DNA of 34,924 bases from an uncultured Oscillospiraceae bacterium. GTDB lineage: Bacteria > Bacillota > Clostridia > Saccharofermentanales > UBA5734. Numbering within the stretch: the first letter of the stretch is position 1; every line of letters starts with the position of its first letter. The translations under genes and the position numbers were made by a program. This document shows, piece after piece, positions 1 through 34,924 of the stretch. The notes under the pieces were generated by a model. It was given only the letters and a program-made list of their open reading frames with translations, was not told the DNA's origin and made no database searches. The DNA is taken from the NCBI GenBank assembly GCA_964549475.1, contig CAZJXH010000004.1, positions 1-34,924 of the forward strand, in the 5' to 3' direction.

Positions 1-53
1 TAGAATAGTCATTTTGTAAAAGCTACGAGGGAAAAGCAGCTTCGCCATAAATA

Positions 54-3000
54 ATGGAAGAAGCTGTTTTTATATGGAAAAACTGTACCTTGGTACAATT
101 ACAATGCTTAAAAAGCAAGAGTAGAATAACTACGTTGTATTATATATCTGGCAAGACAGATCTTGCAAATAAAAAAGAGGTGACCTATTTGAAAGGGAGA
201 ATCAACCGTTCTGACGGGATTTGCTTAATCCGGTTCAAATCTCTGACAATCCGTATTCTGGCGTTGTTCATTATAATCGGATTGTGTTTTTCTCCATATC
301 GCGCATTTGTATCCTCAGAAGGCGATATCGCCACACTGATCACAGGGAATGGATATTCCTTTGACTCTGCCAGCGGTATGCTGACTATTTCTACTGACAG
401 CGGAACAGCAAACTGGAGAAGCGACCCCGGCATCGCAAAAACCGATGTGATTACTGTTGTTGTACATAGCGGTGTGCTGAATATATCGGATAATGCGTTT
501 AATGCCTGTACTGCACTGACAGCGGCCACGCTTCCGTCCGGTCTGACATTGATCGGGGAATATTCCTTTTATAACTGCAGCTCTTTACAGACGGTTAACA
601 TACCATACGGTGTGACACGCTTAAAGTATGGCGCATTCCGCAGATGCGGAGCCCTCACAGCAGTTACAGTCCCGAGCAGTGTAAGTAAAATTGACGCTAT
701 GGCATTCTATATGTGTCCAAAACTATTAAGCGCCACGTTCCAGAGGACGGCTGCGCCTGCTTTTGGAGCGAACGTATTCTCGAAATATGCCGGCTTTAAA
801 ATCAACTATCCGTTGGGCGGCGCAGGATACACAAGTCTCGGCTATACCGCCGAGGGGGTCAGTATGGCGCTTGATATTGTCACCGGCAACGGATATACAT
901 TTAATCCGAACACCGATACATTGACTGTATCAAGTGACAGCGGCACGACAAACTGGAAAAGCGACAGCAATTTTAACAAGAGTGTCGTTAAGACAGTGGT
1001 GATTGGAGACGGCGTACAAAACATTCTTGACAGCGCATTTTCTGAGTGTACAGTGTTGTCGTCTGTCACTCTTCCGGCCGGGCTATCCGTAATCAAGGAT
1101 TATGCGTTCAATGGCTGCACTTCTCTAGGAGCGATCACCATACCAAATGGCGTATCCCGTCTCAGATATAGTGCGTTTACTGGCTGTACATCCCTTACAA
1201 CAGTCATCCTCCCCAGCACCGTAGCGACGATTGAGCGCCGCGTATTTTTTGGTTGTTCAAAGCTTATCAATGCCACCTTTATGGGGATAACCGCACCCAC
1301 AGTTGGAAGCTCTGCGTTTGGCAACTGCGCTGAAGATTTTAAAATCTACTATCCGATCAGCGGCACAGGGTATACGGGACTTGGTTATACGGCTGAGGCG
1401 ATTGATGTGACGCTGTCGACCGAAGGCTATTCCTTTGATTCCACAAGCGGCACGCTGACCATTGCAAGCAATGACGGCACAACAAATTGGAGAAATAGCA
1501 GTATTGCAAAAGATGCGGTGAAAACAGGGATCATTCAAAGCGGGGTCACGCTTATTTTGGACAACACTTTTAAAGATTGTATTTCTCTGACTTCCATTTC
1601 AGTTCCAGATGGCGTTACACATATCGGGAAATATGCATTTGACGGGTGTCATTCTTTGACAGGAATCGTCCTGCCCGGCTCCTTGACATCAATCGGAGAC
1701 GAGGCTTTCTTCAACTGTGTCAAGCTGGCGGCGATCTCTATTCCGGACGGTGTCACCACCATTGGGTGCGAGGCGCTGGCGAACACCGGCATAAGCTCAA
1801 TGACTATTCCGAACAGTGTTTTATTAATGGGACAAGGCGCATTTTGTTATTGTTCGAAGCTCACCTCCGTCACATTCGAAGCAGGCTGCCAATTGACCAA
1901 TATTCCGATCATTGCATTTTCTGATTCCGGACTGGCTTCAATTGATATTCCGGACAGCATCACTTCAATTGAATCAAGTGCATTCGACGGATGCGCCTTA
2001 TCGTCTGTTACTATTCCAAGCCAAGTGGCTTCTATTAAAAATAGTGCTTTCAAAAATTGCTCAAAGCTTTATGCGGCATCTTTTGAAGGGATCGCTGCAC
2101 CGATTCTTGGTACGAACGTATTTGACAACTGCCACACAAGCTTTAAAATATACTATTCAGTCGGCGGCACAGGCTATGGAAGCCTTGATTATCCGGCTGT
2201 GACCGACAAGGCCCCTGTTATGGGAGATGGCTATTATTTTGATACGGAAAGCGGTACATTGACGATATCCAGTGACAGCGGAATGGCAAACTGGAGAAGC
2301 AGCACGATAGTAAAAAGCTCCGTGCTTTCAATAATCATTGAAAGCGGAGCGAGTAACATTGCGGATGAAGCTTTTGAAGGATGCGCCTCGCTGAACACGA
2401 TTTTAATTCCCGAGAATGTAACTTCCATAGGAAGCCGTGCTTTTGAAGGATGCTCATCGCTGCTAACCGTCACCATTTCCAATAACGTTGATTCCATTGG
2501 GAGTTACGCATTCAGATATTGTACGTCCCTGGCAACAGTAACGATCCCTGCCAAGGTGATTTCTATCGGGGCTGGTGCATTTTATGGCTGCGGACAGCTC
2601 AACTCCGCCATTTTTAATCCTATTGCAGCTCCGTCTCTTGAAACCGGAGCCTTCAACGGCTGCCACGCTGGCTTTAAAATTTATTATCCCGCTAAGGGGA
2701 CAGGCTACGAAACCCTTGGTTACTCCGCCGAGGCTATTGGTGTATACACCATGGATGTAATCAATGGAACGGGAAGCGGTAAGTATGAGGTGGATGCCCG
2801 AGTGAGCATCAAAGCGGATGCAGCGCCAGATGGCAAGGTCTTTAATCGCTGGATTACTAATAACGGAGGGGCGTTCACTGACGCTGCAAGTGCGGTTACC
2901 ACCTTTACAATGCCTGCTGCAAAAGTAACCGTTACGGCAACATTCCGAGATGAGATGCAGTTTACCATCACCGCAAAAGCCATCAGCGGCGGCACTGTAA

Positions 3001-3551
3001 ATCCGGCCGGAACGGTGAGCGTCGCAGAAGGGCACGATGAAACCTTTGTTATTACGCCAAACACCGGTTATCGCATTGAATCCATCACCGTGGATGGAAT
3101 TAGCCAAGGCGTTGTACCTGCATATATATTTACAAAAGTCACAGCGAATCATGCCATAATGGCAACATTTACAAAAATCGAAAACAATGGCAATGACAAT
3201 GGCAGCGACGATGGAAATGGTAATAATAATGGTAATTTATCCTCTTCTTCTGGGACTTCGCCAGCACCTATTCCGGAGACGAACAGCAATATTTTGTCTC
3301 CTTCCCCTTCTGAGATTTCTCCGGCACCTGTTCCGGAGACGAACAGTAATATTTTGTCTCCTTCCCCTTCTGAGATTTCACCGACACCTGCTTCGGAAGC
3401 GATCAGTAATATTTTATCTCCTGCCATTCCTTCAGACCGTAAAGCCGGGGTCGTTACAACACTGCCATGGATAATCTGCGCGCTGCTTATAGCAGCATCA
3501 GCGGTCGCTGCGACAGTGATACTGATAAAAAGAAGGAAGACACTGCAATAG
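54..3551 (+). CDS. Large cell-surface leucine-rich-repeat protein (BspA-type LRR). It has four ~281-aa modules, a Listeria-Bacteroides repeat domain, a Pro/Ser-rich repeat linker and a C-terminal TM anchor. The true start is probably TTG at 189.
   Basis: The ORF track gives a 1165-aa ORF. By eye, a module (TGNGYxFD..SGT.T.S.DSGT.NW..., runs of AF..C..L..V.IP..V..I, ending ..FKIYYP..GTGY..LGYTAE) recurs four times. After the fourth module comes FNRWITNNGGAFTDAASAVTTFTMPAAKVTVTATF, typical of the Listeria-Bacteroides repeat fold, then a second beta-rich segment. Next is a low-complexity linker of 3 x SPAPIPETNSNILSPSPSEI, then a hydrophobic segment followed by KRRKTLQ. No LPXTG motif is present. 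An AAGAGGTG RBS lies 6 nt before an in-frame TTG at 189 and gives a signal-peptide-like N-terminus (KGRINRSDGICLIRFKSLTIRILALFIIIGLCF). There is no RBS before the ATG at 54. Confidence 0.8.
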   Translation: MEEAVFIWKNCTLVQLQCLKSKSRITTLYYISGKTDLANKKEVTYLKGRINRSDGICLIRFKSLTIRILALFIIIGLCFSPYRAFVSSEGDIATLITGNGYSFDSASGMLTISTDSGTANWRSDPGIAKTDVITVVVHSGVLNISDNAFNACTALTAATLPSGLTLIGEYSFYNCSSLQTVNIPYGVTRLKYGAFRRCGALTAVTVPSSVSKIDAMAFYMCPKLLSATFQRTAAPAFGANVFSKYAGFKINYPLGGAGYTSLGYTAEGVSMALDIVTGNGYTFNPNTDTLTVSSDSGTTNWKSDSNFNKSVVKTVVIGDGVQNILDSAFSECTVLSSVTLPAGLSVIKDYAFNGCTSLGAITIPNGVSRLRYSAFTGCTSLTTVILPSTVATIERRVFFGCSKLINATFMGITAPTVGSSAFGNCAEDFKIYYPISGTGYTGLGYTAEAIDVTLSTEGYSFDSTSGTLTIASNDGTTNWRNSSIAKDAVKTGIIQSGVTLILDNTFKDCISLTSISVPDGVTHIGKYAFDGCHSLTGIVLPGSLTSIGDEAFFNCVKLAAISIPDGVTTIGCEALANTGISSMTIPNSVLLMGQGAFCYCSKLTSVTFEAGCQLTNIPIIAFSDSGLASIDIPDSITSIESSAFDGCALSSVTIPSQVASIKNSAFKNCSKLYAASFEGIAAPILGTNVFDNCHTSFKIYYSVGGTGYGSLDYPAVTDKAPVMGDGYYFDTESGTLTISSDSGMANWRSSTIVKSSVLSIIIESGASNIADEAFEGCASLNTILIPENVTSIGSRAFEGCSSLLTVTISNNVDSIGSYAFRYCTSLATVTIPAKVISIGAGAFYGCGQLNSAIFNPIAAPSLETGAFNGCHAGFKIYYPAKGTGYETLGYSAEAIGVYTMDVINGTGSGKYEVDARVSIKADAAPDGKVFNRWITNNGGAFTDAASAVTTFTMPAAKVTVTATFRDEMQFTITAKAISGGTVNPAGTVSVAEGHDETFVITPNTGYRIESITVDGISQGVVPAYIFTKVTANHAIMATFTKIENNGNDNGSDDGNGNNNGNLSSSSGTSPAPIPETNSNILSPSPSEISPAPVPETNSNILSPSPSEISPTPASEAISNILSPAIPSDRKAGVVTTLPWIICALLIAASAVAATVILIKRRKTLQ
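3241..3420 (+). repeat. About three copies of a 60-bp tandem DNA repeat inside the LRR protein gene, encoding the Pro/Ser-rich stalk.
   Basis: Coordinates 3301-3360 and 3361-3420 are near-identical at the nucleotide level (cttccccttctgagatttc.ccg.cacctg.t.cgga..cga.cagtaatatttt.tctc). Coordinates 3241-3300 form a more diverged copy ending in the same ...ttccggagacgaacagcaatattttgtctc. Confidence 0.8.
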
Positions 3552-3609
3552 AAATATAATTTTTAAATTTCAATATGCCCGTTGATACGATAAGGAAAAT
3601 TCTGAAAAT

Positions 3610-4761
3610 TCACTTTTTCTTTTTAGCATCCACAAGATTTCCCTTATACATATCTTTCGGTGAAATATGGATTTTAAGTGTTTTTTCGTATTCTTCGATA
3701 AATTGCAGTTCTCTTTCTGTCACGATCGAAACAGCCGTCCCTTTGTGCCCTGTCCTGCCGGTTCTTCCCACTCGATGAAGATAGTCTCCGGCCTGTTCGG
3801 GAATGTTCAGATTGAAAACATGCGTGACCCCCTGGATATCCAGTCCGCGCGCGGCAATGTCCGATACCACCAGCACCGGGACCTTTCCTGCTCTGAATTC
3901 CTCCATCACCCGTTTCCGGTCTTTCTTGTCAGTATGCCCGTGGAGGCCTTCGACTTTAAGTCCATGGTATCTCAGCCGGTTTGTACAATAATCCGCATCT
4001 TCTCTCGCACCGATAAACACAAGTGCTTTCACCGGTTTGACAATCGCAATCACCTTGCGCAGTACTTCCAGTTTGTCTCTTTCCTCTGTAAGAAAATAGA
4101 GATGCTCGATTGTGTCCGGGATGGTCGCAGTCCCTGTCACTTTGATGATTCCGGGATCTTTCATTATTTCACGGGCCCGGGTTTCGGCCTGCCTGGTGAT
4201 GGTGGCGGAGAACATCAGCAGCTGGCGCTCTTTTAAAGTGCTTTTTATAATGCCGGCGACGCTTTCAAAATTATTTTCGCCGACAAGGGTGTCCGCTTCA
4301 TCCATGATAATGGTCTTGACGGTATGTGCGGCGATTTTCTTTTTTTTAATCAGTTCAAGAACCCGTCCGGGTGTGCCTGCGATGATATGCGGCTTTTCTT
4401 TGAGTTTTTCGATCTGGCGCTCGATGTTAACGTTTCCGATAATCGGAGTGGAGGTGATTCCAATCCCGGAATTCTGTGCCAGCAAATCGATCTGTTTGAT
4501 AATCTGCATGACAAGTTCGTGGGTCGGAGCAAGAATAATCGCCTGCATTTCTTTTTTGGAAGAATCGATTTTTACAAACAAAGGAAGAAGAAATGCCAGG
4601 GTTTTCCCCGTTCCGGTTTCGGATTGAACCACAAGGTCCTTGTTTTCAAGCGCCTCCGGGATGATTTTCTTTTGAACTTCGGTCAACTCGGTTATTCCCT
4701 GTTTTTGTAATGCCGCCCCGAGCAATGGATTCATTCCAAGGGTTTTTAAAAATTCAAGCAT
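3610..4761 (-). CDS. DEAD-box ATP-dependent RNA helicase. It is a minimal two-RecA-domain form with no C-terminal extension.
   Basis: Helicase motifs are visible: Q-motif region (TEVQKKIIP), motif I SETGTGKT, DEAD (IIMDEAD), SAT, and HRVGRTGRTG motif VI. An AAAGGAGG RBS precedes the ATG at 4761. Confidence 0.9.
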   Translation of the reverse strand: MLEFLKTLGMNPLLGAALQKQGITELTEVQKKIIPEALENKDLVVQSETGTGKTLAFLLPLFVKIDSSKKEMQAIILAPTHELVMQIIKQIDLLAQNSGIGITSTPIIGNVNIERQIEKLKEKPHIIAGTPGRVLELIKKKKIAAHTVKTIIMDEADTLVGENNFESVAGIIKSTLKERQLLMFSATITRQAETRAREIMKDPGIIKVTGTATIPDTIEHLYFLTEERDKLEVLRKVIAIVKPVKALVFIGAREDADYCTNRLRYHGLKVEGLHGHTDKKDRKRVMEEFRAGKVPVLVVSDIAARGLDIQGVTHVFNLNIPEQAGDYLHRVGRTGRTGHKGTAVSIVTERELQFIEEYEKTLKIHISPKDMYKGNLVDAKKKK

Positions 4762-4865
4762 CGCAAACCTCCTTTTGATCCTGTAATCAATGACATTTTT
4801 TATTCATTTGGTTATTTATTATGGTTGTCCCTATTGATTGTTTATTATTTTTTACTCATATTTAT

Positions 4866-4920
4866 TGTCTGCCATTTTAGTTGCTCGTTTTAGTTGCTCG
4901 TTTTGACTGTCTGCCATTTT
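4866..4920. repeat. Four tandem 13-bp direct repeats in an A-B-B-A arrangement, lying between the ABC-F stop and the DEAD-box helicase promoter region.
   Basis: tgtctgccatttt (4866-4878), agttgctcgtttt (4879-4891), agttgctcgtttt (4892-4904), gac, tgtctgccatttt (4908-4920). Both unit types share a ...g.tc..tttt skeleton. Confidence 0.7.
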
Positions 4921-4929
4921 GATTGTTTT

Positions 4930-6858
4930 TTACTGCTCTTTGATTTCTTTCCTGTTTGTCGCAATCAATTCGGCAAGCTCATTCAAATAGACCCACCGTT
5001 CTGTTGCCTCATTCAGCTGGACTTCAAGCGTTTCTTTCCTTGCAAAGAGTTTTTGCAGTTTCTCGAAATCGCTCGAGGCCTCGTTTATTTCTTTTTCCAC
5101 ATTCACAAGGCTGTTTTCCAAGTTTGAAATGGTCTCGTCGATGGAATCATATTCTTTTTGCTCTTTGAAAGTGAACTTCAACGGCCTGTTTTTTTTATTC
5201 TCAGCGTTGTAATCCGATTTTTCTGATTTTGATTTGCTGTTGTTGTCTTTTACTATGGCATTCTCTTCTGCCATTTTCTTGTTATAATCGGAATAGCAGC
5301 CTTGAAACCGCCGGATCGACGCATTTCCTTCAAAAATAAAAAGCTTTTCGACCACTCGGTCCAGAAAATACCGGTCGTGAGAGACGGCGATGACTACACC
5401 CTGGAAATCGCTGAGATATCCTTCGAGAATGGTCAGAGTCTGAATGTCCAGATCGTTGGTCGGTTCATCCAGGAGGATAACGTTCGGCGCACTCATCAGA
5501 ATCCGAAGAAGGTAAAGCCGTCTTTTCTCGCCGCCGGAAAGCTTTGAAATAAGCGACCACTGCACCGCGGGAGGAAACAGAAAATTCTCCAGCATCTGGG
5601 CGGCGCTGATCTGTCCATCCCTGGTGGTCAGGTATTCCGCTTCATTTCGGATGTATTCAATCACGCGCAGGCTTTCGTCGATCTCGTCATTTTCTTGTGT
5701 GAAAAATCCAATCTTGACTGTTTCTCCGGTATTGACACAGCCGCGATTCGGCTCCAGACGTCCGGCAATGATTTTAAGCAGAGTCGATTTGCCGCTGCCG
5801 TTCGGTCCGATGATTCCGATGCGGTCATCGCGAAGGACGTTGTAGCTGAAATCGTCAATGATTTTGCGGTTGGAATAATCTTTCCCGATGTGCTCGAGTT
5901 CGATGGTTTTCTTGCCGAGCCGGGTGGTTCCGACACTGATTTCGATGTTTTCGTATGAACCCGCGGATTTTGTATCCCGCAAAGTCTCAAACCGTTCGAT
6001 ACGGGCTTTCTGTTTCGTCGCGCGCGCCTGCGGGCCGCGCTGCATCCATTCAAGTTCTTTGCGGAAAAGGCTCTGTCGCTTCCGATCCGAGGCGATATCG
6101 CTTTCTTCTCTTTCGGCTTTTAATTCAAGATATTTCTCATAATTTGTCAGATAGCTGTATACTTTCCCATTGTCGATTTCGAGAATCCGATTGCAGACAC
6201 GACGCAGAAAATACCGGTCATGTGTGACCATGAGCAAAGCGCCTTTCCGGTTGTTCAAATATTTTTCGAGCCAGTCCACCGTATCATTGTCCAGCTGGTT
6301 GGTGGGCTCATCCAGAATCAGCAGGTTCGCCGGACTGATCAGCGCGCTGGCCAGTGCGATTCGTTTTCTCTGTCCGCCGGAAAGAGTTCCGACAATTGCA
6401 TCAAAGTCAAGCACGCCGAGTTTTGAAAGAATGGTTTTTGCTTCGCTTTCGATTGTCCAGGCTTTCATCGCATCCATTTTCTGGGTGACCTGGAGAAGAT
6501 TTCTCTCCCATGCCGGATCACCGGGATGCCCGTTGAATTCCTGGAGAGTGTGTTCATATTCCCGAAGCAGGTTCATGATGGGCGACGTGCCTTTGAAAAT
6601 CTGTTGAAGAACGGTTATTCCCGGGTCAAAAGTCGGATTTTGCGATAGGTATTCCATCGAGACCTTGTTTCCGGTTGTAATTTTGCCGCTGTCTGGATTT
6701 TCCTCCCCGGCAAGCAGTTTCAGAAGCGTTGATTTCCCTGTCCCGTTGATGCCGATAACGCCGATTTTCTCCCCTTCGTCAATGCCGATAGAAGCCTCGC
6801 TGAACAAGACTTTTTCGCTATATGCTTTTGATAGTTTTTCGGCGGATAGGATATTCAC
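4930..6858 (-). CDS. ABC-F family ATPase. It has two ABC cassettes and no TM domain, plus a C-terminal coiled-coil extension (Uup-like).
   Basis: Walker A motifs GINGTGKST and GPNGSGKST are present. There are two signature motifs, LSGGQRKRIALA and LSGGEKRRLYLL, and a Walker B LLILDEPTN in both halves. The ~90-aa C-terminus is Lys/Glu-rich and coiled-coil (…EKLQKLFARKETLEVQLNEATERW…). Confidence 0.85.
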   Translation of the reverse strand: MNILSAEKLSKAYSEKVLFSEASIGIDEGEKIGVIGINGTGKSTLLKLLAGEENPDSGKITTGNKVSMEYLSQNPTFDPGITVLQQIFKGTSPIMNLLREYEHTLQEFNGHPGDPAWERNLLQVTQKMDAMKAWTIESEAKTILSKLGVLDFDAIVGTLSGGQRKRIALASALISPANLLILDEPTNQLDNDTVDWLEKYLNNRKGALLMVTHDRYFLRRVCNRILEIDNGKVYSYLTNYEKYLELKAEREESDIASDRKRQSLFRKELEWMQRGPQARATKQKARIERFETLRDTKSAGSYENIEISVGTTRLGKKTIELEHIGKDYSNRKIIDDFSYNVLRDDRIGIIGPNGSGKSTLLKIIAGRLEPNRGCVNTGETVKIGFFTQENDEIDESLRVIEYIRNEAEYLTTRDGQISAAQMLENFLFPPAVQWSLISKLSGGEKRRLYLLRILMSAPNVILLDEPTNDLDIQTLTILEGYLSDFQGVVIAVSHDRYFLDRVVEKLFIFEGNASIRRFQGCYSDYNKKMAEENAIVKDNNSKSKSEKSDYNAENKKNRPLKFTFKEQKEYDSIDETISNLENSLVNVEKEINEASSDFEKLQKLFARKETLEVQLNEATERWVYLNELAELIATNRKEIKEQ

Positions 6859-6887
6859 TTGGGTTTCTCCTCGGATATTTGTCCGAT

Positions 6888-8504
6888 CTAGCTGTATAAA
6901 ACAGCTTTGATTTTTGCGATCTCTTCGCTTTCGAGGTATTCATCGTAGGTCATGAGTTTGTCGATGACCCCTTTCGGTGTGATTTCAATGATCCGGTTGG
7001 CAATCGTCTGAACAAACTGATGGTCATGTGAAACAAACAGAACCGTCCCTTTGTAGTTGATCAAACCATTGTTCAGCGCAGTGATGGATTCGAGGTCGAG
7101 ATGGTTCGTCGGTTCGTCCAGCAGCAGTGTATTCGCGCCGGACAGCATCATCTTGGCGAGCATGCATCGGACCCGTTCGCCTCCTGAAAGAACGGACGCT
7201 TTTTTTTGCGCTTCCTCCCCGGAAAAAAGCATTCTCCCGAGCCACCCGCGGATGAATGTCTCGTTCTGGTCTTTGGAATATTGCCGCAGCCAGTCAATGA
7301 TCGACAATTCACTGCCATCGAAATAGTCCGCATTATCCTTTGGGAAATAGGCCTGGGATGTGGTGATTCCCCACTTGAACTCGCCGCTGTCCGCAGTCAT
7401 CTCCCCGATCAAAATCTTGAAAAGCGCTGTTTTTTCGAATCCGTTCGGACCGACAAGAGCAATCTTGTCCCCCTTGTTCACCGTGAAGCTGATTTTTTCC
7501 AAAAGAGGCACTCCGTCGAATGATTTACTGATTTCGTGGACTCTTAGCAGATCGTTCCCGACCTCCCTATCCTGTTTGAAGTCGACAAACGGGTATTTGC
7601 GGGAGGAGGGCCGGATATCTTCCAGCGTCAGTTTTTCCAATTGTTTTTTACGGGATGTCGCCTGTTTTGATTTGGAGGCGTTCGCACTGAACCGCTGGAT
7701 GAATTCTTCCAGATCCTTCCGCTTCGCTTCGATTTTCTTATTCGAATCCTTTGTCTGCTGAAGGATCAGCTGGCTGGATTCATACCAGAAATCATAATTC
7801 CCGGCATATACCTGGATTTTGCCAAAATCGATATCTGCAATGTGAGTACATACTTTATTCAAAAAATGCCGGTCATGGGAGACAACAATGACGGTGTTTT
7901 CAAAATTGTAAAGAAAATTCTCCAGCCAGGTGATGGAAGCGACATCCAGATGATTGGTCGGTTCATCCAGAAGCAGGATCTGAGGATCTCCAAAAAGCGC
8001 CTGGGCGAGCAATACCCGGACTTTCTCGCTGCTGCCGACTTCCGCCATCTTTTTATAGTGATATTCTTCCCCTATGCCAAGTCCGTTCAGCAAAGTGGCG
8101 GCTTCTGTCTCGGCATTCCATCCATTCATTTCAGAAAATTCGGATTCCAGCACGGCAAGCTTGATGCCGTCCTGCTCGGAGAAATCCGGTTTGGAATATA
8201 GTTTCTCTTTTTCTTCGATAATTTCACAAAGCCTTTTATGCCCCATTAAAACTGTTTTCAGAACTTCATATTCATCAAATTCATAATGATTCTGTTTCAG
8301 CATCGCAAGCCGGCTGTTGGCCTCGATGAAAATTTCTCCTTTGTTGGCTTCCAGTTCGCCGGAAAGAATTTTTAGAAACGTAGATTTACCGGAACCGTTT
8401 GCTCCAATCAAACCATAACAATTGCCGGGTGTGAACTTGATGTTCACATTGTCGAATAACGCACGTCCTCCATACCGTAAGGAAATGCCACTGGCTGTAA
8501 TCAT
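6888..8504 (-). CDS. Second ABC-F family ATPase, of the YheS/YbiT size class.
   Basis: Motifs GANGSGKST and GPNGFEKTALFK, signatures LSGGERVRCMLAKM and a second one in the N-terminal half, and LLLDEPTNHLD x2. No membrane domain. The start ATG is at 8502-8504. Confidence 0.85.
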   Translation of the reverse strand: MITASGISLRYGGRALFDNVNIKFTPGNCYGLIGANGSGKSTFLKILSGELEANKGEIFIEANSRLAMLKQNHYEFDEYEVLKTVLMGHKRLCEIIEEKEKLYSKPDFSEQDGIKLAVLESEFSEMNGWNAETEAATLLNGLGIGEEYHYKKMAEVGSSEKVRVLLAQALFGDPQILLLDEPTNHLDVASITWLENFLYNFENTVIVVSHDRHFLNKVCTHIADIDFGKIQVYAGNYDFWYESSQLILQQTKDSNKKIEAKRKDLEEFIQRFSANASKSKQATSRKKQLEKLTLEDIRPSSRKYPFVDFKQDREVGNDLLRVHEISKSFDGVPLLEKISFTVNKGDKIALVGPNGFEKTALFKILIGEMTADSGEFKWGITTSQAYFPKDNADYFDGSELSIIDWLRQYSKDQNETFIRGWLGRMLFSGEEAQKKASVLSGGERVRCMLAKMMLSGANTLLLDEPTNHLDLESITALNNGLINYKGTVLFVSHDHQFVQTIANRIIEITPKGVIDKLMTYDEYLESEEIAKIKAVLYS

Positions 8505-8602
8505 TTTTATACCATCCTTCTATTTAACTCGGCACATTATAGCATGGAACAGGGAAAATACCAAATGAATCAAAGGGACGGCAGGTTGTGTAATCACTCA
8601 GG

Positions 8603-8713
8603 ATGCAACATGGGGACGGTTCTTGTGTTGCATTTTAGCTTATTTCGTTTATGCAACACAAGAACCGTCCCCATATTGCACTAATCCATTTCTTTTCGTA
8701 ATCGATTGCCCTG
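8603..8713. mobile_element. Truncated copy of a MITE-like palindromic repeat, with the central hairpin and right-hand terminal inverted repeat present and the left TIR absent. It overlaps the 3' end of the TSCPD gene.
   Basis: Hairpin arms atgcaacatggggacggttcttgtgttgcat (8603-8633) and atgcaacacaagaaccgtccccatattgca (8651-8680) are reverse complements with one mismatch, separated by a 17-nt loop. They are followed by ccatttcttttcgtaatcgattgccctg (TIR-like, 8689-8713). The same hairpin and TIR are found at 14848-14945. Confidence 0.7.
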
Positions 8714-8980
8714 GAGGGACAGTTCTCTTTTTTCTTCCTCATAAGCTTTTCTGACTGCGACGGCAAGCTGGTCGGAACAGGAGGTATCTCTTTCGTCACA
8801 TTGAATCCCTTTGAATTTCTCCTCGATCTCCTCCACCGTCATTCCTTCAATGATCCGGCTTATCGCCTTCAGATTTCCGTCACAGCCTCCCCGGAAAGAA
8901 ACCTTTCGAATAATATTCCCATCCAATTCAAAGAAAATCATCGATGGGCACACTCCCTCGGTTTCATATTCATGTTTCAT
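8681..8980 (-). CDS. Small four-cysteine protein of the TIGR03905/TSCPD-domain type. Its last ~17 codons and stop codon are encoded by the repeat element.
   Basis: The 99-aa ORF (…FELDGNIIRKVSFRGGCDGNLKAISRIIEGMTVEEIEEKFKGIQCDERDTSCSDQ…) matches the pattern I recall for the TIGR03905 family. The C-terminal …LSLQGNRLRKEMD* is read from the reverse complement of 8681-8722, inside the repeat TIR. Confidence 0.6.
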   Translation of the reverse strand: MKHEYETEGVCPSMIFFELDGNIIRKVSFRGGCDGNLKAISRIIEGMTVEEIEEKFKGIQCDERDTSCSDQLAVAVRKAYEEEKRELSLQGNRLRKEMD

Positions 8981-9021
8981 TGCACTTTACTCCAAAATTC
9001 AATATTCAATGGCTCCATCAT

Positions 9022-11550
9022 TCAGTTTTTAACAATTTTATAGAATATTTTCTTTGCGATTTCAGCTGTCATGATGTATAAAGCCACAATCAGTCCGATG
9101 ATTCCAAGAATCCATGCGGGCAGAGGTTCGAATCCTAGAATTCCTGCAAGTGGTGTGTATGGAATCATCAGCGTGACTGCTACGATCAGCAGCGTGGTCA
9201 TCGCTAAATATTTTCCGGGTCTGCTTTTGAAAAAGGGTTTCCGTGAGCGGATGACCAGAACGATCAGTGCCGCGGAACAAACCGACTCGACAAACCAGCC
9301 CGTTCTGAATTGGATATCGGATGAATGGATCAGCAGCATCAGCGCCGCGAAGGTCATATAATCAAAAATAGAACTGATCAAACCGAAGACAAGCATGAAT
9401 TTTCGGATGAAACGGATATCCCATCTTCGCGGTTTCATGATCATTTCACTGTCAACCGAGTCCGAAGCAATGGTCATCTCCGGAAAATCCGTCAATAAGT
9501 TAGTCAGCAGGATCTGTTTGGGAAGCAGCGGAAGGAACGGAAGAAACAGGGATGCACCCGCCATACTGAACATATTTCCGAAATTGGCACTGGTCGCCAT
9601 GAATACATATTTCAATGTGTTTGCAAACGTTGTTCTCCCGGCAGTCACGCCGCTGATCAGGACTTTTAGATCTTTTTCCAGTAAAACAATGTCCGCTGCC
9701 TCTTTTGCAACATCCGCCGCACTATCCACAGAAATACTGACATCGGCGGCATGAAGCGCCGATGCGTCGTTGATCCCGTCTCCCATATAGCCTACGACAA
9801 ATCCTGCTTTCCGAAGCGCGATAATGATCCGCTCCTTCTGGTTGGGTTCCACTTCGGCAAAAACGGTAATCTGTCTCACCTTTTTGATCAAGGCGGCATC
9901 GCTGGTCTTGTTCAGTTCTGCTCCGGTCAGGATTTTCTCCTCGGATAAGCCGAATTGTGAAATAATATGAGCAGCAATCAGTTTGTTGTCTCCCGTGATA
10001 ATTTTCAATGAAATTCCCAATCGCTTCAGTTTCTTGATTGTTTCGACGATATCCGGTTTTAAAGGGTCATAAAGTGTGATAAATCCTAAAAATGTCATGT
10101 CGGTCTCATGGTCCTTTTCTATCCGTTCATCCTTGTCGAGAATCCGATAGGAAACGCCAAGTGTGCGATATCCTTTTTTGCTGAAGCCCTCGAATTGCTG
10201 CTGTATCTCATCCCGGACAGCAGCGATATCGACAAGTTCGCCGTTCATGTCCTCCGCATGAGTACACACATCCAGAACATTGTGCAGTGCGCCTTTTGTC
10301 ACCATGATTTTGGAATTGGCCTGTTTGTCCGATACCAGGATGCTTAATCTTTTTCGGATGAAATCGTATGGCTGTTCACCCAATTTTTGATAGTTGCTCA
10401 TATCCAACTGTTTGTGGTCGCGGATCGCCTGGTCGATCGGGTTAATGAACCCGGTCTCGAACGAAGCGTTGATATAGGCATACAGGAATGCTTTTTCGCT
10501 TATCCCTCCATCGATGCCATGGGTGGATTCCAGTTTGACCACTCCATCCGTCAGCGTGCCGGTTTTGTCCGAGCAGAAAACATCCATGCTTCCAAAATTT
10601 TCAATCGCAGAAAGGCGTTTGACGATCACTTTGGCTTTTGCCATCGTCTTGGCGCCGTTTGCAAGGTTTATGCTGATAATCGCCGGAAGCAGCTGCGGGG
10701 TCAGCCCCACAGCAAGAGCGAGTGAGAATAGAAAGGAGTCGAGTGCCGGCCTTTTTAAAAAAACATTGATGGCAAAAATGGCAAAAACCAGAATTAATGT
10801 GATTTCCATCAATAGGTATCCAAATGATTTCACGCCTCTTTCAAATTCGGTTTCAGGCGGTTTTTTCTTCAGGCTTTCAGAAATCTTCCCGAATTCCGTG
10901 TTTTTCCCTGTGTGAAGGACAAGGGCTTTCGCGCTGCCGCTGATGATATGTGTGCCCATCCATACGGAATTTTTCCGCTCACCGATAACGGTTTCTCCGG
11001 ATAGGACCCCGGACTCTTTCTCAACCGGAAAGGTCTCTCCTGTCAGAGTCGCTTCGTCCACAAAAAGTGCATTCGACTCGATGATCAGCCCATCCCCCGG
11101 AATAATATCCCCTGCCTTCAGCAGCACCACATCGCCAGGTATCACTTCCGATACTCCGACGATAAGCGGCACGCCTTCCCGAAGCACCGTCGCCTTGATT
11201 TGAACCACCGCCAATAATTTATCCACAGCGGAATTCGCCCCGTATTCCTGCCAGAATCCAAGCAGGCCGCTGGCCAGCACAATCGCAAGAATAATGAACG
11301 CATCCAGTGTATCGCCCAGATAAAAAGAAAGCCCGATGGCAAAAAACAGGATCAGGATGATCGGACTTTTGAATTGTGCAAGTAAAAGTAAAAAAGTATT
11401 GTTTTTCTTGCTCTTTTTAATAGAATTCACTCCATATTCCAATCGTCTTTTTTTTGCTTCACTATCGGATATTCCATTCACCGAACTTTTTGTCTGTTGG
11501 AACGCGGATTCAACCGTCTCCGCCCAGAAAAATTCGTTTCTCTCTTCCAT
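9022..11550 (-). CDS. mgtA: Magnesium-translocating P-type ATPase (MgtA family, P-type IIIB). The likely start is the ATG at 11548-11550 rather than the ORF-track start at 11682.
   Basis: CSDKTGTLT phosphorylation motif, GDGINDASALHAADVSISVDSAADVAKEAADIVLLEKDL…TFANTLKYV…FLPFLPLLP…ILLTNLLTD, and a C-terminal …MKPRRW… block all match E. coli/Salmonella MgtA segment by segment. A GAAGGGA RBS precedes the internal ATG (MEERNEFFW…). Confidence 0.88.
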   Translation of the reverse strand: MEERNEFFWAETVESAFQQTKSSVNGISDSEAKKRRLEYGVNSIKKSKKNNTFLLLLAQFKSPIILILFFAIGLSFYLGDTLDAFIILAIVLASGLLGFWQEYGANSAVDKLLAVVQIKATVLREGVPLIVGVSEVIPGDVVLLKAGDIIPGDGLIIESNALFVDEATLTGETFPVEKESGVLSGETVIGERKNSVWMGTHIISGSAKALVLHTGKNTEFGKISESLKKKPPETEFERGVKSFGYLLMEITLILVFAIFAINVFLKRPALDSFLFSLALAVGLTPQLLPAIISINLANGAKTMAKAKVIVKRLSAIENFGSMDVFCSDKTGTLTDGVVKLESTHGIDGGISEKAFLYAYINASFETGFINPIDQAIRDHKQLDMSNYQKLGEQPYDFIRKRLSILVSDKQANSKIMVTKGALHNVLDVCTHAEDMNGELVDIAAVRDEIQQQFEGFSKKGYRTLGVSYRILDKDERIEKDHETDMTFLGFITLYDPLKPDIVETIKKLKRLGISLKIITGDNKLIAAHIISQFGLSEEKILTGAELNKTSDAALIKKVRQITVFAEVEPNQKERIIIALRKAGFVVGYMGDGINDASALHAADVSISVDSAADVAKEAADIVLLEKDLKVLISGVTAGRTTFANTLKYVFMATSANFGNMFSMAGASLFLPFLPLLPKQILLTNLLTDFPEMTIASDSVDSEMIMKPRRWDIRFIRKFMLVFGLISSIFDYMTFAALMLLIHSSDIQFRTGWFVESVCSAALIVLVIRSRKPFFKSRPGKYLAMTTLLIVAVTLMIPYTPLAGILGFEPLPAWILGIIGLIVALYIMTAEIAKKIFYKIVKN

Positions 11551-11606
11551 TCTATCCCGTCCCTTCTTTGATTCTGATTTATTGCATTTTGCACCATCAA
11601 TTCCCT

Positions 11607-12026
11607 CTATTGCTTTATAATCATATGCGCGCCAACTGCAATAACTAATAAAAATGCAACGATGCGGTGTGTTTTCAGCCATACTGCTTTTAAATTTTTA
11701 TTGATAAAAGCCCCATACATTCCTAACCCCCCGAGAGTCATCATAAGAATCGCAGATATGATTCCGGTGATTCGGATATTGTCTGTCGAAAAAGCGATGG
11801 CGAAATGGGTCAATAAAGATGCGATGGCGATAATCCCGGCTGTTTTATGATATTTAACAATGACTTTCATGACCTTCCGATAAAAATCTGCAAATTGCTT
11901 TTTATCTTTCCCCAATTTCATAATAAATCTTTTATGAATTAATTTTATAAAATAATTCAAAATGGCTATCCCGAAACTGATTGCTGTTATCGTCCCCAGA
12001 AGTTCAATTACATCTTTTGCTGTCAT
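11607..12026 (-). CDS. Small polytopic membrane protein (139 aa, ~4 TM), uncharacterised, immediately upstream of mgtA.
   Basis: Hydrophobic helices are visible (ITAISFGIAILNYFI, IIAIASLLTHFAIAF, ISAILMMTLGGLGMYGAFI, IVAFLLVIAVGAHMII). It lies 57 nt from the mgtA start and 36 nt from the DUF1003 stop. Confidence 0.5.
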   Translation of the reverse strand: MTAKDVIELLGTITAISFGIAILNYFIKLIHKRFIMKLGKDKKQFADFYRKVMKVIVKYHKTAGIIAIASLLTHFAIAFSTDNIRITGIISAILMMTLGGLGMYGAFINKNLKAVWLKTHRIVAFLLVIAVGAHMIIKQ

Positions 12027-12061
12027 TTGGTCTTTTACTCCTTGTGTTTATTCTTTCTGGT

Positions 12062-12622
12062 TTATTTTGACTCTTCCTTGCCGGTGATATCCTTGATTCC
12101 ATTGTTCCCATCGCCCAGAGCCGCCTCATTGCTCCCAATGCCCCCATTGTTTACATTATAGGTGGTTTTATTGAAATTGATGATAATCTCATCCTGTTTC
12201 TGTTCCAGACTTTTAAGCTTATTGATGAGTTCTTCAATCAGAATTTCCGATTTCAAATTGATCTCATAATCGTGCTCCGCCCGGATCCGGTCTTTTTTCT
12301 CCTGCCGGTTCTGGCTCATCATGATGACCGGAGCTTGCAATGCGGCAACACAAGAAAGAATAAGATTCAATAGAATAAAAGGGAATGGATCGAATGGTTT
12401 GGCAAACAGCTGAATGGAGTTGATGATAATCCATACAATTAAAACACTGACAAAAATGGAGATGAATGTCCAGCTTCCGGCGAAATCCGCCAGTTTGTCC
12501 GCCATCCTCTCTCCTGTAGTAAGACTCTCCTCGTGCAGGTCGTTGATGTTCCTTGATTTCTTGCATGCCGCCAATTCTTCGATGCTTTTGTATTCGAGTT
12601 CTTTTTTCATTGAAGTATCCAT
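12062..12622 (-). CDS. DUF1003-family membrane protein.
   Basis: The central region ADKLADFAGSWTFISIF…LIVWIIIN…PFDPFPFILLNLILSCVAALQAPVIMMSQNRQEKKDRIRAEHDYEINLKSE fits the conserved DUF1003 core as I recall it. The C-terminal tail is Asn/Gly-rich. Confidence 0.6.
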   Translation of the reverse strand: MDTSMKKELEYKSIEELAACKKSRNINDLHEESLTTGERMADKLADFAGSWTFISIFVSVLIVWIIINSIQLFAKPFDPFPFILLNLILSCVAALQAPVIMMSQNRQEKKDRIRAEHDYEINLKSEILIEELINKLKSLEQKQDEIIINFNKTTYNVNNGGIGSNEAALGDGNNGIKDITGKEESK

Positions 12623-12666
12623 TCCTTTCGCGGTAATCTTTTCCGTTTTCTTTGATATATATCATC

Positions 12667-12703
12667 ATCTATATTAATATTACCCTTATCTATATTAATA
12701 TTA
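12667..12703. repeat. Two copies of atctatattaatatta (period 21), each with an internal taatatta palindrome, in the divergent intergenic region.
   Basis: 12667-12682 and 12688-12703 are identical. The TCTATAT core recurs in the palindrome at 12889-12910. Confidence 0.6.
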
Positions 12704-12849
12704 AATTATTCCTTCATTATAACCCTTTAACTATATCCTTTTTTTATTATACTTTTCTTTATTTCTGCTATTATGAATTTTACATCAATCCATGACCGTT
12801 TGCACTTTTTTTATTAATTCACACGTTTGTACTTTTTTATAAATTCATA

Positions 12850-12910
12850 TTGACAGTTCTCTATATTCGAACTATACTGAATTCATACGATATAGACGTT
12901 TATCTATATC
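12850..12910 (+). promoter_or_regulatory. Near-consensus sigma-A promoter for the arsR-arsP operon, with a downstream palindromic operator.
   Basis: -35 TTGACA at 12850-12855, a 17-bp spacer, and -10 TATACT at 12873-12878. The inverted repeat GATATAGA-cgttta-TCTATATC lies at 12889-12910, about +5 to +30, which is the classic ArsR/SmtB repressor operator position. Confidence 0.6.
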
Positions 12911-12989
12911 ATTGCCAATATCAGACCATGCGGAAAATAATAATTATAGTACAAAAGAATAGCAGAAATGGAACAGGAGTGGAAATGCG

Positions 12990-13280
12990 ATGACACACAA
13001 AGAATATGTTTTGATTTTCAAGGCGCTGGCGGATGAGACCCGTCTAAAGATCGTGGAGACGCTGTCCGGCGGAGAGTGCTGCGCCTGTAAAATACTGGAG
13101 CAGTTTTCCATCACCCAGCCAACCTTGTCCTATCACATGAAAATCCTGTGCGACAGCGGTCTTGTCGACGGCAGACGCGACGGAGCCTGGATCCGATATA
13201 CCATCAGCGCGCCAAAGCTCGAAGCCGTCCGTAAATTTCTGGATCGGATCGATCTTTCAGAGAAGAAAGAGGAAATTTAA
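12990..13280 (+). CDS. arsR: ArsR/SmtB-family metalloregulator with a Cys-rich alpha3 site (GECCAC).
   Basis: A 96-aa winged-HTH protein (…ADETRLKIVETLSGGECCACKILEQFSITQPTLSYHMKIL…). Three clustered Cys sit where As(III)/organoarsenical-sensing ArsRs carry their thiolate site. Its stop overlaps the arsP ATG (TAATG at 13278-13282). Confidence 0.85.
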   Translation: MTHKEYVLIFKALADETRLKIVETLSGGECCACKILEQFSITQPTLSYHMKILCDSGLVDGRRDGAWIRYTISAPKLEAVRKFLDRIDLSEKKEEI

Positions 13281-14284
13281 TGTTTATTTTTGAATGGCTG
13301 AATAATCAATTACTAAAAATGGATTGGCTGAATGCGCTGATCCGGCTTTTGGTTGAAAATGTGTTTGGTCTGAATGTCAATGAACAGCTGGGCGGAAGCG
13401 TCCATTTTTTCCTATATGATACGGTCAAAATTTTTATTCTTTTATCTTTTTTAATTTTTATCATTTCCTATATCCAGAGTTTCTTCCCGCCTGAACGCAC
13501 GAGGAAGATCCTTGGCCGGTTCAGCGGCCTTGCCGCTAATATCCTCGGCGCGCTTCTTGGAACCATCACGCCTTTTTGTTCCTGCTCCTCGATTCCTATT
13601 TTTATTGGATTTACCAATGCAGGACTGCCCCTGGGCGTCACCTTTTCTTTCCTGATCTCCTCCCCGCTTGTGGATCTGGCTTCGGTTCTTCTCCTTGCCA
13701 GTATTTTCAACTGGAAAATTGCCATCGCGTATGTGGTTGTCGGGCTCATTCTGGCCGTTATTGGCGGAACGGTCATCGGGAAGGCGAAACTGGAGGATTA
13801 TGTGGAGCCTTTTATTTTCAAAAACAAGGTCCTTGATGTGGTACAGGCGAAACTGTCAAGGCGTGATCGGATCAACTATTCCAAAGAACAGGTTTTTTCT
13901 GTCATCCGCAAAGTCTGGCTTTATGTGCTGATCGGCGTTGGAATCGGCGCATTGATCCATAACTGGATACCGGAAAATGTCATTGCAGCCGTTCTCGGAC
14001 AGGACAAATGGTATTCTGTGATCATTGCAACCATTGTCGGCGTACCGATGTATGCGGATATCTTTGGAACCCTTCCTATTGCACAATCATTGGTTGAGAA
14101 AGGAGTCGGGATCGGAACGGCGCTTTCTTTCATGATGGCAGTGACGGCGCTTTCTCTTCCATCCATCATTATGCTCAAGAAAGTTGTGAAAACGAAACTA
14201 TTAGGGATTTTTGTCGGGATTGTAACAGTCGGCATCATCATCATCGGATATGTTTTCAATGCATTCGGGTGGTTATTGTTATAA
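13280..14284 (+). CDS. arsP: ArsP-family permease (PF03773, organoarsenical/methylarsenite efflux permease type).
   Basis: A 334-aa polytopic membrane protein with the diagnostic TPFCSCSSIP motif (GTITPFCSCSSIPIFIGF) in which the two Cys of ArsP are essential. It is arranged as a two-halves permease. Confidence 0.8.
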   Translation: MFIFEWLNNQLLKMDWLNALIRLLVENVFGLNVNEQLGGSVHFFLYDTVKIFILLSFLIFIISYIQSFFPPERTRKILGRFSGLAANILGALLGTITPFCSCSSIPIFIGFTNAGLPLGVTFSFLISSPLVDLASVLLLASIFNWKIAIAYVVVGLILAVIGGTVIGKAKLEDYVEPFIFKNKVLDVVQAKLSRRDRINYSKEQVFSVIRKVWLYVLIGVGIGALIHNWIPENVIAAVLGQDKWYSVIIATIVGVPMYADIFGTLPIAQSLVEKGVGIGTALSFMMAVTALSLPSIIMLKKVVKTKLLGIFVGIVTVGIIIIGYVFNAFGWLLL

Positions 14285-14354
14285 TAATTTCACCGGATCC
14301 AATTATTTATATGAAAAAGCAGAAAACAACGATAGAAATCAGGAGGATCTTATC

Positions 14355-14597
14355 ATGGTCATTAAAATTTTAGGCTCAGGGTGCAAAAACTGCATCACAC
14401 TCACCGAAAACACCAAAGCGGCTCTTTCCATACTCGGCGTCCATGCAGAAATCGCCAAAGTGACCGACTTTGCAGACATCGCTGCATTCGGTGTCATGTC
14501 CACTCCCGCGCTAGTCATTGATGAAAAAGTCGTTTCCTTCGGAAAAGTGCTCAAACCAAAAGAAATTGTAAAAATTCTTGAAACGATGTCCGTATAA
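14355..14597 (+). CDS. Small thioredoxin-fold protein (TIGR00412 'redox-active disulfide protein 2' type), CxxC.
   Basis: MVIKILGSGCKNCITLTENTKAAL…VMSTPALVIDEKVVSFGKV (80 aa). An AGGAGG RBS lies 8 nt before the ATG at 14355. The longer ORF-track start at 14250 lacks an RBS. Confidence 0.75.
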   Translation: MVIKILGSGCKNCITLTENTKAALSILGVHAEIAKVTDFADIAAFGVMSTPALVIDEKVVSFGKVLKPKEIVKILETMSV

Positions 14598-14733
14598 AGA
14601 TTAATCCCTCATTATTTGTACGGAACTCCAAGCCAGGGCTGGTAAACAACAAATTATTAAAGCGCCATAAGCAAGAAAATTGAAACAGAAAACAATCAAA
14701 CAGATTTTTAATTTTTACAAGGCTAAAGATCGA

Positions 14734-14762
14734 TTGAAGGATGAATTTTCCTGTGATATTAT
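14734..14762 (+). promoter_or_regulatory. Candidate sigma-A promoter for the CoADR-rhodanese operon, upstream of the MITE insertion.
   Basis: TTGAAG (14734-14739), a 17-bp spacer, and TATTAT (14757-14762). It is followed by an imperfect palindrome TATGAG-n14-CTCATA (14764-14790). Confidence 0.4.
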
Positions 14763-14803
14763 ATATGAGTGCAAATGCATACGCTCATAAACAGGATTGG
14801 AGG

Positions 14804-14945
14804 CAGGGCAATCGCTTCCGAAAAGAAACGGATTAGTAGCAGATGGAATGCAACATGGGGACGGTTCTTGTGTTGCATAAACGAAATAAAATGAAATATA
14901 AGAACCGTCCCCATGCTCCATTTCTTTTCGGAAGCAATTGCCCTG
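14804..14945. mobile_element. Complete MITE-like non-autonomous element of about 142 bp. It has 25-bp terminal inverted repeats, a nested internal hairpin and 9-bp target-site duplications. It is inserted in the 5' UTR of the CoADR-rhodanese gene.
   Basis: Left TIR cagggcaatcgcttccgaaaagaaa (14804-14828) and right TIR tttcttttcggaagcaattgccctg (14921-14945) are reverse complements, 24/25. Perfect direct repeats GATTGGAGG flank them at 14795-14803 and 14946-14954. The inner hairpin is tggggacggttctt / aagaaccgtcccca. There is no ORF inside. The right TSD supplies the GGAGG RBS for the ATG at 14962. Confidence 0.75.
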
Positions 14946-14961
14946 GATTGGAGGACGAAAT

Positions 14962-16632
14962 ATGCGAATCATTGTAATTGGCGCAGTCGCTGCTGGCACC
15001 TCTGCCGCGGCAAAAGCACGAAGAAATACAGAAAACGCAGATATCATCATTTATGAGAAAGACCGCTTTATTTCTTATTCTGGTTGCGGCATGCCCTATT
15101 ATATTGGTGGAGTAGTGGAGCGTTCCGATGATCTGACACCACGGGACCCTGCATTCTTCAAGAGTAAATACAACGTGGATGTCTTTATTTTACATGAGGT
15201 ACTTTCGATTCATCCGGATAAGAAAATCTTGGAAATAAAAAATCTCTCCACTGGCCAAGTATTCACGGATACCTATGACACCCTTATTCTTGCCACCGGT
15301 GCAAAAGCTGTTGTTCCACCAATTAAAGGGGTTAACGGTTCGAACGTTTTTATGCTGCGCAATATCAACGATATGAACCGGATTCATTCTTTCATTGAAT
15401 CGAAGAAACCACAATCTGCGGTGATCATCGGCACAGGTTTCATCGGCCTCGAGGTTTGTGAAAACTTGAAAAGACTCGGGATTGATATAACTATGATTGA
15501 AAAGTTGCCGCAAGTCACACCGGGACTTGATGATGATATGGCCGGTTATGTGGAAGAACATCTTGAAAAAAATGGGATTTCTGTTCTGACTTCTGTTTCT
15601 GCAGAAAAAATCACCGCGAACGGAGTGATATTATCGGACGGTTCCTCGGTCGATGCGGAAATGATCATTGTATCCGTAGGAATTCGACCCGAAACGGAGC
15701 TTGCTAAGCAAACAGGAATTGAACTTGGCATATCCGGTGCCATCAAGGTTGACAAGAAGATGCGAACAAACCGGAAAGATATTTTTGCCTGCGGAGATTG
15801 CATCGAACAATTTCATGTTGTCACAGGGAAACCTGTTTATCGTCCATTGGGGTCTACTGCGAACAAAACGGGTCGAATCGCAGGAGATTGTGCAACGAAC
15901 GGCAGTCTTGAATTTCGAGGAATACTTGGTACTGGAATTTTTAAAGTTTTCGATTTGGCAGTTGCTCAAACCGGACTGTCCGAACGCGAAGCGCTGGAAC
16001 AAGGATATGACGTTGCTGTCTGCCATAATATCAAACCGGACAAGCCGGAATATATGGGAGGAAGAGAAATGGTCATCAAAGGCATTGCCGACAAAGCGAC
16101 CGGGAGACTTCTGGGAGCCCAGATCGTCGGGTTTGAGGGAGTCGATAAACGGATTGATGTTTTCGTAACAGCTATTACCTTTAAGGCAAACGTCGAAGAC
16201 CTGTTCCATCTTGATCTGGCTTATGCACCGCCTTTTTCCACTACGAAAGATCCGGTCATGTATACCGGCATGATCCTGGACAATGCCATCCACCGATCCA
16301 GGCCATTGATAACGGCGCAAGCGCTGGACGCCCTGATACAATCCGGTGAAAAGGTTGAATTGATTGATGCAAGAGTCTCTTCCCAGTATGGGAAAGGACA
16401 TATCGGCGCAGCGGATTCGATTCCCCATACAGCCCTGAGAGAAGCCGCAGCGAACCTGGATCCGAATGTCTTTACCGTGACATACTGCAACAAAGGAGTC
16501 ACCGGGAACGCTGCGCAGAATATTCTGATCAATCGGGGCTTTAAAAAAGTATACAACCTTTCGGGTGGACACGAACAATTTAAAAAATTCATGATTAAAA
16601 ACAGCAAGAAACCAGGTGGAAATAATAGTTGA
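14962..16632 (+). CDS. CoA-disulfide reductase / NADH-dependent persulfide reductase fused to a C-terminal rhodanese domain (CoADR-RHD).
   Basis: The N-terminus MRIIVIGAVAAGTSAA (FAD GxGxxG) and redox Cys in SYSGCGMPYYIGG are as in CoADR/Nox. A second NAD(P) fold (AVIIGTGFIGLE) is present. C-terminal ~100 aa form a rhodanese domain with the active-site loop TYCNKGVTGN. The ORF-track start (TTG 14938) lies inside the repeat. The ATG at 14962 has a GGAGG RBS. Confidence 0.85.
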   Translation: MRIIVIGAVAAGTSAAAKARRNTENADIIIYEKDRFISYSGCGMPYYIGGVVERSDDLTPRDPAFFKSKYNVDVFILHEVLSIHPDKKILEIKNLSTGQVFTDTYDTLILATGAKAVVPPIKGVNGSNVFMLRNINDMNRIHSFIESKKPQSAVIIGTGFIGLEVCENLKRLGIDITMIEKLPQVTPGLDDDMAGYVEEHLEKNGISVLTSVSAEKITANGVILSDGSSVDAEMIIVSVGIRPETELAKQTGIELGISGAIKVDKKMRTNRKDIFACGDCIEQFHVVTGKPVYRPLGSTANKTGRIAGDCATNGSLEFRGILGTGIFKVFDLAVAQTGLSEREALEQGYDVAVCHNIKPDKPEYMGGREMVIKGIADKATGRLLGAQIVGFEGVDKRIDVFVTAITFKANVEDLFHLDLAYAPPFSTTKDPVMYTGMILDNAIHRSRPLITAQALDALIQSGEKVELIDARVSSQYGKGHIGAADSIPHTALREAAANLDPNVFTVTYCNKGVTGNAAQNILINRGFKKVYNLSGGHEQFKKFMIKNSKKPGGNNS

Positions 16633-16936
16633 TATCTTTAAATCTCTGGCAGAAGAAAGCCGGCTTCCCATTCTGTCTCTTCTGGTACAAGAAGAAATGT
16701 GCGTATGTGAAATCGAAGATTGCTTAAAAATGACACAGTCCAATGTTTTCCGCCATTTGGCAGCATTAAAGCAAAGTAGAATCCTTGACAGCTGCAAGAA
16801 AGCACAATGGGTTTATTACAAAATCGGCGAGACCTTTATTAAAGAGAATTCCCTTCTGTGGGAGTACTTGGTGGATCATTTTCAAAAAGATCCGATCTAT
16901 CGGACCGAAATCAGAGCCCGTCGAACATGCGAGTAA
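16616..16936 (+). CDS. ArsR/SmtB-family regulator with a CVC metal(loid)/thiol-sensing motif. It is translationally coupled to the CoADR-RHD gene, overlapping by 17 nt.
   Basis: GTG start at 16616. The protein reads …AEESRLPILSLLVQEEMCVCEIEDCLKMTQSNVFRHLAALKQSRIL…, comparable to the ELCVCDLC site of As(III)/Cd-type ArsR. Confidence 0.75.
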   Translation: MEIIVDIFKSLAEESRLPILSLLVQEEMCVCEIEDCLKMTQSNVFRHLAALKQSRILDSCKKAQWVYYKIGETFIKENSLLWEYLVDHFQKDPIYRTEIRARRTCE

Positions 16937-16989
16937 TAACATACGGATAATCACCCGCAAGCATCTAAAGAAACGCAAGGTTTCCAACA

Positions 16990-17026
16990 GAGAAAGCCCT
17001 TAAGAAATAACGGCTTTCTCCATTTG
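16990..17026 (+). terminator. Hairpin after the second arsR, a possible weak intrinsic terminator.
   Basis: gagaaagcc (16990-16998), a 13-nt loop, then ggctttctc (17012-17020), followed by ccattt. The U-tract is poor. Confidence 0.35.
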
Positions 17027-17146
17027 AAACAATGAAAATATTAACAAAAATATGTATTGTATATTTAAAATTCCGGATGTATAATGAGTCATTTCTGCGA
17101 AGAGGAACGAAACAAATAGTTCAGAATTGTGATGAGGATAATACAG

Positions 17147-19975
17147 ATGGAAGAAAAGTTAATTGATTTGAATAGGAAAGACGTCACGGGGATCTATAAG
17201 CTAACCTCCAGTGATGTCTGCGAAGCCATGGGTACACGGCTGGAGGGGCTGACCGCCTCTGAAGTGGAGGACAACCACAAGATTTACGGCAAGAATGTCA
17301 TCAGCGAAAAAAAGGGGACTCCTGTCATTCTGATTTTTTTATCGAATTTTATCAGTATGATGGCGATCCTTTTGTGGGTCGGCGGTGCGATTGCGATTAT
17401 TGCAGACATGCCCCAGCTTGGAATTGCCATATGGCTGGTCAATGTGATCAACGGAGTATTCAGTTTCTGGCAGGAATTCCGCGCCGGAAAAGCGACCGAG
17501 GCGTTGAAGAGAATGCTTCCGTCCTATGCCAGAGTCACCAGAGACAATACCGAAATCCAAGTTTTGGCGGAGGATCTTGTGCCCGGAGATGTTGTCCTTC
17601 TTCAAGAAGGGGACAAGATTTCTGCCGATGCCCGGTTGATAGAAAGCAGCGATTTGCAAGTAGACCAGTCCACGCTGACAGGCGAATCCAATCCGGTCCG
17701 CAAAACCCATGATCCTGTTTTACGGGACAATCTGTCCCGATCTGAGACACCGAATCTTATTTTCGCCGGAACGAGCATTTCCAGCGGCACAGCCAAAGCT
17801 GTTATTATTACAACCGGAATGGATACCGAATTTGGCAAAATCGCCCATTTGACACAAGCGATGAAGGTCGACCCCAGTCCGCTCGAAAAAGAACTGGATG
17901 TGCTGACCAAGCAGGTTTCCATCATCGCATTGGCGGTCGGGGTATTCTTTTTCATCGCTTCTGTCTTTTTTGTGAAAGAACCCATCGCAAAATCCTTCAT
18001 CTTTGCGCTTGGCATGGTGGTTGCTTTTATCCCGGAATGCTTGCTGCCGACCGTAACCCTGTCCCTGGCCATGGCGGTTCAGCGCATGTCCAAGGAGCAC
18101 GCTCTGGTTAAACGATTGTCCGCTGTTGAGACACTGGGATGCACTTCCGTTATCTGTTCAGACAAGACTGGAACCCTGACGCAGAACGAAATGACGGTAT
18201 GCAGCCTGTGGCTGCCAAAAGAAGAACTGGAAGTCACCGGTCTTGGCTATGCTCCTGTGGGGAATGTTTTATCCGACGGCAAAGAAGTCAACATCCAGGG
18301 GCATGAGGATCTAAAAATGCTTCTCACTGCCGCCAGTCTTTGCAGCAATGCCCGATTGGTTCCTCCGGGAGAAGAGTCGGATCGTTATACGGTTCTGGGA
18401 GACCCGACAGAAGCCTGTCTCGGGGTAGTTGCCCAGAAAGCGGGATTGGATGTCCAGTTGCAGTCCAAATTGACCCCCCGCCTGAGAGAGCTCCCTTTTG
18501 ATTCCAGACGCAAACGAATGACCACCATCCACCAGTTGGAGTCCCCGATTGATGGAAGCCCCCGTATCGCTTATATCAAAGGCGCACCGAAAGAGGTATT
18601 GGAATTATGTACCGGAATCTACACCGGGGGTAGACGAGAAGAGATAACCGCACAGCAGCGGGATACGATCATGGAGGCCAATGACCGGTATGCCCGCAAT
18701 GGCTTGAGGGTATTGGCGATTTCCTACCGGCTTCTCTCCCGTGCAAATAATCTGCCGACTTCCCTGAGCGCTTATACCCCTGAATTGATTGAACAGGACA
18801 TGGTTTTTGTCGGATTGGTTGTCATGGCGGATCCTCCGAGGCCGGAAGTGGCCGCGGCAGTTGAATTATGCCGCAAAGCCAGCATCCGGATTATAATGAT
18901 CACCGGGGATTATGGTTTGACGGCTGAGAGTATCGCAAGAAGAATCGGTATTATCCGGACTGAAAATGCACGAATCATTTCCGGTATGGATCTGGGGAAA
19001 ATGCCTGATGAGGAATTAAAGGAAGCACTAAAGGAAGAAGTGATTTTTGCCAGAGTCGCACCGGAGCAAAAATATCGTGTGGTTTGCGCTCTTCAGGAAA
19101 TGGGGCATATTGTGGCGGTAACGGGGGATGGAGTAAATGATTCTCCCGCACTAAAAAAGGCAGATATCGGCGTAGCGATGGGAATCTCCGGTACGGATGT
19201 CGCAAAAGAAGCCGCCGACATGATTCTGACAGATGATAATTTCGCCTCGATCGTGAAAGCTATCGAAGAAGGCCGTGCGGTTTACAGCAATATCCGAAAA
19301 TTTATTCTTTACATTTTAAACAGCAATATGTCCGAAGGGGTTCCTTCCGCAGCATTCCTCTTCTCAAGAGGAGGTATTCCGCTTCCACTGACTGTCATGC
19401 AGATCCTGGCGGTTGACCTTGGTACGGATATGATGCCTGCCCTGGGGCTTGGAACAGAGCTCCCTGAAAAAGGGGTGATGGATCTGCCGCCCCGCTCGAA
19501 GAAAGACCGCTTATTGAACAAGCGTATTGTGGTCAAAGCGTTTTTCTGGTATGGAATGATCGCTTCTGTCATCTGCATGGGCGCCTATTTCTTTGTAAAT
19601 ATGCTCAATGGCTGGCCGGGCGTTCCATTGGCCAGTTCCGGCATTATTTACAGGCAGGCTACAGCGATGACACTTGCTTCCATCGTATTCTGCCAGGTCG
19701 GTGCTGTGATGAACTGCCGCACCGAAAAACAATCGGTTTTTAAAACAGGTTTGTTCAGTAATAAAAAAGTCCTGTTTGGTATCGTTTTTGAAATACTACT
19801 GTTAAGTGCTATCATCTATGTCCCATTTCTTCAGGATATTTTCAACACTGCGCCGATCGGCATCAAAGAATGGGCATTCCTTTTCGCGCTGCCTCTTCCG
19901 ATTGTTCTCATTGAAGAAATAAGGAAGGCGATTTCGCGCAAATATGGTAAAATGAAAGATGCAGGAGGTAACTAA
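17147..19975 (+). CDS. Cation-transporting P-type ATPase of type IIA (SERCA/Ca2+-ATPase-like), with PECL in place of PEGL in M4.
   Basis: ICSDKTGTLTQNEMTV, TGD…KGAPE, MITGD, VAVTGDGVNDSPALKKADIGVAMG, 10 predicted TM. There is no N-terminal HMA domain and no CPC motif, so it is not a P1B heavy-metal pump. A GAGGA RBS precedes the ATG at 17147. Upstream GTG/ATG starts lack an RBS. Confidence 0.85.
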   Translation: MEEKLIDLNRKDVTGIYKLTSSDVCEAMGTRLEGLTASEVEDNHKIYGKNVISEKKGTPVILIFLSNFISMMAILLWVGGAIAIIADMPQLGIAIWLVNVINGVFSFWQEFRAGKATEALKRMLPSYARVTRDNTEIQVLAEDLVPGDVVLLQEGDKISADARLIESSDLQVDQSTLTGESNPVRKTHDPVLRDNLSRSETPNLIFAGTSISSGTAKAVIITTGMDTEFGKIAHLTQAMKVDPSPLEKELDVLTKQVSIIALAVGVFFFIASVFFVKEPIAKSFIFALGMVVAFIPECLLPTVTLSLAMAVQRMSKEHALVKRLSAVETLGCTSVICSDKTGTLTQNEMTVCSLWLPKEELEVTGLGYAPVGNVLSDGKEVNIQGHEDLKMLLTAASLCSNARLVPPGEESDRYTVLGDPTEACLGVVAQKAGLDVQLQSKLTPRLRELPFDSRRKRMTTIHQLESPIDGSPRIAYIKGAPKEVLELCTGIYTGGRREEITAQQRDTIMEANDRYARNGLRVLAISYRLLSRANNLPTSLSAYTPELIEQDMVFVGLVVMADPPRPEVAAAVELCRKASIRIIMITGDYGLTAESIARRIGIIRTENARIISGMDLGKMPDEELKEALKEEVIFARVAPEQKYRVVCALQEMGHIVAVTGDGVNDSPALKKADIGVAMGISGTDVAKEAADMILTDDNFASIVKAIEEGRAVYSNIRKFILYILNSNMSEGVPSAAFLFSRGGIPLPLTVMQILAVDLGTDMMPALGLGTELPEKGVMDLPPRSKKDRLLNKRIVVKAFFWYGMIASVICMGAYFFVNMLNGWPGVPLASSGIIYRQATAMTLASIVFCQVGAVMNCRTEKQSVFKTGLFSNKKVLFGIVFEILLLSAIIYVPFLQDIFNTAPIGIKEWAFLFALPLPIVLIEEIRKAISRKYGKMKDAGGN

Positions 19976-19976
19976 T

Positions 19977-20627
19977 ATGAAAGTAATTATTGTCGGTTGT
20001 GGTAAATTTGGTTCGGGGTTAGCGATCAATCTCATCAGCAAAGGGCACAAGGTGACAGTCATCGACAACAACCCCGAGGCATTTGAACTGCTGGGTACGG
20101 ATTTTAAAGGAGAAACCATTCTGGGTGTCGGATTTGACCGGGATATTCTCGAAAAAGCTAAAATCCAATCGGTCGATGCCATTGTAGCATGCAGCAAGAG
20201 CGATGAGGTCAATGCACTTGTCGGTCGGCTCTCCCAGAATGTTTATAGAGTTCCTCATGTCATCTCCAGACTGTATGATCCAAGGCAGGCAGAAATTTAC
20301 CGGTCTCTTGGCATTCAGACCATCTCTACAACAACATGGGGCGTCATGCGTGAGACAGAGATGCTCAGTTACAACCAGCTGGACAGTGTGTTTACATTCG
20401 GAAACAGCAGTGTTGAAATGGTTCGGATCGAAACCCCTGCCCTTCTGGTCGGCAAAACGGTGAATGAACTGACCGCTCTTGGCGAGATTCATGTCGTTGC
20501 AATCAGTCGTGAGAATAAAACTTTTCTTCCGACCATGGGAACAACTTTACAGAAGCATGATATTGTGTATATTTCGGTTTTGGCCACTTCTTCAAAACGG
20601 CTGAAATCCTTACTTGGTTTGATATAA
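19977..20627 (+). CDS. TrkA/KtrA-type RCK protein (TrkA-N NAD-binding plus TrkA-C).
   Basis: MKVIIVGCGKFGSGLAINLISKGHKVTVID is a Rossmann GxGxxG motif, and a C-terminal TrkA-C-like segment follows. An AGGAGG RBS is present. It starts 2 nt after the ATPase stop. Confidence 0.8.
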   Translation: MKVIIVGCGKFGSGLAINLISKGHKVTVIDNNPEAFELLGTDFKGETILGVGFDRDILEKAKIQSVDAIVACSKSDEVNALVGRLSQNVYRVPHVISRLYDPRQAEIYRSLGIQTISTTTWGVMRETEMLSYNQLDSVFTFGNSSVEMVRIETPALLVGKTVNELTALGEIHVVAISRENKTFLPTMGTTLQKHDIVYISVLATSSKRLKSLLGLI

Positions 20628-20643
20628 AACGGAGGGAAATAAT

Positions 20644-21312
20644 ATGAAAGTAATTATAATAGGCGGGGGTCAGGTTGGTTCCTATATTGCAGGCTTACTC
20701 TTGAACAATAACTGTTCTGTTAAAGTGATTGAGAACCGGACAAATGTTTTGAACAAATTGAAGAAAGAATTGCCATCTGATACGGTCGTTTTCGGAAGCG
20801 GAACCAATCCAACGGTTCTTGAAGCATGCGGAATCGCGGATGCGGATGTGGTTGTCGCGGTCACTGGCGCGGATGAGACGAACTTGGTCGCCTCAACAAT
20901 TGCAAAATTTGAATTCAGCGCTCCCCGTGTCATTGCCCGGATTAACAACCCAAAAAACACGTGGATGTTCGATGCCAGCATGGGAGTGGATGTGGCATTG
21001 AACCAGGCGGACCTGATGGCTCATCTTGTAGTGGAAGAAATGACATTTAAAACCATGTTGACCCTGATGAAGATCAATCGAAGCAATTACTCCATCATCC
21101 AGGTAAAAGTCGACGCCCGGTCCGCTGTTGTGAACATGACCGTAAAAGAGCTGGATATCCCGAAAAAAGCAACCTTTATCGCTATTTATCGTGGAAACGA
21201 AGTGATCATTCCTCATGGTGATGCACAGATTCTGCAGGGAGACGAGATTCTGGCGTTCGCCGATTTAGGGGCCCAGGAAAAAATAAACACGCTGTTTGGC
21301 CCGTTAAAATAG
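20644..21312 (+). CDS. Second TrkA/KtrA-type RCK protein.
   Basis: MKVIIIGGGQVGSYIAGLLLNNNCSVKVIE…, same architecture as the first. A GGAGGG RBS is present. Confidence 0.8.
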   Translation: MKVIIIGGGQVGSYIAGLLLNNNCSVKVIENRTNVLNKLKKELPSDTVVFGSGTNPTVLEACGIADADVVVAVTGADETNLVASTIAKFEFSAPRVIARINNPKNTWMFDASMGVDVALNQADLMAHLVVEEMTFKTMLTLMKINRSNYSIIQVKVDARSAVVNMTVKELDIPKKATFIAIYRGNEVIIPHGDAQILQGDEILAFADLGAQEKINTLFGPLK

Positions 21313-21362
21313 CATCAAGTTCTATTCCATCGGTTGTAACAGGACATCAAGACATAGCAGTA

Positions 21363-21394
21363 AAAGCGGTAACATTTTATGAACCGCTTTTTGT
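21363..21394 (+). terminator. Intrinsic terminator after the trkA pair.
   Basis: aaaagcggt-aacattttatga-accgcttttt then gtt: a 7-bp GC-containing stem with a T-run. Confidence 0.7.
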
Positions 21395-21402
21395 TATACC
21401 CC

Positions 21403-21437
21403 TTTACACATTATACCATGCGGTGTATAATAATGTG
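21403..21437 (+). promoter_or_regulatory. padR promoter with an overlapping inverted repeat, a putative PadR autoregulatory operator.
   Basis: -35 TTTACA (21403-21408), a 17-bp spacer, -10 TATAAT (21426-21431). The IR CACATTAT (21407-21414) / ATAATGTG (21430-21437) spans the -35 to -10 region. PadR sites are ATGT/ACAT-type palindromes. Confidence 0.55.
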
Positions 21438-21454
21438 CAGATGGAGGCATTGAA

Positions 21455-21787
21455 ATGGATATACAATTAAAAAGAGGTTTTCTGGAAGCATGTGTCCTGG
21501 CAGTACTGGAGAGAAACGATTCTTACGGCTATCAATTGATTAAAGACATCTCCCCTTGCATTGAAATATCAGAATCTACCCTTTACCCCATTTTGAAGCG
21601 GCTCGAGAGCAGCGACATGCTGACGGATTACTCCGTAGAGCACAACGGGAGGCTTCGGAAGTACTACCGGATCACCGATGCGGGTCGGAGTAAGATGGAA
21701 GACTTTAAAAACGAATGGAAAGAGGTTATGACTGTATATAATTTTATCATGGCAAAAAAGGAGAGGGACGAAAATGACGAAAACTGA
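21455..21787 (+). CDS. PadR-family transcriptional regulator.
   Basis: LKRGFLEACVLAVLERNDSYGYQLIKDI…ESTLYPILKRLESSDML…YYRITDAGR is the canonical PadR wHTH. Confidence 0.88.
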   Translation: MDIQLKRGFLEACVLAVLERNDSYGYQLIKDISPCIEISESTLYPILKRLESSDMLTDYSVEHNGRLRKYYRITDAGRSKMEDFKNEWKEVMTVYNFIMAKKERDENDEN

Positions 21788-22388
21788 ATTTATAAATGAA
21801 CTGGCATCGAGGATTTCTTCTCTTCCACAAAGTGAAATCGATAAATCCATCGCTTATTACAAGGAAATCATCGACGATCGCATGGAAGACGGAATGCCCG
21901 AGAATGAGGCGGTTGAAGCGCTCGGCAACATAGGATCGATTGTAGAAAATGTCATGTACGGAATGTCCTTGTCGACGCTGATGAAAGCAAAAGTAGTTGA
22001 AAGTAAAAGCAGGGTGTCAAACAAAGGTTTATGGATTACCCTTGTTGTTATCGGATTCCCGATATGGCTTCCGCTTCTTCTGTCCTTTATCGTTATTGTT
22101 CTCGCAATCTATATCACCATCTGGGCGTTGATTATCTCGCTTTATGCTGTTGTCATCTCTCTTGGATTATCCGGAATTGCAGGACTTGTCAGCGGCATTG
22201 TCTTATGCTTTGCCAAATCATTTCCGGTCGGTCTTTGTGTTTTTGGAGCAGCAATTTGCTGCAGTGCCTTGACATTGTTCATGATAAAGCCGATCTTCAT
22301 CATGACAAAAGAGCTTGTAAAGTTCACAGCCTTTATTGCGCGAAAAATTAAATCCATATTTATTAATAAAAAAGAGGTGTCATTATGA
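21774..22388 (+). CDS. DUF1700-type membrane protein, the PadR-associated sensor/anti-repressor-like partner.
   Basis: The N-terminus MTKTEFINELASRISSLPQSEIDKSIAYYKEIIDDRMEDGMPENEAVEALG is the typical DUF1700 start, followed by 3-4 TM helices. It overlaps the padR stop. Confidence 0.7.
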   Translation: MTKTEFINELASRISSLPQSEIDKSIAYYKEIIDDRMEDGMPENEAVEALGNIGSIVENVMYGMSLSTLMKAKVVESKSRVSNKGLWITLVVIGFPIWLPLLLSFIVIVLAIYITIWALIISLYAVVISLGLSGIAGLVSGIVLCFAKSFPVGLCVFGAAICCSALTLFMIKPIFIMTKELVKFTAFIARKIKSIFINKKEVSL

Positions 22389-23314
22389 AATCACATAAAA
22401 TCTATATCCTCGCAGCGATATCGCTGCTTGTCGGACTTGTGGTATTTACCATCGGATTTGCCCTCGCGGGGTTTGATATCACCAAAATCGGCACAGAAAC
22501 AGAATATCAGGAAAAGAACTTTGTCTCGACCGGAACCGTCAAGGATATTGTTATTGATGAAAGTAATTTGAGCGTTGAAATCGTCCAGTCGATGGATGAA
22601 CAGGTTCATGTCACCTATTATGAAAATGATAAAGACTATTATGACATCGGCCAGTCGGCCGACGGCACCCTCCGAATTATAAAAAAGAACCATCGCAAGT
22701 GGTATGATTACTTTTTCAATATTAATTTCCAATCAGTAAAATTAATCGTCGCCGTCCCGGATGATTTTTCAGGGGATATCTCGGGAGAAAGCAGCAATGC
22801 GAAGATTCATCTTTCTGGAATTCATGCAAGAGATATCCATCTGGATACCTCGAATGGCAAGATAGAAGCTGAAAACATCGTAATTTCCGGGAAATTTGAA
22901 GCCTCTACTTCAAATGCAAGCATTACCCTGTCAAACGTTACCGCTTCAGGAGATATTTTTTGTGATACTTCCAGCGGTAAAATATCGCTCGATAAGCTTG
23001 AAGGGAAAAATATCAATATCAATACATCCAATGGCAGTGTTATTTTAAAATCCATACTTTCCAATGAAAACATTCAGATTGAAACATCAAACGGATCGGT
23101 GAATTTTGATGATATCCGTTTCAAAACCGAGTTGGACTGCCATAATTCGAATGGTTCAGTGAAAGGAGCCATCACGGGAAAAATTACCGATTATACGATT
23201 AAAAGCGAAACATCGAACGGAAAAAACAATCTTCCCGAAAAACTGAACGGGGGGTCAAAGACCATTATTATCGAGACATCAAACGGCAGCATTGAAATCA
23301 ACTTTATTGGCTGA
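22385..23314 (+). CDS. DUF4097-family beta-strand-repeat protein (LiaF-C-like 'putative adhesin' fold) with an N-terminal TM anchor.
   Basis: It has a TM helix, then repeated …DTSNG.I…/…ETSNGS… beta-helix-like strands ending …IIIETSNGSIEINFIG. It overlaps the DUF1700 stop by 4 nt. Confidence 0.7.
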   Translation: MKSHKIYILAAISLLVGLVVFTIGFALAGFDITKIGTETEYQEKNFVSTGTVKDIVIDESNLSVEIVQSMDEQVHVTYYENDKDYYDIGQSADGTLRIIKKNHRKWYDYFFNINFQSVKLIVAVPDDFSGDISGESSNAKIHLSGIHARDIHLDTSNGKIEAENIVISGKFEASTSNASITLSNVTASGDIFCDTSSGKISLDKLEGKNININTSNGSVILKSILSNENIQIETSNGSVNFDDIRFKTELDCHNSNGSVKGAITGKITDYTIKSETSNGKNNLPEKLNGGSKTIIIETSNGSIEINFIG

Positions 23315-23319
23315 TCGGA

Positions 23320-23838
23320 TCATTCTTCAAATGCTTTTTGCAATTTTTCTTTTAAGTCGGAAAATTCAGGATCTGCCAGAAGCGGACATTCGGCGATTTC
23401 GGCGTCGAATTTGCTGAGTTTGCCTGCAAACGCCATGCAGCCAGGCTCTCCGCATTGTTTGCAGTTCTTTTTCGGCAGAAATGAATAGATCTTCAGAAGG
23501 CCTACTTTTTTTAGACCGATATAATTTGGTGTGATTTCATTGCGACTTTCATAGGTGTCGTTGATCAGATCTTTGATCCAGTCGAGGATTTCATACGCTT
23601 CGGTAATGTTTACAAATTTTGTCAGAGAGATCTTGTCTTCCTGGATGGTGATACCGATTATTCCCTTTTTAAACACAAGGGATGGAGGGGTTGTCTGATA
23701 ATTCGGTTTCTCCAGAACCGCGTTCAGATAAGGCAGAATCTCGGTCAGAGAGGTTGACGCCCTTGTCACCGCCTTGAAGAGTTCTTTTTCAGCCAGGCAC
23801 GGGCTGGTCTCGATGATTTTGATCGATTCTAAAAACAT
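23320..23838 (-). CDS. Uncharacterised protein with a C-terminal RnfB/AcsC-type 'putative Fe-S cluster' domain (C-x2-C-x4-C-x16-CP).
   Basis: …KKNCKQCGEPGCMAFAGKLSKFDAEIAECP… has Cys spacing exactly as in the PF04060 FeS domain. The N-terminal ~120 aa have no family I can recognise. Confidence 0.6.
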   Translation of the reverse strand: MFLESIKIIETSPCLAEKELFKAVTRASTSLTEILPYLNAVLEKPNYQTTPPSLVFKKGIIGITIQEDKISLTKFVNITEAYEILDWIKDLINDTYESRNEITPNYIGLKKVGLLKIYSFLPKKNCKQCGEPGCMAFAGKLSKFDAEIAECPLLADPEFSDLKEKLQKAFEE

Positions 23839-23918
23839 GGCAATTTCCCTCCAGTGCTTCCATCTTCAATTCTATTGGAATGATACTGAATTTTAAATAT
23901 TTCTTATTCTTTCGCGCA

Positions 23919-25073
23919 TCATTCTGATTTTTTACAATAACTTCTGATCCCCTCGACCAATTCATCGATATCCTCTATACTGTTGAAAATACCGACGCTT
24001 ACACGGATCGCACCGGTTTCGACTGTTCCAAGAACCCGGTGTGCCTGCGGAGAGCAATGAAGGCCGGCCCGCACCATGATGCCGGTTTGTTCGTCCAGCC
24101 AGTAGGAAACATCATAAGGATTGGCGTTTTTTATATTGAAAGAAAGCAAGCCAAGCCGCTCTTGTCCCATTTTCGGCCCGTACATCTCCACCTGGTCCAT
24201 GTCGGAAAGAGCCTCCATTAAATACGCGATCAGTGATTTTTCATGGGCATGAATTGCATCGATTCCTGTTTCTTTCAAGAATCCTGCCGCGGTATAAAGT
24301 CCTGCGATACCGCCCATGTTCATCGTTCCGGTCTCATAACGGTCCGGAGCGTTTTCCGGCTGATCCAGGGATTTCGATATCGTTCCGGTTCCGCCTTCTT
24401 TGATCGTTTCCAGCCGGATTCCTTCCCGGATATAGAACCCACCCGTTCCCATAGGGCCCATAAGGCTTTTATGACCTGTAAACGCCAGAAAATCCATGCC
24501 GGTTTCGCTGACAGATATCGGAAATGCGCCTGCCGTCTGGGCCGCATCCACCAGTACAGGAATCTCTTTTTCGTGCGCAAGCTGGACAATCTGCCGGATT
24601 GGTAAAATATTTCCGATCACATTGGATCCATGAAGAGTCGCGACAAGTGAAATGCGAGAGGAATTCAGAATTCCCCGGATCTCTTGCAGATCCGTCTCTC
24701 CATCCGGAGAACAGTGGAATGTCCTGATTCGGATCCCCCGTTCTTTCTGCAATGCGTGAAGAGGCCGCCACATGGCATTGTGCTCGATATCCGAAGCCAG
24801 AACAGTGTCGCCTTCCTTTAAAAACCCCTTTAAAATCATATTCAGCGAATCCGTCACATTGTTTGTAAATACAATGTTTCCCGGTTTTTTTACGTCAAAA
24901 AGACCGGCAATGGCTTTACGCGCTTTATAAATCAATTCCTCCGCTTCTCTTGCTTTCGAATAATTTCCCCGTCCTGCGCTGGCTCCGTTCGTGCGCATGA
25001 AACAATCCATTTCCTGATAGACGCATTCCGGCTTTGGAAACGATGTCGCGCTGTTGTCCAGATAGATTCCCAT
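23919..25073 (-). CDS. Class-V aminotransferase-fold cysteine desulfurase family protein (PLP-dependent).
   Basis: IYLDNSATSFPKP… at the N-terminus, a PLP lysine in FTGHKSLMGPMG, and the active-site Cys in RAGLHCSPQAH near the C-terminus. Confidence 0.85.
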   Translation of the reverse strand: MGIYLDNSATSFPKPECVYQEMDCFMRTNGASAGRGNYSKAREAEELIYKARKAIAGLFDVKKPGNIVFTNNVTDSLNMILKGFLKEGDTVLASDIEHNAMWRPLHALQKERGIRIRTFHCSPDGETDLQEIRGILNSSRISLVATLHGSNVIGNILPIRQIVQLAHEKEIPVLVDAAQTAGAFPISVSETGMDFLAFTGHKSLMGPMGTGGFYIREGIRLETIKEGGTGTISKSLDQPENAPDRYETGTMNMGGIAGLYTAAGFLKETGIDAIHAHEKSLIAYLMEALSDMDQVEMYGPKMGQERLGLLSFNIKNANPYDVSYWLDEQTGIMVRAGLHCSPQAHRVLGTVETGAIRVSVGIFNSIEDIDELVEGIRSYCKKSE

Positions 25074-25100
25074 GATAACGGCTTCCTTTCTATAGGCAAA

Positions 25101-26063
25101 TCAAATCGGAAAAAGAATCCGTGCCAGATAAATGACAAAAATCAGACTGATTACGCATAGCAGCGTCGAGGACATAACCACTTGCGATGCGAAATCCGGA
25201 TGATTATCTTTCTCTACAGCAATTAAAGCACTATTGACCGCGGTGGGAACCGCCGATGAAATCATCAGCGTCTGTGCCATGATCCCTTTTAGTCCGAATA
25301 AATAGATAAATGCCACTGCAATCAAGGGTCCTCCGATCAGGCGGATAAAATTCGAGATATAGACTTCTTTGTTTCTAAATTCAAATGTTGTTTTTGCAAG
25401 CTGTACGCCAAGAGTGATAAGCGCGACGGGGATGAGTGCGTTCGAGGCATAACGGATGGCCGGCCAAAGAAAAACCTGCGTCATGTCATAAGGAATGAAT
25501 TTAAGAACAATCGCCAATGGAACCGCATAAATCGCCGGCATGGTAAAAATTTGCAAAACCGATTCCTTCCAATGAAATTTTGCACGACCGGCATTGAAAA
25601 ATCCGATGGTGTTGACCGTGATATTTTGAAACAACATGACAATAATTTGAACCGTAAGTGCAAGACTCAGATACGGAGTTTCTCCATTCACTATAAAGGG
25701 AGGACTGGAAAATACCAGTGTGATCAAAGGAATCGCGATATTCCCGGAGTTATAGAACATGATTGAATTGGAGAAAGCATTTTTCATTCCCACAGGATAC
25801 TTCCGTATTTTCGAAACAATCATGGCAAGCACCAAATTGACAACCATGATAAGAAAGACGATAAGAAGAACAATCATCATCTCGATGGGAACATTTGTCG
25901 TATAAAGATTCGAAAAGGTAAAAGCGGGAACAAAGAGATAGAAATTCAATTTCGTCAGGGTCAGGATATTCAGGTCGAATTTCTTGCTTAATATATAGCC
26001 AAGGACAATCAGGACAAAAATGGGCAGGATATTGTTTACCAGTATGTTAAGAATAATTTCCAT
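25101..26063 (-). CDS. AEC-family (auxin-efflux-carrier / malate-permease-like) membrane transporter.
   Basis: A 320-aa, ~10-TM protein with MEIILNILVNNILPIFVLIVLGYIL…KLNFYLFVPAFTFSNL, the typical PF03547 start. Confidence 0.75.
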   Translation of the reverse strand: MEIILNILVNNILPIFVLIVLGYILSKKFDLNILTLTKLNFYLFVPAFTFSNLYTTNVPIEMMIVLLIVFLIMVVNLVLAMIVSKIRKYPVGMKNAFSNSIMFYNSGNIAIPLITLVFSSPPFIVNGETPYLSLALTVQIIVMLFQNITVNTIGFFNAGRAKFHWKESVLQIFTMPAIYAVPLAIVLKFIPYDMTQVFLWPAIRYASNALIPVALITLGVQLAKTTFEFRNKEVYISNFIRLIGGPLIAVAFIYLFGLKGIMAQTLMISSAVPTAVNSALIAVEKDNHPDFASQVVMSSTLLCVISLIFVIYLARILFPI

Positions 26064-26171
26064 ATTACAAATCCCGCCTTTGCATGATTCGTTTTACCCC
26101 ATTTATATCTGTTTACTTCATTTGTTTTCTTTGACATAGATAATAACACAATCGCATGTAAAAAAACAAAT

Positions 26172-26205
26172 CCCCCTGAAATTCACAGGGAGATCTGTTG
26201 TTGGA
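26172..26205 (-). terminator. Intrinsic terminator for the flotillin gene (read on the minus strand). An A-tract on the other side makes it weakly bidirectional.
   Basis: Minus-strand RNA reads aucucccug-ugaauuu-caggggga followed by UUUGUUUUUUU. The stem has 8 Watson-Crick pairs plus one G-U. Confidence 0.75.
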
Positions 26206-26255
26206 AATTTTGGAAATTTTGCTATACTCTTGCCAATTCTTCGAATTCAAGACAT

Positions 26256-28346
26256 TTAATTGAGTTTTTCTTCTTTCTTTTCTTCTCTCTTTTCTGCTTT
26301 TTTCTCTCCAGTCTCTTTTGCTGTCTCTTTCGATATATCTTTTTTCTTATCCGTCGGTGCTTCGGTTACATCCCTGGCCGCCTTTTTGACTTCTTCTGGA
26401 ATTGCGGCACTCTGCAGGTTTACACCAAGCTTTTCGATGGTGATAAACTTGAGCAGGGTATCCATGATGGTTGAATTTCCACCATTCCCGCTATTCCCGT
26501 CACTTTGCCCCCCCATGTTGACCATGGTTTTCGGAACAATGTCAACAGTGGTTGTTTTGATCGCATCCGACAGTTTATCCACCACTTCCTGGATCAGACG
26601 ATACTGGGAACCGCCGTAAGCCTTGACCTGAGCGTCAATAGCTCTTGCACGCGCCAGCCCGATGGAGGACTCCTTTGAGCCTTCCGCCTCGCCTTCCATG
26701 GTAACCCTTTGTGCATTCGCTTTCGCAAGAGCGATGATCTGGCCGGCTTCCTGCTCCGCTTTTCTTGCAAGGGCCGCACCATTGTTCGCTTCGATTTCAA
26801 TCTGGACTTTTGAATTGGTCAGGAACGTCTGTTTTTCGGCGATGGCTTCGGCCTCGCGCAGGGATTTCTCGCTTTCCGCTGCGGATTGCTGTTTCTGATA
26901 GGTTATCTTCTTTTCTTCTGCGATTTGACGATCCCGAAGCTGTGTCAGGATATTCTCAATTTGAATATCACCGATTTCCGATTTCGGAGTACCGATGAGC
27001 ACTTCCTCCAGTTCAAGATTATATTTGGCAAATTTGATTTTCATTTCACTGACCGCGCGCTCGCGGATTTCACTGCGCTCTTGAATCAGCTGGATCAGCG
27101 TCTTGGTCTGCGCAACGTCCTTGAAGTAGGCGCTGACAAGCGGATCAAGCGATTGATTGACCAGCATGCCGATGTCTCCAAAACGTTGAATGACCCATGG
27201 CGCTTTCTTATAATCAATATGCATAACAACCGACAATGGGAGAGCGGGTTCAAATGCATCTTTGGTAATGATGTCCACTTCTGTAAGATTCTCGTCGTAC
27301 TTATGGCTGCCGACTTCGTCTTTCTTCCATTTTAAAATAATATTTGTCGTGGGTACGAGGACCACCTTGCCGGCATCCGTATTAAAAGCATACTTACCGG
27401 GCATCAGTGGTTTCGCAAGCACACCTTTGCATCCGTTTTCCACTAATTCGCCATGCTTGTAGTCATCGCCGGTTGTGTCAACCCCTTCTTTCCCATAGAA
27501 GGAAACAACAACCCCGACAAATCCGATCGGGACAACGGTCTTTGGCCGGAATTCGACGGTTGCAAACAGACGGTTGATATAATAAGTACCGTCTGTTAAA
27601 AGCGGAAGCTGCTTCCCGCGGAATCCGCCAAGCTCCAGGAATTTCTCGGTGTCCTGGAAGCTCGAATGCCCGCCGCCTACATCAGGCGCAATGATTTCGC
27701 CCTGTGGCAGAGTGTTTCCGTCATGAACCGTCACGATTCCCATCAAATCACTTTGCTCCGCCGTATTTCCCATGATGATGATCGGGCTGAAAGCATAACG
27801 GGATTTCAGAATCTCCTGCATGCTGCTGATGATAGCAAGTTCTTCCCGGCTCCCTGCGATACTTTTGATGCTGTTCGGAGTGATGACAATAAATTGAGCC
27901 AGATTGATCGCATAGGTTCCTTCTCTCAAAATACCTCTTTGCGGGCCTCTTTGTCCTCCATTGGTTAAAAATCCCCTCACATCCTGGAAATTATTCGCTT
28001 CGGTAATCACTTTTCCCAATGTTTGGATAGGCGCCAGCGGCTTTCCGTCACGCGCGAAAACATAGGCGATCTGGCCTTGCGGAACCGTTATCAGCGGGTA
28101 CCTGTGGATCTTGTACATCAGAACTGTCTTGAAATGCATGCCTCCGCGAAGCAAATCCGGCGTATATCCCGCTTCCCCGTTCAAAGCAATAATCGAATTC
28201 TTCAGAGATCCTTTGAAACTCCACCACTTCTCGATCACTCCGACCTCGTCCGAATTGATAATGCGCAGACCCAGAATTTTAAAAATCAAGGCATAAGCAA
28301 CAAAAATCCCCGCTGCAACATAAATTGCAATTAATATCCAGTCCAT
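26256..28346 (-). CDS. Flotillin/SPFH (band-7) family membrane protein, long form, with an extended C-terminal coiled coil and a Lys/Glu tail.
   Basis: An N-terminal TM helix (MDWILIAIYVAAGIFVAYALIF), an SPFH-like core, then a ~250-aa Ala/Glu/Gln-rich coiled coil (…AEAIAEKQTFLTNSKVQIEIEANNGAALARKAEQEAGQ…) and a KKEEK tail. An AGGAGGA RBS lies before the ATG at 28344-28346. The upstream ORF-track ATG lacks an RBS. Confidence 0.75.
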   Translation of the reverse strand: MDWILIAIYVAAGIFVAYALIFKILGLRIINSDEVGVIEKWWSFKGSLKNSIIALNGEAGYTPDLLRGGMHFKTVLMYKIHRYPLITVPQGQIAYVFARDGKPLAPIQTLGKVITEANNFQDVRGFLTNGGQRGPQRGILREGTYAINLAQFIVITPNSIKSIAGSREELAIISSMQEILKSRYAFSPIIIMGNTAEQSDLMGIVTVHDGNTLPQGEIIAPDVGGGHSSFQDTEKFLELGGFRGKQLPLLTDGTYYINRLFATVEFRPKTVVPIGFVGVVVSFYGKEGVDTTGDDYKHGELVENGCKGVLAKPLMPGKYAFNTDAGKVVLVPTTNIILKWKKDEVGSHKYDENLTEVDIITKDAFEPALPLSVVMHIDYKKAPWVIQRFGDIGMLVNQSLDPLVSAYFKDVAQTKTLIQLIQERSEIRERAVSEMKIKFAKYNLELEEVLIGTPKSEIGDIQIENILTQLRDRQIAEEKKITYQKQQSAAESEKSLREAEAIAEKQTFLTNSKVQIEIEANNGAALARKAEQEAGQIIALAKANAQRVTMEGEAEGSKESSIGLARARAIDAQVKAYGGSQYRLIQEVVDKLSDAIKTTTVDIVPKTMVNMGGQSDGNSGNGGNSTIMDTLLKFITIEKLGVNLQSAAIPEEVKKAARDVTEAPTDKKKDISKETAKETGEKKAEKREEKKEEKLN

Positions 28347-28565
28347 ACCGTTTCCTCCTGTCAATTTTCTCTTCTGATAAATTTTGTTTTCGAGCTTCTT
28401 CATGAATTTTGTTTGCGAACTTTTTAAATATCGCTATTCATGCTGTTTTTATCCTATTGAATTGTTTGAAAACAAGATTGTGTTACCCTTTATTCTACAT
28501 CTTTACGAAGTAAATTACTATTGTTTTTATAATTCTTAATGACACCTTAATACACCGGTATAAAA

Positions 28566-28612
28566 AGACTGCCGCCACAGAACATTCCGATTTCTGTGAC
28601 GGCAATCTTTTT
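28566..28612. terminator. Bidirectional intrinsic terminator downstream of the TIM-like gene.
   Basis: aaaaag-act-GCCGCCACAGAA-cattccgat-TTCTGTGACGGC-aatcttttt: a 12-bp stem with one mismatch, flanked by an A-run and a T-run. Confidence 0.75.
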
Positions 28613-28672
28613 ATCTATATCAATATATCATATGCTTTATTTAATAACGAACGGTTCCGGCGGATCTGCAGA

Positions 28673-29377
28673 CTATTTCTTGTTCTTGTCATCCCAGGCT
28701 TTACGAACCGCATGAATCATCTCATCCACCATGGCCGCCCTGTCCTTTGCTTTCACCACACCACTTGACGATCCGGTTGCCTCCGCGCCTGCATAAATCA
28801 CATTGTAGACATCATTTCCATTGCTGATTCCAGCTCCTTGCAATACCATGATTTCCGGGTCAATGGATTTCACCGCTTCAATGGAGGCTTTGACATAGTC
28901 TATGTCACTGGTCTTCCCTGTTCCGATCAGCTCGGTCGGTTCGGCAACAATGATATTCGGGCTTAACAATGCAACCGCTTTTGACTCTTCAGCCGAATCA
29001 GTACAGACAATGGTCATTAAACCAATATCATCCGCCCTTTTAATTGTTTTACGAAGGGTGGAATAGGTAAGCGGCTTCTCGCAATGGTTCAGCATGACAC
29101 CAACCGCACCGGCTGTTTTAACAGATTCCGGCAAAATATCCGCAAGCCCGCGGCCGATCGGCAGGCAGTCCATATGGGGAGCAAAAACGAATATACGGTC
29201 CGTCGCATCTGCAACGGCCTTGATATCTGCATATGGTGTTGTGAAAATGATATCCACATCATATTTTTTAGATGCTGTATCTGCAATCTTGGCAAGCTCA
29301 AGAACATCTTCGCCATAGAGATACGATTTGGGTCCGATTTCAAAAAAAGGAGGTTTTATTGATAATCCACGATACAT
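28673..29377 (-). CDS. Archaeal-type triose-phosphate isomerase family protein (short ~235-aa TIM).
   Basis: …LPESVKTAGAVGVMLNHCE…GLMTIVC…VAEPTELIGTG…LQGAGIS…SSGVVKAKD… aligns block by block with Pyrococcus-type TIM (…LPEAVKEAGAVGTLLNHSE…GLMTMVC…VEPPELIGTG…LCGAGIS…SGVTKAKD…). An AGGAGA RBS precedes the ATG at 29375-29377. Confidence 0.8.
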   Translation of the reverse strand: MYRGLSIKPPFFEIGPKSYLYGEDVLELAKIADTASKKYDVDIIFTTPYADIKAVADATDRIFVFAPHMDCLPIGRGLADILPESVKTAGAVGVMLNHCEKPLTYSTLRKTIKRADDIGLMTIVCTDSAEESKAVALLSPNIIVAEPTELIGTGKTSDIDYVKASIEAVKSIDPEIMVLQGAGISNGNDVYNVIYAGAEATGSSSGVVKAKDRAAMVDEMIHAVRKAWDDKNKK

Positions 29378-29699
29378 TGTTTTTCTCCTGTCGTTCAATT
29401 TACTTTATGCTTCACATTATAGGGATGCATAATTCATTTGTCAATCATTTGTTACTAAATTGATAGTATTGTTTATGATTAACTTACGATATACTATCGA
29501 ATTAATTATATATTTATTACTGAATAAATCGAACAACAACTGGATTTGACAGCAAAGCGTTCCGCAAATTGGTTTATTTTATATCGATAGTGATAATTTT
29601 TGAAAAATATGGTAGACTAATAAAAAAAGGACCTGTTATTGGATTGTCGTGATAAATATTATCTGTTTATAGTGATAAATACCATGAAGGAGACAGCAT

Positions 29700-30479
29700 A
29701 TGTTCGTTGATGAAGGCTTAAAAATCGATATTCGCAGAAATAAAATTCTTGAGATTCTTGCACGTGACGGAAAAGTCAGGGTATCCAATTTACGGCAGCT
29801 TCTGAATGTCTCTGAAGTCACCATTCGAAATGACTTGTCAGAGCTTGAGAAGGCAGGCCGTCTAGAGCGCATTTCCGGCGGAGCGATCCAGACCATGAAG
29901 AATTATTACAATATGGATTTCCAGCAAAGAAAACGCCGGAAAGCAGAGTATAAACAAGCGATCGGCTGTGCAGCCTCCGATCTTGTCAAGGACGGGGAAA
30001 CTTTGATGATCAATTCCGGTGCGACCTGCTTTTTTACCGCAACTGAATTAAAAAAGCATAAAAACTTGAATATCGTTACGAATTCACTGACTGTAGCCGT
30101 TGAGCTGGGAGAACATCCGACCTTTCGCGTCATTCTTCTAGGAGGCGAGATCAATTCCCAATATTCATTCACCTATGGGAACGACGCATTGACCCAGTTA
30201 AAAAAGTATAAAGCGGATTGGTGCATCCTGTCCGTCGATGGCGTCTCTTGCGAGGCTGGATTGACCACTTATCACGCGCAGGAAGCCGAAGTGAACAAAG
30301 CCATGATGGAGCGGTCCCGCAAAACCGTTATTGTTGCCGATTATTCGAAACTGGAGCATGAAAGCTTTTTCAATATCTGCAATTTATCCGAAGTCGATTA
30401 CTGGGTGACAAACAAATGCGCGGATCCGGACCAGATTGCCAAGGTTCGTGAAATCGGTGTTGAAATCATTACCTGTTGA
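29700..30479 (+). CDS. DeoR/GlpR-family transcriptional regulator.
   Basis: An N-terminal HTH (RRNKILEILARDGKVRVSNLRQLLNVSEVTIRNDLSELEKAG) plus a C-terminal DeoR sugar-phosphate-binding domain (…MINSGATCFF…IVTNSL…VILLGGE…). Confidence 0.88.
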   Translation: MFVDEGLKIDIRRNKILEILARDGKVRVSNLRQLLNVSEVTIRNDLSELEKAGRLERISGGAIQTMKNYYNMDFQQRKRRKAEYKQAIGCAASDLVKDGETLMINSGATCFFTATELKKHKNLNIVTNSLTVAVELGEHPTFRVILLGGEINSQYSFTYGNDALTQLKKYKADWCILSVDGVSCEAGLTTYHAQEAEVNKAMMERSRKTVIVADYSKLEHESFFNICNLSEVDYWVTNKCADPDQIAKVREIGVEIITC

Positions 30480-30562
30480 TATTCTTTCATAATGATAGGA
30501 TGGCTCTTGATAAATTCATTTGAAAATCATATTCATTGATTATTCTTAAAAATCAATATTTC

Positions 30563-30596
30563 AAAAGAAAGGACTCCATGGATCTTTCTTTTTAGT
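30563..30596. terminator. Bidirectional terminator between the convergent deoR-family and GGDEF genes.
   Basis: aaaagaaagg-actccatggat-ctttcttttt: an A-run, a 9-bp stem, then a T-run. Confidence 0.65.
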
Positions 30597-30610
30597 AAAA
30601 GAAAGATGTT

Positions 30611-31858
30611 TTACCTAACAGCATTATTATGCGCAGCGTCATATGACCGGATACAGTTTCTGCCGCTTTCTTTCGCTTTATAGAGAGCTTTGTCGGCATC
30701 TTCAATGCATTTGAAAACATCATTTTCAGAGACAAGCTCGACACTGGATATTCCAAGACTGATCGTAAGGAATCCGTTCATGGAACTTTCATGCGGAATT
30801 TCAAGATCCATCACACTTTTTCGCAATTCTTCGGCGATTTCCATTGTTTCTTCCAGACTCAGGTTGTCCACAATATAGATAAATTCCTCCCCGCCGATCC
30901 GTGCAGCAAAATTATCCGTATCTGCAGCACTCAAGCTGATCTGCTCGGCCACTTCGACCAGAACCTTATCTCCTTCCACATGTCCGTATCGATCATTGAA
31001 TTGCTTAAAGAAATCAATATCAATCATAATGACTGAAATATAAGCTCCGGATTTTGATTTATTCAGGTACTTTGATTCGATATAGTAGTTCAAGCTCCTT
31101 CGATTTGGAATGTTCGTCAATTCATCAAGATAGGATAACTGGCGAAGATTCAAATGCATTTTATCAAGCAATATTTTATTATTAAAATCATGGCAATAAT
31201 TATAAAAAATAATTCTGGAACAGATAAATGAAATCAGAATAAAAACAACCAGATTGACATAGTGTCCCACCAGAACATCTGTCGAATGCTGAAAAAAGGG
31301 CAGCCCGATAAACAGAATCAAGGAGGACAAAATATATGGAAATAATAATTTCTTGCACTCTATATAAAAAAGAGTGGAACAGACAATCATATTGATCATA
31401 AATACGATCAGCTGTCCGTACAGTTTCTGATCCATCAAGGATATCAAGCTTCCCCAGCATAAAAAAAACGTGATGTAAGCCATCATCTTGTTTTCTATTC
31501 TGTTTAATGCTTTCGCTGGCTTGCGTGTGATATCTCCAATCCTGTTGACATAAAACAAAAATAGAATCATAACAATGATCATGACCAGGTAAGCAATGAG
31601 ATAATTATTGAATTCGAATCTCTTATCCACTCTCAAAGCCAATGTTATCAGATCGCTTACAGCCAGAATCGACTCGAAAATGATCACGACATACGAAAAT
31701 ATTCTTATTCTTCTTATATTGTCTTTCAAAAGATGAATTTGGAATTTTGTCTTTGAACCAGAGTCAATGTCTTTGAAAAATAGATCTCTAAAACGCATCA
31801 ATTTAATCCTTTCAAAACAGGACCATTGAATCAAACGAACCGCTGTCTTTTTACTCAT
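30611..31858 (-). CDS. Membrane-anchored GGDEF-domain diguanylate cyclase.
   Basis: An N-terminal ~250 aa with 6-8 TM helices, and a C-terminal GGDEF domain with an intact RIGGEEF active site and an upstream RxxD-like region. Confidence 0.8.
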   Translation of the reverse strand: MSKKTAVRLIQWSCFERIKLMRFRDLFFKDIDSGSKTKFQIHLLKDNIRRIRIFSYVVIIFESILAVSDLITLALRVDKRFEFNNYLIAYLVMIIVMILFLFYVNRIGDITRKPAKALNRIENKMMAYITFFLCWGSLISLMDQKLYGQLIVFMINMIVCSTLFYIECKKLLFPYILSSLILFIGLPFFQHSTDVLVGHYVNLVVFILISFICSRIIFYNYCHDFNNKILLDKMHLNLRQLSYLDELTNIPNRRSLNYYIESKYLNKSKSGAYISVIMIDIDFFKQFNDRYGHVEGDKVLVEVAEQISLSAADTDNFAARIGGEEFIYIVDNLSLEETMEIAEELRKSVMDLEIPHESSMNGFLTISLGISSVELVSENDVFKCIEDADKALYKAKESGRNCIRSYDAAHNNAVR

Positions 31859-31934
31859 ATTTCTTTTATAGTCATTTTATTCTATTGTATTTGATAATAC
31901 AATAGAGATCATTCTCTATTATTTTAATAATATG

Positions 31935-32522
31935 TTACATTTCAACTTGCATTTCAACGATCAAATCCTCCAGTTTGCGCTTCGGTACATGATGAACCCC
32001 GTTCGCATCCCGATAGTATTTAATATCGCCTGAAAGATTGACTTCCTCAAGAACAATCCTCTCTTTCGGTTTTCCAAGCGCAATCACCAGTATCGGCTCG
32101 AGCCGCTCGGGAATCTGCAAAACATCCCTTAATCGGCCAAAATCGACCGCACCCAGGATACAGCCGCCGAAGCCGGCTTCTGTGGCACCCAGCAAGATGC
32201 TCTGGCAAGCGATTCCCTGATCACAGACAGAAGAATTCGGACGAATCTCTTTATCGGACAGCATAATAATATATGCAGACGGTCGTTCCCCTTCCTCCGG
32301 TCCGTTCCAGTCCTTTAAATAGCCCGCCCATTTCAAGAGGGAGAAAATCGATTCATTTCTGGCATGGTCATACGACAAGATGTACTTCAATGGTTGAAGA
32401 TTAGCGCCAGATGCTGTCTGACGGGCCAGATCAATCCATTCCAGCAGCTGTTGCCGTTCAATGCCGGCCTCCTGATAAAAGCGTCTATAGCTGCGGTTCC
32501 TGCGGATTAAATCTTGAAGCAT
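31935..32522 (-). CDS. Nitroreductase-family flavoprotein.
   Basis: …RRNRSYRRF…LLEWIDLARQTASGANLQPLKYI… and an overall ~195-aa NfsB/NfnB-like fold pattern. A GGAGGAAAAAAGA RBS precedes the ATG at 32520-32522. Confidence 0.8.
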   Translation of the reverse strand: MLQDLIRRNRSYRRFYQEAGIERQQLLEWIDLARQTASGANLQPLKYILSYDHARNESIFSLLKWAGYLKDWNGPEEGERPSAYIIMLSDKEIRPNSSVCDQGIACQSILLGATEAGFGGCILGAVDFGRLRDVLQIPERLEPILVIALGKPKERIVLEEVNLSGDIKYYRDANGVHHVPKRKLEDLIVEMQVEM

Positions 32523-32573
32523 TCTTTTTTCCTCCCTTTCATTTTACCTCTTTCTTCTGTTCTGGTCATTTCA

Positions 32574-32645
32574 TTCGTCCTGGGTTTCTCGCATGGATTC
32601 GTCCTGGGTTTCTCGCATGGATTCGTCCTGGGTTTCTCGCACGGA
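32574..32645. repeat. Three perfect or near-perfect tandem copies of a 24-bp unit, ttcgtcctgggtttctcgca(t/c)gga.
   Basis: 32574-32597, 32598-32621 and 32622-32645. The third copy has a single T>C change. It lies 52-123 bp upstream of the nitroreductase ATG on the minus strand and immediately upstream of the -35 of the plus-strand promoter. Confidence 0.85.
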
Positions 32646-32656
32646 TTCTTCCCCTA

Positions 32657-32685
32657 TTGTGTTTGTCGGTCATTATGTCTATAAT
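32657..32685 (+). promoter_or_regulatory. Candidate sigma-A promoter for the 178-aa membrane protein gene.
   Basis: TTGTGT (32657-32662), a 17-bp spacer, and TATAAT (32680-32685). Confidence 0.45.
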
Positions 32686-32778
32686 GATTTTTGTCAGAAA
32701 TATTGGTAAACCTTATTGCTTCCGTAAACAACAGAAATGTGCCTCCCCCACAAACTATTATACAAGGAGGATATCGAT

Positions 32779-33312
32779 TTGAATGATTTGATTGTATTGG
32801 GTTGCATCCTTGTCGGGGCATTGCTGCTAAATCTGATTATTCTGTATATTGCAAACGCTTTCGGTCTGGTGAAAGTAAACAGCCAATGCGAGAAGCTTGT
32901 CGACGGGATAAAAAGGAACAGCGGCATCATCATTTTTTGTGCAAGCATTGGAACGCTTTTCTATGTGTATGATATTGTTTCTTCCAACTCAAAACGGTAT
33001 GTGATCAACCTGATTCCCTGGTTTGGCATCGGGTTTATCCTTGTCGCCGGATTATTGTTGATTTTCACACTGATCAATTGCCTTTACCGGATACCAAAAT
33101 CTACCGGGAATGGGAAATCCAAGATTTTTATCGCCTGCCTTCTTTGTATCCTCTCCACTCTGCTTGGCAGTGCGGCCATTGTCGCTGCAAGCTTTTACGG
33201 GTTTAGCCTGTATGATCATTATCAAATTGAAATCGGAGGTTCCAAGACAGCGATCGACACCTTGTTCTCCATCCTGGAAAAGGCGAAAGCATTGATCGGA
33301 CTAGGCTCTTAG
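32779..33312 (+). CDS. Hypothetical 4-TM membrane protein, probably starting at the TTG at 32779.
   Basis: An AAGGAGGA RBS lies 6 nt before the in-frame TTG. There are four clear hydrophobic helices. The ORF-track ATG at 32737 has no RBS. No family recognised. Confidence 0.5.
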   Translation: MNDLIVLGCILVGALLLNLIILYIANAFGLVKVNSQCEKLVDGIKRNSGIIIFCASIGTLFYVYDIVSSNSKRYVINLIPWFGIGFILVAGLLLIFTLINCLYRIPKSTGNGKSKIFIACLLCILSTLLGSAAIVAASFYGFSLYDHYQIEIGGSKTAIDTLFSILEKAKALIGLGS

Positions 33313-33318
33313 CGTCAT

Positions 33319-34254
33319 TTATAAAGAAACCAGCAGATCCTCCTGGCCGCGTTTGTTTTTATCAAGCTCCAGCGTCAGATCCTGCTTCTTCCCGCTTAAT
33401 AGCGTTTCTACTGTATCAATATTGCCCAGCAGCGAGCGAAGCTGTTCCATGTTATCCTGTATTTGGGACCGGACAGAAAGATCCGTAAAGATATTGTCAA
33501 ACCAAAAATCAATGGTGCGCTGAATGGAGGATATTTCTGTAAAAGAAGAGGTGTTTAATCCCTGAACATCGACAAGTTCAGAGCGCAGGCTCTCTATCTG
33601 TGAACTCAATGTATTAAAACAAGCCTCTGCATCGTCGATATGCGAATATTTTGCCGCATGGGAAAGAATGCCTCCTCTTGCCCATATGTCATATGTAGCC
33701 CAGCTCTCGGCGCTATCCAAAGAATTCATCGCTTCTTCTGCGGTAGATTTTACACAAGAAGCCGCTCGAAGTGCTTCGTTGATTTCTGTGATTTGCATTG
33801 TTATGGCGTCGATCGCCTCTTCAAACTGGTTGTATCGCTGGGTGGCATCCCCCTCTAATTTCCGGACAACGACACGCCGGTTCTCTAGCTCGGCTTCATA
33901 TTCCCTTGCTTGCTGACGCAAGTCATTAAGTCTTGTTCCAAGCTCCTGCTTTTCATGCATGATTTGCTCCAAATCTGCTGAAGCCTTGTCATAAATAGCC
34001 TTTGCCTCTATTTGCTGCTGTTCTTCTTTTAAAAGCTTTCTTTCATATTTTCCAAAAAACCGGAGAACAAAAGAAGAAAAAGATTCTTTTTGCATTTGCT
34101 GGACATCAAGATGCTCCTCTTCATATTTTTGAAGCAAGTCCTCCACATTGGTTTTTGCTTTTTCTAAACGGCTTTCGAGTGCAGCCAGCTTGTTCTCAAA
34201 AGGTTTTATCGCCCTTATATTATCTCTGGTCTCTGATAAATTGATCAATCGCAT
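33319..34254 (-). CDS. Hypothetical 311-aa coiled-coil protein.
   Basis: Long heptad-like Glu/Gln/Leu-rich stretches (…LEKAKTNVEDLLQKYEEEHLDVQQMQ…, …LNDLRQQAREYEAELENRRVVVRKLEG…). No TM helix and no catalytic motif recognised. Confidence 0.5.
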   Translation of the reverse strand: MRLINLSETRDNIRAIKPFENKLAALESRLEKAKTNVEDLLQKYEEEHLDVQQMQKESFSSFVLRFFGKYERKLLKEEQQQIEAKAIYDKASADLEQIMHEKQELGTRLNDLRQQAREYEAELENRRVVVRKLEGDATQRYNQFEEAIDAITMQITEINEALRAASCVKSTAEEAMNSLDSAESWATYDIWARGGILSHAAKYSHIDDAEACFNTLSSQIESLRSELVDVQGLNTSSFTEISSIQRTIDFWFDNIFTDLSVRSQIQDNMEQLRSLLGNIDTVETLLSGKKQDLTLELDKNKRGQEDLLVSL

Positions 34255-34321
34255 TTCCTCCGTTACAAAGTAGTCCCTATAAAAAGCAATGAATTTTTAA
34301 ATAATTCCCAGTAGAAGCAAA

Positions 34322-34684
34322 TTATGCTCGTCCGCTAACTATCAATATAATCCATAATAAAAATGACGTTATTGTAATCACAACGAAGAAAATCATACAG
34401 CTTTTTATCGTTTCTAAAATGCCCTTTATTGATTTCAAAGAAATGATTTGTTGATATGCAATCAATTCATCAATTTCTTCTTTTGGCAAGCTTTCTTCAA
34501 CATTGCGATAATACGCGTTGTTTTCATCATCGCCAAATACTTCACCATATTTTTCTCCTGAAATTCTCATGCCGTCTTTTTCCATTTTCTTGAAAATTTC
34601 TTGTTCTTCCTTTGTACAATAAGATTTTTTAATAATTCCTAAGTCAAGTTTCATTTGATTCATTTCTTGTTTCAAATCTTGCAT
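34322..34684 (-). CDS. Hypothetical 120-aa tail-anchored membrane protein in an AT-rich (~30 % GC) segment.
   Basis: A soluble charged N-terminal ~85 aa, then a C-terminal TM helix IFFVVITITSFLLWIILIV. A strong AAAGGAGATAATTTTT RBS is present. It lies immediately upstream of, and co-oriented with, the coiled-coil gene. Confidence 0.5.
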   Translation of the reverse strand: MQDLKQEMNQMKLDLGIIKKSYCTKEEQEIFKKMEKDGMRISGEKYGEVFGDDENNAYYRNVEESLPKEEIDELIAYQQIISLKSIKGILETIKSCMIFFVVITITSFLLWIILIVSGRA

Positions 34685-34924
34685 AAAAATTATCTCCTTT
34701 TTATTGTTTATTTTTATTATATCATATCCATTTCACCACTTCTCTTTATTAATGCTCGTTAAATCTCTTGACCGCTTCCGTATTCGCGGATATTCCATCC
34801 CAGTTTGTTCTCTGGTTTTTGCAATAAAAAGTCACACATTGTGTTGTGGCTTTAAAGAAGCGTCGTTTCAATCCCTACCGCTAATGCTTTTGCCATTTTT
34901 TTATTGAGATGAGTGCCGTCAATC

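Follow-up and report, generated by a model that had tools for sequence, protein, structure and literature searches.

How does a protein-coding gene come to end inside a mobile element, and what is the element that it ends in? Both questions are raised by the 3' end of a small TSCPD / TIGR03905 gene in the window, that is, the whole 34,924-nt stretch of DNA analysed here. A reading of the sequence alone had placed the last codons of this gene in a MITE with a second copy at 14804-14945, and this assignment was borne out. We refer to the latter as copy A and to the one at the TSCPD gene as copy B (Table 1).

The two element copies

The stretch 8603-8633 is identical to 14848-14878 at all 31 positions, and the 25-nt TIR at 8689-8713(-) matches 14921-14945(-) at 22/25 positions (three differences), both as the sequence-only reading had reported; compared with 14804-14828(+), the same TIR carries two differences. 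No arm and TIR matches of this kind are expected in shuffled sequence, and the 15-mer ATGGGGACGGTTCTT occurs exactly four times in the window, always within copies A and B. A third copy was not seen within the 35 kb. A JGI contig (99.09% identity over 19 kb) and a Logan contig (100%) carry this sequence too, and an assembly artefact therefore does not account for it. The Logan contig breaks at 8684, inside copy B, as expected of a multi-copy repeat.

Copy B had been described as 5'-truncated, with its left TIR missing. Instead, a 7/9 target duplication of 9 bp encloses a copy of 132 nt that starts with CAGG and ends with CCCTG, and the left TIR, though decayed, is still there with its terminal CAGG and a partial match, GtAATcaCT. 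The chance of finding a 7/9 repeat plus CAGG within 100 nt is estimated at about 5e-4. Copy B could still be a true fragment, left by repeat deletion or recombination, whose apparent target duplication consists of neighbouring degenerate cores of the REP-like hairpin described below: the left TIR is almost unrecognisable, and both flanking 9-mers hold the core fragment GGGAC(G/A)G, possibly as independent REP remnants. We consider such an origin unlikely, as the repeat is 9 bp long, like the perfect duplication of copy A, borders directly on the terminal CAGG at the left end of the element and on CCCTG at the right end, and resembles the REP core in its left 9-mer only up to the exact element boundary. 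Removal of the element, moreover, brings a TGA into frame, at which the protein would have a length usual for its family.

The copies were also said to share one orientation, so that recombination between them would excise the 6.2-kb mgtA-DUF1003 / arsR-arsP-thioredoxin block in between. Copy B fits the reverse complement of copy A better (110 identities, score 74) than copy A in direct orientation (100 identities, score 49.5), and the asymmetric, non-palindromic loop AAACGAAATAA is inverted between the two. The copies therefore stand in opposite orientations, and recombination across their longest homology is predicted to invert the block, not to excise it; direct homology is confined to two 31-nt stretches. 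In a 99%-identical strain, the arrangement of both copies is unchanged.

A promoter-like site (14734-14762) precedes copy A and the ribosome-binding site of a CoA-disulfide reductase-rhodanese gene (ATG 14962) follows it, the element placing a hairpin of -88.7 kcal/mol in the 5' leader of this gene (region 14734-14964). Between strains of 99.1% identity, copy A (window 14804-14945, locus L001 4040-4190) differs by four substitutions and a 6-nt indel and copy B is identical, which suggests faster change or gene conversion at copy A. A mismatch hotspot between the two strains is a set of three 60-nt tandem repeats (3247-3426) near the 3' end of a 1165-aa ORF (54-3551) with LRR_5 and Flg_new_2 domains and four modules of about 540 nt. 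At 32573-32652, a 24-nt unit, ATTCGTCCTGGGTTTCTCGCATGG, occurs three times in tandem, the copies being 94-100% identical.

Table 1. Coordinates of the element copies, their parts and the neighbouring gene features in the window.
Feature	Position	Strand	Details
Copy A, MITE, 142 nt	14804-14945	+	Both TIRs present
Copy A TIRs	14804-14832 / 14917-14945		29 nt, 27/29 matched
Copy A target-site duplicate, left	14795-14803		GATTGGAGG
Copy A target-site duplicate, right	14946-14954		GATTGGAGG, 9/9; holds GGAGG ribosome-binding site of CoA-disulfide reductase-rhodanese gene
Copy A REPIN-like doublet	14847-14922		32-nt arms, 84% complementary (imperfect hairpin)
Copy A REP cores	14858-14868 / 14901-14911	+ / -	
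Copy B, probable ISAs1-derived MITE, 132 nt	8582-8713	-	Inverted relative to copy A
Copy B target-site duplicate, left	8573-8581		AAGGGACGG; 7/9 compared with 8714-8722
Copy B target-site duplicate, right	8714-8722		GAGGGACAG; minus strand encodes L-S-L
Copy B decayed left TIR	8582-8602		CAGG + TTGTGTAATCACTCAGG
Copy B REPIN-like doublet	8603-8680		30-nt arms 8604-8633 / 8651-8680, 97% complementary
Copy B REP cores	8613-8623 / 8661-8671	+ / -	
Copy B right ISAs1-type TIR	8685-8713	-	CAGGGCAATCGATTACGAAAAGAAATGGA on minus strand
TSCPD / TIGR03905 gene, 99 aa	8681-8980	-	Residues 1-89 native (P87L); 90-99 QGNRLRKEMD and TAG element-encoded
Displaced native stop TGA of TSCPD gene	8570-8572	-	In frame after removal of element and one duplicate
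Solitary REP core at native gene end	8716-8726	+	GGGACAGTTCT, 1 mismatch
Promoter-like site of downstream ABC-F gene	8536-8564	-	TTGGTA-17-TGcTATAAT; outside element, intact

Element ends of the ISAs1 type

Scanning metagenome contigs with the TIR pattern gave no match for the exact form and 13 loci for a relaxed form. The relaxed pattern had no match in viral contigs, and plasmids and phages yielded no blastn match to copy A. One of the loci, L139, which stems from another metagenome and not from the genome of the window, contains a complete IS of 1268 bp (593-1860) with perfect 20-bp TIRs (CAGGGCAATCGCTTACGAAA). Its 378-aa ORF matches the NCBIfam model NF033564, 'ISAs1 family transposase', with 397.7 bits, and also contains Pfam PF13808 (DDE_Tnp_1_assoc) and PF01609 (DDE_Tnp_1). 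The TIR of the window element agrees with that of this IS at 21/22 positions. L134, a second locus, contributes a MITE of roughly 195 bp that shares these TIRs and has a different interior. A clear target duplication of their own is seen at neither locus.

Ends that begin with CAGGG and direct repeats of about 10 bp are characteristic of ISAs1 (PMC11946415, PMC6305408). Both TIRs of copy A and the one at 8685-8713 start with CAGGG, and the 9-bp target duplications (9/9 at copy A, 7/9 at copy B) fall within the 8-10 bp of the family. At 132 and 142 nt, the copies are small and without coding capacity for a transposase, which sets them apart from the IS, as does their interior, a REP doublet unrelated to it. 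Among the large ORFs of the 35-kb window, which were annotated in part, no transposase gene, of the ISAs1 family or otherwise, was seen. Because its TIRs match, at 21/22 positions, those of a real IS encoding an ISAs1 transposase, we classify the element, judging by sequence, as an ISAs1-derived MITE.

In several metagenome contigs of termite-gut type, a 33-nt palindrome (CAGGGCAATCGCTTACGAAAAGCGATTGCCCTG) recurs that consists of two ISAs1 TIR tips back to back (L129 189-221, L130, L131, L135 and L137); it may be a minimal MITE.

The rewritten end of the TSCPD gene

The TSCPD protein is a clear member of its family, scoring 107.6 bits against TIGR03905 (cut-off 67.7), with residues 4-79 covering profile positions 2-77 of 78, and 86.2 bits against Pfam TSCPD. 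The gene now ends in ...LSLQGNRLRKEMD, its last ten codons and the TAG (8681-8713) lying within the element TIR. The minus-strand ORF 8681-8980 therefore does enter the element, as proposed earlier, but only for 33 nt, and stops there rather than reading through. Likewise, the segment 8681-8722, which had been assigned to the TIR as a whole, is TIR up to 8713, and the three codons at 8714-8722 (LSL) are the right target duplicate.

Removing 8582-8722 restores a gene end that reads GAG GAA GAA AAA AGA GAA CCG TCC CTT TGA, or EEEKREPSL*, within the reconstructed pre-insertion sequence ...GAACCGTCCCTTTGATTC..., and gives a protein of 89 aa. Joining the left duplicate to 8723 and onward also turns the solitary REP core at this place into a perfect GGGACGGTTCT. 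The duplicated target encodes LSL and the reconstructed native end PSL. The sequence-only reading had spoken of a replacement of about 17 residues; by the reconstruction, the insertion lies after the last native codon, so that ten residues were gained and one was altered from P to L, and the gene end, read in this way, is extended from 89 to 99 aa rather than replaced.

Homologous proteins agree with the shorter length. The 120 homologs listed are 83-107 aa long, mostly 83-93, and align to no more than 80-89% of the query. In an alignment of 26 TSCPD sequences, the proteins end 3-12 residues past the conserved AYE in all cases but P0084, whose last two residues MAFFT shifts by a gap to the final alignment columns. 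In the two relatives that come closest (78% and 75% identity), the protein ends in AYEKELKK* and AHEEEARADK*, and neither the element nor the REP core is found 3' of their stop codons. The tail is absent from all homologs examined, and the claim of the sequence-only reading that the C-terminal residues and stop codon derive from the element is upheld. An empty-site strain was not found, the protein search returning nothing between 100% and 78% identity.

Could the tail nevertheless be the native C-terminus, with its likeness to the element being coincidental or the element end itself gene-derived? C-termini vary in sequence and length across the TSCPD family, and AlphaFold (pLDDT 91.9 for the 99-aa protein) models the tail as more of the last helix, with a pLDDT of about 79, a prediction that says little about function. 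We give this explanation next to no credence, as the 25-nt sequence in question also terminates copy A on both sides, at a distance of 6 kb, the same TIR sequence recurs at the termini of an ISAs1 IS on an unrelated contig from a metagenome, and no homolog has the tail.

The native end REPSL* overlaps the solitary REP core, in the same E-P-S frame as the intragenic doublets described below. The gene end therefore appears to be nested, a REP unit having come first and the MITE second. Overall, we believe with good confidence that insertion of an ISAs1 MITE, extending the TSCPD gene, best explains the locus. A non-autonomous ISAs1-family MITE of about 140 bp, with TIRs CAGGGCAATCG... and an inverted doublet of a REP-like hairpin as its interior, would have been mobilised in trans by a DDE transposase, whose gene would have CAGGGCAATCGCTT ends, generating a 9-bp target duplication. 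It would have entered the last TSCPD codons at a spot that already held the solitary REP unit, right after the last native codon and about 3 nt 5' of the native TGA, in an ancestral site that was 141 bp shorter (...AAAAGAGAACCGTCCCTTTGATTCATTTGG...). The TGA would thereby have moved 141 nt downstream, and translation would now enter the TIR for 30 nt and end at the TAG inside. Subsequent decay of the left TIR would have left copy B immobile. A 30-bp hairpin now directly follows the new stop, between the TSCPD gene and the intact ABC-F promoter, where it might affect the transcript.

The 181 nt at the TSCPD gene end fold with -68.9 kcal/mol (z = -8.2), a very stable hairpin between two genes. 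Directly 3' of the TSCPD gene lie two adjacent genes for ABC-F ATPases on the minus strand (4930-6858 and 6888-8504). An exact occurrence of the GGGACGGTTCT 11-mer in an ABC-F gene, at about 7041-7051(-), was set aside as a chance match; it lacks a flanking stem and is part of the coding sequence for KGTVLF in the ATPase.

The effect on the TSCPD gene is modest, and a MITE altering a C-terminus is a kind of event already known; the locus offers a base-resolved example of a MITE rewriting a protein C-terminus. The more interesting result is the repeat family inside the element.

The inner hairpin, its RAYT genes and related repeats

Scanning one genome per species with the pattern GGGACGGTTCTT-N20-50-AAGAACCGTCCC revealed the hairpin, with its invariant core GGGACGGTTCT, at no fewer than 117 loci; the hairpin-bearing loci hold 385 REP cores in 0.86 Mb. 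The unit consists of a conserved 11-13-nt loop, RGGGACGGTTCTT, and a 7-bp stem whose sequence differs by genome. Among 113 units, one per locus, the stem positions pair in 70.3% of cases compared with 46% in shuffles, and the stem covariation score is 0.606, where shuffled units reach 0.21 and slid controls 0.16-0.22. Folded as ssDNA, a single unit forms a hairpin on either strand and places the core in its loop. As is typical of short dispersed hairpins of the REP kind, units occur as inverted doublets, and they occur as arrays as well; the GTAG tetranucleotide at the 5' foot of classical REP hairpins is absent from the position matrix. The hosts comprise Lachnospiraceae, other Clostridia, Bacilli and Negativicutes; Prevotella, Muribaculaceae and Porphyromonadaceae; and Micropruina, Coriobacteriia and other Actinomycetota. 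Single loci, resting on MAG binning, were assigned to Atribacterota and Spirochaetaceae, the latter on a 1.5-kb contig.

Three arrays illustrate how units are arranged. One locus has a tandem array of 19 REP units in 850 bp (L082 5233-6091), another an array with a 21-nt period (L011 4449-4564 and 5710-5783), and a third has three (+) units followed by five (-) units, forming a giant palindrome (L048 1364-1650).

Other identities for the hairpin were tried and rejected, a known structured RNA among them. No Rfam family reached its gathering score in the whole window, and Rfam in E-value mode gave only generic long-hairpin matches to miRNA models. Resemblances to boxA, sigma-54 and parS sites, and an ISL3-type IR considered for GGTTCTTTTG, were dropped as locus-specific and because the flanks are inverted rather than direct.

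Clustering of all ORFs of the 117 listed loci uncovered one family of 260-aa proteins, found in five of them, that matches Pfam Y1_Tnp and the NCBIfam model 'REP-associated tyrosine transposase' (84.7 bits, cut-off 80). At all five of these hairpin-selected loci, which lie in genomes other than that of the window, core units bracket the RAYT gene in inverted orientation. Complementing this selection by a blind test, we ran a homology search with one RAYT, which returned 5642 homologs at E <= 1e-20, many named RayT at the source, and fetched four without a prior look at their DNA. In three of the four, an exact copy of the 11-mer core lies no more than 100 nt from the gene, in Bacillus oleivorans on both sides, and the fourth has a core with one mismatch 10 nt past the stop; an exact core is expected by chance in 3.8 kb with a probability of about 0.002. 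Based on this flanking of RAYT genes, the hairpin is REP-like and the doublet REPIN-like, and the MITE in the window carries one such doublet.

The association raises the question of whether the 132-142-nt unit as a whole could be an extended REPIN, moved by a RAYT, an HUH tyrosine transposase, and not by an ISAs1 DDE enzyme. Its interior is a doublet of the family that flanks RAYT genes, and doublets with long extra palindromic arms occur elsewhere (L004, L026). The perfect 9-bp duplication at copy A and the match of the outer 20-22 nt to the ends of a real ISAs1 IS make this highly improbable; HUH/IS200-type transposition makes no target duplications. Capture of the hairpin by an ISAs1 MITE, if true, would provide it with a second, DDE-based route of spread.

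The hairpin is also read in frame within genes of other genomes. A dihydrolipoyl-dehydrogenase-like (LpdA-like) gene (L015 6951-8000) reads through three doublet insertions without a stop, and the insertion HGDGSCVSLAETQEPSP is located in a turn according to alignment with a PDB structure. Each of seven other doublets is embedded in an ORF that stays open for more than 100 codons to either side of it (L012, L020, L028, L032, L052, L088 and L111). Six of these seven ORFs score above Pfam's gathering threshold, with the domains CobT, radical-SAM methylthiotransferase, MatE, SPASM maturase, MbnB/DUF2063 and acyltransferase_3; the Pfam match spans the insertion in four of the six, and domains flank it in the other two (MatE, radical-SAM/SPASM). 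For the seventh, L052, the only Pfam match is to DUF4450; it stays below threshold and lies far upstream of the insertion. Most ORFs read the first arm as GDGS and two read it as GRFF, and the doublet translation is mostly GDGS...EPSP/RTVP, as in HGDGSCVS..ETQEPSP. Two more apparent cases (L025, L034) look like spurious frames and were left out of the count.

Taken together, these observations may reflect a REP/RAYT system for which we found no description, a reading that we hold tentatively and with somewhat less than even confidence: its loop is invariant across phyla, its stems are lineage-specific and covary, its RAYTs are 35-60% identical, its doublets lie in enzymes, and an ISAs1 MITE has captured it. 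The literature searchable here, limited in extent and thus no proof of novelty, held no description of the REP core, and a full-text search for the core string returned unrelated primers only. Nunvar 2010 does not mention Firmicutes, and Bertels 2017 notes only Group 1 RAYTs also in Clostridia. The hairpin would indicate that Gram-positive and gut or rumen bacteria harbour a large REP-RAYT family whose copies are tolerated inside proteins, and raises the questions of how the RAYT recognises the hairpin, why the core does not drift and how frequent repeat-born protein segments are. REPIN-RAYT work stresses lineage-specific co-evolution, which would make a core frozen across phyla, if true, unexpected.

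Among known systems, Rickettsia palindromic elements (RPE) and other in-frame MITEs or REPs (ERIC, Correia, BOX) are similar in that a small palindrome joins coding sequence without destroying the gene, and the inner hairpin is likewise read in frame inside real enzymes of other genomes. They differ in sequence, host phylum and transposase, and the TSCPD gene has gained a 10-residue C-terminal extension ended by the element's own stop rather than an internal insertion. With the REP/REPIN-RAYT systems of E. coli and Pseudomonas (Nunvar 2010; Bertels and Rainey 2011), the family shares inverted doublets, many dispersed copies and a single Y1 (IS200-like) transposase gene with inverted units on its flanks. 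In contrast to these, it has no GTAG tag and places a conserved 11-13-nt loop between lineage-specific stems, and its RAYTs have a C-terminal extension of about 120 aa; classical REPs are lineage-specific, whereas the core is identical here across Bacillota, Bacteroidota and Actinomycetota, among others. CGTC REPs (Di Nocera et al. 2013, PMC3733652) resemble it in that the core complement, AGAACCGTCCC, contains CGTC, and in forming head-to-head dimers that are sometimes intragenic. Their stems measure 8-9 bp and their loops 4-5 nt, one end carries an unpaired tag, and they were reported without a transposase and as absent from Firmicutes (PMC3733652), whereas REPs of the type seen in the window carry the conserved block in the loop and are associated with a RAYT.

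Follow-up and report, generated by a model that had tools for sequence, protein, structure and literature searches.

A palindromic element at the ribosome-binding site of a CoADR-rhodanese gene: a possible REPIN-like doublet in a MITE-like shell

The leader of a CoADR-rhodanese gene in an uncultured Oscillospiraceae bacterium carries a 142-bp palindrome (copy A), located at 14804-14945 of the window (the whole 34,924-nt stretch of DNA that was analyzed) between a promoter-like site and the Shine-Dalgarno sequence (SD) and ATG of the gene. The explanation that we favor, and to which we give about an even chance, is that copy A is a composite non-autonomous element, a REPIN-like doublet inside a MITE-like shell, and that the insertion of the shell duplicated the ribosome-binding site (RBS). 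The first module would be the core (14847-14922), two inverted hairpin units of ~30 nt with a variable 7-bp stem and a 12-nt spacer. A large clade of RAYT-type Y1/HUH enzymes would have this unit as the cognate repeat beside their genes, and the core was presumably copied as ssDNA by a RAYT-type enzyme encoded elsewhere in the genome. The second module, the shell, would be made of outer inverted arms of 25-29 nt (CAGGGCAATCGCTTCCGAAAAGAAA) behaving as a classical MITE; the RBS of the CoADR-rhodanese gene, GATTGGAGG, would have been its target, and insertion through a staggered DDE-type cut would have produced the 9-bp duplication. We infer the two transposition systems, their nesting order, and the acting enzymes from one target-site duplication (TSD) and from bare doublets that have none.

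Anatomy of the element and of the leader that carries it

A repeat search of the window identified outer inverted arms at 14804-14832 and 14917-14945 (29 nt, 93% complementary) and an inner inverted repeat at 14847-14878 and 14891-14922 (32 nt, 84%); in addition, GGATTGGAGG occurs twice as an exact direct repeat, at 14794-14803 and at 14945-14954. The 9-bp duplication GATTGGAGG touches both arm ends of copy A, and the additional base of the 10-nt direct repeat, a G, is where the right arm ends; the probability of finding an exact 9-mer at both junctions by chance is ~4e-6. An earlier note on this DNA had described a 142-bp element with 25-nt terminal inverted repeats (TIRs) matching at 24 of 25 positions and a perfect 9-bp TSD. 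The element and its exact TSD, abutting both arms, were borne out, and the arms are in fact 29 nt long. Searched against the window at ≤3 mismatches, the 25-nt arm gave three matches, compared with 0.00 expected.

Read from its left end, copy A is preceded by the left TSD copy (14795-14803, + strand), now an orphan SD-like sequence 5' of the hairpin. The outer left arm, CAGGGCAATCGCTTCCGAAAAGAAACGGA (14804-14832, +), is known from repeat and arm-match searches only in the window and in a related metagenome contig, L001. Alignments delimit a variable junction, TTAGTAGCAGATGG (14833-14846, +), that joins the outer arm to hairpin unit 1 (14847-14878, +), which has the stem TGCAACA/TGTTGCA and a conserved loop, GGGGACGGTTCTT, at 14857-14869, and which is defined by motif, covariation, and ssDNA fold. 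The doublet spacer AAACGAAATAAA (14879-14890, +), kept in the bare doublets of two other contigs (L021 and L059), separates it from unit 2 (14891-14922, −), which was recognized by motif matches and is inverted, with a degenerate stem and its core at 14900-14912 (−). The outer right arm (14917-14945, −), found by the same repeat and arm-match searches as the left, overlaps the foot of unit 2, and the right TSD copy follows at 14946-14954 (+), where GGAGG at 14950-14954 is the working SD. The junction is where copies differ: in an alignment, the second copy (copy B) lacks 12 nt there (14836-14847), and L001 has a 6-bp insertion, CATGGG, just 3' of TTAGTAGCAGATGG, after window position 14848.

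Copy A has no coding capacity, its sole ORFs being spurious stop-free frames. The segment 14780-14975 has a predicted RNA folding energy of -86.6 kcal/mol (z = -10.9 versus shuffled controls), and copy A as ssDNA one of -47.1 kcal/mol (z = -12.4 versus shuffled controls). A stretch at 14626-14639 with complementarity to the right end plus TSD (13/14) was judged weak and compatible with chance.

The downstream ORF (14962-16632, +) has the Pfam domains Pyr_redox_2, Pyr_redox_dim, and Rhodanese and encodes, judging from these and from its homologs, a CoA-disulfide-reductase-like flavoprotein with a C-terminal rhodanese; its nearest named relatives are from Clostridia, e.g., Caproiciproducens, at ~75% identity. 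A consensus scan predicts a promoter-like site 5' of the insertion (TTGAAG-17-TATTAT with an upstream TG, 14734-14762, +). Between its −10 box and the insertion site, in what would be the native leader, we read an operator-like palindrome, TATGAGTG-N10-CGCTCATA (14764-14789, +), and an orthologous locus (L061) has a similar "-10 + ATATGA..." layout. The working GGAGG is 7 nt upstream of the ATG at 14962. Scanning the interval from the element to the ATG revealed no promoter-like site on the strand of the gene and no terminator-like site, and no U-tract follows the hairpin. Removal of the element and one TSD copy restores the leader ...AAACAGGATTGGAGGACGAAATATG. The placement between promoter and RBS, the reading of the right TSD copy as the SD for the ATG at 14962, and this reconstruction of the original UTR had all been put forward in the earlier note and agree with our analysis. 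Promoter, operator-like palindrome, and RBS are all intact after the insertion.

It had also been proposed that the hairpin could act as a transcriptional or translational barrier, and neither block is predicted. In RNA folding of the leader, the SD is predicted to be unpaired with a probability of 0.64 when the element is present, compared with 0.70 in the reconstructed leader without it; the hairpin is predicted to be self-contained and RBS accessibility to be nearly unchanged, and on the transcriptional side the hairpin is not followed by a U-tract. Since RBS accessibility is barely altered, an effect on mRNA processing or stability appears likelier than one on translation initiation. The near-perfect duplex of ~60 bp would be a substrate for RNase III, and an orphan SD-like GGAGG with a stable stem near the 5' end resembles known Gram-positive 5' stabilizers. 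An influence of the leader on mRNA fate, through RNase III cutting of the ~60-bp duplex or through 5' stabilization, is plausible. The leader of a sulfide/persulfide-stress gene carries a very stable ~140-nt hairpin that was inserted exactly on the RBS with the RBS preserved, and the locus is a natural test case for how insertions are tolerated or exploited (mRNA processing, 5' stabilizer, orphan SD).

A second copy and the state of related loci

Arm and core matches together with alignment revealed a related, one-armed copy B at 8540-8713 (−), between a TSCPD gene and an ABC-F gene, in support of the earlier note's reading of an insertion. Its outer arm (8685-8713, with the 25-nt arm match at 8689-8713 on the minus strand) is identical to the left arm of copy A at 31 of 34 positions and encodes the final 10 codons and the stop of the TSCPD gene. 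The inner doublet is complete, with cores at 8612-8624 (+) and 8660-8672 (−), and its palindrome is better preserved than that of copy A. A second arm, even a diverged one, or a TSD was sought in the flanks, with nothing convincing found. Copies A and B have the arm-to-core junction in common, minus the 12 nt in B; the composite was therefore copied at least once as a unit, and, since copy B has the same arm-to-doublet junction, the doublet would already have been within the shell when the composite was copied.

The only close relative found is the JGI metagenome contig L001, in which the CoADR protein is 98% identical and copies A and B occupy the same positions. The L001 version of copy B shows no difference, and that of copy A has four substitutions and the 6-bp indel. 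The presence of copy A in this independent assembly means that it is not an assembly artifact, and the insertion is old enough to be common to both assemblies. No empty site was seen, this sole close relative being filled at both loci. At orthologous loci with 78-81% protein identity, the leader is short or missing and without the palindrome. This comparison fits an insertion, although orthologs this diverged (78-81%) cannot reveal the empty site exactly. On the question, raised in the earlier note, of whether orthologous loci carry the same sequence as native UTR, the answer is split between L001, the sole close locus, which carries the element, and the 78-81% orthologs, which do not. Three outer arms and one complete element with a TSD are known so far; the outer arm is absent from ~27 kb of further sequence of the related metagenome, and the 10 kb beyond the right end of the relative's contig contains no copies.

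These observations bear on whether the palindrome might be a native cis-regulatory leader element of a sulfur-stress gene (an attenuator, a protein-binding palindrome, or a riboswitch). Its site in the 5' UTR downstream of the operator-like palindrome, its retention in the close relative, and the like orientation of copies A and B toward the downstream gene would all suit such a role. However, the same arms and core recur at the unrelated locus between the TSCPD and ABC-F genes, the element is exactly flanked by a duplication, and the orthologs at 78-81% protein identity lack it. Moreover, the whole window gave no Rfam match at gathering thresholds (only sub-threshold chance ones at E ≤ 10), there is no U-tract terminator, and the SD is predicted not to be sequestered. 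We regard this reading as very improbable.

The core hairpin, its RAYT association, and the outer shell

In the core, the hairpin unit TGNAACA-N-GGGGACGGTTCTT-N-TGTTNCA is present twice, as an inverted doublet. A search of species-representative genomes with the core motif GGGGACGGTTCTTNTNTTNCAT found at least 56 loci. Among the matches listed, the hosts are Bacillus, Virgibacillus, Gracilibacillus, Oceanobacillus, Syntrophomonas, Ruminiclostridium, and Dehalobacterium, as well as Oscillospiraceae and Lachnospiraceae MAGs, many Prevotella MAGs, and one Planctomycetes MAG, and several of these genomes have more than one match. The in-register consensus of the unit is nnTGNAACAnGGGGACGGTTCTTnTGTTNCAT. 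Units occur mostly as inverted doublets whose spacers vary from a few nt to a few dozen, 6-17 nt being common. The core pattern had no match in viral contigs, and a subfamily-specific core-plus-spacer pattern had none in JGI contigs, a weak negative given that this collection is without the contig of L001. The earlier note had mentioned an inner 14-bp stem as an incidental feature; it turns out to be the conserved core, a hairpin doublet that is found across phyla and flanks RAYT genes.

The stem of the unit covaries. Across 100 distinct units, 79.1% of the cells of the stem TGNAACA/TGTTNCA are paired compared with 72.7% in shuffles, a level reached by 0 of 500 shuffles, and all slid controls fall below the observed pairing. 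Double-sided changes number 48 against 17.4 expected, and again none of 500 shuffles reaches the observed covariation, although these counts include related copies within genomes and so overstate the independent evidence. Pair 5-29, for example, is AU in 35 units, UA in 15, CG in 11, and GC in 7, and rarer stems carry several compensatory changes (TGGTAC/GTACCA, GATGCG/CGCATC, and GAAGCA/TGCTTC). As ssDNA, one unit by itself folds into a hairpin, and the inverted doublet folds at -21 kcal/mol (z = -7.7). The foot tetranucleotide GT[AG]G is absent, the consensus being nnTGAAACAnGGGGACGGTTCTTnTGTTnCAT without a GTAG head. On the sequence pattern alone, parS, a CRISPR repeat, attC, a Tn3/IS6-type inverted repeat, and a cre/Rex operator were set aside as identities of the core. 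In the literature, the core sequence strings match unrelated primers only; we found no published description of this particular hairpin, and one may exist.

To find a recurrent neighbor family, the ORFs near the core motif were clustered. No recurrent DDE transposase was found in these clusters, and the possibility that the core is an IS end beside a DDE transposase was rejected; the recurrent neighbor is a RAYT family. This small family, seen near the motif in L008, L016, and L024, matches the Pfam domain Y1_Tnp with E-values of 2e-13 to 4e-17. The L008 protein, the one tested against NCBIfam, scored 84.7 bits with REP_Tyr_transpos ("REP-associated tyrosine transposase"; cut-off 80). The three proteins are 257-262 aa long, with a tail of ~130 aa beyond Y1_Tnp. 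With the L016 protein as query, the clade comprises 3559 homologs at E ≤ 1e-20, many named RayT or REP-associated tyrosine transposase in their sources; a few (P0146, P0212, and P0237) have precomputed HTH_23/HTH_24 matches. The homologs often lie on ~1-kb contigs, as expected where repeats flank the gene, and the core repeats appear to break metagenome assemblies.

The unit flanks RAYT-type Y1 (HUH) genes in six independent genomes, on both sides in L016, L024, L008, and L065 and on one side in L063/64 and L066/67. Its orientation is inverted in L016 (units at 1176(+) and 2183(−) bracketing the gene at 1265-2053), in L024 (3778(+) and 4862(−), gene at 3844-4614), and in L065; in L008, the nearest units face the opposite way (6301(−) and 7153(+), gene at 6361-7134). 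Three of these clade members, L063/64, L065, and L066/67, were inspected in isolate genomes, two of them complete. In Natranaerofaba the unit lies on both sides of the RAYT gene, at 1368(+) and 2360(−), in Geosporobacter upstream of it, and in a Bacillaceae genome downstream; all three have the stem GAAGCA/TGCTTC and the core GGGACGGTTC. Because the unit accompanies this RAYT clade, the inner doublet of copy A would be a REPIN-like pair of that repeat. The ~62 kb reachable from the lineage of copy A contains no RAYT gene. The association ties a large, poorly characterized RAYT clade, spanning Gram-positives and Bacteroidota, to a specific hairpin, and since the hairpin has a conserved sequence, DNA recognition is directly testable in vitro.

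These results weigh on the view that copy A is a plain MITE, mobilized by a DDE enzyme, whose inner palindrome has no separate identity. The TIRs, the 9-bp TSD, the small size, the absence of coding capacity, and the second copy within 35 kb are what such a view would expect. The ends, however, are much less widespread and conserved than the inner palindrome (0 loci versus at least 56 across phyla), which also has its own structural covariation and its own transposase family and is found alone in the metagenome sample of the close relative. The spread of the core, its RAYT flanking, and its covariation largely refute the plain-MITE reading, to which we leave only a slim chance. The MITE label of the earlier note survives in part: TIRs, TSD, and non-coding character stand, and the core is a separate, RAYT-associated repeat.

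Comparison with bare doublets is what sets the shell apart from the core. In other genomes, the palindrome of the doublet extends 0-18 nt (mostly 5-11) past the core, and there is no consistent flanking direct repeat. In an Oscillospiraceae MAG (L021), a bare doublet shows 93% identity to the core of the element across 60 nt that take in the spacer. A search of protein databases with the translated element returned two spurious ORFs of the same subfamily, of which P0126 led to L059, a second contig of the JGI sample of L001 that has a bare doublet plus a nested cluster but neither an outer arm (searched at ≤6 mismatches) nor a duplication; three long repetitive proteins matched in the same search were chance matches. 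Among ~65 fetched loci, the window and L001 were the only carriers of the outer arms. The outer-TIR pattern had 0 exact matches in 185,579 species-representative genomes and 0 in the JGI contig collection, the latter result being weak given that this collection did not return L001's own contig. The whole element (14795-14954) had no BLAST match in plasmids or phages. No IS or transposase with ends matching the shell (CAGGGCAATCG...) was found in the genome, JGI, plasmid, and phage collections, and the window contains no transposase gene, in line with what the earlier note had said of it. That note's attribution of mobilization to an IS4/IS256/IS1-type transposase had been drawn from the TSD length; with no IS bearing these ends found in those collections and the core associated with HUH enzymes, it is left unsupported.

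Transposition by Y1/HUH enzymes (IS608, ISDra2) leaves no target duplication; a staggered cut is what an exact 9-bp duplication points to. Because the 142-bp element has an exact 9-bp TSD, we did not file the composite as a simple REPIN. The shell looks like a separate module, and a REPIN-like core inside a MITE-like shell is the simplest reading. An HUH-associated element nested in a TSD-making shell is unusual, and the main puzzle is that 9-bp duplication around an HUH-associated element. If a REPIN did become fused to a TSD-generating shell here, either a DDE-type MITE captured and spreads an element of another system, or a Y1/TIRYT element inserts with a 9-bp duplication; the latter would contradict the accepted HUH mechanism.

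A single system could instead account for the whole, with copy A being a gene-less deletion derivative of a RAYT/TIRYT "TIRtron" moved by a Y1 enzyme, and each ~65-nt arm (CAGGGCAAT... through the GGGGACGGTTCTT hairpin) being the long TIR of the organism's own RAYT gene. RAYT-like genes with long GGGGWSAS TIRs have been described, as have TIRs made of REP units fused to unrelated sequence, with dispersed copies in dimers (PMC3733652). Units beside RAYT genes of other genomes point outside-in just as those of the element do, the passage from arm to unit is common to copies A and B, and a loss of 15-17 nt between GGA repeats of the left arm would yield something like the right arm of copy A. However, HUH/Y1 transposition is not expected to give the exact 9-bp TSD that the element has, L021 and the metagenome sample of L001 contain bare doublets of this subfamily that lack the outer sequence, and the units flanking RAYT genes in L016, L024, and L065 are not extended outward in a comparable way. 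We consider this single-system origin unlikely, though a good deal less so than a native regulatory element.

Comparison with known systems

On a bolder reading, the GGGGACGGTTCTT-loop hairpin may be the long-sought cognate repeat of the HTH-bearing (subclass 2.1/TIRYT) RAYT clade, which spans Bacillota, Bacteroidota, and other groups, with a REPIN here fused to a TSD-generating shell; we consider this less likely than not. TIRYT/TIRtron repeats are long TIRs with a GGGGWSAS motif that flank RAYT-like genes; TIRs of REP units fused to unrelated sequence, with dispersed copies in dimers, are described as well (Di Nocera et al. 2013, PMC3733652). The subclass 2.1 TnpA_Y1 proteins, which have a C-terminal HTH, were reported to have no REP-like structures beside their genes (Quentin et al. 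2018, PMC6006769). As in TIRYT/TIRtron systems, the RAYT-like proteins here have ~260 aa with a C-terminal tail that may be HTH-like, and the repeat copies form dimers or clusters. The motif GGGG[AT][CG]A[CG] (PMC3733652, PMC6006769) is a partial match to the core GGGGACGG, which agrees with it at 7 of 8 positions. In contrast to what was described for subclass 2.1, of which the proteins here are putative members, the genes are flanked by a hairpin that covaries in its stem, keeps its loop invariant, and recurs throughout the genome.

With REPIN/REP-RAYT systems, the core shares its build as an inverted doublet of short hairpins with a conserved spacer and many dispersed intergenic copies, the inverted flanking of a RAYT-type gene that is usually single copy per genome, and the occurrence of bare doublets without target duplication. 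Unlike those systems, the core here has no GT[AG]G head and conserves a 13-nt loop rather than the stem foot, it occurs in Bacillota and Bacteroidota instead of Proteobacteria, and the doublet is enclosed by extra inverted arms and a 9-bp TSD. The earlier note had called the family undescribed, which holds for the outer shell but not for the core, a repeat of the REP/REPIN or TIRYT-associated kind (PMC3733652, PMC6006769).

The shell has its counterparts among BrickBuilt, a MITE of Porphyromonas gingivalis with a captured internal repeat (PMC4596501), and the classical Correia/NEMIS, RUP, and bcr1 elements, with which it shares short TIRs, a TSD, and non-coding character. BrickBuilt and classical MITEs are also like copy A in gene-adjacent insertion, co-transcription as a strong hairpin, and the trapping of an unrelated repeat. 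They differ from copy A in that no parent IS was found here, one complete copy is known, and the trapped cargo is a putative mobile element of an HUH system. As with the Rickettsia palindromic elements (RPEs) and coding-invading REPs, the arm of copy B enters the coding end of the TSCPD gene; in contrast to RPEs, copy B is a C-terminal replacement at the gene end, not an in-frame internal insertion. The element would be a combination of known kinds, a REPIN/TIRYT repeat and a MITE-like shell, in a new form.

Copy B at the edges of its neighboring genes

The TSCPD-domain gene (window 8681-8980, minus strand) ends within copy B, the second, one-armed copy of the element: the outer arm (8681-8713, minus strand) supplies its final 10 codons (QGNRLRKEMD) together with the stop codon. 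The Pfam TSCPD domain is already over at residue 80, so the gene's original C-terminal tail and stop codon have been displaced by copy B. The distal margin of copy B holds a strong promoter-like site for the ABC-F gene (6888-8504, minus strand), with a TG-extended TTGGTA-17-TATAAT arrangement matching at 10/12 positions (8536-8564, minus strand). The site overlaps the stretch CAGGGAAAAT, which may be a degenerate element end, and its -35 region may have been contributed by the copy.

Matches to the element ends and repeats at the hairpin foot

In Porphyromonas gingivalis, the 77-bp inverted repeat that precedes PG0106 on its upstream side has as its terminal 12 nt exactly those with which the outer arm begins (CAGGGCAATCGC); beyond these, the two sequences differ. 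The match may reflect a common transposase end motif, or it may be due to chance, since an 11-mer string occurs in the text of 70 papers. Closer to copy A, CTCCAAGCCAGGGC (14626-14639) is complementary at 13/14 positions to the right end of that copy plus its target-site duplication (GCCCTGGATTGGAG, 14940-14953), for which the rough chance expectation is about 0.04 in the surrounding 500-nt region. The counterpart in L001, the contig of a close relative, carries one extra mismatch. Either a remnant of a solo end or mere coincidence could account for this stretch.

Hairpin units often have one to three direct repeats on their 5' side, which are partial copies of the unit's 5' stem and first Gs, as in GAAACATGGG GAAACATGGGT GAAACATGGGGACGG. 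Such iterated repeats were found in L008, L016, L022, L028, L039, L054, L059 (17090-17260), and L001 (9879-9896), and the 6-bp indel (CATGGG) by which L001 differs from the window falls exactly within one of the pieces. They may have arisen from slippage or from successive rounds in which the hairpin foot was cleaved and rejoined.

Gene neighborhood and chromosomal position

The CoADR-rhodanese gene belongs to a sulfur/metal-stress style cluster (12990-16936) encoding, in order, an ArsR-type regulator, an ArsP-like permease, a thioredoxin-like protein, CoADR-RHD, and a second ArsR-type regulator, whose gene overlaps the stop codon of CoADR; on both sides there are P-type ATPases. The locus is near the chromosomal replication origin, as dnaN, recF, a remA-like gene, gyrB, parA, and parB are found about 3-10 kb past the right end of the window, on the relative's contig L068 (1-7500), which also contains a 1.3-kb stretch without called genes (4435-5730).

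RAYT homologs and doublets in open frames

A large share of the RAYT homologs in the match table lie on contigs of only 0.9-2 kb, which fits assembly breaks at the flanking repeats; RAYT genes and their repeats are therefore probably under-represented in MAGs. In Prevotella MAGs, doublets frequently fall within long stop-free frames, some exceeding 600 aa (L009, L015, L020, L031, L045, L046, L050, and L056). This arrangement, in frames that are candidate genes, recalls the in-frame insertion of Rickettsia palindromic elements.

Follow-up and report, generated by a model that had tools for sequence, protein, structure and literature searches.

Control of non-channel transporters by RCK domains has a precedent in the CPA2 antiporters KhtTU, CpaA and KefC. 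These are secondary antiporters, whereas the locus described here encodes a primary P-type pump, and no RCK-regulated primary P-type pump was found in the literature searched. ATP-driven K+ uptake by a P-type ATPase is represented by KdpFABC, in which KdpB is a P1A ATPase that occurs with the channel-like KdpA. Streptococcus mutans has a putative K+ system, Trk1 (trkB-trk-pacL), which PMC7082836 distinguishes from Trk2 (trkA-trkH) and does not regard as the main K+ uptake system, that role being assigned to Trk2. The S. mutans trk and pacL genes are co-regulated (PMC9513430). The publications found on Trk1 class it either with the Trk-type systems or among c-di-AMP receptors; in none of them was the P-type ATPase considered as the membrane partner or assayed for transport.

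We detected a related three-gene unit in the window, that is, the whole 34,924-nucleotide stretch analysed here from an uncultured Oscillospiraceae bacterium (GCA_964549475.1, CAZJXH010000004.1:1-34924). The window's nearest named relatives, as judged by ATPase identity, are Clostridia. The unit runs from a P2-type ATPase gene through two RCK genes, RCK1 and RCK2, is tightly coupled, and is flanked by two stable hairpins:

16980..17030, + strand: upstream hairpin, located 3′ of an ArsR-family gene (16616-16936)
17057..17085, + strand: weak candidate promoter read by eye (TTGTAT, 17 nt, TATAAT)
17147..19975, + strand: P2-type cation ATPase, complete ORF of 942 aa (947 aa from an alternative start at 17132)
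18038..18040, + strand: codon TGC (Cys298) in the M4 motif, which reads PECLL; the family codon is GGC (PEGLL)
19977..20627, + strand: RCK1, 216 aa, TrkA_N and TrkA_C domains, AGGAGG ribosome-binding site
20644..21312, + strand: RCK2, 222 aa, TrkA_N and TrkA_C domains, GGAGGG ribosome-binding site
21354..21397, + strand: intrinsic-terminator-like hairpin followed by UUUUUGUU, closing the three-gene unit

The TAA stop codon of the ATPase gene ends at 19975 and the ATG of RCK1 lies at 19977, within AGGAGGTAACTAATATG. An earlier sequence-only reading had correctly placed the two close together and credited both RCK genes with good ribosome-binding sites, although the spacer is 1 nt and not the 2 nt that it gave. 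In loci L004, L001 and L170, the corresponding stop and start codons overlap. The upstream hairpin (RNA fold of 16975-17030, −17.5 kcal/mol, z = −4.5 versus shuffles) has a weak T-tract and was not reported by a consensus terminator scan; it is likely a terminator that insulates the module from upstream transcription. The candidate promoter has a perfect −10 element and was missed by the consensus scan because its −35 element matches at only 3/6 positions. The downstream hairpin (RNA fold of 21350-21400, −14.5 kcal/mol, z = −4.15) folds better than any of 200 shuffles, and was missed by the consensus scan because its loop is too long.

Pfam confirms that two tandem TrkA-N/TrkA-C proteins follow the ATPase, each with the domain composition of a Trk/Ktr cytoplasmic protein. 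RCK1 aligns to the N-terminal half, and RCK2 to the C-terminal half, of the two-RCK TrkA model NF007039 (NCBIfam), while the two share about 27% identity with each other. The invariant features of RCK2 include GxGxxG, E/D30 and R32, and the PDB matches of the pair are TrkA, TM1088A/B and KtrC. Despite this likeness to TrkAH and KtrAB, the module has no TrkH/KtrB (SKT) subunit in the window, where Pfam found neither family among the large ORFs, in keeping with the initial observation that no membrane subunit of a K+ channel or transporter is present. The adjoining membrane protein is instead the P-type ATPase.

All 13 RCK-linked genome loci that were examined have the order ATPase-RCK1-RCK2, set between unrelated flanks. 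These loci span Bacillota, Coriobacteriia and a Cryosericum MAG, and comprise C. thermosuccinogenes, two Erysipelotrichaceae MAGs, Cryosericum, Anaerocolumna, Bacillus marasmi, two Collinsella, Olsenella, a Clostridia MAG, S. mutans, Enterococcus and Schleiferilactobacillus. Each of the RCK-linked loci inspected has an RCK1 orthologue (39-73% identity) directly 3′ of the ATPase gene, and RCK genes are found at none of 68 loci of other P2 ATPases (37-43% identity). The reverse comparison, made on the best 80 metagenomic RCK1-like loci, places an ATPase 3′ end immediately before the RCK1-like gene in 75 of 76 testable loci and RCK2 immediately after it in all 74 testable loci. One locus, L103, has the RCK pair without an upstream ATPase. 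The neighbourhood that the sequence-only reading proposed to look for across Clostridia is therefore conserved in both directions and across phyla. A membrane-ORF survey of 93 module loci (727 kb, 32 membrane ORFs) does not have TrkH or KtrB among its 25 best-represented Pfam families, the remainder being seven single-member families. A two-component system resembling KdpE and the C-terminal half of KdpD is found directly upstream of the module in Collinsella, B. marasmi and 10 metagenome loci, its kinase differing from KdpD in having no N-terminal half.

The RCK pair is missing beside many Lactobacillales pumps of the clade, including those of S. ratti, S. equinus, S. macacae, S. dentasini and several lactobacilli, so the pump can work without it. 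We took the 297 columns with 97% or higher conservation across 45 RCK-linked pumps and compared them with nine RCK-less relatives. Only R185, E348, R403, P537 and Y543 were changed in at least 60% of the RCK-less sequences, which number only nine and stem from a few independent losses; a matched control gave no such columns. All five are cytoplasmic positions of the ATPase, relaxed only in lineages without the RCK pair. When this residue signature was fixed beforehand and applied blind, it gave RCK presence correctly in two genomes and absence correctly in one (3/3).

These data bear on the possibility that the RCK pair gates a KtrB or TrkH translocator encoded elsewhere, the ATPase being merely co-expressed, for example to extrude Na+ and so balance Na+-coupled Ktr uptake. 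By Pfam, NCBIfam and PDB comparisons, both RCK proteins are of ordinary TrkA/KtrA-like type, and L103 shows that the pair can occur without the pump. RCK genes can also be unlinked from those of their membrane subunits, as are ktrC and ktrD of B. subtilis. We nevertheless regard this explanation as unlikely, though it is the strongest of the competitors. RCK1-type genes adjoin the ATPase in nearly all testable loci, no TrkH/KtrB is found near the module among the families listed for the 93 loci, and cytoplasmic residues of the pump lose constraint where the RCK genes have been lost, which would be unexpected if the RCK proteins acted on another protein. Moreover, in the transporter inventory of S. 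mutans given in PMC7082836, the sole TrkH has its own adjoining TrkA. Synteny, the survey of neighbouring genes and co-variation thus all favour the original suggestion that the RCK pair belongs to a P-type ATPase and not to a Trk/Ktr pore.

The ATPase is a complete P2-type ORF, as first described, with the Pfam domains Cation_ATPase_N, E1-E2_ATPase, Cation_ATPase, Hydrolase and Cation_ATPase_C, and the motifs DKTGT, TGES and GDGxND. Its CSDKTGTLTQNEMTV motif had been taken as a mark of Ca2+ or Mn2+ pumps, but this signature of the DKTGT region is generic to P2 ATPases. Foldseek returned only P2 pumps as top matches, foremost E1 states of the Na,K-ATPase, and the best PDB sequence match is the Na,K-ATPase alpha subunit (540 bits), with SPCA1, LMCA1 and SERCA ranking behind. 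Every score against the NCBIfam equivalog models falls under its cut-off, including that of the P2C model TIGR01106 (633.8 < 946.1).

The ion-site residues are E297 in M4, Y722, S726, N727 and E730 in M5, D757 and D761 in M6, and Q850 in M8, and they are unchanged in 120/120 homologues (72-100% identity). In a phmmer alignment, E297, S726, N727, E730, D757, D761 and Q850 correspond to E327, S775, N776, E779, D804, D808 and Q923 of the Na,K-ATPase (pig numbering), so that the residues of cation sites I and II of the Na,K/H,K-ATPases are present. The pump clade shares with these enzymes the patterns PEGLL.TVT in M4, S-N-..-E in M5, D...D (‘DLGTD’) in M6 and Gln in M8. It differs in that position 853, the counterpart of the Asp of the third Na+ site (pig D926), is Ala, Met or Val, and in that the M7-M8 loop, which is long and binds the beta subunit in the Na,K-ATPase, is shorter by about 33 residues. 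No beta-like subunit gene is found in the operon. The window pump, at about 33% identity to these enzymes, is also bacterial and has RCK partners, with no beta or FXYD gene. Judged by its sequence, the ATPase is a member of an uncharacterised bacterial P2 clade whose ion site resembles that of the Na,K/H,K-ATPases in its residues; its specificity is not readable by homology, because the site-III Asp is missing and the P2C cut-off is not reached. The combination of Na,K/H,K-like chemistry at sites I and II, no third-site Asp and no beta loop makes monovalent cations the most likely substrates.

The sequence-only reading had instead assigned the pump to the Ca2+ (or Mn2+) ATPases of the SERCA/PMCA/LMCA1 type. 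In the corresponding explanation, a P2A pump of LMCA1, PMR1 or SERCA type would be accompanied by RCK proteins that sense a divalent cation or nucleotide, with the PECL motif altering specificity. The highest NCBIfam score is indeed to a PMR1-type model (637 bits, full length), SPCA1 and LMCA1 align full length, M7-M10 included, and some RCK domains, such as that of MthK, bind Ca2+. We consider this explanation improbable and the assignment unsupported, as the Ca-pump cut-offs are all missed (TIGR01522, 637 < 798.3; TIGR01116, 585 < 703.4; a further equivalog, 413 < 507) and both the residues of M4, M5, M6 and M8 and the PDB matches are Na,K/H,K-like. Ca2+ ligation is associated with PEGLP in M4 and Asn...Asp in M6 (SERCA N796/D800), whereas the family has PEGLL and DLGTD, with Asp at the Ca-pump Asn position in 120/120 homologues, and Gln in M8 where SERCA has Glu. 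The Ca-type Asn (PEGLP or PEGLA ... N..D) is present in 63/68 other prokaryotic P2 pumps, which sets the clade apart. The KdpDE-like neighbours also point to K+.

The M4 motif of the window pump does read IPECLLP, but this is a singleton and not a variant type: residue 298 is Gly in 119/120 homologues and Cys in the window only. The homologue P0001, encoded on a 149-kb JGI contig, differs from the window ATPase solely by V270I and G298C and has Gly298. Since the two are otherwise near-identical, G298C is a private one-base (G-to-T) substitution or an error; it may disable the pump, or may have arisen in sequencing.

The S. mutans locus (L085) has malR/malQ/glgP-like genes, then a pump of the clade and two TrkA_N and TrkA_C proteins of 217 and 219 aa, with 43% and 39% identity to RCK1 and RCK2, and no TrkH. 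The tree supports orthology of the pump, and both RCK orthologues occur in the same order. On these sequence grounds, the Trk1 locus is the same module as the three genes of the window, and the adjacency of pump and RCK genes is therefore already on record. RCK1 is orthologous to the first RCK gene after pacL, presumably SMU_1562 (‘trk’), and RCK2 to the second, presumably SMU_1561 (‘trkB’). No paper was found in the literature on the mechanism of the ATPase-RCK1-RCK2 module.

‘Trk1 of S. mutans’ has been included among c-di-AMP binders, with SMU_1562 as the S. mutans sequence used (PMC12453120). According to a review (PMC5575661), CabPA binds c-di-AMP and VicR in S. mutans, and a role of CabPA/CabPB in K+ transport has not been demonstrated. 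The RCK proteins could accordingly be mainly signalling adaptors, such as c-di-AMP receptors contacting transcription factors, with their linkage to the pump reflecting co-regulation only. This seems more doubtful still than a Ca2+ pump: the order of pump and RCK genes is kept from Coriobacteriia to Clostridia although VicR does not occur universally, and the co-variation resides in the pump itself. In addition, the canonical c-di-AMP signature of RCK_C domains, (I/L)(I/L)xxDxRx5N(I/L)(I/L) as quoted in PMC10117811, is found in 0/12 RCK1 and 0/12 RCK2 orthologues, S. mutans included, under strict or relaxed matching. Chance adjacency or a functionally meaningless recent relocation has a negligible probability and is refuted by forward and reverse synteny, the order being shared by about 90 loci whose flanks are unrelated, and occurring at 0/68 loci of other P2 ATPases.

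The analysis establishes directly that the operon is conserved, that the pump and the RCK pair are dedicated to each other, that the residue pattern is as described above, and that ATPase residues co-vary with the presence of the RCK genes. An operon that is kept in many Gram-positive bacteria, with dedicated RCK proteins and no Trk/Ktr subunit, points to a regulated potassium pump of a kind not yet described. We think it reasonably probable that the three genes represent a widespread module, in which a monovalent cation pump, probably a K+ importer, is under the control, in trans, of a heteromeric RCK assembly; here, we infer the physical contact between the RCK proteins and the pump, as well as which ligand is bound, which ion is moved and in which direction. 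Our best guess is that the pump would drive K+ uptake with ATP in exchange for Na+ or H+, as a single 10-TM-type P2 protein with no KdpA, KdpC or KdpF, unlike the ATP-driven KdpFABC. The paralogous RCK1 and RCK2 would probably assemble as a TrkA-like heteromer that binds adenine nucleotides, and perhaps c-di-AMP, and could adjust the E1/E2 cycle through the A, P and N domains on the cytoplasmic side of the pump, a role resembling that of the cis autoinhibitory domains of other P-type ATPases.

A more specific proposal, to which we give somewhat less than an even chance, is that the module constitutes a new class of bacterial K+ transporter: a beta-independent P2 ATPase with sites like those of the Na,K/H,K-ATPases, whose gating in trans is the task of a dedicated heteromeric RCK ring that senses ATP/ADP/NAD(H), and possibly c-di-AMP, with KdpDE-like control in some lineages. 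If true, RCK-domain regulation would be known for a P-type ATPase for the first time, and ‘Trk1’ of S. mutans would be reclassified as a P-type pump system instead of a Trk system.

The P2-type ATPase (PacL-like) and the two RCK genes downstream of it make up a module at window positions 17147-21312 (+), with the following parts and flanking hairpins.

16980-17030: 5′ hairpin (-17.5 kcal/mol, z = -4.5 by RNA folding)
17147-19975, + strand: P2-type ATPase, 942 aa, with Cation_ATPase_N, E1-E2_ATPase, Cation_ATPase, Hydrolase and Cation_ATPase_C domains; TAA stop ending at 19975
19977-20627, + strand: RCK1, 216 aa, TrkA_N + TrkA_C, start at 19977 within AGGAGGTAACTAATATG
20644-21312, + strand: RCK2, 222 aa, TrkA_N + TrkA_C, with GGAGGG before the start at 20644
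21354-21397: 3′ hairpin followed by a U-tract (-14.5 kcal/mol, z = -4.2 by RNA folding)

RCK1 matches the N-terminal half and RCK2 the C-terminal half of NF007039, the NCBIfam model for two-RCK TrkA, and their PDB sequence matches are TrkA, the split TM1088A/B pair and KtrC. ORF and Pfam reading upheld the anatomy described in the sequence-only reading, an ATPase with two RCK proteins, and no TrkH or KtrB was found among the large ORFs of the 35-kb window. A consensus promoter and terminator scan missed the signals picked out by eye around the module; support for both hairpins comes from RNA folding. At Rfam gathering thresholds, nothing relevant in the way of a riboswitch or leader, including ydaO/c-di-AMP, was detected 5′ of the module in the window and ten module loci. 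In an Erysipelotrichaceae MAG, approximately 1 kb without a called gene lies between a tRNA and the ATPase start (L002:6930-8001), and it matched no Rfam family.

The module is preceded in the window by a sulfur/persulfide-type cluster (12990-16936, +) encoding an ArsR regulator, an ArsP-type permease, an MTH895/ArsE thioredoxin-like protein, a CoA-disulfide-reductase-rhodanese fusion and a BigR-like ArsR. In Streptococcus equinus, too, the RCK-less pump follows a cluster of CsoR-like, rhodanese and CoADR-rhodanese genes (L088:1209-3882), which may be a coincidence. An ArsR regulator was ruled out as a conserved upstream neighbour, the flanks being unlike at every locus. The window also carries a second P-type ATPase (9022-11682, -), clearly an MgtA-type Mg2+ pump (777 bits with TIGR01524, whose cut-off is 611), and a second P-type ATPase likewise adjoins the module at an Enterococcus locus (L169). 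A BspA-type leucine-rich-repeat surface protein of 1165 aa, with five LRR_5 stretches and an InlB B-repeat-like domain, is encoded at 54-3551 (+).

Pump, RCK1 and RCK2 form a dedicated, co-inherited and translationally coupled unit. Starting from the ATPase, both RCK orthologues were found adjoining it in the same order, within wholly unrelated flanks, at 13 genome loci: Clostridium thermosuccinogenes, two Erysipelotrichaceae MAGs, a Cryosericum MAG, Anaerocolumna jejuensis, Bacillus marasmi, two Collinsella, Olsenella, a Clostridia MAG, Streptococcus mutans, Enterococcus xiangfangensis and Schleiferilactobacillus shenzhenensis. No RCK gene was found within 6 kb of other P2 ATPases (0/68 loci). 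The reverse test sampled the best 80 metagenomic loci with an RCK1-like protein (49-78% identity); the 3′ end of the ATPase lay directly 5′ of RCK1 in 75 of the 76 loci with enough upstream sequence, and RCK2 lay directly 3′ of the RCK1-like gene in all 74 testable loci. Stop and start codons overlap at several module loci, and close homologues of the window instance number in the thousands. The conserved ATPase-RCK-RCK neighbourhood that the sequence-only reading had put up for checking is thus real.

RCK domains gate K+ channels, Trk/Ktr translocators and CPA2 antiporters, and the main rival explanation is that the RCK pair serves an unlinked KtrB or TrkH. It has to be set against the pair's near-constant position behind the pump, and at the sole reverse-test exception, locus L103, the pair is preceded by no TrkH. 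The 93 module loci (727 kb) have 32 multi-TM ORFs in their flanks, and TrkH/KtrB was absent among the 25 best-represented Pfam families of these ORFs, outside which the survey held seven further single-member families. We consider this explanation unlikely. L103:4019-7330 holds the only RCK1/RCK2 pair found without an ATPase upstream, and the four small ORFs 5′ of it (109-148 aa, same strand) match nothing in Pfam.

The window ATPase reaches the curated cut-off of none of the NCBIfam equivalog models.

NCBIfam scores of the window ATPase (bits, with curated cut-off)
PMR1-type model: 637 (cut-off 798)
IIC Na,K/H,K model: 634 (cut-off 946)
SERCA model: 585 (cut-off 703)
IID model: 470 (cut-off 645)
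PMCA model: 413 (cut-off 507)

By PDB sequence ranking, the Na,K-ATPase alpha3 (540 bits) precedes the H,K-ATPases (~519), SPCA1 (513), LMCA1 (510) and SERCA (479). Foldseek likewise placed Na,K-ATPase E1 states first, the query being an AF2 model of moderate quality (pLDDT 74) that was used for the fold search alone. Residues of Na,K-ATPase sites I and II are matched by E297 in PEGLL(P)TVT of M4, by Y722, S726, N727 and E730 of M5, and by D757 and D761 in the ‘DLGTD’ of M6, and the M8 residue by Q850 (window ATPase numbering); all eight ligands are invariant in 120/120 homologues. Unlike the Na,K-ATPase, the pump family has A, M or V in place of the third Na+ site Asp (pig D926), and its counterpart of the beta-binding M7-M8 loop is ~33 residues shorter. 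Of 68 other prokaryotic P2 pumps (37-43% identity), 63 carry the Asn typical of Ca pumps at the M6 position (PEGLP/PEGLA ... N..D) and only three, two of them cyanobacterial, combine PEGLL with DLGTD. Since its ligands are of the Na,K type at sites I and II and the third-site Asp is gone, the protein is predicted to be a two-site monovalent-cation pump and not a Ca2+/Mn2+ pump. The Ca2+/Mn2+ assignment of the sequence-only reading can point to matches with the Ca-type models, all of them under cut-off, and with M4-M8 ligands resembling those of the Na,K-ATPase we regard the Ca2+ version as very improbable. The Na,K-type DLGTD also occurs in distant P2 pumps (~41% identity) of Cyanobium (L018), Aphanothece (L020) and Patescibacteria (L017), the two cyanobacterial ones having PEGLL as well. 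No RCK genes were seen near these three, which may be part of a broader set of bacterial pumps having P2C-like sites.

The “PECL” variant, to which the sequence-only reading had drawn attention, is either a mutation private to this copy or an error, and its supposed significance falls away. It was rejected as a family trait: of 120 aligned homologues (72-100% identity), 119 have Gly at position 298, and the window protein alone has Cys. The 90% cluster of the window ATPase has three members; P0001, a protein from a 149-kb JGI contig, also has Gly and differs from the window protein by V270I and G298C only, and the third member likewise has Gly at 298. Because the relatives have Gly and the Cys298 codon, TGC (18038-18040), is one base off GGC, the family motif is read as IPEGLLPTVTLS. 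We take the SERCA counterpart of Gly298 to be Gly310, at which substitutions, as Andersen and colleagues reportedly found in 1992, block the E1P-to-E2P transition. By analogy, the window copy may be impaired if G298C is real.

Many Lactobacillales have pumps of this clade, with unchanged ion-site motifs, and no RCK genes. RCK-less pumps were found in S. ratti, S. equinus, S. macacae, S. dentasini and an abundant streptococcal cluster (P0165), as well as in Limosilactobacillus, Companilactobacillus and Lacticaseibacillus. In the tree, S. mutans with its RCK genes is nested inside RCK-less streptococci, which implies repeated RCK loss. The RCK pair is accessory to the pump. We compared 45 RCK-linked with 9 RCK-less pumps. 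Of 297 alignment columns with 97% or more conservation among the RCK-linked pumps, only five are changed in at least 60% of the RCK-less ones: R185 in the A domain, four residues past TGES; E348 in the P domain, nine residues past the phosphorylated Asp; and R403, P537 and Y543 in the N domain. A mock group of the nine most divergent RCK-linked pumps yielded zero columns in the identical test. The replacements are unlike across lineages, which argues for relaxation and not one ancestral change. A seven-residue signature derived from 19 sequences, with predictions recorded in advance of testing, was right three times: Enterococcus and Schleiferilactobacillus were expected to have the RCK pair next to the pump and do, and S. 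macacae was expected to lack it and does; S. dentasini, intermediate by signature, has no RCK pair. E348, R403 and Y543 are kept in all 32 independent metagenomic RCK-linked pumps. This covariation, drawn from few independent losses, is the best available support, of an indirect kind, for the suggestion that the pump itself is the target of the RCK proteins.

The Kdp pump has KdpDE as its classical sensor of K+ limitation. KdpD/KdpE-like two-component genes lie directly 5′ of the module on the same strand in a Collinsella sp. (L009:3349-5683), in B. marasmi (L007:3534-5782) and at ten metagenomic loci (L151, L152, L154, L157, L159, L162, L163, L164, L166 and L167), and no kdpABC was found in the flanks read. 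The best NCBIfam match of the kinase (DUF4118-HisKA-HATPase) is the KdpD C-terminal half (238-265 bits) and that of the OmpR-type regulator is KdpE, both under cut-off. The B. marasmi regulator (L007:5124-5782) was recovered as two tblastn pieces with an ORF stopping early at 164 aa, and could be a frameshift or pseudogene. In RCK2, the GxGxxG motif, an acidic residue at 30 and R32 are all invariant, and RCK1 is less strict. The canonical c-di-AMP RCK_C signature is in neither protein (quoted in PMC10117811). Given this motif pattern and the missing signature, adenine or nicotinamide nucleotides would be the safest guess for the RCK ligand.

The module is the ‘Trk1’ locus (trkB-trk-pacL) of S. 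mutans, which PMC7082836 describes after Binepal et al. At the S. mutans locus L085, the clade pump and RCK proteins of 217 and 219 aa come after genes of the LacI, GH77 and phosphorylase families that would fit malR, malQ and glgP. The pacL product of this strain (P0177, L085:6001-8523) is 840 aa long and is without ~90 N-domain residues (window numbering ~415-504), a gap that resembles an in-frame deletion particular to this strain and may mark a defective allele. In RNA-seq of S. mutans, trk and pacL shift jointly (PMC9513430). ‘Trk1 of S. mutans’ is included among c-di-AMP binders in PMC12453120, for which SMU_1562, the inferred trk and orthologue of RCK1, was the S. mutans sequence used, and a role of CabPA/CabPB in K+ transport was not demonstrated according to a review (PMC5575661). 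The S. mutans literature thus already contains the pump-RCK adjacency, as Trk1. Our full-text literature search found neither a published P-type ATPase treated as a partner of RCK proteins nor a published characterisation of this pump clade. A 2023 review of open P-type ATPase problems mentions archaeal P2C-like pumps only, as uncharacterised, and counts the role of the prokaryotic P2C-like pumps among the unanswered questions (PMC10654040).

Taken together, we think it probable that this coupled gene unit encodes a K+-importing pump under heteromeric RCK1/RCK2 control. RCK1 and RCK2 would form a TrkA-like heteromeric assembly that docks onto the cytoplasmic headpiece of the pump, and ligand-driven changes of the ring would bias the E1/E2 cycle. 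Having two ion sites and lacking the third one for Na+, the pump would move K+ in and Na+ or H+ out. P-type ATPases are regulated by cis tails or small membrane peptides, and the RCK assembly would be a trans-acting counterpart to the autoinhibitory domains of other members.

The interest lies in the pump-RCK family as a whole. If the proposed reading is true, a soluble RCK assembly controlling a primary pump would unite the RCK and P-type ATPase fields, and the family would offer a tractable bacterial relative in which to study Na,K-ATPase-type cation sites without a beta subunit. Gram-positive bacteria would also gain one more transport system for K+ (or Na+/K+), with hosts among gut Coriobacteriia and Clostridia, enterococci and the caries pathogen S. 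mutans, whose locus has so far been handled as a Trk-type system.
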